In this document: positions 1 through 55,335 of the stretch, piece after piece
Numbering within the stretch: position 1 is the first letter of the stretch
Layout of the letters: every line of letters starts with the position of its first letter
DNA from: Ministeria vibrans ATCC 50519
Lineage: Eukaryota > Protista > Filasterea
DNA: 55,335 bases
Assembly: GCA_943704425.1 (NCBI GenBank)
Contig: CALSCP010001769.1
Coordinates: 1-55,335 of the forward strand
Reading direction: 5' to 3'
Program-made: the position numbers and the translations under genes
Notes under the pieces: generated by a model
Seen by the model: the letters and a program-made list of their open reading frames with translations, nothing else
What the model was told of the DNA's origin: nothing
Databases searched by the model: none

Positions 1-690
1 TACCCACGACCAAATCTCCTCCATGTGCGCCCAGGGTTGTAGCACACTTCCTCGCCATTCATTTCGTGCGCTCCACTCACCGCCTCCGTCGAGACAAGCA
101 CGCCACCAGCATGATTTGCACGTTGCTGTGTCTGTTCACTCCTTCTATGCTTCTCCAATACCAACGTTTCGTACACGTCAATCAGACGAGTCTGAGCAAC
201 GGCCCGAAAAGCATCAACAACTTCACCAGCGTCCACCGCTTGCCCAGCGCGGCTGCCACATTGCCGATCTTGTGCCTTGGCGTCGTTGAGATCACCCGCC
301 ACAATCACCGCAGCGTCTTCCCGCAGAGCGCAATCGTCCAGTTTCCACTCCATCAGGGCATTTCCGAGCTCGTCGACCGTCGCTTGAACTGCCTCACGTC
401 TTGCCTCGGCCTGTCCCACTAGTCTGCTTCCATGGCGCACATAAACTGAGGCAATTACCAATGACTTGAGGCGCGGCCGTTGTGCTCTCCAAGTGCTCGC
501 ATCTGCATCCTCCCCCTCTGTGCTTCTGGACACACAAAAAGGTGGGTCGCGCCTCCTCGCAACACTGCTTTTTGGTAGTCGAAATAACACAGCACACCAC
601 CTCCTGGCCTCTCTTCACGGCTGATATCCAAGGTCGTAACGTAGGCCCAACTATTCTTGGCTAATACACAAACCCGCCTTTTCTGTTTCT
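1..690 (-). mobile_element. APE-type (EEP superfamily) endonuclease coding fragment, probably non-LTR retrotransposon ORF2, frameshifted, runs off the window start
   Basis: Manual translation of a minus frame open from ~610 to base 1 (absent from the ORF track) gives ...RLKSLVIASVYVRHG...AAVIVAGDLNDA...RLIDVYETL...PGRTWRR, the ordered motifs of LINE APE domains. A neighbouring frame upstream gives RPGGGVLCYF...RGRMQ, so a frameshift is likely near 470-520. Confidence 0.65.
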
Positions 691-833
691 AATCTTGACA
701 GAGAAACAAAAAGATATTTTTTGCGTTAGACTCGACACCCGCTCATATCTTTGCAGCTGAGGGTTGTTATTGTAAATTTGAATTTGAATTCGACTGAAAA
801 ATAAAGTGTACTAAAGCGGGAACGAAAATACAT

Positions 834-1895
834 CTACAAGTTCAAAAGCGACAGAGTTTTGCTGAAAGCGTCTTGCAATGTCGCACCATGAGCCAACAGT
901 CGAGATTTGAGTCGTGCGATATCGACGTTATCCAACGTAAAATAATCTTCAGCGTTGGGTTCGCTTCGAAACGCTGACAAGGCGAGCCATTCGTGGTGAC
1001 GAAACCCGAGTCCTCGAGCAACGCTAGCGAGATCTTCGTTGAGTTTCGTCTTATCTCTCAGAGTTCCGTTGCTTTCGATGTTTCGAAAGGTTCTCGAAGT
1101 GTACCCTCCCTCTGAGAACAACTTCTCTCTCACCACATCAAACATATTCGACGCAATTTGTCGAAGTTCATCATCCACCTCGCGACGTTCTTCGGCATCT
1201 GCAAGTTGCTTTGCAATTTCTTGTGCAATTCCCTCATCCGTGAACGCTGCCATCTGATCCTTCAACGCTGCCATCCCATCCCTCAACGCTGCCATCCCAT
1301 CCCTCAACGCTGCCGTATCATCCTTCAACGCTGCCGTCAACGCTGCCGCCTCATCCTTCGACGCTGCCGCCTCATCCTTCGACGCTGCCGTCTCATCCTT
1401 CAACGCTGCCATCCCATCCCTCAACGCTGCCATCCTATCCTTCGACGCTGCCATCCTATCCTTCGACGCTGCCACCTCATCCTTCAACGTCTCGACTTTC
1501 CGTTTAACGACCGCGAGTCTTGCGTCCAATCGAAAAGTATCCCTCTCGAGCCCCGACACCTCCTCCAGCAAGTCGTTGATTTGCTGCTGAATTTCGTCGG
1601 TGGTAATATAGGACGCGTCGTCGCCTTGGTCGAGCAATCGCAAGAGTCGGTGAGACTCTCCGTTTCGCGGAACACTGTCCAGTAGTCGGTGTATAATGTC
1701 GGAGTGTCTGTAGACAGTGCGCCGTAGATCGAAGAGAGTGTTGATGGTGCTTTCGCTGTCGTCGGAAACTTGTGCATGTTCGAGGTCGGCGAGCAGCTCG
1801 CGGATGCGACGGATGTCTTCGGTAAGTGCGCTTGTGGCTTTGGCTTCATCGGTTACAAAGGCAAACGGACCCTCATGCGGATAGTCGGGATTCAT
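834..1895 (-). CDS. Intronless coiled-coil protein (353 aa) with heptad repeat expansion; function unknown
   Basis: Long ORF with central repeats ALKDETA/ASKDRMA/ALRDGMA encoded by 21-bp tandem units. Confidence 0.75.
   Translation of the reverse strand: MNPDYPHEGPFAFVTDEAKATSALTEDIRRIRELLADLEHAQVSDDSESTINTLFDLRRTVYRHSDIIHRLLDSVPRNGESHRLLRLLDQGDDASYITTDEIQQQINDLLEEVSGLERDTFRLDARLAVVKRKVETLKDEVAASKDRMAASKDRMAALRDGMAALKDETAASKDEAAASKDEAAALTAALKDDTAALRDGMAALRDGMAALKDQMAAFTDEGIAQEIAKQLADAEERREVDDELRQIASNMFDVVREKLFSEGGYTSRTFRNIESNGTLRDKTKLNEDLASVARGLGFRHHEWLALSAFRSEPNAEDYFTLDNVDIARLKSRLLAHGATLQDAFSKTLSLLNL
1243..1490 (-). repeat. 21-bp coding minisatellite (about 11-12 imperfect copies, e.g. catccttcaacgctgccatcc) encoding coiled-coil heptads
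   Basis: Visible 21-bp periodicity. Confidence 0.9.
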
Positions 1896-1993
1896 GAGGG
1901 TTGCGAATACAGAGGTGTCTGGGGTGGAAGAGAAAAGAAAACTAGAAAAGTGACTGATTTTTCTGTTGAATTCGTTTTTATAGTAATTTCACT

Positions 1994-2044
1994 ACTTGGA
2001 ATCGGGCGTTACTTGGAATCGGGCGTTACTTGGAATCGGGCGTT
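1994..2044. repeat. Perfect 17-bp tandem repeat x3 (acttggaatcgggcgtt)
   Basis: Three exact copies about 100 bp upstream of the 1895 ATG. Confidence 0.95.
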
Positions 2045-2270
2045 TCTACTATAAATTCGAATTTCAACGGAGAAATCAATCACTTTTATTCACTGTTCCC
2101 ATGTCCGAATGCGCCGAGTCGCGAAAACGGTCGCGATCACCGCCTCCAACGCCTTGGTGGGAGCGACAAATGTGCAGGATTTTCCTTGTCCAAGGAGTAC
2201 ATCGGCGAACAGGCCGTGTATGGCACAATCATGATTACCGTCGCCGCTATCCCCGACGACATCATAGAGA

Positions 2271-2289
2271 GGGTTAGGGTTAGGGTTAG
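2271..2289 (+). repeat. Interstitial telomere-like repeat (GGGTTA)3
   Basis: gggttagggttagggttag. Confidence 0.75.
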
Positions 2290-2389
2290 TGCTGGAGATA
2301 CTATCTGAGAACATAATGATTCTTCTCTATCGTCGTCATATCAGTCATCTCCTTGCCGCCCGACTTGTCATCCCGACCGATTTTTTCTG

Positions 2390-3075
2390 TCAGCAAGTCT
2401 CATCCATACACCCCTCGTACTCCATACGGATATGCTTCTTCACTCGCGTGTGTGTGTCGTCCACGAGAGCATGCAGCGCCGCTAGCTGGAGCTTGTGCGT
2501 TGGCAGATGGACAATCTTCCAGGTGGATTTTGGGTCAATTTCAGGGCGGATGAGGTGGTCCAGAAGGCTTGCGTGGTCCATAAACACCCAAGGGTTGCCG
2601 CGGTTGGTCACAGCTTCGACGAATGTTTCTTTGTTGCTTGGAAGCATCTGAACGTAAGACTCTGACTTGCCCGTGGCGGCAGTGCAGATGTCACATAGTA
2701 GGAACTCTTTTTCTCAGAGGAAGCAATCAAAACAGAGATTGCGTTTTCTCTGGTTTCTGTTGACACGCCCGTCTCGCTCTCGCACCATGGGAGCGGCGCG
2801 TACCCGCCCTCGGACATGTTTTCGAATTTGAAGGGGTTGATTGGACTCGTGTCGATGCGATACGTGACAGCACACGAGCTGGGGTCGGCGTTGGCAGCAG
2901 CTGTGGGCACATGCAGAAGCTCCTTCGAAGCTCCTCGGCACGCACCTCGCCGTGTGTGCGTTTGCATGCGCGCTGCGAGTTGGGAGAGAGTGGCGGCAGC
3001 GGTGTGCGGGGCGGCGATGGAGACAGAGAAATCGGCTGGTGGTGGGGGCGAAGGGCGGGCTCGCAGTCTCCACAC
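2390..3075 (-). pseudogene. Possible degenerate or frameshifted coding region of unknown product
   Basis: Two overlapping protein-like ORFs in different frames (MSEGGYAPLPW... and MLPSNKETFVEAV...). No recognisable domain. Confidence 0.25.
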
Positions 3076-3487
3076 GCGGACTTGTTTCTACTCTCCTGTG
3101 AGACTCTCGCAACACGAACAGTGTGCCTCATTGTGGCCCTTGACGGTCCTTGGAGGTTGAGTGCGTCTGTTTTGGCGGTTTCCACTTGCTCTTCCTTGCC
3201 CACGACGTCATTTATGCGTGCGGTTGGAATCGACATGGTCAGTTTGGAGTCAGCTTGCCCATGGGATCCAAAGAAGATCCAAAGAAGATCCAAAGCAAGT
3301 GCCTCTCGAGCCCACGCCAATGCCACTTGACTTTGACACGCTCTTTGACTCAACCATTCGAGCACTTGCCTGCGGCACACACCACTCGGGGGCGCTAACC
3401 CGCCTCGGCACGCGTCTACGTCTGGGGTGCAAGCTTGCAACCGATTGCCCCTGCGTCCACGTTCCGTCCACGTCCCTACCACACCTA

Positions 3488-3551
3488 CCCCATCGTCTGT
3501 TGCTGAAACAACCTATACAGCCCCATCGTCTGTTGCTGAAACAACCTATAC
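3488..3551. repeat. 33-bp direct tandem duplication (ccccatcgtctgttgctgaaacaacctatac)
   Basis: Two adjacent copies. A 12-bp repeat (gatccaaagaa) also occurs at ~3265-3294. Confidence 0.9.
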
Positions 3552-3676
3552 CGTACATCTGGCGCGGGTCTACCTCGATGCATGTCAGTGTGTGAACAAG
3601 ATAACACGTATTTTTTTTTCTGGCGGTGTGCTGATATCGATATGGAATGGAAAATCTATTAATCTAGTGCTGTGTA

Positions 3677-4816
3677 TCAATAGCGGCGGCTTTGAATAAT
3701 GGAAGGGCCTGACTCGTCGTATTCGCTCTTGTGGATCCATCCCTTATTAGTATTCATCACTGACGACAAAATCGCGCCTCCAATCCATGCGGCATTTTTT
3801 GGATATACCGGTTTGTGGATGCGTAGTGTGGTGGACGGTGCTCGTAGGGTGGTCTCTTGAAGGAGGCGTTGTTGGAAGCCGGGGCAAGTGGCCGTCCCGC
3901 CCGACAGGACAATGCTGCGGCAGAGTTCTTGCTGCACTTCCGTGTCGCACTTCATGATGGAGCTGTGCAGTGCGTCTGGGATGCTGGGAAGAACCGTGTC
4001 TGGTTGAAGGAGCGAGGGCTGGAAGAGAGCTTCGGTGCAGCGGAAGCGCTCGTTGTTGAGACTGATAACCTGACCATCGGGGAGCTCGTACTTGTCGTCG
4101 AGCGTGGCCTCCGCCTGCATCTCATTGTCGAAGTCAAGGGCGACAAAGGAGAGCTTCTCTTTGATTTCTCGGACAACCTCATGCTCCGCACTGGTGGTGA
4201 GTAGAAAGCCACGCTCAAAGAGGAGCCTTTTGAGGTAGTCGGTGAGGTCACAACCGGCAAATCCTACATTGACACTTGCGTACGACAGAGGGATCCCACA
4301 TTGTACGGGAACAATTTGAGAAACACCCTCGCCGAAGGAGCAGCTGATGCCGGTTATACGACCGGTCCCAAAAAGCGAGAGGACAGACTGGTTGGCGATG
4401 TTCATATCTACGACATTAAAGTGCTCATACAGCATCTCTGCGAAACGTCCGTTGTTGTGTCCCTTCGTGTTGGCAAACGTGCTGTCGGTGACGAGGATGG
4501 GGTGGTCCCATGACTCAACGCGGAGTTCGTTGTCGAAGAGGTGGTGCCAGATCTTCTCCATATCGTCCCAGTTCCAGACGTTGCCCCGCTCGGCCGGGTA
4601 GCGGAGTCTGAGCTGGAGAATCCCGCGCTTGGTCTGAGCCTCGTCACCGACGTACGCGTTCTTTAGTCCCATCGCCGAAATCATCTCATCGTTTTGCGGG
4701 CGCCCCACCACCGACGAAAATACAGCGCTGGGACCGTCATTGCCCTCGAATCCAGCTTTGCACACTCCCGTACCATTGTCAATAATGATCGCGCCTTCAC
4801 GATCGAAAGATTCCAT
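3677..4816 (-). CDS. Divergent intronless actin / actin-like protein (379 aa)
   Basis: IIDNGTGVCKAGF, AVFSSVVGRP, YVGDEAQTKRGIL, NWDDMEKIWHH, YELPDGQVI, NERFRCTEALFQPS, IVLSGG, WIGGAIL, EYDESGPSI. Confidence 0.95.
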   Translation of the reverse strand: MESFDREGAIIIDNGTGVCKAGFEGNDGPSAVFSSVVGRPQNDEMISAMGLKNAYVGDEAQTKRGILQLRLRYPAERGNVWNWDDMEKIWHHLFDNELRVESWDHPILVTDSTFANTKGHNNGRFAEMLYEHFNVVDMNIANQSVLSLFGTGRITGISCSFGEGVSQIVPVQCGIPLSYASVNVGFAGCDLTDYLKRLLFERGFLLTTSAEHEVVREIKEKLSFVALDFDNEMQAEATLDDKYELPDGQVISLNNERFRCTEALFQPSLLQPDTVLPSIPDALHSSIMKCDTEVQQELCRSIVLSGGTATCPGFQQRLLQETTLRAPSTTLRIHKPVYPKNAAWIGGAILSSVMNTNKGWIHKSEYDESGPSIIQSRRY

Positions 4817-5130
4817 TTTCTATTTTGTACATAAACAAAGAATGATGACGTTAGTAGTAATGTAATAATAATAATAATAATAATGATAATATTTTTTCGT
4901 TTTTAATAATAAGAAGAAAAAGAAGAACACGACATTTTCATTTAAATCAAGCCAAGAATTAAAAAGAGTGGAAAAAATTCATTGCTTAAAATCCTTCGAA
5001 TTTTGTCTTGTTAAAAAAATGACTTTGACCCTCAAGCAGGCAAGTAGTGAGTACTTCACTATAAACTATTCAATTCTTTCTTGTTTTAGTCGCAGTAGGA
5101 CTCTTATTTTTCTGCCAATCGCTGACAATC

Positions 5131-5161
<31 letters not shown>

Positions 5162-5172
5162 CAGGAGAGAAA

Positions 5173-5377
5173 TCAACCGCCAAATTTCCAGTCGGAAAGT
5201 TCGCGCACCGAAAACCACCCGTCGGCTCGAAAATTCACCGTCGCGTCGCCCAGGCGCACAGTGTTTTCATCGATAGATTGCAGGATGATGGTCGGCGCAT
5301 CGGCAGGGAAGAGGGTCATCTCGAGGGGCGTCGTGGTTGGCGGTGGAGGTGCATACACACTCAAAGTGCCCGCGACT
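5173..5377 (-). CDS. Probable 3' terminal exon of an unidentified gene, truncated by the assembly gap
   Basis: Open protein-like frame (...VYAPPPPTTTPLEMTLFPADAPTIILQSIDENTVRLGDATVNFRADGWFSVRELSDWKFGG*) followed by low-complexity T-rich sequence. Confidence 0.4.
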
Positions 5378-6060
5378 NNNNNNNNNNNNNNNNNNNNNNN
5401 NNNNNNNNNNNNNNNNNNNNNNNNNNNNNNNNNNNNNNNNNNNNNNNNNNNNNNNNNNNNNNNNNNNNNNNNNNNNNNNNNNNNNNNNNNNNNNNNNNNN
5501 NNNNNNNNNNNNNNNNNNNNNNNNNNNNNNNNNNNNNNNNNNNNNNNNNNNNNNNNNNNNNNNNNNNNNNNNNNNNNNNNNNNNNNNNNNNNNNNNNNNN
5601 NNNNNNNNNNNNNNNNNNNNNNNNNNNNNNNNNNNNNNNNNNNNNNNNNNNNNNNNNNNNNNNNNNNNNNNNNNNNNNNNNNNNNNNNNNNNNNNNNNNN
5701 NNNNNNNNNNNNNNNNNNNNNNNNNNNNNNNNNNNNNNNNNNNNNNNNNNNNNNNNNNNNNNNNNNNNNNNNNNNNNNNNNNNNNNNNNNNNNNNNNNNN
5801 NNNNNNNNNNNNNNNNNNNNNNNNNNNNNNNNNNNNNNNNNNNNNNNNNNNNNNNNNNNNNNNNNNNNNNNNNNNNNNNNNNNNNNNNNNNNNNNNNNNN
5901 NNNNNNNNNNNNNNNNNNNNNNNNNNNNNNNNNNNNNNNNNNNNNNNNNNNNNNNNNNNNNNNNNNNNNNNNNNNNNNNNNNNNNNNNNNNNNNNNNNNN
6001 NNNNNNNNNNNNNNNNNNNNNNNNNNNNNNNNNNNNNNNNNNNNNNNNNNNNNNNNNNNN

Positions 6061-8161
<2,101 letters not shown>

Positions 8162-8308
8162 AAATAACGTGATAAAGTCTCATTTCAATGCATATTCTCT
8201 ACTGGTTTAAAAGTTTCAAATATAATAATATAATTAATTTTTATTCATTATTATAATTATTGTTTTAAATTTATTAATGATGTTGTATTGTTATAATATG
8301 ATGCGTCT

Positions 8309-11300
8309 TCACAAGGAACACACTCCAATAGCGTCTTTCACGACGGCCGTCTCGTCATTACTGCGCACCTGCAGACACACGAGAGCATCGCGCGCGTCCG
8401 GACCCATGGGGTAGATGCGGTTGTCGTCTTCGTTGGGATGGTGTGTGGTGGCATAGCCAATGGTCACCAAGTCTGTGTCTGTGTCCCAACCGTAGTGGCA
8501 TGTGTTCTCGTAGTGCAGCAGCCCACACAGATGGGCTGTGTCGCTGCCCGTGCCCAAATGCACCGCAAACGACGTGTTCGCTGCAGGGTTCACCACCGTT
8601 ACAGCGTCGTCACCCGCCAGCGTGTACACTGTTAGGTTCATGGCCATTGCCTCGACGCTCACACGGTCGCCCGATGCATCCGACGTGCTCAGCGTGAGCA
8701 TGCGAGGCGGCACTTGACGACTCACCACAAGCGAACAACGATCCGCTCCCCGTAAATCGTCCACCCCTACCCCATTTTGCAGCATGGCGGCAAGCATGCG
8801 TGCCGTCGTGTTCTGGCGGGCGCCCAGCAGCGTCCCATTGACCAGACTTAGCTGCTGTAGACACACGCCTTCGAGGTGGTACCAAACGGGCAGCGCTGTC
8901 GCATTAAGGCCGACACCATTCGCTTGCACCGTCACCGTGGCACACGCTCGTCCACACGCAACCTGCCCAATAATAGACTGTAGGGGCGCAGGAGAGCCAA
9001 ACAGTGTGCGTGCGGGTCCCAGTGCCACATCTGCAGGCGCCCTCGTTGCTGGCGCCACCAGTACCGTCTCATATGTGCTCTCAACGCGCACCACCTGCTT
9101 TTGTGCTTGTCCAGCAGTCGCCTCTGACGAGGTCCACAGCACCGTTTCCACCGATTGTGCACCATTGTACACAATGTCGTTGGCAGCGCCCGTCGAAAAG
9201 GTCACATTCTGCCAGCGGATGGTGGTCGAGTCCATGTGCACACGCGCAATAGGCGAACCACCTCGCGACGGCGAGTACACCTCGACGGTACCAGGTGAGA
9301 TGCGCCAGCGCAGGTCAGGCGCACTCGACACACGCGATACATCAATGACCACCGATGTGTTCCAGCCGCGCACGCCATGCAGCCACAAAATGCACGTCGC
9401 ATAGTCCTGCACCAGATCGTCCCCCGTGATCACCATGGTCTGCTCTGGCCCTGTCGCCGTCAGGTCCAACACTCGATTCCCACTGCAGTTGAACCGCGGT
9501 GGTGGCGTGTCAGCAGCGTCACGACGGAACACAACGTTACGCTGACTGTCATACGTAGAGGGCACAGGCACCACCACAGAATCAACCTTGAACTGCATCA
9601 CCTGCGTGTCCAGCTCGCCCGTGCACTTGATAACCTGTGCAATGTCGGGCGCTCGATTGTTCAGTGTCCACACATAGGCATTGGGCTCGGCACTCTCGTA
9701 GAGCGGACCAATGCAAGAGTCATTTTGCGACGGCGCATGGACCGTCACAAAGCAAAAGCTGAACAGATCCGTCATGTTGTCCGCACCAAAGTCGTAGATG
9801 GAGCCACCATGTGCGGGCTCGCTTACCGTCATTGTGTCTGCACCCAGCCCCGCGTCCAGCTCAACCGTGTGACGCTCGCACGCCGCAATCGTCGCCGTGT
9901 CGTCACCATCAAACTGCCGCACTACCAGTGGCACAGGAGCGTCGTGCGCAACAAACGAGTCGCCCGTGGCGTCCGTCATGTTCACAAAGAGTCGCTGGCC
10001 GCTCAACGACGAGAAGGCAATCGAACAGTTCGCCGTGGGCGTGTCGGTGTAGCCGGCGGCACGCAGAGCAGCCATAAATGTCGTCGATGGCGGTCGAGTC
10101 GGCACGGGCTCACCTGTTGTCTGGCTCACCGTGCTCAGACACACACTGTCAAGGCGGTGACGCACAGCAGGCGCACCACGACGCGACACAACATGAACAT
10201 CGCCAGACCGTCCAGCAGCGCCCGCGAGCACAATAGGAGCACGCAGTGTCTCAAGGGGGTTTCCTTCAAGCATTCCATTGCCTGCGTCGAGATCGGTAAA
10301 GGCCCCGACAAAGGCAACGGCCGACGTGGTGCGCGACACATTCACCAGATGCACCGCCTCTGACTGGCGCACTTCGTCCGACGCGTCGTTCGTCACATAC
10401 TCCACCAGGGTTTCGGTGAGGCCACCGACGTCATCAATGGTGACCACGCTAGAGCGAGAGCCAACGCGCAAGTGGCGCAGTGTCACGCCCGGGTCGTGTT
10501 GCACGCGAAACACTTCGAGACCCGTTGGACCGACGGCACTCACGACACCAAAGGCGAGACGATACTCCATGGGATCAACGGCATTCGAGTCGTCAATGTG
10601 CACAATGGTCGTCTCTGACTCAAGCGCATGCACAAACACGGTGCACTTGGTCCCCATCAACTGGCCATTCTTGCCCACGTTCACCTGGTGTGTGCCCGCA
10701 CCGCGCGTCACCACATCGACCGTCGCAGTCTCGTCGCATCCGTACAGATTGGTCGTCATGGTCGCCTGCGCCTCGCCATTCGTGTTCACTAGTACTGCCG
10801 CACTGGGCTCCACCGCGTACACCGTCGTCTCGGTGGGCTCTCCCGCACGCCCGTTTACCGTCGCAATGCGACGCAAAATCCGGTCCCACGAGATGGACGT
10901 GTGAAAACCGTCGGGCTCATTGCTTGCTTGAGTCGCCATGTAGCGCGTCAGGCGGATGTTGGTGCCGCCTACGCCCGTCTCGTACGTCATGTCAACGAGG
11001 TTCTCCTTGCCCGCGCCGTAAAGTCCCAGCAGACCTGCGACACCTTGCATGACCACATTGAAGATGTCGTTGCCGTCGCCACCCGAGACGCTCACGCGTC
11101 GCGTCGCAGGCACTGCAACCACATCAAAGGTGGTGGGCAGATGCAGGTCGCCCTGGAGCATGAGCGTCGATAGAGCTGCGTCAAAATTCAACAGCAATGG
11201 CGAGGGCGTCGCCGAGACCGAGACAACGGCCGTGTCTACGTGAAAGTACACATCGGACAGCGATGCGTACACCGCCTGTGGCACCCCCCCAATAGTGACA

Positions 11301-14300
11301 CTGCGACCGCCGTAGAGAGCCGCTGATCCCGCCACGGTCACGTTGCTCGTCTGTTGTGTCTGCAAGTGCACAGCACACGCCGAACCGTTGAGAGCAAAGG
11401 TGCTGTCGAGCGTCGGGTTGATAAGATCAATAAGAGCACAACGGCTGAGTGTCGCACGTGCACTGCCGTAAATGACACGCGTCGGTGTCACGGCCACCGT
11501 GCCGCCCGCTCCCAATGTCGCCTGGTACGACGAAAGCCACAGCTGAAAGGTCACAAGATCCGAAGCAGGCACCTTGATGGGCACAGTTGCATTGATCGAC
11601 TGGAACACAAGCGGACCCGGTTCGGGACCGGACGCACTAATGGAGGCCGGCAGCGCGTCGGCCGGTATGCGAGTCGAACTCGCGGGGTCGGTAGGACCCT
11701 TATTGCCGTATGCCGACAAAACGAGCCCCTGAGGTGTCTGCTGGGCGCGCAGGACATAGCCAGAGGAAGACGCAGAGTAGAGGGTGGCTGGGCTCGCAGA
11801 GAGATGACGTAATTTTCCAAGTTCAAAACAACCCTGGCGATTGGCAGGCGCATCAACCACGGTCGCCGGCCACGTTTGGTGGTAGACGGTCGCGTGGATT
11901 TTAATGTCGACAATCTTCCAGCAGTACTTGTGCCAGGGCAACGGAATGCACGCCTCAATGCCAAGCTCAAACATACACGTGAGAATCAGTCGCTTGTCAA
12001 GCGTCTCGAAAAATTGCCCCGACTTGACCAGGCTCCACCAGATTTGCGAAAAGTAAATGAGGCCGTTTTGATTGAGGTCGGGCCAGCCGAGCGAGAGGGT
12101 CGCGGTAAGGGAGACGGAGGAAAAACCATCAAAGATATAGACGCCCACCGAAACTCCGCCGCCAAGGGTCACCGAGCCACTCAGTACCCACACTTTGGCG
12201 TGCGTGACTGGATCAATGGTAGGCAACGCCAGGCCCGAGATAAGATCGCCGAGATCATGCGAGTGAAATGTGTTAAAAAGCGCACTAGCCGGCAGAATAA
12301 CCTGCCGCAAGTTGATGGTGGCACTCGCTCCAAAAGCAATAAGAATGTCCACCTGCGGAAAGCCCCACACCTCGATGGGAAAGGCAATGCCCGCCGACAG
12401 AACCAGTCTGGGCACATTGAGAGCGATCACCGCCTCGTCACGACGCAAAAAGAAATTCACGAGGGTGCGCGGGATGTCATGGAAGATGGGAAAGGAGAGA
12501 CCCCAAGTGCCGCGTGTGCTGGCACCCACGTACTTCCACGTCTCGTTAATGGCATGCTGCTGGTCCGTCGGGAGCTGCGGTCCGCTCTTGAAGTCCGGTG
12601 GTGTGTTCCAATTGAATGGCAGCTGCGTGCCAATAAAGTCGGGGGCGGGATCGATTTGACGGAAGTCAATGGAGAAGTTGGCGTTGGCAGGTACGCGACC
12701 GGCACAACCGGCGACCGGTTTGGAAGGATAGGCAATGTGTTCGAGCATCTTTTCAACTTGAATAATGTCCGACATGAACTGAATGGCCTCGTTGACTCCC
12801 TCAAAGGTGCACTTGGGACAGTAGTGCTTGATGATGTGCTCGATGACTTGCAGCAGATTCATGCGCTGAAAGAAGATGTACTCGGCAATGGGCACGTTTC
12901 GCAGGAGAAGTCCGTCAGGTCCAATAAACTCGGCGAGCGGATCCAGAATGGGCTTGACGGCCTTGAGCACTTGACGAATCATACGCAGCACGATCGTACC
13001 GGTGCACAGAGACACGTCAGTCATGTTGATGTCTGGTGTGAAATCAAAGGTGGCCAGGTCAAACTTGGCTCCGAGCGACAAACCCACGTAGTAGTGGGGC
13101 ATGGCCAGGAGGTCGTTGACGCCAAAGATGCCAACGGGGCCCAGCTCGAGCGAGCCCTGCAGCGACACATCGATGGCCGCGCTCCCGTGCATCTTGCTAG
13201 CGGGCGGCGTGGGTGGATCCATGATATCAAGTAATGACGTGTAAACACGAGAAGAAGGAGGAGGAGAAGGAAGGAACGGCGGAGATGCCACGACGACGAC
13301 GACGGAGAAGCCACCTTTCACATGACCCGTAGCAATGACTTCGGCACCCAACGGACCAACATGGCCGCTCAACGTGCACGGCTGCTCGTCGTCGTAGCTG
13401 CGTCGCTGGCTAGGCACGTCATGGATGTCGAGGGCCACGTTGGCACTGACGACGGTAGAGTCAAGGGGGAAGCGGAAGAGCAGACCGTCCTTCTTGGACC
13501 ACACAATCTCAAAGTTGAGTTCCCAGTCAACGCTCAGCGTCTCCTTGCATCGACTGTCGAGAGTGAGCGAGGCGAGACCGTGCGAGCCAAGGGCAAAACC
13601 CAAACTGGCAAGGGTCCGGCCGTCTGCCTTGCCAAGGTGCGCAGGCCACACGTACTCCTTGACATCAACGCCGGTCGTGGGCACTTGCAGGGGCTCCACC
13701 TTGTATGGCAAAATGTCGTTGAGGACTTGCGTGAAGAGGAAGACTGCCTCGAGCTCGATAAGTTCCGCATTCTGGTGAATTGTGTTGTTGCGCTCGATGG
13801 TGAGGGTCATGTTGGCAAGACGACGCTGGAACTCCATCATGCGACTAGGCGTGATCATGTCGTGAAGACGCTCGATAAGGAGGTACTGCGCGGCCGTCTC
13901 GATGAGAGGCACAACGAGGTTCTCAAGAGCCCCGTCCGTCCCAAAGAAGTTACCGTCAAGCGCGAGAACAGCGCCTTCAAACTGCTGGATGACGCGGAAG
14001 GCATCTTGGGCATACTCAAAGAGCGACGATTGTTCGAGTGCCGCCTCAAGGAGATCCTCGAGTGGTTGTGCGCTGTTCTTGTAGCGACAGTCGACATAGT
14101 CAATGGCGGGCACGCAGCCGCGTAGGAACTGGTCAACGTGTTGAATGGTGAGATCAAAGACACAGCGAGTGTCGAGCAAATTAATGGTGGCGCCAAGAAA
14201 GGCGGAGCCACTCACGCTCATGTCAGAGGGGCGCCCGTCACTTTCAAAGTGCACAATGGCCATCATGGGCACGGTGGGAGTGCCCAGGTAAGCATTGAGG

Positions 14301-17300
14301 CCGCCGAGTTCGACGCTAAGCGGCCCAAACCACGCTTGGACGGTGCCGTCAAGAGAGAAATCAAGCGACGCCGACAGGTTGGTGCCGGGACCGAGCGAGA
14401 TGGCGAATCCATCGTGAGCAAAGTCGATGACGAGCTCGAGGTAAGCGGACACCTCGGTCTGCAGCACAATGCCCGTGTTCGTGCCCACGCCAATGGGAAT
14501 CTTTGTCGCGGTGGAACCCAGCAGGGTGGACGTGTCAAAGGCAAACGAGTCGCTGTAGTCGTAGTGCCGATCAAGCACACGAATATCAATGGCGAGCTGC
14601 GTGCCCTCGACGGTACGACTGTGGCATACGCTGGAGTTGAAGATCGCCTCGGCAGCCGCACAGAACATCTCCATGGTGAGGGGCTCGGTGGAGTTGCCCT
14701 GTTGGCAAATGGACACGGCCAAGTGACGCAAAAAGGAGGCGACGCGCTGTTCAAAGATGCTCGCAACGCTCTGGTGATGCACAAAGGGCAGTGAGGTGCC
14801 GCCACCCTTGGACTGAGCGATGCGCTCGATGGCGTCAATGGCCAGGTTGGTTGCGTCGCACATGGCTGAACCGTTGACCGCCATAAGCTGTTCGATGGTA
14901 TCGACGACATCTGAGTGGCCGTGAAAGTGCGGGTAGAAGTGGAGGCCTTGGGCGGTCGCATTGAATTCGCCTTCATTGGCAATGTTTGGCCAGTGACCTT
15001 CCATAACAAACGAGCCACCAAACTCGTACAGGTCAGCGGGCGGCAACAGCGGCAGAGAAACATCAACTTCGATGTGACTCAGCGTAAAGTTAGCGTCGAG
15101 GTCAAGGTCCACCTCAAAGGTCGGGAAGAACTTGCGGATGTCGCTGGCGGACGAGAAGAATTCGTGAACGGTGACGTTGGGCGAGGCGAGTGCAAGCGAG
15201 AAAGAGCCTGAAGCGCGCGCACCCACAAAGACACTGGACGCTTTCACAATGCCCAGGTGTCCCGAGGCTTCGCCAATGGACGCCTCGGCGCTCGCGCCAA
15301 ACTGCAGTTGGGCATCGCCCACGAGCATAAAGGTGGTGGCATGATGATCGCTGGCGTTGCCCAGCGCCGCCACGGACGAATTTCCGATAGAGAGCGCCAA
15401 GGGCACGAGGAGGTCGCCCTGGTACAGGGTTGTCGTGGTGTTCAACACAAGCTCCTCGTAGCGCAGAATAAGACGACCGGCGTGACGCTGGGGATTGATG
15501 GTGAAAAGCATGGGCGCCATACACACGGCGGGCAGCTGAGCACGGAGTGCCTCTTTGAGAGCGTCTACCAAGTTGAGGCCCGGCTTGAGCACAATGGGCA
15601 AGTTTAAGCACTCGTCGACGGGCACAGAAGCACGCGTGATATTCGAGCGACGGTCGAGTTTCAACGAAAAGATAAAAGTGTTGTTGAGCGGCTCGACAAG
15701 CACACTGGAGACGTTGCGTGGCACCGGCAGACCGGAGGCGCTCGTGGATACGGAGGCGCTCGGGCCCTGAGGCATCGCGTTGAAAAGTTGTGCAAGGCGC
15801 AGCTGGCCGTGATAGTGGAAAGCAACGTGTGCCTCAGCGTCGACGAGGTTGAACTGAGCGCGCTCGCCGAGCGCGCTGAACGATTCGACGACAGGCTGGC
15901 CACCGTGCACCTCGGCGTGGTCCACGTGAAAGGCAAATTCGACAGCGGGTAGGTGAGTGGGAAAGAAAGCGCGGTAGGTGGCAGGCACGGCGGCAGACAC
16001 CGAGTCGGTTGCGTACAGTTTGAGGTGGGGCAAGACGAAGGGCGCAGCGTGCGGAAACATGTGGTGGAGAGCCCACTGGATGTCGGCCCAGGTGGCGGCG
16101 AGAGCCACTGGCTTTTGAGCCCAGCTAGCGCTGAGGGTCAAGTTTGACGACGGTGGTTGTGTGGCGATGGTGGCGGCAGTGACAATGCCTGGTGTGGCTG
16201 GTCGCAGTTCGATGCGTCCGCAGTCGGGTGTGACTGGATCGTTGAGGAGCGCCACCACACGAAGGTAGGTGCCAACGCGGCTGCACGCGGGGTCGGCAAG
16301 AGCCGTCTGTAGGTGTGCCGCAACCATCTCGAGATTGTTGAGGGAGGAGGAAAGCGCAAGGCTACAGTTGAACTTGACGCCATTGACTGTGCCGGCAATG
16401 GAGCGGAGAGATGGAGCAAGGGAGGCGCAAGCGACAGGTGACCGCACGACGGCCGTCTGTGCCTCAAAAGGAAAGGTGAGCAGACGTGTGAGACGCGCGA
16501 CAGTCGCTTCAATGTTGGTGATGGCACCGATGCTCTCCTGCGTGATTTGCAATCCCAAATTGAGTTTGTCGTGCAGGAACTCGGAGATGCTTTGAAGAAC
16601 ATTGGAGAAGTCTTGGGCGACTTTGACGGGATCAACGCGGGCGGTCGATGACGATGTGAGCTCAAAGCGATTGGAAGGGTCCGCCTGCTGCTGCGTATTA
16701 AACAGCTCGGTAGAGAGGACGGCAGTGTCGGTAGCACCGTCGTGTGTGGTGACGTCGAGTTCGACTTCGAGACGCGACGTGATGGGCACCTCAATGGCGA
16801 GCGTCAGGTTGCTGCGGACAACAACGCCCGAAAGCATGCCAGCATGGAATGCAACGGCAAAGTCACGCGAATGGGCCACGCCGCCAATGGAGGGAGGTTG
16901 GAGAGAGCGCGAGCCGTCGTAGTTGACGCGGAAGGTAATGGAGGCGGAGAGCAGCAGGTTGGAGAGGAGACGGTCGAGGGCGGCGACGTAGCGCCAAGTG
17001 GTCGAGGTGCTGGTGGCGATAAAGGTGGTGAGACGCTGAAGGGCGATGGTCACGCTGACACCGGTGTTGTCGACCGAGACGACCGCGTGCGAGGCGGCCT
17101 TGAGGTGTGCTGTTGTACGACGGATGGTGTCAAGAAAGTGGGAGCGCAGGGCAAAGGCAGAGAGGGGAGCGGCCGCAGGAAGGGCCTTGACAGTGTTGGC
17201 GAGTGCAATGGCAATGTCGTTGAAGTGCAGACGGTGGCTCTCGTCCAGGGCACACAGATCGAGGTTGGTCGATTCGTAGGTGGCAAACTGATTGCAGAAG

Positions 17301-19559
17301 CGCACGAGGTCGCCACGGAGCAACGAGAGGCTGTTGGCGAGCATCAAAAGAGCAACGTCCACATTTTGAAGGAGAGCGTTGGATGGGCCGAGAGAAAATG
17401 GGCCAGGGGCGATGCCAGCGTTGACAAGGGCGGGCGTGGCAAAGGCCACAAGGGAGGTGGGAGCAAGGAGAGCGGGGTGAGAGCTGTTGAAGTGGACGGT
17501 AAAGTTTGCGGCAGAGGCCATAGTGGATGGTGTGGCATCGAGGGCGTAAGCGTAAAGGGTGGCACCAGCAAAAGAGGTGGGCATGCTCGGGGTGACGTGC
17601 CACCGGGCGTCGAAGAGAGGCACCAGACTGATGTTGGAGACAACCAGGACGGCGGTGAGGGAGCCGTTGAATTGGGCCGAGACGGGCTGAGAGGCGGTGG
17701 TGAGAGTGGGCATGGTGAGGTTGCGTGCAGTGGAGGGGAAGGCGGAGTGGACTGCGGCGGCGAGTTGCGCCAAGGCACTGTTGGCGAGGGAAACAGGGGC
17801 GGCTGTGGCACGAGACGGGGTGAAGGCCGAGAGAGAGACGTCAACAACCAGTTGGTCCAAGTGAGGCACGAGGGAAAGTTTGAAGGACGACTGCTGGGTG
17901 TCGATGAAGGTGAGCAGGTTGACGAAGGAAGGGCGTGTGGTAGTGAGGTCGTAGGCGGTGGTGAGGGAGGCAGCGGAGGCGGGGGAGAGGAGGGTCGCCA
18001 GAGCACTGTTGAGGTCGGGTTGAGACGTGGTCAGGGTGGTGTAGAGAGCCTGAAAGAGATTACTCAGGGGTTTCGTGAAGGAGGCCGAGGCGGACGCGAC
18101 CACAGTGTCTTGGATGAGCACGCCGCCGTAGCCACTGGCAAAGAGGTCGCGGTTGACGAGTGTGTGAGTGGCGCCCGTGTAGCCTGTGAGACGACCACGG
18201 CCAACGGGACGCACTGACTGAATCATGGGAGTCGTGGTGGCAAGGTGGGAGTCATTGAAGAAGAGCGCGGTGGGCCAGAGGGTGTCGTTGCCGACGACGA
18301 GCGAGTCGAAGGCGACGTTGACGAAGCGGTGGGTGTCGTTGGCACAGGCAAATAGGGCATAAGCACTGGTGGTGTGCACGCGCGGCAAGACGACGTCTGG
18401 GTGGAGAGCAGTCGCGAGGGAGAGGGTAGAGCGAAGAAAGTTGAGGCGCGGTTGAAGACACTCCCCTCCTTCCACTATTTGGGTGAGGGCCGTGAGGATG
18501 TCGGAGGGACAATTGTTTGAGCAGGTGTTGCGCGACTGAACAATGGCAACGTTGGGCACAATTTGATTTGTGGCACGACGCAGACCGACGGTGAGGGTGT
18601 TTGCGTTGGTACAAGGGGCCGGGGTGCGTGCGATGCCGCGAAAGGTCGTCGCGGCCAAGCCGGACGGGGTGAGAGCCGGTGAGTTTGCAAGCAGCGCCAA
18701 GTTGGTCGTGTTGATGGCAACAATGTCAAGGAGAGCAAGAGTACTGGGCGAGGTGGACGCGGCGCGCGGTCCAATTAGGACGTAGGCGGGAGCGCCGTCA
18801 AAGAGGCTGGCCAAGTCGGAGACGCGAATGTTGCTCGAGGTGTCGCCGCAGTCGCTGTTGAGAGTGCCCTGCCAAGGAAGCGACGCAAGCGCGTCGGCCA
18901 TGGTGGCAGGATACGCGCCCGGGGCACTTTTGGAGAGTTGGCCACAGATGGGCAAGTGAAGTGGTGGCGACGAGTCGACTTGGACGGTCAGAGACGCATT
19001 AAAGGAGACGGAGAGAGTTGAGGAGGAAACGGTCGCGTTTGCGCCGAGGGTCACGGTCGCCGTGCGTCGGATGGTGAAGGCATCGACAGAGTGCACGAGG
19101 ACCCCGGCGGGTGTGAGAATGCCGTCTGCGCTGAAGGAGTGTGTTGGAAATGGAACATTTTGCGAGTCGTAACGAAACGACGAGACGTCGGTGGACGAGG
19201 CGCAGGCCTGGTGGACCCACGCGAGAGAGGAGAGTGCGTTGGAGTGTAGGCCATCGATGGTGAGTGGGAGAGGGCCTGGCAAAGGGGGAGAGAGGAAAAA
19301 TGGACGAAATGAAATAAATCAGATGACACTCTCTTAGCGACTGTTGGGCTGTCTTTGTCACGCGGTATCAACTCTTGCAAGTGTACAGTGTACACTCGTC
19401 GTGCATGCGTCGTTGGTGTTGGTGTGGATTCGTTCTTGTTTTTGAGTTACCGGCAAATCCTGTGAGAGCGATGCATGGGGGCGCAATGGCTGTGGTGGTG
19501 GTGGAGAGAAGAGCGAGGAGTACGGCAAGGGTGGGGAGGACGCTGGTGGCAGGGGTCAT
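8309..19559 (-). CDS. Giant secreted beta-rich protein (~3,690 aa) with RTX-like Ca-binding turns and a C-terminal internal duplication
   Basis: Exon 1 (19559-19450) encodes signal peptide MTPATSVLPTLAVLLALLSTTTTA. A GT-AG intron (~19449-19276) joins in phase to an 11-kb exon (AG|PLPLT...). Motifs include GGDGNDIF, FDGDDTA, AGLGADTM, LAGDDAV, GTGSDTA, PDLNQNG. Confidence 0.85.
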
Positions 19560-19716
19560 GATCAGAACTGCAAAGGAGAAACTAATGAAAAAAAATATAA
19601 TAATTATGATAATTATTATTATAAGAATATTGGAAAATCCCAAACGCAAACTGTAATTCACGGGAGTTGGGTTTTTCTTTCTTTGCCTCGTGAGATCAAT
19701 TATTAGAGTGAATTAT

Positions 19717-21660
19717 TTATTTGGGTGTGAGTTTGAGCATCGCCGACTCATCATTGCCCAGATCAGCAAAGGAAATTGAGCCACTGGCAGTCCCAATGTC
19801 TTTGTGGGCCCACAGATCGCGCACATTGACTGGACCAGTGAATCCCTACGAGAAAGGTTGAGACAAGTTGTAACAGGAATTGCTGTTTTTTTTTTTGTCG
19901 CGCACCATTTGATTGAAACAATCAGAGTCACACACAATAGTCTGATTCTCCATTTTTGTCTGACGATTAAAAAAGACAACAGCAAAGGCACGGTCAACCA
20001 GAGGGCGCAACCACACCTCAACAGTGCCATTGCCGCGCACGCTCTGCACTGCCCGCCAGCCCTATTGTATAATGTGTATGAGAGAGAGAGAGATAGAGAG
20101 TGTGTGTGTGTGTTGAGCGCGTGTATGGACTGATTAAAGTTTATTACTTGACGTCCGAGTGGATCCTGATCAACAGCAATCACTGAACAAGAGAAGATTG
20201 AGAGTGTGTGAAAATAAGATAATAATCATGACATACTTTATTATGTGTGAGTGTGATTGTACCTTCGCGATTGAGATGAGTTTGAATGGCTGTTTCAGAC
20301 ATGTTTCGAGGATCGACACTGATGAGCAGCTTTGAGGCCATGATAGACCAAAGATTGAACTGTAAGAATAAAAAAGTGAGCTATGATGGGTGTGTGTGTG
20401 TATGTGTGTGTGTGTGTAACCTGAGACTTCCCTTGTGCGTCATTGAGGTTGTTTGCACCAACAAGAAGAAGACCAGGATCTAGTGAGAGGGAGATGAGTT
20501 GATAGGGTTCGGCTCACTGTAATGCGTTCATACCATTCCATCCACAACCATGGCCATCGTGATGAATATTGTCGCATCCCGAGTAGTTCATGAGTTGCGC
20601 ATTGACATCGACATTGACAAGAATGGCGGTCCAACCAGACCCATCGTCCTCAGCAATGCGCCATGCGTTGCCGTAAGAACGTCCATTTTCGGCCACCTGC
20701 AAAAAGTCATCTCAGACGCACACACACGCACACACACACGCACACACAATTACATACAACAATAATATAAATATAGATATAGTAGAGTCTTGATGTACCT
20801 CCTTTCCCGCGCCCCAGCACATGTTAAAGTAAATAGGGCGCCCTGTGGCGTTGAGAGCGTCGCGCATAAGAGCGAAGCGCTGCAAGGGCGACAGAGGGTC
20901 ATGTGGATCGTTGCATGAGTCCTCCTTAAGGTAGTCAATGCCCCACTCGGCGAATGTCTGTGCGTCCGTGCTTTCGTGGTCGAGAGAGCCCGGTCGAACA
21001 ACTCCTGTCGTGCGAGACGCACAAGTAGTTTTGCCGCGGTCAGTGTACCTTTTCAAAAAAAAAAAGAAGCGGAAGGTTTTGTTTTTGTGTTTTTGATTGA
21101 TCAAGGGAAAGGGAGAGAAGATGAAAGTAAGATGTACCATCCAAACTTGAATCCGTTGGAGTGAAGCCAGTCGGCGAGAGGGCGGACGCCGTTAGGAAAG
21201 GCCTGCTGGTCTGGGATGAGTCTGTTGTCTGCACCCCGGCCTTGCACGATGCAGTCGTCTACCGGAGAGGCCGGCATGGGGCACACGGAGAGTCAGGACA
21301 GCGTCAGACGCGCGCGCAAATGCCATTCTTTCGCATGAGACAAACAATGGTCGTACCCAAGTTGAAGTATGTGTATCCCGCCTCAAAGAACCCTTTCTCC
21401 TTGAGAAACGTCGCTGTGGCCTTCACCTCGTCCGCAAGAACAAAGTCTTTCTCCCACACGTAGTTGACGAGGTGCGAATGGAACGCATACCCTGAGAACA
21501 AGCGAAGAGACATCAATCATCATAATAATAACAATAATAATAATAATAATAATGGTTATTGCTTACACGAATTAAACCCCATGGCAGGACGAAGACCAAC
21601 GCCATTGTCAAGCGCGGCAACAAGCGTTGCCGAGAGGCTCACCATGATAATAAACTTCAT
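19717..21660 (-). CDS. Secreted alpha-galactosidase / alpha-N-acetylgalactosaminidase, glycoside hydrolase family 27, multi-exon
   Basis: Signal peptide then [103 protein letters not shown]. Confidence 0.95.
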
Positions 21661-22011
21661 AGTTTAAAATAATTGAACTGAAGCAAAATTGTTTACGAAT
21701 TGAATATTGATTCACAGATTGTTCACTTTCTCCGTTCTTGTTCCAAAACGTTTCCCCCTAGCGTACTACATACAGTCTCCAGCTAACTCTTTGCGAAAGC
21801 TCTTTCCCCCGCCCGCTATTGCGCAATGGTTCGCCTCAATTTATACCTCAATCACAAAATCGTCCAAATAACTTTCGTCCGATTTTCCGATCTTCTCTCA
21901 ATCCCAATCCCAATCTTTTTCGCAACCCCGCGTGCCCTCCCAGTACATGTGGATACGATCTTTACAACTATCACCTCCGGTGCAACCGCCTCTCACACAC
22001 ACACACACACA

Positions 22012-22042
<31 letters not shown>

Positions 22043-22083
22043 ATTTTTCTCTCTCTCTTCTCTGTTTCCTTCTCTCTTAGCAA

Positions 22084-25000
22084 ATGCGGTCTCTCCTCTT
22101 CTGGCTCTCGCTCACCGTCAGCCTCTTGACACTGCCAACGCCCGCATCAAGCGCGCTGCCCGTCGCGCCGCCGTCGTTTTGCTTTATGGCGGGTGCTGAT
22201 CTGGTGACACTGCGCTTTGACACGCCACAGGAGCTCAGGCCGGTGCAGCTGTCGCCCAACACGACGTTCGTGCTGAAGGGCCTTGGTGCAGCGTCGCACC
22301 TGGCCTTTACGGGCTCCGACAACCCCGAGGGTGTGTGCATTGTCATCGACATTGACGACTTTTCGCCGCAAGTGCAGCGCACTATCCTCATTACACCTGG
22401 CACGGCGCGCGACAGTGCCCTTGTGCTGTACCTCAACAGCGACGCGGCCGTGGCGAGTGGCAGTGCCATTGCTGTTCAGCAGGAGCAGGGTCTCGCGTAC
22501 GGCACCATTGGCATCGAGCGCTTTCTTGTGCAGGTGCAGGACGTCCCTAACATTGTCATCTTTGCAAACAACATTCCAACCACACATGTGGACCGGGGCA
22601 CGCCCACCGGCGCGGACCTCGTAGTGATTGGCGAGGGAGATGCTACAACCACTGTGACGTACAGCGATGACGTTGCTGCCACCGACTTTATGCTGGTGAA
22701 CGGTTCCTTTGACGCGTCCGCAACCTTTTTCGCGCAGTCCAATACGATTGTTGCAACCAGTCCCGCCTCCTCACTCTACTGCAACACCTCCCTTTCCACC
22801 TCGAACATCACCTACCTTGACGGCTGTGGTGTCCTAGCAGACGTGCCCCTCTCACCGGCACCACCTTTCTTCTCGGCAGTCGCCGACTGGCTCTCGTTGG
22901 ACATCTCGGGAGACCCCGACAAAAAGTGCTCGTTCTATACGAGTCGCGTTGGCAACGTGACGCTTGAGACGGCAGCACACGCAAACTTGGTGGTGCGGGG
23001 TCTTGGTTCTGCGAGAGCGGCCGGTGCGCTGGTCACGAGCGCCTCGCGCATTCTCATTGAGCCGTACGACTCACGAGAGCTTCTTCAAGCGGTGTTGATT
23101 GAGAATGCGGAGCTGTACGACTCGCAATCAAACTATCGTCTTGGTGTGATGGCCACCGGAGACGACACCGAGTCGGCCTCGGTGACACTGGTATCGTCAG
23201 GCTATGCAATCAACTCGACGGTGGCCATTGACTGTGATGCAGCACGTACGCGAGAGTCGTATCATGTTGCGTGGGTGCTGGCGACGACGGGTTTTACGTC
23301 GCTCAACGCGGGTATTGGTGTGTACGGTGGAGTGTGTTCGGTGCGCATTGCCGATAGTACGTTGCAAGTACCGTCGCGACCGGCACTCGTGCGTGTCTCA
23401 CAGCTCAGTGCGTACATCAATGTCACTGCGCCACCGCAGTGCCAGGCAGAGAACAGCACGGCGGCAGAACGGACGCGACAGGTGTCACTGTCGGCGAACG
23501 CCCTCTCGTTTGGCTTTAATCCAAATCAAACGCACTGTGTAGCGCACTCGTCGCTATCCTTTGCCAGTGAGACGCCCCTGCTTGTGCACTTTGACGACGG
23601 TGACAATGCACTGGTGCTTTTTGCCACGCTCGCGTCGCGCATCGCCAAACCGCACGTCTCCGCGTCCGCCCACGCCTCGATGAAACTGACCACGTCGCAT
23701 GCCGATGTGCCTCTGGTGCTGCTCACGTCGGTCACATGGAATGCACTGGAGCGCACTGTGGCGCCGGCAACGCACACGTCGGCACACGACTGTCTTGACA
23801 CCTCCACCGAGTGTACGGCGCGCAGTCTGTGCCGTCGTGCCGCCAACAAGGGCTACGCGTGTGCATCGCCCGAGGCGCACGACGACTGCCTACACAACGC
23901 ACTCATCGTCTATGCGTTTGTCACTGAGGGCATCTGCGAGCCCGCCGTGCTTACAACGTCGCCCCAGCTGCCACCGCCTACTGCACCTGTCGACTGCGCC
24001 AACAGCTACAGCGATCCCGTCGCGATCGCCTATGGTCTTCTTGTGCTTCTGTGCGCCGTACTCATTACCGTCTTTCGCAGCATTCTTACCGGCACCTCCG
24101 CCATTGGGTTTGCCCTTGTGCTCGGCACCCTTGGTCAACTGACACGACCCGGCGAGCCCACGGAACCCATTATGACCAATCTCATTGAGAGCTTCCATGA
24201 GATGGCCATTAATCTCAACCAGGCGTGGCAGTGCCCCTGGTCCTATCAGAGCACCTCGACGACCATGGCCATCTTTGCCCTTCTCATGCTTGCCTTTGCT
24301 CTTGCTTCCGCCATCACTCTCGCTCTCCACCTCTACGGCCAATCCCGCGCCAGCACCAACTTTTTTGCCGTCGCCAACGACATTACACTCGGTCTCTCCC
24401 TCGCCTGTGTCTTCACCGCTCTTTATGCCTTTGCCGTCCCTTTTCTCTGGCATGCCTCCATCGACCTTAATAATAGCACGAGCAGTGGCTCGTCCCTCCT
24501 CTCGCTTGACGTCATTGGCTTGCTTTCCTTGTTGCTTCTTTTTGTTGTTGTGGTGGTGCTAGTGAGGCAGTAAGATTAGCGTTTTCTTTTGTTTGTGTTA
24601 TTTTTTTGTTTGTTTTGTTTTTCTGTTTCCTATTAATTGAGTTCTAAATGTGTTTGAATCCTATTTTCCCTTTCACTTATTCCCCTCCCAAAATCGTAAT
24701 ACGAAGTATTGCTCACCCATTCATTACTCTCTTTTCTTTTCCTTTTTTTTTGCTCAGGGGCTCAATCTGGTACCAACGGAACCTGACACCGCCTGGCCAA
24801 GACCCGTCTCTGCTGCTGTGTCTGCGCTTTATTGCGAACAAGTGTCGCACGCGCTGGTGGTGTTGTTGCTGCCGATGGTGTGGGGGAGGCACTGCTGACT
24901 CGTATGAAGTCGCAGGGGGAAGTCAGCCGGTGGAGGACACGGGAGTGCACATGTATGCGAATGACAATGGTTGGTTGGCCGTTCTCTTTGCCGTGAGGAT

Positions 25001-25508
25001 TTTGTTTTTTGCTGGGTTGGCGGTGAGTCCGTCGCAGGGGGCGTCGTTGGCACTGCTGCTGCTTATTGCGCTGCTGCTGATGGTCGAGACGATGCTGTAT
25101 GAGCTGGTGGAGTATGAGGTGTACAAGCACCGCATTGCGTTGTTTGCGCTGCTCAATGTGTCGGTGCGCACTCGTCTGCTCTATGCACTGGTCATGTTTC
25201 TGCTGACTCTTGCAATGCTGGTCGCTCGCTATGCTGCCCCTGCGTCTGTGGCCGCACTGGTGTTCTGCATTCCACTGCTGCTAGTGTACTTTGTCAAGTT
25301 GCTCATTGAGATGGTCTTCTTTCTCATGTGTGCGTTCCCCCTGTGCAAGAAACCCATTGCGAACCGGCTGGTGCCCGACAACGCCCTCCCCAAGAACTAC
25401 TTTGCGACCCACGTCCTGTGCTACAGCGTGTCGGCGCCCCCCTTGTCCATTGCCGCCGATTCCGACGCTCGGCCCCTGCTCGATCCGGCCACCGTTTGCA
25501 CTGAATAG
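22084..25508 (+). CDS. Signal-peptide, large-ectodomain, multi-pass membrane protein (about 9-10 hydrophobic segments), two exons
   Basis: MRSLLFWLSLTVSLLTLPTPASS signal, ~640-aa ectodomain with a Cys-rich juxtamembrane part, then multiple TM-like segments. Intron ~24570-24757 links ORFs 22084..24573 and 24648..25508. Confidence 0.8.
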
Positions 25509-25769
25509 GTTTTTAGCACTATCTTTTTTTGTACAATACTTATTAATTTTTTTTATTATTATTACACCAAAAGTTATATCGCCCATTAACATGAATGTTG
25601 TCTAACTTGTCTTTATGATGAATTGATGAATGATGATGGTATTTTTGGGCCAAATGAGTTCGTTAATAAAAAATAAGGAGAATAAAATTAACGAGAGCGT
25701 CAGTGCCACCGTCGCACCATGGTCGCCCGCAGGCGCACTGGGCAGCGCAGNNNNNNNAAAAAAATGTAG

Positions 25770-25850
25770 TATTAGCACGACGCTCTAACCAGTAGGCTGA
25801 GCTAACCGGTCGAATGACCAGTAAGGGGATCGAACCCTTGACCTTCGCGT
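25770..25850 (-). tRNA. Circularly permuted tRNA-Ile(AAU), copy 1 (3' half 25850-25815, TTC linker, 5' half 25811-25770)
   Basis: Reverse complement is identical over 81 nt to 29535-29615. Anticodon AAT at 25773-25771. Followed by CTACA and an oligo-T terminator (A-run 25758-25764). Confidence 0.9.
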
Positions 25851-25947
25851 TTCAACTGAAATGCAAAATGTGTAAAAAGTGCTATAAAACTTCATTTTGG
25901 TTTTGACTTTTTGTTTTTGCACCATGTGTCTCAATATACTGACTATA
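25851..25947 (-). promoter_or_regulatory. Conserved upstream region of permuted tRNA copy 1 with TTTATA box (candidate external Pol III promoter)
   Basis: Aligns with 29439-29534. TTTTATAG on the minus strand at ~25889-25882. Confidence 0.55.
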
Positions 25948-26696
25948 TTCCATTTATATACTATCACAGAACATTCAGAAAAACAATCAATACCTCTTCC
26001 TTGTTCATTATGCAGCTCCATTTTGACACTCAACTGACACTAATCTCATATAAAAAAAACTATTCCAGACATGTCTCTAATAACTCTAATAACTCTATTG
26101 AGTATAAGACCCTGCCTAGACCCTACTTATTTGCGCGACTTCTGACCACTTTGCTCGAAATTGCACTATATTCTTGAAACGAAGAAACTTTCTTCAATCG
26201 GCTTCTCCCGCAATTGCATCACCATGTCTCCTTACGTACTAAATGCGCAGGATCCATTAATATTATTCCAGTATTCTATTACTTGATACTTCTTGTGGTA
26301 ATGAAGTTAACCATTTCTTTCCATCAACAGATTGATGTCTAAAAAGACAAAAAAAAAAGTGAAAGTCAGAAGAAAATGAAAAATTTGAATATTTTAATAC
26401 AATAATACAATAATACAAATATGTCTCATGGGTCATGTGTGTGTCAGTACTCAGTGGGTCTATACTCGGTGAGCTTCTTTCGGGATATTCTCGTCTAGAA
26501 GTCTGCGGCGGAAGTATTGTGCCTTTGTTTTGTCTATTGTCTTGTTTTGACATTGCGTACACCTCTCGATTCTCTGTTACAAATGTATTTTTCTTAATAC
26601 GAAATAATACAAAGAGTACATTTTAACACATATATACACACTTTGCTTTGCTGGCTGATTGGCCGCAAAGGTTACAATAAAAACGGCACAGAAGAA

Positions 26697-28949
26697 TTAA
26701 AACTTCAGCTTGCGGCGCGATGGAACAGGCGTCATGGGCACCGAGCTACGTTGCATGTGAACTCGACGCAGCTGATGCAAAGTCGGCGTCACGGGCGTCA
26801 TAACCACACTGTTGCGGTGTCGAGCCGCAGTCGCAGCTGCATTGCGACGCCGGCGGCGACGTCCAAGAAGGCTCTTTCCAAGTGACCAGCATGACACAAC
26901 CAGGGACCAGAGAAGCATGCACACGACAAGGACAATTGTTCCCGCCAATCCGTATGTGTTGTGGTCACGATTCAACGTCAGCGCCCATCGCCACAGCCTC
27001 AAGTCGTGCGCACAGCAGCGAAAGGCTGCGTCATGCGCACTGGACACGTAGCCAGTGTGCATGAGCAGATCGTGAGGTTCCACGCACACGTTCATCCAAC
27101 GGTCACGCACAGAGAGTGCACCGGCAGTCTGAAAGTAGCTATAAACGTGCGCTTCGCAAGAGTACCCGTCAACAGCACCAAGTGCAGCCACACCCGTAGA
27201 TAGGATCCCATCGCACACCAAACCTGTACCACCACAGTGGGCCCACGCAAGAGCACGAACAGCAACAAGCGTAAACTTTGCACCATATCCAAAGAGCAGG
27301 ACACACACCCCCGCTGAGAGAATCATGGCAAAGAGCAGCATCACAGCCATGTACTCTCGAGTCGATCCACCAAAGAAGCGACGCACAACTGCATGAAGAC
27401 CAGGCGGCGCAATGGCGTGAACAACTTTGTTGACGCCCAACAAGGCAATGGAGACGAGATTGCCCGGTCGAAGAGCGTCCGGCAACGCCTTGAGGGTCTT
27501 TTCCACAATCAATGTAAAAAGGGCCTATCAACGTACAAGAGCGACAGAGAGAGTCAAGAGATGAAAATAGTATGCATACGTACCTTGAAGGGAGCGGCAA
27601 AGTGATGAATGAGGCGGGTCCAAACATTGGTAAAGGCAAGGAGGACGGGTGAGACGAGGGCGGAGAGGGTGGAGAAGAGGGGTTGCCAGGCGTAATCGTA
27701 GAGGAAGGAGAGAAAGAGAGAGGAGTAGGCAATGAGGGGGTCGACGAAAAGGCGGAAAAGGCTGAGGAGAGGAGTGAAGAGGAAGTGGAGGGGAGCAAAG
27801 AGGAGAGCCAAGGCGTCATAAAGAGCGCGTGTGTAGGGAGCAAGTGCGTGGAGTGCGTTGAGAAGGGGAATAGGAACGGTGAAAAGGGCGCTGAGAAGGG
27901 ACATGAGAGGTGCAAAGGAGTGTAAAATGACGCGAAGGGCCGCGCTGAATTCTAAAAAATATGAGACGTAGACACAAAGCGAAAAAAAAAAAAAAAAAAA
28001 ATGAGAGAGTGAAATCGAGAGAGCGCGGAATAATTAAAATAGACAGGTCGCGTACCGGATCGAAAAATTTCCATAAGAAGGACGAGGAGGACGGAGCAGA
28101 GGGAACGGAAAATTTGATTGGCCAAGAGGGCGCGAATCTGAGCGCGATAGGCACGGATGCGGTCGGACCAAGAGAGGGAGGAAGGTGGACGTGTAGCGGC
28201 AGCATCGGTATAAGGCGAATGGAGGCCAGGGGTATCCGGAAGAGGAGAAGGAGGAGGCGGTAGATTCGGGAGGAGGGCAGGAGAGCTGGCACGAGTGCCA
28301 TTGAGACGACGACCATGGCCAGTGACGGCAGCAGCAGCAGCAGTAGCAGCAGCAGCGGTGGCGGCGGCGTCTCGATCTTTGAGCTGTTGTAGGCGCGACT
28401 TGGGAGGCTGAATGGGTCGCAGTGGGGAAGGAGAGTGAGCATGGTTGCCACGAGAGTCAGGAGAGGAGAGAGAGAGTTGGGAGGTTTGGCGGGAAAAGGA
28501 GAGGCGTCTCGGAGGGAGGAGGTCGCTGTGCGACGACTGGAAAGAACTTTGCTGCTGCGATTGGGTTTGCGTCGCAGGGTGTAAACCGGGAGTGACGTGC
28601 TCGTGTACATCGACGGAGGGAAGAGAGAGTTCGCGAGAGATGTCGACGGACCGTGCGAGCTGACGGGGCGAGAGACCGACGATGTTGGGGGAGGAGGTGG
28701 AGGCCATGAAGTCGGAGGTGGACTGGGCGTTGCGGAGGAGGCGGACAAGGCGCAGGTCGTCGGCGTTGACGGCCCAGTGGAGCGGCAGGTTTCCGTCAAC
28801 GGGGGACGCGACGTTGGCTTGCGCGCCTGCGTCGAGCAGAGACCGCGCGACGTCGGGTTGGCGCAGCGCACACGCGTGGTGGAGTGCAGTCATCCCCATG
28901 GGGTCGGGGCTGTTGAGTTCGCTGCGAGCGAGAGAGAGAGAGAGAGAGA

Positions 28950-28987
<38 letters not shown>

Positions 28988-29136
28988 CAGAGAGAGAGGC
29001 GACACCTTTTGAGATGGGCCACTTGGCGCCGAATGACACGCAAGGGAGAGCCGGACGCGACGAGAGACGCCAGAGTCGCGCTTGAACCAGTGGTGGATTG
29101 AATAAGAGGGCGCGGGGTGCGCTGGCCAGAGGCCAT
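26697..29136 (-). CDS. Ankyrin-repeat protein with Ser/Pro-rich linker and C-terminal multi-pass membrane region (4 exons)
   Basis: GMTALHHAC and DGNLPLHWAV ankyrin motifs. GT-AG splicing joins ORFs 27952..29142, 27554..27904 and 26697..27512 in frame (EIFRS-E-FSAALRVILHSFAPLMSLL; AAPFK|ALFTLIVEKT). Confidence 0.78.
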
Positions 29137-29438
29137 TTGCATTAGAGAGAAGGCTTCGTTCCTTCTCTGTTTTTGAGTAGTTGATCAAAGAAAAATTCTG
29201 ATTAAATTTGTATTTTTTCAAAGTTCAAACTTCAAAGCCATTCAAACTGCAAAAGGGACATTAAATTTTGCCACAAATCATTATTATATTATGATTATTA
29301 TTTGAAGCAGAATCACGCCAGGGTGGTGAAGAAAGAACTCAAAGAAGGCAAAGAAAAGTAGCACAGCGATGCAAAAGAATCGCTTTCTTGAGTGATATTT
29401 GAGCGTAAATAAATGAGTATTGGGGAGTACGTGAGCAG

Positions 29439-29534
29439 TATGGTCGGTATATGGAGACATGTGGTGAAAAAGCAAAATTCAAAACCAAAATGAAGGTTTA
29501 TAGCACTTTTTTGAGATTTTGCATTTCAGTTGAA
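29439..29534 (+). promoter_or_regulatory. Conserved upstream region of permuted tRNA copy 2 with TTTATA box at 29497-29502
   Basis: Homologous to 25851-25947 reverse complement. The box is 33-38 nt upstream of A38. The last 19 nt before the tRNA are identical in both copies. Confidence 0.55.
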
Positions 29535-29615
29535 ACGCGAAGGTCAAGGGTTCGATCCCCTTACTGGTCATTCGACCGGTTAGCTCAGCCTACTGGTTAG
29601 AGCGTCGTGCTAATA
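29535..29615 (+). tRNA. Circularly permuted tRNA-Ile(AAU), copy 2 (3' half 29535-29570, TTC linker 29571-29573, 5' half 29574-29615)
   Basis: 3' half: A CGCGA AGGTC AAGGG TTCGATC CCCTT ACTGGTC A. 5' half: GACCGGT TA GCTC AGCCTACTGGTTA GAGC G TCGTG CT AAT A. Swapping the halves gives a full cloverleaf with acceptor GACCGGT/ACTGGTC, D stem GCTC/GAGC, anticodon stem TCGTG/CGCGA and T stem AAGGG/CCCTT, closely matching eukaryotic tRNA-Ile(AAU). Confidence 0.92.
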
Positions 29616-29620
29616 CTACA

Positions 29621-29629
29621 TTTTTTTTT
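29621..29629 (+). terminator. Pol III oligo-T terminator of the permuted tRNA
   Basis: T9 run after a 5-nt trailer (CTACA) following A37. The same arrangement occurs in copy 1. Confidence 0.8.
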
Positions 29630-29993
29630 CTTTTTTTTTGCTTTTACTCGTTGCATGTGGTAGAACATGCTAACGACCCATGACGTTTTTTTTTTTCTTT
29701 TCTGCAGTTTAATAATAATAATAATAATTCGTCGTAATTAAAACGGTCTGGTTGTGTCTTCGTATGACGACAGTATCCTTGTAATAACTTTATTCTTCTC
29801 TTATTTTTTTTTAGTATTTCATTTCAAGTATATCGGTCGCCTTTACTTGGAGCTACTATTATAGGCTCCATTGTATTACTTCTTGCTTGAGTAATTTTTC
29901 ACTTTATCTCCCTTGCTGCGGTGATTACTGCCACACACATGCATTACGACTGTGCTGGCACCGCAAGTATATTATTGGAATTGATTATTAATT

Positions 29994-30605
29994 TCATTCG
30001 CAATGTTCTGTGTTGTCCACTAGAGTCGAATTCCAACTGAGCATCTGCTGGACCGAGACATCGCTCAGTTTGGAGCGACAATAAGTGTTGTCGTGAACGT
30101 GGTTCATGTAAGGCACACAGGGACGGTCCTGGAAGATGGTCGGAAGGGCCGGGTAGTGTGTGGAGTAAGGAGGAGACTGATAGTGCAGCGCGGTCAACTG
30201 AGAGGAAGACAAGAAGATAGATGTATATCCATTAGATGTGAAGGGACAAGCACAAATCAAACCTAGTGAGTGTACCTCTTGGCCAAACATGCCAGTGACA
30301 TTCTGGCAGTCGTCCTTCTGCCAGGTGAGTCCGCGATCATCAACATGCACAGCAGTGCCACAGTCGCTGAAGTAGTTGTCGGAGACCGAGTGACGTCGTC
30401 CACCACCAATGAACACTCCAACATGACAGTTGATAAACCTGACAGGGTGGAGAGAAAGAGAGAAAGAGAGAAAGAGGGAGAGAGAAAGAGAGAAAGAGAG
30501 AGAGAGAAAAGAGAAAGAGAGAAAGAGAGAAAGAGAAAGAGAGAAAGAGAGAAAGAGGGAGAGAGAAAGAGAGAGAGAAAAAAAGAGAGAGAAAAAAAGA
30601 GAAAA

Positions 30606-30642
<37 letters not shown>

Positions 30643-31521
30643 GAGAAAGAGAGAGAAACAAAGAGAGAGAAACAAAGTGATAGAGAGAGAAGGGAGAAAG
30701 AAACAAAGTGTTAGAGAGAGAGGAGGGAGAAAGAAACAAAGTGATAGAGAGAGAAGGGAGAAAGAAACAAAGTGATAGAGAGAGTCGACCATTAAGTTTA
30801 TAATTATAATATGTTCACGAAAGTGCACACAACCACTGTGTGTGTGTTACCGGTTGTGGGAGACATTGTGTTGGCTGAGCTGGTCGTCAAAGTAGATGGC
30901 TTGCACGGAGGGAGAGCCCAGAAAGGTCTTCTCGGTGTTGCGCACATCCTCAAACGTGTTGTTGCTATAACAGTGTGCACAGTGTCAAAGTGAGCACAGA
31001 GAAAACACTCAATTTGTGCAGTCATCGTTTAGACCAAGAAAAAAAATAGTCAAAACTCTATTCCCTCTCACTCTCAGCATCTCTTCTCTCCTTTCATATG
31101 CTCATTGAAGCACCCATTGGACATTGAAGGAAATTTACACACATGCACTCACCCACTCACTCACTCACACACACACACAGCTCTCCATCGTACAAAATCA
31201 GGCTTCCCCGTCGTGCCCACGAGCGCCCACTGTACCATGCACCAGAATCAGTCACTTCAAAGCACAAGTTCTTAAAATGGTTCTGCGAGAAAATGTGATC
31301 GTTTCCGCCACTTTCAAGAAGGAAAAAAAACAGTTGCAAAAAGAATCAATTAGACCCAAATCATCATGACGTATTTTCTTGTGGTTACCCAGTGATTCCG
31401 GTGTGTGGACCGTTGAAAATGTTGTTCATTGAATACGTATTACCCACTCCGGAAAATCTAATCCCGAAAAAAAAATTATTAGTTAATTATGTCTTATTAA
31501 TTATAATAATAATAATAACTA

Positions 31522-31553
<32 letters not shown>

Positions 31554-33755
31554 GTTATTCTACTCAATAATAATATAATAACGATAGCAACAACAACAGC
31601 AACAACAACAACAGCAACCATGATAAATAATAATAAGTCGATACCCAATTCCTGGTTGATAGGTTCGTTTCCAGCGAGCAAAATTGACAACAGAGTTGCC
31701 ATGAACGAGATTAAGAGCCTTGACAAGGGTCTTGGAGTCACCACCACCCACGTCAATGGCGGCACAGCCGGTATTGTCGGCTTGGTTGCCAAGAACCTGA
31801 AAAGGGAGGGAGAGAGTGTGAGTGACAGTAAGTGAGTGAGAGTGACTGAGATTGCAGGGAGTGCGAAATGAAGACAGTGACCAAGTGAATTGCAATGGGG
31901 TGGGGAACAAAGACAGACAAAGAGTGTGGAAGACTGAAGCTGAGCGACAGTAAACTGAGACTGAATAAGACAAATGCAATGAGTAAAAATACAGGCTGAG
32001 TGAGTGTGAATGAGTGACAACGAATAACAGTGCGTGTGGTAATAAGCAAAAGCGAGAGAGAAAGCGAGAGAGAGAGAGAGGGAGGGAGGGAGGGAGAGAG
32101 AGAGAAGCAAAAGTGATAGAGAGAAAAAGAAACAAAGTGATAGAGAGAGAGAAAAGTACAAAGTGATAGAGAGAGAAGAGAGAAAAGTACAAAGTGATAG
32201 AGAGAGAAACAAAGTGATCAAGAGAGAGAAAGAAAAAAATCTAACAAAAAAGAGAGAGACAGAGACAGAGACAACACGAATAGAACGTGATACTGCACAC
32301 CAAAGCAAATTACCTGATTGTGATCGCCATGCAAATTCACACTGCCCTGTCCCTGATTGGACAACACACACTCCTCGACAGTCACATAACTACAGTCTGT
32401 CAGCCCATGCACTCCCCACCCTTGTGCGAACATCATCTGAATCGAGCTCAGTGTCACATAGCTCACGTCACTCAGTGTCACAATGGCCTTTTCCCGTGAC
32501 ACATATGCCTGAGCACTTGCGGGTACGTTGGGTGGTGGCATAAAGTAGAGCAATCCCTTGTCGCGTGAAATGTAGTATTCCGGTGCAACGTCAAGTTCAG
32601 ACAGAATGTTCACTCCGTAGTAACTAAGAGTGTGTGTTTGTGTGAGAGAAAGAACGACAGAAAGAAAGTTTCAGATAGAGTCAGAAAAAATCACGCACAC
32701 ACGTCAAAAGTCAAGAAAATGCCACACATTTTGTCACAAGTCAAATACGTAAGAGAGAATCGCAGACAACCTGATGCTTTTTTTTTCATACCGAGCGTTA
32801 TCGGCAAAGCCATAAACAGGAGGGGTAGACGCATTCACAGTGAGTGAGTGCGTCTGCGGGTCAATTTTGGCCACTTTAACATAGTTGTCGGCCCATCCGT
32901 AGTAAAAGTAGCCGTGCAGCCACACGTCCGGCTCCGTGCTCCATTGCGACACACGGTCGCCGGAGTAGGTGAACCCAGACGGGTTTGCCTTGACAGTGTT
33001 GAGCCATTGTGGAAGCTAAAACACAAAGCGATCGTCTCATATGAAAACAAAAAAAACAAAAAATGACACAAAACAATCATATTTCATGTTGAAAAACACA
33101 AAGATTAATATAATTAACACTCACCTGTGTCGCAGGGTCAATGTTAGGGTAGCGAGCAAGCACCGCAGGCACATCGTCAAAAAACAACTCCATTTTGCTG
33201 TTGGCACAGTCGCCTGTGGACATACAACAGAATGAGAGAGAGAGATAGAAACAACACCCCCCAACTCAACTCCCAGTCAGACCCTTTTTCCCTCTTACCC
33301 AACTGCCCGTTCAGCAGCTCGCCCATTTGCGCGCGCGTCACGCCCAGCGCGGTAAGATTGGCCACCATGATGTCGCCGGCGTACGTGGACCACGCGTGGC
33401 GCGGCACCTGCGGACCACCGAGGAATCGCACAGCCTCGTTCTGGTACGCCGCATAAACAACGCGCCCACTCTCGCTGACGCCCGAGTCAGCCGCCCCCGA
33501 CAGCGCCAAAATGGGCTGCCCGGGGACGGGAGAGATGTAGTCGCCCGCGCGGATCTGCACGTGGACGCCTTCGGGGCGTTTGGACGGCGCAATGGCGCGC
33601 ACAGCATCGCGCGCTCGTCCCACCGTCGCAAACGGCGCACTGAGCGTCCCTGCGTTCGTGTCCTTGCCGTTCGTGCCGTCCACAAACAACTCAATCGGCG
33701 CCCCGTGCACTGCAGTCAGTGCGCAAAGCAGAGAAAAGAGAAGAAGAGCATTCAT
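29994..33755 (-). CDS. Secreted right-handed parallel beta-helix (pectin-lyase-like fold) protein, intron-rich
   Basis: Signal MNALLLFSLLCALTAVHG, then FVDGTNGKDTNAGTLSAPFATVGRARDAVRA, VQIRAGDY, AAYQNEAVRFLGG, LFFDDVPAVLARYPN, VWLHGYFYYGWAD, NILSELDVAPEYYI, DSGAWYSGRSW, AIYFDD, FIGGGRRHSVSDNYF. Confidence 0.88.
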
Positions 33756-34255
33756 TTCCAAAAACAAAAAAGCAGAAAAAAAAATATAAACGAAAGTGTT
33801 TTCGACTTTCGACTATTTTTTTTTTCGTGATCAACATTCATTATTTCTATTCTGTGTTCTTCTTCTTCATCATAATTATGCCAATTGTCATNNNNNNNNN
33901 NNNNNNNNNNNNNNNNNNNNNNNNNNNNNNNNNNNNNNNNNNNNNNNNNNNNNNNNNNNNNNNNNNNNNNNNNNNNNNNNNNNNNNNNNNNNNNNNNNNN
34001 NNNNNNNNNNNNNNNNNNNNNNNNNNNNNNNNNNNNNNNNNNNNNNNNNNNNNNNNNNNNNNNNNNNNNNNNNNNNNNNNNNNNNNNNNNNNNNNNNNNN
34101 NNNNNNNNNNNNNNNNNNNNNNNNNNNNNNNNNNNNNNNNNNNNNNNNNNNNNNNNNNNNNNNNNNNNNNNNNNNNNTTTTTTTAAACTTCTTATTGCTA
34201 GTATTATTGTTAGTATGTCACATGGGTTGTATTGTTATGGGTTGAATTGTTTGTT

Positions 34256-37162
34256 TTACAGCTTCCCCCTCTCGAGAATCTCCATCGCTCGTCGCTCAAT
34301 GGCTACACTCGCCTTCTCCGCTTGCTCGCTCGGCGCCAGCTGCCCATCCTTGTGTGTCGCCGTCCGTCGCGGAAACACCCCGGCCGGAGCACGTTCACTC
34401 GCATGCGACTTACGATAGCGCACACACACTGGTGCACCAGGCGCAAACGCACACATGGCAACCACATCCTCGCGCGGGTGAACTGCCACATCCGACAGTG
34501 CCATGCCGGCCAAGAGTGGCTCGCTGAACCGCGCCACAACACTGCTCGTGTCCAAGTCGACTACCGCAACGGCACCGTCCGCCTCGCCCACAAACAGCCG
34601 ATGGCCACACGGCGACGCCACCGTACTGGCATTCACGGGGGCAATGCGGCCCATTGGCGCTGACATGCTGTATGTGCGCAGATTCAGCAGTGCCACCGTC
34701 CCGTCCTTGCTCTGTACTACCACCTTGCGTCCGTCAGGGTGCACTTGAAGCCGCACAATCTCCTCGCGCTGCGTCTCGCGCCCTTCCAACGTCCGCACAC
34801 ACGAACAATCTGTGCCCTCGTCAATCACCCACACCTTGAGACAGCCCGACTCGTCGCCCGTGAACAACTTGATGCCATCGCGATCAAAACACAACGTGTT
34901 AATGCGCGATGTGTGCCCGTCAATCTCCGCCAACAGTCTCACTCCCTCATTGCCATGACCAGTACTAGAGTCTCCCTCGTTTGTCGTCTTGCGCGCCCAC
35001 ACGCGCAACAGCGCATCAAACGCCGCCGTCACAATGATCCGCGACGGGCGGTGCCTCGGCGACCACTGCGCCGCATACACAAAACACGGGTGGGCAAGTG
35101 TCGCAACACACTGGCCCGTCACGCACGACCACACGCGCGCCGTTCCATCACTGCTTGCCGTCACAAGCTCAGACGAGTCGCGCGAGAACGACAAGTCGTA
35201 CACCAGGTCACAGTGCGCCTCAAGCGTGTGCAGCAGCGCTCCCGAATCACACGCGTACAACAACACCGGATGGCGCTCGCACTCATCCACACAAGCACAC
35301 GCAAGCAGTGCTCCGTCGCCACTAAACAGTACCCGCAGACAACCTCGCGCACGCGTTGCCAGCGAGTACAGCGGCGCATCGGGCACTGCACAGGGCGCGC
35401 CGGCCACGCGCACTCGTCGCTCGCGTTCCAATTGATGTTGTCGTCGCGGTCGCTCCGCTTCCGCCTCCTGCTCGTCGTGCAGTACATTCGTCTCGTTGTG
35501 GAAGCGAACCGACGCCGAGTGACATTCTGCGCCCCGATGACCAATTTCGTACTGCGTTGCAAGCATTGGCCGCGACGTAACCGCCTGCGGTGTGGGTCGT
35601 GGAATGCCGCGCACAGTGACGTGCAAGGACGACGGATAAGCACGACGGGCGCGACGCACGTCGGCCCAGTGCGCGTACACACCCGGCACATTGGGAAGGG
35701 TGTCGTGGCTTACAAGTGGCAGTGCTGGCTCGCCTGGACGCGCTGTCTGCTGCACACGCTGACGCCGCTGCATTCGCGTCCGTGTGGTCGCCTGGCGAAA
35801 GCGCACGCGCGGCAGACAGCCCAGTACCAGACCAGGATCCTCCATGGGGTACTCGTACAGCTGCAAGCGCGCACGACGCTCAGTGTTGGCGTGTCCGTGC
35901 GCCCCGACCAGCAATAGAAACGCCCAAGCAATGGGCGTCCAGCCGGGCCGGTCGGGACTCGCGTTAAAGTCGACCAGCTCAAAGAGAAGCATGGTGCGAC
36001 GAGGAGTGCGCGTGGGCGTCGCGCTGGTCTCATTATAATTGGTGGGCTCGGCAAGCAAGAGCGATAGGTAGTCGTCGTCAATTACAATGGTTTCGTTCCA
36101 GCGTGCCACGGTGTCGCCACGCCCTCGAAGCACATAGGGTTGCGTGAGCACTGGCATGATGTGGGCGACGCTGGTCGGCTCCAGATTGGTCGTGGCCGGT
36201 CGTGTCTGGTCTCGCTTGAGCACATACGAGTTGGTTGCCGCATCAATAACGTGCACTCGTACAAGAGGGTGTGTGACGTGCGCCTGCGAGAGTGGCAATT
36301 CGTCGGTGCGATGGATTGTAATGGCAAGGACGTTGTCGTCAAAGGAGCGCAGAGCGTTGGTCGCGGTTGAAAATAACTTGACAACGTCCGCCGGCAAGTT
36401 CCGCTTTTCCTCTTCCACCTCCTGTCTCGACCGTTGTTGTCGCACGGCCAACTTCGACACACGACCTGCGAGTGCTGTCCACTCTTCATCCACCACAACG
36501 GCTACCTCCTCGTCTGCATGCAGCGTACTGCCGCCGTCGACGTGTTTTTGCTGGATCCGCTCATCAGTGTCATCCTTCTCGTCATGGTCGCCTTCGTAGC
36601 GAACGTTAACGTTGTTCTCACCGGGTGTTGTTGGGCTGACAACAAGCTGTGGACGAGGCACGTCGGGGATGGGGCCGGAGCGCGTGGGGTGCTGAGGGGT
36701 GCCGAGGCCGCGCGAGCGGAAGCGACGCGAACTCGAGTTGACGGAAACTCGCAAACTTGAGTGCTGTTTGGAAACCTGTGCGGTCTTGGCTGACGTGGCG
36801 GCGGACGTCAGCAGCTGTGGAGGACGATCAGTTGCTATGGTGGCGTTGGTGGGCGACATGAGGCGTTCGCTTAAGCCGGATCGCTTAAAGAACTCCGAGC
36901 TGTCCACGTCATGATGGCGTTGCCCCGACGACGAATGCACAAAATCACCAGCGGATCTACCTGGACCACTGTGCTGTTGTCCCTGGTCACGTATGCCTCT
37001 CACCATGTTGTCCCCGCTGGGAATGGGCGCACGTACGCCCAGTTCCGACGGAGCGACCACTGCAAGCGATCGCTTTTTATGACTGCTCCGTGAAACAACG
37101 GGCGAAAGCGCTCCTGGACGCGCCCCTGCTTTAGCAGGTGGTGGTGGCGCGGAGGATGCCAT
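34256..37162 (-). CDS. AHI1: Jouberin/AHI1 orthologue (C2-like domain + WD40 repeats), intronless, no C-terminal SH3
   Basis: VLAITIHRTD, HPLVRVHVID, IMPVLTQPY, LLFELVDF, IAWAFLLLVGAHGHAN, RLQLYEYP, YPSSLHVTVRG, then WD40 repeats (LVYDLSFSRDSSELVTASSDGTARVW; LAHPCFVYAAQW). Confidence 0.9.
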   Translation of the reverse strand: MASSAPPPPAKAGARPGALSPVVSRSSHKKRSLAVVAPSELGVRAPIPSGDNMVRGIRDQGQQHSGPGRSAGDFVHSSSGQRHHDVDSSEFFKRSGLSERLMSPTNATIATDRPPQLLTSAATSAKTAQVSKQHSSLRVSVNSSSRRFRSRGLGTPQHPTRSGPIPDVPRPQLVVSPTTPGENNVNVRYEGDHDEKDDTDERIQQKHVDGGSTLHADEEVAVVVDEEWTALAGRVSKLAVRQQRSRQEVEEEKRNLPADVVKLFSTATNALRSFDDNVLAITIHRTDELPLSQAHVTHPLVRVHVIDAATNSYVLKRDQTRPATTNLEPTSVAHIMPVLTQPYVLRGRGDTVARWNETIVIDDDYLSLLLAEPTNYNETSATPTRTPRRTMLLFELVDFNASPDRPGWTPIAWAFLLLVGAHGHANTERRARLQLYEYPMEDPGLVLGCLPRVRFRQATTRTRMQRRQRVQQTARPGEPALPLVSHDTLPNVPGVYAHWADVRRARRAYPSSLHVTVRGIPRPTPQAVTSRPMLATQYEIGHRGAECHSASVRFHNETNVLHDEQEAEAERPRRQHQLERERRVRVAGAPCAVPDAPLYSLATRARGCLRVLFSGDGALLACACVDECERHPVLLYACDSGALLHTLEAHCDLVYDLSFSRDSSELVTASSDGTARVWSCVTGQCVATLAHPCFVYAAQWSPRHRPSRIIVTAAFDALLRVWARKTTNEGDSSTGHGNEGVRLLAEIDGHTSRINTLCFDRDGIKLFTGDESGCLKVWVIDEGTDCSCVRTLEGRETQREEIVRLQVHPDGRKVVVQSKDGTVALLNLRTYSMSAPMGRIAPVNASTVASPCGHRLFVGEADGAVAVVDLDTSSVVARFSEPLLAGMALSDVAVHPREDVVAMCAFAPGAPVCVRYRKSHASERAPAGVFPRRTATHKDGQLAPSEQAEKASVAIERRAMEILERGKL

Positions 37163-37253
37163 GCAATATATAAATAATAAAACAAAATGAATGAAATGAA
37201 TAGGAATTTGGGACGTACTAATAGCAATTGAGTTGAAATAAAATTTAATATTA

Positions 37254-39097
37254 TTAAAAATCTACAAAGACTTGGGGAAACATGCCAGTGCGTCCGTCAA
37301 GCGCACCCTTGAGCCAATCCTCATTAACGCGATCAATAATGGTCACACTGGCTCCGACGTAGAGTGTCAGCTCACTCGCATCCTCTCCTTCAAAATCATG
37401 CACTGCCGTCGCAACACGCCCCACCAGGGGATCCGTGGCGGCAGCCGCAGTCGCAGCTGAATTTGCACTGCTCGCATTCATCGACTCATTTCCGTGCTTT
37501 TTGCGCGACAACTTGGCTCGCATTGCCTTGAGCCCGCGTCGCTTCTTGTGCTCCTCTCCATCCTCACCACCCCCACTTGCACCAACGCTTGACCCCCCTG
37601 TTGCTGATGCTGCTGCTGTTGATGCCGCCGCCGCTGCGTTCTCAGGGGTGCGCATGACGCGGGACGACTCAAGCACAGGCGCAGGGGCACCCGCAACAGT
37701 CGCAACGGGTGACCATGTCGACGTCGACGACAACACCTTCTTCTTCTGCTTCTCAATCATGTTCGAGCGACGCTGACTTGCCGCCACCATTGCCGGATTG
37801 ACCGCCCCACCTGCAGGTCCGCCCATTCGCCCCGTCGGCGGCACTTGCTCCATGTACACCCGTACCTGCAAAATCACTCCGCCCTGTCCAATGAATTCCG
37901 CGTTGAACCAGTGTGGGTCGTCCAGCGCTGTCTGCAAACGCACCAGGTCTCCCGCATTGCCAGGCACCGGTGGACCTCCAATCGATCCAGCAGGCGCCTG
38001 GGCGAGTACCGCCGACTGTGCAGCAGCAGGAGTGGGAGGTGCCTGTGCCGGTGGTGGAACGTACGATGATGGTGGCGGTGCTGCCGCCGCTACTGTTGGG
38101 GGTTTTCCAGGTGTTGGCGTGGATGGATGAGAGTGCTGTACTGTGGAAACTTCGCCCCAGGCGGTAGGCGTCGAGGACATGTCCCAATCGTCAACGGCGG
38201 CAGCGGGCGCAGCAGCAGCGGCCCCGGCCGGCGCGGGAGTGCCATTCCAGGAGGACACTGCCGCCGGCTGCGCATTCCACGTCGACGTAGCCCGTGCGGC
38301 GGCAGGTGCAGGGGCAGGAGTAGCCCCAGACAGTGGTGGTGGTGCTGGTGCTCCTGCAGGCGTGGGCTTTGGTTTGGCGAGGGGCTTTGGTGCGGGTGCA
38401 GGCGCTGTTTCCGTTGGCGTGGGCGGCGCTGAGTCGTCTGGCAGCTCTTTCAGAATGAGTATGAATCCTTTGGAGAATCGCCCAAAGCGACCGCCGCATT
38501 CGCCCTCGTACCACGTTGAGTCAATGCGTCGAAGCAATCGAATTTGGTCGTTGGCCTGCGACGAGAGAGAGAGAAAGAGAAAGAGAAAGAAGAGAAAGAG
38601 AGTCAAAAAAAAAAGGAAAACAGAAAAGAAAAAAAAAAAAAAACCTCACTCACTCACTGACTTTTGCTCTCCTGACAACATTCTCACCTTAAACGACAAC
38701 TCGTCAGGATCAGCGGCATCAAAATCCATCAGGCCAACAGCGAGGCCTTCGGGTGGAGGTCCGGACGGCTTCGGCTTGGGCGTGGGGACCGGTTTGGGTT
38801 TGGGCTTGGGACGGGGAGCACTGGGCGGCGGAGCGGACGGCAGCATCGCCACAAAGGAGGAGGGGAAGAGGCCGCGCGCGCCCTGGAAGTCGCCTTCAGA
38901 CCATTCTTCGTCGAGGACCTCGACATTGTCTGTGGGTGAGTGAGTGAGTGAGTGAGTGAGTGAGTGTGTAAGAGAGAGAGTGTGTTGTGTCTGTGTGTGT
39001 GTGTGTGTGTGTGTGTACCAATGACATCTCCTACAGCAAAACATAATTCATCCGCACTCTCGCCATTAAAGGCAAACACTGCTCGAGCCGAAGGCAT
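37254..39097 (-). CDS. Multi-SH3 adaptor (3 clear + 1 degenerate SH3, Pro-rich linkers; SH3D19-like architecture), 3 exons
   Basis: ARAVFAFNGESADELCF..EEWSEG..GLFPSSFV; DFDAADPDELSFK|ANDQIRLL..TWYEG; AVHDFEGEDASELTL..EDWLKG..GMFPQVFV. Confidence 0.88.
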
Positions 39098-39231
39098 CGG
39101 AATTAAAAGTATTGTCTGGTGAGTTGTGATTGATAACTCGTTTCAAATATGTTTACAAATTGAATCTTCCTCTCTCAAATCAGTACTCACAAATGTGAAA
39201 TGACAAATCTCATTCTTTTTTTTTTCTTACA

Positions 39232-39603
39232 ATGTCACGTCGTCTCCTCGACGAGGAGGACGATCAAACAGTCGATAATTTGTGGAACGTATGTCATACA
39301 AAAAAAAATTAGAAAAGAAAAAAAAAATTCAAAAAACGCTCGTTGTGTCCTCGTTTAGATATCTGGGATTGCCTCGTATGTACGAACGGCTGGCGATCAT
39401 GCCGATGCATCGTCATCGGCCGCCGTCGGGACCATGTCTCCTGTTGTCGCGTCCGCGTCCACTTTTTCAACGATCCCAATGCCCTCTCCCGTCCAAGAAC
39501 GCGCCCTGTCCCGCAGCCGGCATGCCCGTCGCGGCCTTGCCAAGGCACACACCCCCGTTCGCACAGCCATGGCCGCCTCGCCTCTGCGCCCTCAGCTACG
39601 CCC

Positions 39604-39650
<47 letters not shown>

Positions 39651-42121
39651 TCCAAAGCCCAAGTCGCTTCCTTGCTCCCTCCACTCCCGGCCGCACACCC
39701 GCGCCCCCATCCCTTCTCAACTCCACCTCGACTGCTACACGCCGCGTAGACTTGCTCGCAGAGGTGCAGGACGCCGCTGAGGGCGCCGGTCGCTTCCAGA
39801 GCGAATTGCAACGCAGCGAAGCGTTGGACCGACCCGAAGAGTCCATGTTCGCATCGCTTCTTGCCGACGCACACATTGAAGATGTCTTCGACTTGCTGAC
39901 TGGCTACGAAAAGGTTTGCGATGATCGCTACCGGGAATTTCGCGCCGAGTGCAACGCACAACGCAACGCCCCTAAGAGCGCCCGTGTGCTAGCAGCAACC
40001 ATGCGCGCCGAACGAAACACTTGGCGCCTCGTTCGCTCCCTCTACCACGACCGTCTTGTAGTCACGCCTGCCAACAACAACAGCAGCAGCAGTGATGGTG
40101 GTGGCGATGGTGATGAAATGGCGCTTTCAATACTCCACAGCGACCGACAGCGCATTGCACAACTTATGACACGCGACGCACAACTGCGCCAGGCCCAGTC
40201 GGTCGTCGACTGGCTCGAGTACGTCGCCAAGGACGACAGCGAAGCAACCCTTGACAAGGTGCGCTACTTCACCGAGAATGTGTGCTGGGAACGAACGCTG
40301 CACGAGCTGCGCAAGGCCGCTTCATCGAACCAACCTGCGCCCGTCTCGCTCGTCACCGAAGTCGACCCAGATGCACCGGTGCGCCAGGCCGGGCGACGTT
40401 TGCACGCCGACGACGAGGAAGACGAGGCGCAACTGTGCCGCAATGTTTTTGCTCTGGTGCGCTGCTGTCGTCTCGACGAGGCGCAGCGACTCTGCCGCAA
40501 CAGTGGCCAGGCATGGCGCGCCGCCGTGCTCACCGGCTGGCGTCTTTTCCACGATGGTAACTACTCGCTGGGCGATGGGTCGCTGGTCGAAGCTAGCGAC
40601 GGTAATTGTCATCGCGCCATTTGGAAGGAAAATTGCATTGCGTTTGCGCGGGACGAGTCGCGTGATCAGTACGAGCGAGCTACCTACGCTGCGCTCAGTG
40701 GTCGACTACGCGAGCTGCTGCCTGTCTGCCGCACGTGGGAGGACCGTCTCTGGGCCTACTTTCGTGCCATTGTCGAGTCGCATATTGACGGCGAGTTGAG
40801 TCGTGGCAGTGCAGAGCAACAAGGAGAAGGAGAGAGCGACTGCGGCGACGACATGGACGACGAAGACAATGCTGATGCAGACGGAGACGGAGACGCGTCA
40901 ATGGCGATGGAGCTCGGTGATCACGATGAGCGCGAGGACGCTGTGCTACACACCCTTGCCTCTGCTCCCTCTGTCTTTGCCGACATCCACGCCCTCTGTG
41001 CCGCCGAGACCACCTCGGGTGGGGGCGGAGGGGCCGTTGCAAACCCCGCCGACGACGCCTATCGCGCCATTCAGACCGCAACCATTCTTGACGACGTCCC
41101 TGCGCTTGTGCGTCTTCTCCACTCTCGCTGCTGCTCCTCCTCTGGCTCCGACAGCCGTGAAGCACTCCCTTCGCCGCAATTTCTCCGTCTGGCCGCTCAC
41201 CTCGTGCTCTTCTTGCGCTCCGCTGCACTTTCACCACCATCCCACGAGTGCGATGCGATCCTCTCGCGCTACATTGCACATCTCGTTGAGTGCAAACAGG
41301 ACGCACACATTGCGCTTTTTGTCGCGCAGTTGCCCCCGGGACCCGCTCAAATCGAAACATACTCGTCGTTCCTCGAGTCCGTCACAGACCGCACGCGGCG
41401 TCGTCAATGCCTGTACCACGCACAGCACGCAGGACTCGACACGGACGCCATCACCACGCTTGTCGTTGAGCGCATCCGTGCCGTAGGGGGTGATGCTGAC
41501 TTTGACGAGCCCACTCCTGCCGTCATTGCCGAGCCCGATCGTGTCAAGATTGATGCGATCGAGTGGCTCTGCTTCGATCCCCGTCAGCGCATCGATGCTC
41601 TCTCCCAGAGCAACGCAGTCATTCGTGACTTCCTTGCAAGCAACAAACTTGCTCCTGCTGCCGCAGTGCTCACGGCGCTTCCCGACGACTCGGTCGATGT
41701 GGTCCTGCGCCCGTACGCAGGTGGCGCTGTGCCCGCCCTCGTCAACAACATTGTTCGCGAACACCTCGCCATGCGCTACTACGTCGAAGCACACACGGTA
41801 AGTACTCAATATAAAAAAACAGTATGTGTCTGACTCTTGTGTTCCAAAAGGCGTTTGATGCGTGGTTTAAGCACCATCATGCGGCGCCCGTCGCTCGAGG
41901 CTCGACCAATCAAGTCCTCGCACAGCTCGAAGAGCAGATGGTCGACACTGCCATGGAGAGCTGGCGTGCCCGCAACAGCCAACTTGCCGACGAAGCCGAC
42001 GTTGCCATCAACACGGTCCTCCGATTTCCCCAAGGTACATCAAAGTCACTCCCTCACACACACGCCCACTCAAAACTCAAAAACATACACACACACTGAT
42101 TTTTTCTTCACGTTCTTCTTG

Positions 42122-42158
<37 letters not shown>

Positions 42159-42491
42159 CTCACTCACTGTGACACTTGTTTTTTTTATTTTTCATTTTTT
42201 ACTTTTTTTGCACCCTTAGGCTGGCTTTGTGATGTTCATGAGGATGGTTCGGCTGCCATGGCTGCCGACCCCATGCGTCAGAAACAACTCGACTTGCTCC
42301 GTCGTGATCGCATCCCTTACCTGACCTGGCTCGCTCACAAGGTCCTCCATGCCTCTCAGCTACACGAACGCGCCATGCAGATCGCAGACACCATTGCAGA
42401 TCCTCGTCTGGGACTCGTAGGGCTCTTCACCGGCGCCGATTTGCGGCGTCTTCTTGCGCTCCTGCGTGAGAGTGCACTCGCCGCCTTGTGA
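39232..42491 (+). CDS. NUP107: Nuclear pore complex protein Nup107 (Nup84), 4 exons
   Basis: ERNTWRLVRSLYHDR, LRQAQSVVDWLE, ENVCWERTLHEL, LVTEVDPDAPVRQ, SGQAWRAAVLTGWRLFHD, YERATYAALSG, TWEDRLWAYF, KIDAIEWL. Introns ~39289-39358, ~41798-41850, ~42034-42220. Confidence 0.95.
39605..39650 (+). repeat. (CAG)n encoding polyQ in the Nup107 N-terminal disordered region
   Basis: About 15 CAG units in frame. Confidence 0.9.
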
Positions 42492-42570
42492 CCAAAATAA
42501 ATGAACACCGTACTTTTGTTTTCAATATTATGTACACCACGAAACGCTACACCTGCCCACCACTCGTTCG

Positions 42571-42943
42571 TCAGTCTCGGCGCACCAACGCAATTTTCGC
42601 ATAAAATTCGTTCAGCACAACAACATCAACTCCTTCAAGTTCGGTGCACAGCCCATTCTTCTCCTCGTCCGTGCCCAGCGTGTCCAACAGCGTCGTCGCC
42701 CGTGCAAGTTCCTCCTCTTCCACACAGCCGTCCGTACGAATCGTCATTTGCGACACAAGTGTGGCAAGAAGGTCTGCGATGCGAAGACACGTTTTGAATG
42801 TTGACAAGTGCAGTTTCGAGATCAAGCGACTCGTTTTGTGTACCAGGCGGTGTCACTCTCTCCATGACAACGTCCATAAACCTGCGTCGCATGCTTCGAG
42901 GCCAGCCACTGAACAGGTAAGTGATCTCGTGAATGGCCTCCAT
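42571..42943 (-). CDS. Small C14orf119-like (DUF4508) protein, 2 exons
   Basis: Spliced MEAIHEITYLFSGWPRSMRRRFMDVVMERVTPP|DLLATLVSQMTI...EEKNGLCTELEGVDVVVLNEFYAKIA resembles the C14orf119 pattern from memory. Intron gtacac...cgcag is in phase. Confidence 0.6.
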
Positions 42944-43257
42944 TGACGAGTGTGGAAGAAGAAAAAGAGTAAAGTAATTAAAAAGAAATGTCAAATGAGA
43001 CTGTGAATGAGACACACATAAAAGAATGAATGGTGAGGAGTGCTGATCCCGGTTTCCGTCTTCAACTCTTCATCACGCTATTCACGCAAGTTGATCACTG
43101 TCAAAAGCGCGGTTGTCGGGTGCGTCGCGTTGATGGCCGATCACAACAACCATCGATTAATAAAATAATACTATTTTTAACGCGTGTTGCTGACTCGCCG
43201 CCCGTTCATCTAACAAACGCTCATTGTTGGCTGCGGTTGGTATTGACGTGACAAAGT

Positions 43258-46200
43258 TTGAGTATGGAACGAGCAGGGAAGATGCAAAGAGTGGCCGTTG
43301 TGTTTGCGGTTGTGTTGGCCTGTCTGCCCACGACGCTCGCCTCCTGCGCCTCGTCGCCGTGCCTGGGCGGCGGCAGCTGCATTGATGGCACTGCTCTTGC
43401 TACGGCAACCACGACGGCTGTGGTTCGAGGCACTCAGGCCCTGCAGCTGCCCTTGCCCGCCGTTCTTTCGTCCGCCTCGTCGCTTCTTGTCAGCACCATT
43501 GGCGATTTCGGAACGGACAGTGAGTTTCTCACCCTCTCCGCCGGCAATTGGTCGCTGACTCTGCACGCGACCGTCAACGAGAACGATTGCTTGCACAAGA
43601 TTGACGATGTGCCTCTCAGTGCCGATGACCTGGCGCAGATTGTCGCGAACAACGGCACCATCACCGTGCTATTCTCTAGCGGCGTTGACGACCTGTGCAA
43701 CAACCCGTTTCTCACCGTGGCACTGCTCTCCAGCTCGGGCTACATGTGTGCATGTCCATTTGGCCTGACTGGAAGCATGTGCGAGACCGACATCGACGAG
43801 TGTGCGTCGTCGCCGTGTGCCAACTTGGCATCTTGCCTTGACGGCGTCGATGGCTTCCAGTGCAACTGTCTTCCGGGCTTCACCGGCGTGCTGTGCACGG
43901 ACGACATCAACGAGTGTCTGTCGTCGCCGTGCGGCACTGGCTTGCTGACGGGCGTTTGCAGCACCGACAACTACCACGAGAGTGTGCAACACACTGGTGT
44001 GGTGGGTTCCACGACTATTCCGTTTGTGTTTGACAACGTCCCGGTGTTCGGCAGCGGCTACCTCGTGGTGACGTCGGACGCCGACCTGGGCACAGCGATT
44101 GAGACGCTGACAGTCGAGGGGGCCAATGCGGCCGCTGGCTTCTCCATCCAGCTGTTTGACACGGCGGGTGGCGCCGACTGCACCAACCGCACGGAGACAG
44201 TGGTGCTGTCGGCGGCCACGCTTGCCTCGCTGCGCAATGCCAACGGCACGGTACAGCTCAACCTGGTGGTGCCGTCGACCGTGAGTGGCGGTATTTGTGG
44301 GCACGAGCCCGCGGCGTCGATCACCCTGGTGGCAGGACGCGATGCGTTTGAGTGCACATGTCTGCCCGGCTACAGTGGAGTGCTGTGCGACCAGATTGTG
44401 GGCGAGTGTGCGTCGATGCCGTGTCAGTCGGGCGGTACGTGCCTGCAGACGTTGACGTCGCAAGGACACGTGACACCCATCAGTTTTTCCGCTGGACCTC
44501 AGACGCTGCGCATTCCCAATGCGGCGCAGTTTGCTGGCGCGGGCGTGCAGCTGCTGGTCGAGGCGAACGCCGATCTGCAAACGGAGAATGAGTACCTGAC
44601 GCTGTCGGGTGGTAACAACTCAGTGTCGGTGCGAGTGTTTGAGGCAAACCGCGGATTGGACTGCGTACTGAAGTCGGAAGGCGTGCTGCTGACGGCAAGC
44701 CAGGTGGCGGCCATTACTGTGGACAACTCGCTGGTGTTGGTGGTGAGTGCGTCGAATCAAGTGGACGATTTTTGCACGGATTCGTTTGTGCGCATTGTGG
44801 CACTTTCACTGGGCAGCGCGGCGAACGGCACGTCGTGTGTGTGTCCGCCTGGCTACACCGGTGTGTTTTGTGAGGTGAACATTGACGATTGTGTGTCGTC
44901 GCCGTGCGTCAATGGTGCAACTTGCACCGATGGCGTTGCATCGTTCCAGTGTTCGTGTCTGGCGGGCTTTGGGGATGCGCAGTGTGAATTGGATGTGGAC
45001 GAGTGCGAATCGTCGCCGTGTGGCTCGTCGGCACTTGCATCGACGTGCAACACCGAGTCGTACAACACGAGCGTGTCGCATACAAACACGGTGGGCGGCA
45101 CGTCGACAGCGTACACGTTTGACTCGGTGCCGGCCGGCAGCGGCTACATTGTGGTGACGAGCAATGCGGACTTGGCGTCGGCACAAGCGGAGCTGGTGCT
45201 CAGCGCAGGCATGTGGTCGTTGACGGTGTTCAACGAGTCGTATGCGAGCAACTGTGTCGAGCGATCGGTGCTGGTGCCGCTGACGCAGGCAGACTTTGCA
45301 GCGATGCAGCAGAACGGCGGAAGCGGCGCAGTGGTAATCACAGTGGTGCCGTCGGCGTATGTGGACGACGGTACGTGTGGCAGCGGCACGACGACCACCA
45401 TTCAGCTGGTGGGCGGTCGAAACACCTTTTCGTGTGCGTGCACTGCGGGCTTTACAGGCGTTCAGTGTGAGTCGGTGTTGGGCGCGTGTCAATCGGATCC
45501 GTGTTTAAACAGCGGCACATGTGTGCTGGGTGCGGCCGTGTCGTCGTCGCGCGTGGGACCGGTCTCGTCTGTGTCGGGACCCGTGACGGTGACGTTGGCG
45601 GGGGTGCCGAGTGGTGTTGATGGCGAACTGGTTGTGTCGAGCAACAGTGACCTTGGTAGCAGCAATGAGTTGCTGACGGTGTCCGGCGGCAACTTTTCGT
45701 CGGCGGTGTTCGACACGGGCAACGTGGGTGATTGCGGACTGCGCACGAGTACGGTAGCCATTAGTGCGGCACAGGTTGCTGGAGCAACGGTCAACGGTGT
45801 GCTAACACTGACGGTGTTGCCTGCGAATACTGTGGACGATTTTTGTGCCGAGTCGTACGTGGAAGTGTCGTTTTTGAGTGCCGACATGAACGCCTTTCTG
45901 TGTGTGTGCCCTGTGACAGCGTCGGGTGCAACGTGCGAGTTGGTGGATGCGTGTGCGTCGCAGCCGTGTTTCAACGGGGGCTCGTGTACCACGGGGCCGG
46001 GAGTGTATGCGTGTGCGTGTGCGGAGGGAACGACAGGCGACAATTGCGAGACGGACCTTGACGAGTGCGAGTCGAGTCCGTGTGCCAATAGTGGCACATG
46101 CGAAGATGCGCTTGGTGGATTTACGTGTCTGTGTGACTCGCTGTACTATGGCGCACTCTGTGACGAGTCGGCGTGCTTTTCGTCGCCGTGCATGAATGGC

Positions 46201-49200
46201 GGTGTGTGCTCGGCGTCTCTGGGTAGCACACTGTTTACGTGTACGTGTCCTGGTGGGTTCACTGGGGCGACGTGCGACGTGGCGCTGACAGTGTGTGATT
46301 CGTCGCCGTGTCAGGCGGGCGGTACGTGTGTGGCGGGTCCGGAGGCGTCTTTCTCGTGCGTGTGTGCTGCGTCGATGACGGGTGCAGTGTGTGACGAAGT
46401 GGTGGAGCTGTGTTCGAGCGCTCCTTGTGTGGGAGCCGGAAGCGAGTGCACTGAGGCGGGTGTGCTGGCACAGGAGCGTGTTGCCGAGGTGGGGAATGTT
46501 ACATGGCTGTACTTGCCTGTCGCAGTGGACGTTGGCGAGAGTGTGGTTCTGGCAGTGGACGTGTCTGGAGCGCTGACGGGTGGCACACCAGTGATAGTGT
46601 CAGTGGGCGGGTGGAATGCGAGCGTGTTTGACAATGCCGCTTCGTCGTCTGTGGTGTGTGTGCAAGGCCGGCGTGCATTTGTGGTACCGTCGGCTGTGTT
46701 GGCGCAGGCGAATTACACCGTGCGTGTGAGTGTTTCGACAGCGGCTGGTGTGAGCTGCAACAGCGAGTATGTGTCGGTGACGATTGTATCTACGATGGCG
46801 AGTGGCATTACATGCGAGTGTGGTGCGGGTTTGACGGGCGTGGTGTGTGAAAGTGACATTGACGAGTGTGCATCGAGTCCGTGTGCGAATGGTGGAACGT
46901 GCGCGAACAAAGTGAGCACGTACGCGTGTGGCTGCCTGCCAGGGTTTACCGGAGTCGACTGCACGGCGAGCGTGGATGAGTGCCAGTCGTCGCCGTGTGG
47001 CGTGACGGGCCTGACGGGTGTGTGTTCGCTGAGCGACTACCGTGCGACAGAGGGTCGCGGTGGCGTGGTGGGTCCCGCACGATTGACGTTTACGTTTGAG
47101 CAGGTTCCGCCTGTGGGCAGTGGATATGTGGAGGTGACGTCGAATGCAGATTTGAGCACGACGATTGAGACACTGACTCTGGAGAGTGTCACTGCGCCGT
47201 CGTTTGTTGAGCGCATGTTTACGTCGGCGTTTGCAGGTGGTGACTGTGTGAACCGCACACATACCGTCCCACTTTCAGCATCGCTGCTGCAGCAAATGCG
47301 CGACGGCAATGGGACGGTGGCATTTGAGTTGGAGGTGTCGACGGCTGTGAGTGGCGGAATCTGTGGACATGAGCCGTCGGCGTGGGTCACGCTTGTGGCG
47401 GGTCGCGATGTGTTTTCGTGCGCATGTCTGCCTGGGTACACTGGCGAACTGTGTGACACGGTTGTGGGCGAGTGTGCCTCGACACCGTGTCAGTCGGGCG
47501 GTACATGTGTGACGGGTGCAGGTGCAACCGAGTACACGAGTCCCGTGACGTTTTCGGGCGCTGGACAGGTGTTGACAGTGGCGGGTGTGAGCGACGTCGT
47601 GGCGGAAGGAGCAGGAGCCATTGTGGCGGTGTCCGTGGTGCAGGCTGGCACAGGTCCTGTCATTGTAAGTGGCGGCAATGCCACGCTGACGGTGTCGCGC
47701 GAGCTCTTTTCATTGTCCACGCCAGCGTGTGTGACAACACTGGACACGTTTCAGTTGTCGGCGGGCGAAGTGTCGGCGATGACGTCGGCTGACGGTGAGT
47801 TTTCGATGACTGTGACGGCAAGCGCAGCGCCGCCTGTGTCGACGTGTTTCGGTGCGACGTTTGCGATTGTGAATGTGTACTCGCCACGATCGACGGGGAA
47901 CGTGACGTGCCTGTGTGCGCCAGGTTATACGGGGGCCGCGTGTGAGATTGACATTGACGAGTGTGGGTCGTCGCCGTGTGTGAATGCGGGCACGTGTACG
48001 GATCGTGTGAATGGATTTGCGTGCACCTGCCTCATTGGGTATTCAGGTGCGTTGTGTGAGATGGACATTGATGAGTGTGCGTCGTCGCCGTGTGGAGCCA
48101 ACAGCGTGTGCAACTCGGCGGCGTACGACCAGGCGGTGACGCATGCGGACACTTTTGGGGGGACGCAGACAGACTACACGTTTGCGGGTGTGCCTTTGGG
48201 AAGTGGATTTTTGGTGGTGACGAGCAATGCAGACTTGGCTGCGGCACAGGCGGAGTTGGTGGTGCAGTCGTCGCTGGGAGGATTCTCTGTGACGTTGTTC
48301 AACGGCACGTTTAGCGACGGACAGAACTGTGTGGGTCGGACGGCGCGTGTACCACTTTCGAGCAATGAGGTGTCGCAGATGCGGAGTGGGGATGGAATTG
48401 TGGTGTTGACGGTGACACCGTCAGTGTTTGTGGACGATGGAACGTGCTTTGGGCAGACGGTGAATACGACCATTCAACTGACAGCGGGCCTTGATGTGTT
48501 TTCGTGTACTTGTCCCCCTACTCACACTGGCGTGATGTGCGAGTCGGCCTTCGAGTTTTGTCCTTCAAGTCCCTGTGTGAACGGCGGGACATGTGCTGAA
48601 AAATTGGGCTCGTTTGCGTGCGCTTGCCCGCTCTCTGTCACGGGTGATAGATGTGAAACCATTCTCGATGGTTGTGCGTCCAATCCATGCTTGAATGGCG
48701 CCACATGTATTTCATCGGGCGCCAATTTCACATGCCATTGTCCCGTTGGTTTTTTCACTCAGCGTTGCTCGGAACAGGTGACGCCGTGCTCCTCCAGCCC
48801 CTGCCACAACAACGGCGTGTGTACCGTTAGCCCTTTTAATGCCGTCACGTGCGCATGTCCTCCTTCTTTCACCGGTCCAACTTGCGAAACTCGGGTGTTG
48901 AATTGTGATTCGTCGCCGTGCCTGGGCGGCGGCAGCTGCATTGATGGCACTGCTCTTGCTACGGCAACCACGACGGCTGTGGTTCGAGGCACTCAGGCCC
49001 TGCAGCTGCCCTTGCCCGCCGTTCTTTCGTCCGCCTCGTCGCTTCTTGTCAGCACCATTGGCGATTTCGGAACGGACAGTGAGTTTCTCACCCTCTCCGC
49101 CGGCAATTGGTCGCTGACTCTGCACGCGACCGTCAACGAGAACGATTGCTTGCACAAGATTGACGATGTGCCTCTCAGTGCCGATGACCTGGCGCAGATT

Positions 49201-52200
49201 GTCGCGAACAACGGCACCATCACCGTGCTATTCTCTAGCGGCGTTGACGACCTGTGCAACAACCCGTTTCTCACCGTGGCACTGCTCTCCAGCTCGGGCT
49301 ACATGTGTGCATGTCCATTTGGCCTGACTGGAAGCATGTGCGAGACCGACATCGACGAGTGTGCGTCGTCGCCGTGTGCCAACTTGGCATCTTGCCTTGA
49401 CGGCGTCGATGGCTTCCAGTGCAACTGTCTTCCGGGCTTCACCGGCGTGCTGTGCACGGACGACATCAACGAGTGTCTGTCGTCGCCGTGCGGCACTGGC
49501 TTGCTGACGGGCGTTTGCAGCACCGACAACTACCACGAGAGTGTGCAACACACTGGTGTGGTGGGTTCCACGACTATTCCGTTTGTGTTTGACAACGTCC
49601 CGGTGTTCGGCAGCGGCTACCTCGTGGTGACGTCGGACGCCGACCTGGGCACAGCGATTGAGACGCTGACAGTCGAGGGGGCCAATGCGGCCGCTGGCTT
49701 CTCCATCCAGCTGTTTGACACGGCGGGTGGCGCCGACTGCACCAACCGCACGGAGACAGTGGTGCTGTCGGCGGCCACGCTTGCCTCGCTGCGTAATGCC
49801 AACGGCACGGTACAGCTTAACCTGGTGGTGCCGTCGACCGTGAGTGGCGGTATTTGTGGGCACGAGCCCGCGGCGTCGATCACCCTGGTGGCAGGACGCG
49901 ATGCGTTTGAGTGCACATGTCTGCCCGGCTACAGTGGAGTGCTGTGCGACCAGATTGTGGGCGAGTGTGCGTCGATGCCGTGTCAGTCGGGCGGTACGTG
50001 CCTGCAGACGTTGACGTCGCAAGGACACGTGACACCCATCAGTTTTTCCGCTGGACCTCAGACGCTGCGCATTCCCAATGCGGCGCAGTTTGCTGGCGCG
50101 GGCGTGCAGCTGCTGGTCGAGGCGAACGCCGATCTGCAAACGGAGAATGAGTACCTGACGCTGTCGGGTGGTAACAACTCAGTGTCGGTGCGAGTGTTTG
50201 AGGCAAACCGCGGATTGGACTGCGTACTGAAGTCGGAAGGCGTGCTGCTGACGGCAAGCCAGGTGGCGGCCATTACTGTGGACAACTCGCTGGTGTTGGT
50301 GGTGAGTGCGTCGAATCAAGTGGACGATTTTTGCACGGATTCGTTTGTGCGCATTGTGGCACTTTCACTGGGCAGCGCGGCGAACGGCACGTCGTGTGTG
50401 TGTCCGCCTGGCTACACCGGTGTGTTTTGTGAGGTGAACATTGACGATTGTGTGTCGTCGCCGTGCGTCAATGGTGCAACTTGCACCGATGGCGTTGCAT
50501 CGTTCCAGTGTTCGTGTCTGGCGGGCTTTGGGGATGCGCAGTGTGAATTGGATGTGGACGAGTGCGAATCGTCGCCGTGTGGCTCGTCGGCACTTGCATC
50601 GACGTGCAACACCGAGTCGTACAACACGAGCGTGTCGCATACAAACACGGTGGGCGGCACGTCGACAGCGTACACGTTTGACTCGGTGCCGGCCGGCAGC
50701 GGCTACATTGTGGTGACGAGCAATGCGGACTTGGCGTCGGCACAAGCGGAGCTGGTGCTCAGCGCAGGCATGTGGTCGTTGACGGTGTTCAACGAGTCGT
50801 ATGCGAGCAACTGTGTCGAGCGATCGGTGCTGGTGCCGCTGACGCAGGCAGACTTTGCAGCGATGCAGCAGAACGGCGGAAGCGGCGCAGTGGTAATCAC
50901 AGTGGTGCCGTCGGCGTATGTGGACGACGGTACGTGTGGCAGCGGCACGACGACCACCATTCAGCTGGTGGGCGGTCGAAACACCTTTTCGTGTGCGTGC
51001 ACTGCGGGCTTTACAGGCGTTCAGTGTGAGTCGGTGTTGGGCGCGTGTCAATCGGATCCGTGTTTAAACAGCGGCACATGTGTGCTGGGTGCGGCCGTGT
51101 CGTCGTCGCGCGTGGGACCGGTCTCGTCTGTGTCGGGACCCGTGACGGTGACGTTGGCGGGGGTGCCGAGTGGTGTTGATGGCGAACTGGTTGTGTCGAG
51201 CAACAGTGACCTTGGTAGCAGCAATGAGTTGCTGACGGTGTCCGGCGGCAACTTTTCGTCGGCGGTGTTCGACACGGGCAACGTGGGTGATTGCGGACTG
51301 CGCACGAGTACGGTAGCCATTAGTGCGGCACAGGTTGCTGGAGCAACGGTCAACGGTGTGCTCACACTGACGGTGTTGCCTGCGAATACTGTGGACGATT
51401 TTTGTGCCGAGTCGTACGTGGAAGTGTCGTTTTTGAGTGCCGACATGAACGCCTTTCTGTGTGTGTGCCCTGTGACAGCGTCGGGTGCAACGTGCGAGTT
51501 GGTGGATGCGTGTGCGTCGCAGCCGTGTTTCAACGGGGGCTCGTGTACCACGGGGCCGGGAGTGTATGCGTGTGCGTGTGCGGAGGGAACGACAGGCGAC
51601 AATTGCGAGACGGACCTTGACGAGTGCGAGTCGAGTCCGTGTGCCAATAGTGGCACATGCGAAGATGCGCTTGGTGGATTTACGTGTCTGTGTGACTCGC
51701 TGTACTATGGCGCACTCTGTGACGAGTCGGCGTGCTTTTCGTCGCCGTGCATGAATGGCGGTGTGTGCTCGGCGTCTCTGGGTAGCACACTGTTTACGTG
51801 TACGTGTCCTGGTGGGTTCACTGGGGCGACGTGCGACGTGGCGCTGACAGTGTGTGATTCGTCGCCGTGTCAGGCGGGCGGTACGTGTGTGGCGGGTCCG
51901 GAGGCGTCTTTCTCGTGCGTGTGTGCTGCGTCGATGACGGGTGCAGTGTGTGACGAAGTGGTGGAGCTGTGTTCGAGCGCTCCTTGTGTGGGAGCCGGAA
52001 GCGAGTGCACTGAGGCGGGTGTGCTGGCACAGGAGCGTGTTGCCGAGGTGGGGAATGTTACATGGCTGTACTTGCCTGTCGCAGTGGACGTTGGCGAGAG
52101 TGTGGTTCTGGCAGTGGACGTGTCTGGAGCGCTGACGGGTGGCACACCAGTGATAGTGTCAGTGGGCGGGTGGAATGCGAGCGTGTTTGACAATGCCGCT

Positions 52201-55200
52201 TCGTCGTCTGTGGTGTGTGTGCAAGGCCGGCGTGCATTTGTGGTACCGTCGGCTGTGTTGGCGCAGGCGAATTACACCGTGCGTGTAAGTGTTTCGACAG
52301 CGGCTGGTGTGAGCTGCAACAGCGAGTATGTGTCGGTGACGATTGTATCTACGATGGCGAGTGGCATTACATGCGAGTGTGGTGCGGGTTTGACGGGCGT
52401 GGTGTGTGAAAGTGACATTGACGAGTGTGCATCGAGTCCGTGTGCGAATGGTGGAACGTGCGCGAACAAAGTGAGCACGTACGCGTGTGGCTGCCTGCCA
52501 GGGTTTACCGGAGTCGACTGCACGGCGAGCGTGGATGAGTGCCAGTCGTCGCCGTGTGGCGTGACGGGCCTGACGGGTGTGTGTTCGCTGAGCGACTACC
52601 GTGCGACAGAGGGTCGCGGTGGCGTGGTGGGTCCCGCACGATTGACGTTTACGTTTGAGCAGGTTCCGCCTGTGGGCAGTGGATATGTGGAGGTGACGTC
52701 GAATGCAGATTTGAGCACGACGATTGAGACACTGACTCTGGAGAGTGTCACTGCGCCGTCGTTTGTTGAGCGCATGTTTACGTCGGCGTTTGCAGGTGGT
52801 GACTGTGTGAACCGCACACATACCGTCCCACTTTCAGCATCGCTGCTGCAGCAAATGCGCGATGGCAATGGGACGGTGGCATTTGAGTTGGAGGTGTCGA
52901 CGGCTGTGAGTGGCGGAATCTGTGGACATGAGCCGTCGGCGTGGGTCACGCTTGTGGCGGGTCGCGATGTGTTTTCGTGCGCATGTCTGCCTGGGTACAC
53001 TGGCGAACTGTGTGACACGGTTGTGGGCGAGTGTGCCTCGACACCGTGTCAGTCGGGCGGTACATGTGTGACGGGTGCAGGTGCAACCGAGTACACGAGT
53101 CCCGTGACGTTTTCGGGCGCTGGACAGGTGTTGACAGTGGCGGGTGTGAGCGACGTCGTGGCGGAAGGAGCAGGAGCCATTGTGGCGGTGTCCGTGGTGC
53201 AGGCTGGCACAGGTCCTGTCATTGTAAGTGGCGGCAATGCCACGCTGACGGTGTCGCGCGAGCTCTTTTCATTGTCCACGCCAGCGTGTGTGACAACACT
53301 GGACACGTTTCAGTTGTCGGCGGGCGAAGTGTCGGCGATGACGTCGGCTGACGGTGAGTTTTCGATGACTGTGACGGCAAGCGCAGCGCCGCCTGTGTCG
53401 ACGTGTTTCGGTGCGACGTTTGCGATTGTGAATGTGTACTCGCCACGATCGACGGGGAACGTGACGTGCCTGTGTGCGCCAGGTTATACGGGGGCCGCGT
53501 GTGAGATTGACATTGACGAGTGTGGGTCGTCGCCGTGTGTGAATGCGGGCACGTGTACGGATCGTGTGAATGGATTTGCGTGCACCTGCCTCATTGGGTA
53601 TTCAGGTGCGTTGTGTGAGATGGACATTGATGAGTGTGCGTCGTCGCCGTGTGGAGCCAACAGCGTGTGCAACTCGGCGGCGTACGACCAGGCGGTGACG
53701 CATGCGGACACTTTTGGGGGGACGCAGACAGACTACACGTTTGCGGGTGTGCCTTTGGGAAGTGGATTTTTGGTGGTGACGAGCAATGCAGACTTGGCTG
53801 CGGCACAGGCGGAGTTGGTGGTGCAGTCGTCGCTGGGAGGATTCTCTGTGACGTTGTTCAACGGCACGTTTAGCGACGGACAGAACTGTGTGGGTCGGAC
53901 GGCGCGTGTACCACTTTCGAGCAATGAGGTGTCGCAGATGCGGAGTGGGGATGGAATTGTGGTGTTGACGGTGACACCGTCAGTGTTTGTGGACGATGGA
54001 ACGTGCTTTGGGCAGACNNNNNNNNNNNNNNNNNNNNNNNNNNNNNNNNNNNNNNNNNNNNNNNNNNNNNNNNNNNNNNNNNNNNNNNNNNNNNNNNNNN
54101 NNNNNNNNNNNNNNNNGTACCACTTTCGAGCAATGAGGTGTCGCAGATGCGGAGTGGGGATGGAATTGTGGTGTTGACGGTGACACCGTCAGTGTTTGTG
54201 GACGATGGAACGTGCTTTGGGCAGACTGTGGACACGACTATTGAGTTGAAAGCTGGACTAGATTCATTCCGATGCTCCTGTGCCTACTTTTACACCGGAG
54301 CCAACTGTGAAATTTTTCTCGGGTCGTCTATTACGCCCCTTGCGGTACCTGCCACTTCGGCACTCTCTGAGCCGCTGACGACCGCAGCTGCTCAACCCGA
54401 GTCTACGGTGGTTGATGCTGCAACGAGTGCCGTTGGTGTTGCTTCTCTGCAGACTTCCGTGGTTGGTGTTGCGCCCGCACAAACCACTGATTTTGATGTT
54501 GCACAGACGACGGATATTGTCATTGCACCCGCACAGACCACTATTGTCGCTGCTGCTCCTGCACAGACCACTGACGTTGGTGTTGTACCCGCACAGACCA
54601 CAAATGGTGTTATTGATCTCTCACAGACCACGGATGTTGGTGCTGCGCCCGCACTGACCACAAATGGTGTTATTGCGCCCGCACAGACCACTGATGTCGG
54701 TGTTGCGCCCGCACAGACCACAAATGGGGTTATTGTGCCCGCACAAACCACTGATGTCGGTGGTGTGCCCGCACAGACCACCGACGTTGATGTTGCACCT
54801 GCGCAGACCACGGATGGTATTATTGTCCCCGCACAGACCACTGACGGTGGTGTTGCACGCGCACAGACAACAGATGTTGGTGTTGTGTCCCCACAGACCA
54901 CTCATGCTGGTGTTGCGCCCGCACAGACCACAAATGGGGTTATTGCGCCTGCGCAGACCACTGATGTCGTTGTTGCGCCCGCACAGACCACAAATGGGGT
55001 TATTGTGCCCGCACAAACCACTGATGTCGGTGGTGTGCCCGCACAGACCACCGACGTTGATGTTGCACCTGCGCAGACCACGGATGGTATTATTGTCCCC
55101 GCACAGACCACTGACGGTGGTGTTGCACGCGCACAGACAACAGATGTTGGTTTTGTGGCCCCACAGACTACTCATGCTGGTGTTGCGCCCGCACAGACCA

Positions 55201-55335
55201 CAAATGGGGTTATTGCGCCCGCGCAGACCACTGATGTCGGTGGTGTGCCCGCACAGACCACCGACGTTGATGTTGCGCCTGCGCAGACCACGGATGGTAT
55301 TATTGTCCCCGCACAGACCACTGACGGTGGTGTTG
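43258..55335 (+). CDS. Giant secreted/cell-surface protein: calcium-binding EGF repeats, many with inserted ~100-aa domains, then a mucin-like Thr-rich stalk; continues past the gap and the window end
   Basis: Signal MQRVAVVFAVVLACLPTTLA and many DIDECASSPCxNxxxC..CxCxxGFTGxxC repeats. After gap 54018-54116 the frame resumes (...FRCSCAYFYTGANCE) into PAQTT repeats. Confidence 0.92.
43351..54017 (+). repeat. 5,559-bp near-identical tandem duplication (unit 1 43351-48909; unit 2 from 48910, interrupted by gap)
   Basis: ORF track entries recur at +5559 (e.g. 43434/48993, 45489/51048). Confidence 0.95.
54470..55335 (+). repeat. 30-bp coding minisatellite encoding (PAQTTDxGVx)n mucin-like repeats
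   Basis: gcacagacca recurs every 30 bp, with higher-order 270- and 210-bp periods. Confidence 0.95.

Follow-up and report, generated by a model that had tools for sequence, protein, structure and literature searches.

Do two tRNA halves that lie in reversed order in the DNA of Ministeria vibrans form a working gene, and is this arrangement an isolated case in the genome? M. vibrans is a filasterean, and filastereans are the sister group of the lineage that comprises animals and choanoflagellates. In a 55,335-nt stretch of its DNA, which was analysed as a whole and is referred to here as the window, a preliminary description made from the letters alone had read positions 29535-29629 as a circularly permuted nuclear tRNA-Ile(AAU) gene of an opisthokont- or holozoan-like host. 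This reading was supported by every test that we ran at the sequence level, and there is no RNA evidence.

The host

The holozoan-like affinity that had been inferred for the host was borne out: it is M. vibrans (Filasterea, Holozoa), and the mitochondrial atp6 is 100% identical to the UniRef entry of this species. The mitochondrial contig (C1523) has 55,949 bp, 25% GC, TGA read as Trp, 25 tRNAs and an atp6 of 247 aa, and the published M. vibrans mtDNA has 55.9 kb and an atp6 of 247 aa (PMC7027106). The Nup107 encoded in the window is closest to vertebrate (fish) Nup107, with 37% identity; this match and a protein-atlas comparison pointed no further than to an opisthokont-like host, and the identification rests on atp6. 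Neither an LHC (chlorophyll a/b-binding) protein nor a RuBisCO large subunit was found in the genome. The window also holds two ORFs of about 3,650 aa in opposite orientation (8309-19282, minus strand; 43258-54177, plus strand) with internally repeated sub-ORF patterns, which are probably paralogous giant repeat proteins.

Anatomy of the tRNA-Ile(AAU) locus

The sequence at 29535-29629 reads exactly as had been described. On the plus strand, the 3' half of a tRNA-Ile (tRNA positions 38-73; 29535-29570) is followed by an intervening TTC (29571-29573), by the 5' half (tRNA positions 1-37; 29574-29615) and by CTACA and nine T residues. The 3' half runs from A38 through the 3' strand of the anticodon stem, a 5-nt variable loop and a T arm with the loop TTCGATC to the 3' strand of the acceptor stem and the discriminator A73. 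The 5' half contains the 5' strand of the acceptor stem, the D arm, the 5' strand of the anticodon stem and the loop CTAATA up to A37, with AAT at 34-36. Neither a 5' half upstream nor a 3' half downstream is present, as the preliminary description had also stated. A TATA-like promoter element, TTTATAGCACTTTT (29498-29511, plus strand), starts 37 nt before the first coding base and is identical in both copies of the gene (see below), and the same is true of the leader between them (29516-29534), which is predicted to be removed in maturation and is 100% identical in the two copies. Downstream, the trailer CTACA (29616-29620), which is also predicted to be removed and is identical in the other copy, precedes T9-C-T9 (29621-29639), a T stretch resembling a Pol III terminator. 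The longest T run within the gene body is TT, so the gene has no internal terminator-like run.

No tRNA was detected in the unswapped window by ARAGORN or by a scan with Rfam gathering thresholds, which agrees with the earlier expectation that standard tRNA scanners would miss the gene. When the halves were swapped, ARAGORN called a tRNA-Ile(aat) of 78 nt with a score of 102.0 and all four stems, and the claim that the four stems pair after swapping thus stands. The score is lower than the 115-121 of the sister permuted genes because of a D-loop of 13 nt, which exceeds the usual length in tRNA-Ile by about 4 nt. Three tRNA-Ala(AGC) genes (C434:20883-20964, C434:28977-29058 and C123:2351-2432) have about 9 extra D-loop bases; taken together, the extra bases in the Ala(AGC) and Ile genes suggest that long D-loops are tolerated or else that very short inserts are excised.

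We judged the locus by what defines a eukaryotic type II permuted gene. A 3' half precedes a 5' half on the same strand with a 3-nt spacer (the known range is 1-74 nt; PMC3978253), the cloverleaf is complete with a sense anticodon after swapping (the 13-nt D-loop being the exception), CCA is not encoded, with TTC directly after A73, and an upstream element (TTTATAG at -37) and a T stretch (T9 after CTACA) are present. Both the minimum free energy and the centroid fold of 29524-29624 gave the cloverleaf in permuted order (-30.2 kcal/mol, z = -2.1): the anticodon stem closes the RNA, and inside it lie the T arm, the acceptor hairpin over A+TTC and the D arm. At the termini, C32 can pair with the G at leader position -3 (29532), and the last two leader bases together with A38 then form a 3-nt bulge resembling a 3' splice site. 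A strict bulge-helix-bulge (hBHBh') motif is absent from the leader and trailer of the Ile gene, where the canonical register pairs only 32:-3, 34:-5 and +2:-7.

A second copy and the integrity of the assembly

By a genome-wide DNA search and alignment of the copies, we identified a second tRNA-Ile(AAU) gene in inverted orientation at 25770-25850 on the minus strand (copy 1; the gene at 29535 is copy 2). It consists of a 3' half (25815-25850), a linker (25812-25814) and a 5' half (25770-25811), with a TATA-like element at 25874-25887; its trailer CTACA with T7 (25758-25769), also on the minus strand, abuts an assembly gap of N (25751-25757). The two copies align over 161 nt and are identical across 112 nt (29516-29627), a segment that extends from the proximal leader through the gene and the trailer into the T run. 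All 7 mismatches fall in the 49 nt upstream of 29516, a pattern with a chance of about 2e-4 if mismatches were evenly spread. As far as can be judged by comparing the two sequences, the identity of the transcribed unit beside a diverged flank indicates selection or gene conversion acting on the unit. With exactly two copies in the genome, each a unit of at most 161 nt, the gene does not qualify as a tRNA-derived SINE or a dispersed repeat.

The genome is a draft assembly of 29.7 Mb in 2860 contigs, and this, together with the gap beside copy 1, would fit an artefact in which a tandem tRNA array was collapsed or mis-joined, an outcome that the preliminary description had named as a refutation. 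We aligned contigs from four public runs to positions 25300-30000. Contigs from separate DNA runs of 2011 and 2022 carry the Ile unit at a depth about twice that of the single-copy neighbours, and read-set contigs pass from the unit into unique flanks on both sides (e.g., 29652-30000, from 25840 and up to 29545). The unit is therefore present in independent read sets and mis-assembly can be excluded for all practical purposes; in addition, copy 2 has no gap and the permuted arrangement recurs at more than 15 unrelated loci. The assembled contigs of an RNA-like run did not cover the tRNA gene and, between the two copies, contained only a spliced ankyrin-repeat gene. A low-depth RNA-like contig (25850-26055) upstream of copy 1 ends exactly at 25850, the position of A38, beside the predicted leader|A38 cut; since a contig end does not mark the end of an RNA, we treat this as a curiosity only.

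Search for other sources of tRNA-Ile(AAU)

Eukaryotes normally need tRNA-Ile(AAU). The pattern TNAGAGC-N6-CTAATA, which represents the 3' strand of the D arm, six bases and CTAATA, had no occurrence in the 29.7 Mb outside the two permuted loci. Searches of the draft assembly with RF00005 (the best 63 of 508 candidates were scored) and with the covariance model R2 described below gave no further Ile(AAU) gene, so that a colinear Ile(AAU) gene, the presence of which the preliminary description had left to be checked, did not emerge within the limits of these searches. The only other nuclear Ile tRNA seen was an atypical Ile(GAU) in a non-canonical cluster on C425, which could read AUU/AUC if expressed. 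Within the limits of a draft assembly and of scoring the best candidates, the main Ile tRNA of eukaryotes has no source in this genome apart from the permuted genes.

Further permuted tRNA genes in the genome

A genome-wide search for permuted genes had also been proposed, and it yielded many. We used a pattern in which a B box is followed by an A box, which gave 15 matches versus 0-2 in the control; a relaxed form of this pattern was rejected as mostly noise, with the control as high as the signal. A MAFFT alignment of the permuted units misplaced the acceptor strands, and a covariance model from the single Ile gene was used instead, re-aligned, rebuilt as model R2 and run genome-wide. Together, the pattern and R2 revealed at least 11 further isoacceptors that are permuted at 37/38, among them Val(AAC) and Arg(ACG) with two copies each, Thr(UGU), Arg(CCG) (C335), Lys(UUU) (C437), Arg(UCU) (C1993), Gly(CCC), Gly(UCC), Cys(GCA) and Ser(UGA). 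Inserts of 26-51 nt, some of which hold T6 runs, interrupt the T stem or T loop in four of these genes, namely the T arm of Arg(CCG) and Lys(UUU) and the T loop of Arg(UCU) and of the second Arg(ACG) (C883, where the insert is large); such genes resemble the doubly disrupted genes of Cyanidioschyzon merolae.

After swapping, ARAGORN called 9 of 13 units as clean tRNAs, and the 4 units that it missed carry extra inserts. Eight 37/38 genes were called with scores of 115-121. One of the nine, on C2431 (223936-224015, minus strand), scored 103.2 and was called Trp(cca), which we judged to be a mis-call of the simple swap; the locus looks like a permuted Arg(UCG) that is split near 24/25, on the 3' side of the D stem, and has a 12-nt canonical intron at 37/38. 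Another type of junction was found in Lys(CUU), which is present as two inverted copies (C277; L009:~230-330, plus strand, and L010, inverted) and is split in the T loop (type IV-like). The order there is the T-stem 3' strand, the acceptor 3' strand, a 6-nt linker and then positions 1 to ~59, with an upstream AATAGCACTTTTT element as in other permuted genes and a T11 run. In an alignment of 15 permuted genes (13 from M. vibrans and 2 from metagenome contigs), 94.5% of the cells at paired positions could pair, compared with 59% when shuffled and 30-46% when slid, and changes on both sides were seen in 18 of 21 pairs; because the genes were aligned to the model, the counts are biased in favour of the structure.

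The colinear nuclear tRNA set found with the Rfam tRNA model is small, with about 14 ordinary eukaryotic anticodons in addition to odd tRNA arrays, and among the best 63 of 508 RF00005 candidates that were scored it lacks almost all isoacceptors that occur in permuted form. The dense atypical arrays (C585:35850-36750, C2083:6950-8250 and 37950-38750, C2093 and C425:28640-29160) include the Ile(GAU) gene as well as Phe(GAA) and Ser(GGA) genes in which CCA is encoded. In appearance, these arrays are closer to bacterial, phage or giant-virus tRNAs than to ordinary nuclear ones.

Shared promoter, terminator and splice-site features

Among the five permuted genes that were examined first, a TATA-N-CAC/T-TTT motif precedes the coding sequence by 37-43 nt in Ile, Arg(CCG), Lys(UUU) and Gly(CCC), whereas in Arg(ACG) there is a TATA-like box alone, at a distance of 56 nt. 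The same TATA-like element lies upstream of the colinear iMet, Ala(CGC) and Ala(AGC) genes. Runs of T7-T15 begin within 2-13 nt after all permuted genes except Cys(GCA), for which no T run was found in the 45 nt downstream. The TFIIIC B-block-binding domain (PF04182) had no match in the draft genome. Little weight is given to this negative result because the domain is short and the genome is a draft, and it is only weak support for TFIIIC-independent transcription.

A census of TATAKCACTTT gave a count of 144 versus 9 in the control, and among 59 downstream regions examined the only tRNA gene was the permuted Ser(UGA). Because the motif also occurs within a dispersed CT-rich repeat, the census was rejected as a count of Pol III genes, and the excess says nothing about promoters. 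This repeat, with CTCTATCACTTTGTTTCTTTCTC, occurs in the window at 30437-30785 and 32037-32277 and on many contigs, and it overlaps the tRNA upstream element in sequence and inflates motif counts.

The 3' half begins with A38 in every 37/38 gene except Val(AAC). Furthermore, the 32:-3 pair, which we take to be the anticodon-intron pair needed by eukaryotic splicing endonucleases at the 3' splice site, is possible in all 12 genes with a 37/38 junction (C:G in ten, U:A in Gly(CCC) and Val(AAC)). In Gly(CCC), the central 4-bp helix is perfect. Processing enzymes are also encoded in the genome, namely two tRNA_int_endo catalytic domains (C1244 and C1078) and a multi-exon RtcB (C2497).

Proposed maturation pathway and alternative explanations

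We consider it highly likely, without RNA evidence, that both loci are functional type II (37/38) circularly permuted nuclear tRNA-Ile(AAU) genes that are matured via a circular intermediate. The anatomy, the duplication pattern, the shared signals and the encoded enzymes come from the M. vibrans genome itself; the order of the maturation events is inferred from work in algae, where RT-PCR in C. merolae and green algae has demonstrated a circular-intermediate pathway for genes of this anatomy (PMC3978253). In the proposed pathway, Pol III would be positioned by the upstream TATA-like element and not by the inverted B-then-A boxes, and the predicted transcript would comprise the leader, the 3' half, TTC, the 5' half and the trailer, with a stop in T9. 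In the cloverleaf that this RNA is expected to adopt, the acceptor stem would be a hairpin and the anticodon stem would hold the ends together. Cuts by the tRNA splicing endonuclease could then be made at leader|A38, aided by the C32:G(-3) pair and the 3-nt bulge, and at A37|trailer, and RtcB would ligate A37 to A38 to give an 81-nt circle. The putative intron consists of the trailer and leader, which come from the two ends of one linear transcript; the ligation product would therefore be circular, in contrast to a conventionally spliced tRNA. The circle may be opened at G1 and A73 by RNase P and tRNase Z (or by trimming), with loss of TTC, after which CCA would be added and A34 is presumed to be converted to inosine. 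Several points count against this reading: the missing RNA evidence, the lack of a strict bulge-helix-bulge, the 13-nt D-loop, the ARAGORN score of 102 versus 115-121, the 3-nt intervening sequence, the Ile(GAU) gene on C425 and the scoring of only 63 of 508 candidates with RF00005.

In the accepted model of their origin, permuted genes arise by tandem duplication of a tRNA gene and subsequent loss of the outer halves, and the Ile loci could be the relic of such an event that was copied once and never matured to tRNA. The aberrant D-loop with its lower score, the leader and trailer without a strict bulge-helix-bulge and the absence of RNA evidence are compatible with a relic. However, the gene body is the same in both copies while the flank has diverged, every stem is intact, the promoter element, T run and 32:-3 pair are common to at least 11 other permuted isoacceptors, and the searches of the draft assembly gave no other gene for a tRNA that eukaryotes normally need; a non-functional relic is thus improbable. 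If the transcript is processed, it might still yield two half-molecules without any circular stage, and these would either function as a split (or nicked) tRNA or be ligated in trans. In favour of such a route, the 3-nt linker lies between the RNase P and tRNase Z sites, at which cleavage could occur first, and split tRNAs exist in Archaea. The route is very improbable, as circularisation comes first in every permuted system studied (PMC3978253) and the conserved splice-site-like 32:-3 pair and bulge at the termini indicate that an endonuclease and a ligase act on one molecule.

The locus could also encode a tRNA-like noncoding RNA that works in permuted order and is never made into tRNA, similar to the tRNA-mimic module of bacterial YrlA Y RNAs. 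The best sub-threshold Rfam match of the unswapped locus was indeed YrlA (RF02553; 24.3 bits, E = 0.01), in which a T arm, an acceptor-like hairpin and a D arm follow each other in the same order, and this shared order of the arms accounts for the weak likeness. The match covers model positions 23-86 only and is far below the gathering score of 69 that membership would take, the Ro-binding stem is absent, and the Ile locus has a full anticodon stem and a sense anticodon. Moreover, the permuted family spans many isoacceptors with matching identity elements, as would be expected of a tRNA set and not of a group of Y RNAs. A YrlA-like function is extremely improbable. We thus retain the reading of both loci as tRNA-Ile(AAU) genes matured via a circle.

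Significance

In the literature searched, which extends to a 2026 review, permuted tRNAs figure as an oddity found in one archaeon and a few algae, and they are explained there as an archaeal relic or are tied to tiny algal genomes. That review names only algae and Archaea as holders of permuted tRNAs, and nothing relevant on permuted tRNAs in connection with opisthokonts, Capsaspora or Ministeria was found in this literature. The preliminary description had reasoned that the novelty would vanish if the host fell in a lineage already known for permuted tRNAs; in the searched literature, they are confined to algae, a nucleomorph and Thermofilum. The permuted tRNA-Ile(AAU) gene is real, is present in two copies and is very probably functional, again with no RNA evidence at hand. 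It belongs to a known kind of gene (type II), and what is new is the lineage and the scale, cases from the host lineage being unreported in the literature searched.

The occurrence of a permuted set in a heterotrophic holozoan breaks the link to algae, and it speaks for several independent origins or for a distribution far wider than has so far been noticed. An independent origin of permutation in M. vibrans is an inference. On balance, we favour the view that a large part of its nuclear tRNA set is permuted or ectopically interrupted, driven by TATA-type elements and possibly read without TFIIIC B-box recognition, and that this condition arose genome-wide and independently outside the algae and Archaea, as the first case in Amorphea. 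The finding also implies that circularising substrates are probably within the reach of an animal-type splicing endonuclease and RtcB. Work on tRNA annotation and codon usage in Ministeria, and perhaps in other unicellular relatives of animals, is incomplete if standard scanners were relied upon. M. vibrans also offers a culturable organism near animals for studies of TATA-driven Pol III transcription and circular tRNA intermediates.

Comparison with known permuted tRNA systems

A 2014 review (PMC3978253) listed 34 permuted genes from C. merolae, four prasinophytes, a nucleomorph and Thermofilum, none of them for Ile, and a 2025 preprint added Auxenochlorella (PMC12633428). Intervening sequences in the 2014 table are 5-74 nt long in eukaryotes, with one of 1 nt in Thermofilum (PMC3978253), and the 3-nt intervening sequence of the M. 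vibrans Ile gene is thus shorter than any eukaryotic case listed there. M. vibrans also has more permuted isoacceptors than any single alga in that table.

The type II genes of C. merolae (Soma et al., 2007; PMC3978253) share with those of M. vibrans the leading 3' half, the 37/38 junction and the lack of an encoded CCA. In both organisms, a TATA-like element lies no more than 50 bp upstream of permuted and colinear genes and a T stretch follows (PMC3978253), permutation is accompanied in one genome by ectopic T-arm or D-arm inserts and by other junction types, and no TFIIIC B-block subunit was detected, although the negative result is weak for M. vibrans. Unlike C. merolae, M. vibrans is a non-photosynthetic holozoan, and its Ile(AAU) isoacceptor is outside the 2014 list. 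The intervening sequences of C. merolae are 7-74 nt long compared with 3 nt in the M. vibrans Ile gene, the termini of which have a eukaryote-style anticodon-intron pair and no strict bulge-helix-bulge, and for which there are no RNA data. In prasinophyte and trebouxiophyte algae and the Bigelowiella nucleomorph (Maruyama et al., 2010; PMC12633428), nearly all junctions are at 37/38, as in M. vibrans. In the green algae and the nucleomorph as well, standard scanners give an incomplete tRNA set, and Cys(GCA), Ser(UGA) and Arg(UCU) are permuted in common with M. vibrans; green algae belong to the Archaeplastida, whereas M. vibrans belongs to the Amorphea.

We also scanned metagenomes for an Ile(AAU) 5' half followed by a T run. 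Two further families of permuted Ile(AAU) genes were found in metagenome contigs (Ga0181573_10000336 and three others; PVBE011695219.1:~3721-3848), with 37/38 junctions and linkers of 34 and ~54 nt, and they differ from the M. vibrans gene in the acceptor stem and in linker length. The gene on PVBE011695219.1 adjoins a P5 ATPase with 44-49% identity to its counterparts in green plants and algae, and because one family lies beside such a green-plant-like ATPase, these genes are no evidence of conservation among relatives of Ministeria. Judged from these contigs alone, both families would fall within, or be compatible with, the known algal range and would have no bearing on Ministeria.

The archaeon Thermofilum pendens (Chan et al., 2011; PMC3218864) resembles M. 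vibrans in its very short intervening sequences (1-7 nt) and heavily disrupted tRNA genes; it differs in its 59/60 junctions, its encoded CCA, its archaeal promoters and its bulge-helix-bulge recognition (PMC3218864). The canonical eukaryotic intron at 37/38 has the same cut sites as those predicted for the M. vibrans genes, the same pair between position 32 and the third base before the 3' site and the same 3-nt bulge, and for both the same endonuclease and RtcB are expected, each of which is encoded in the M. vibrans genome.
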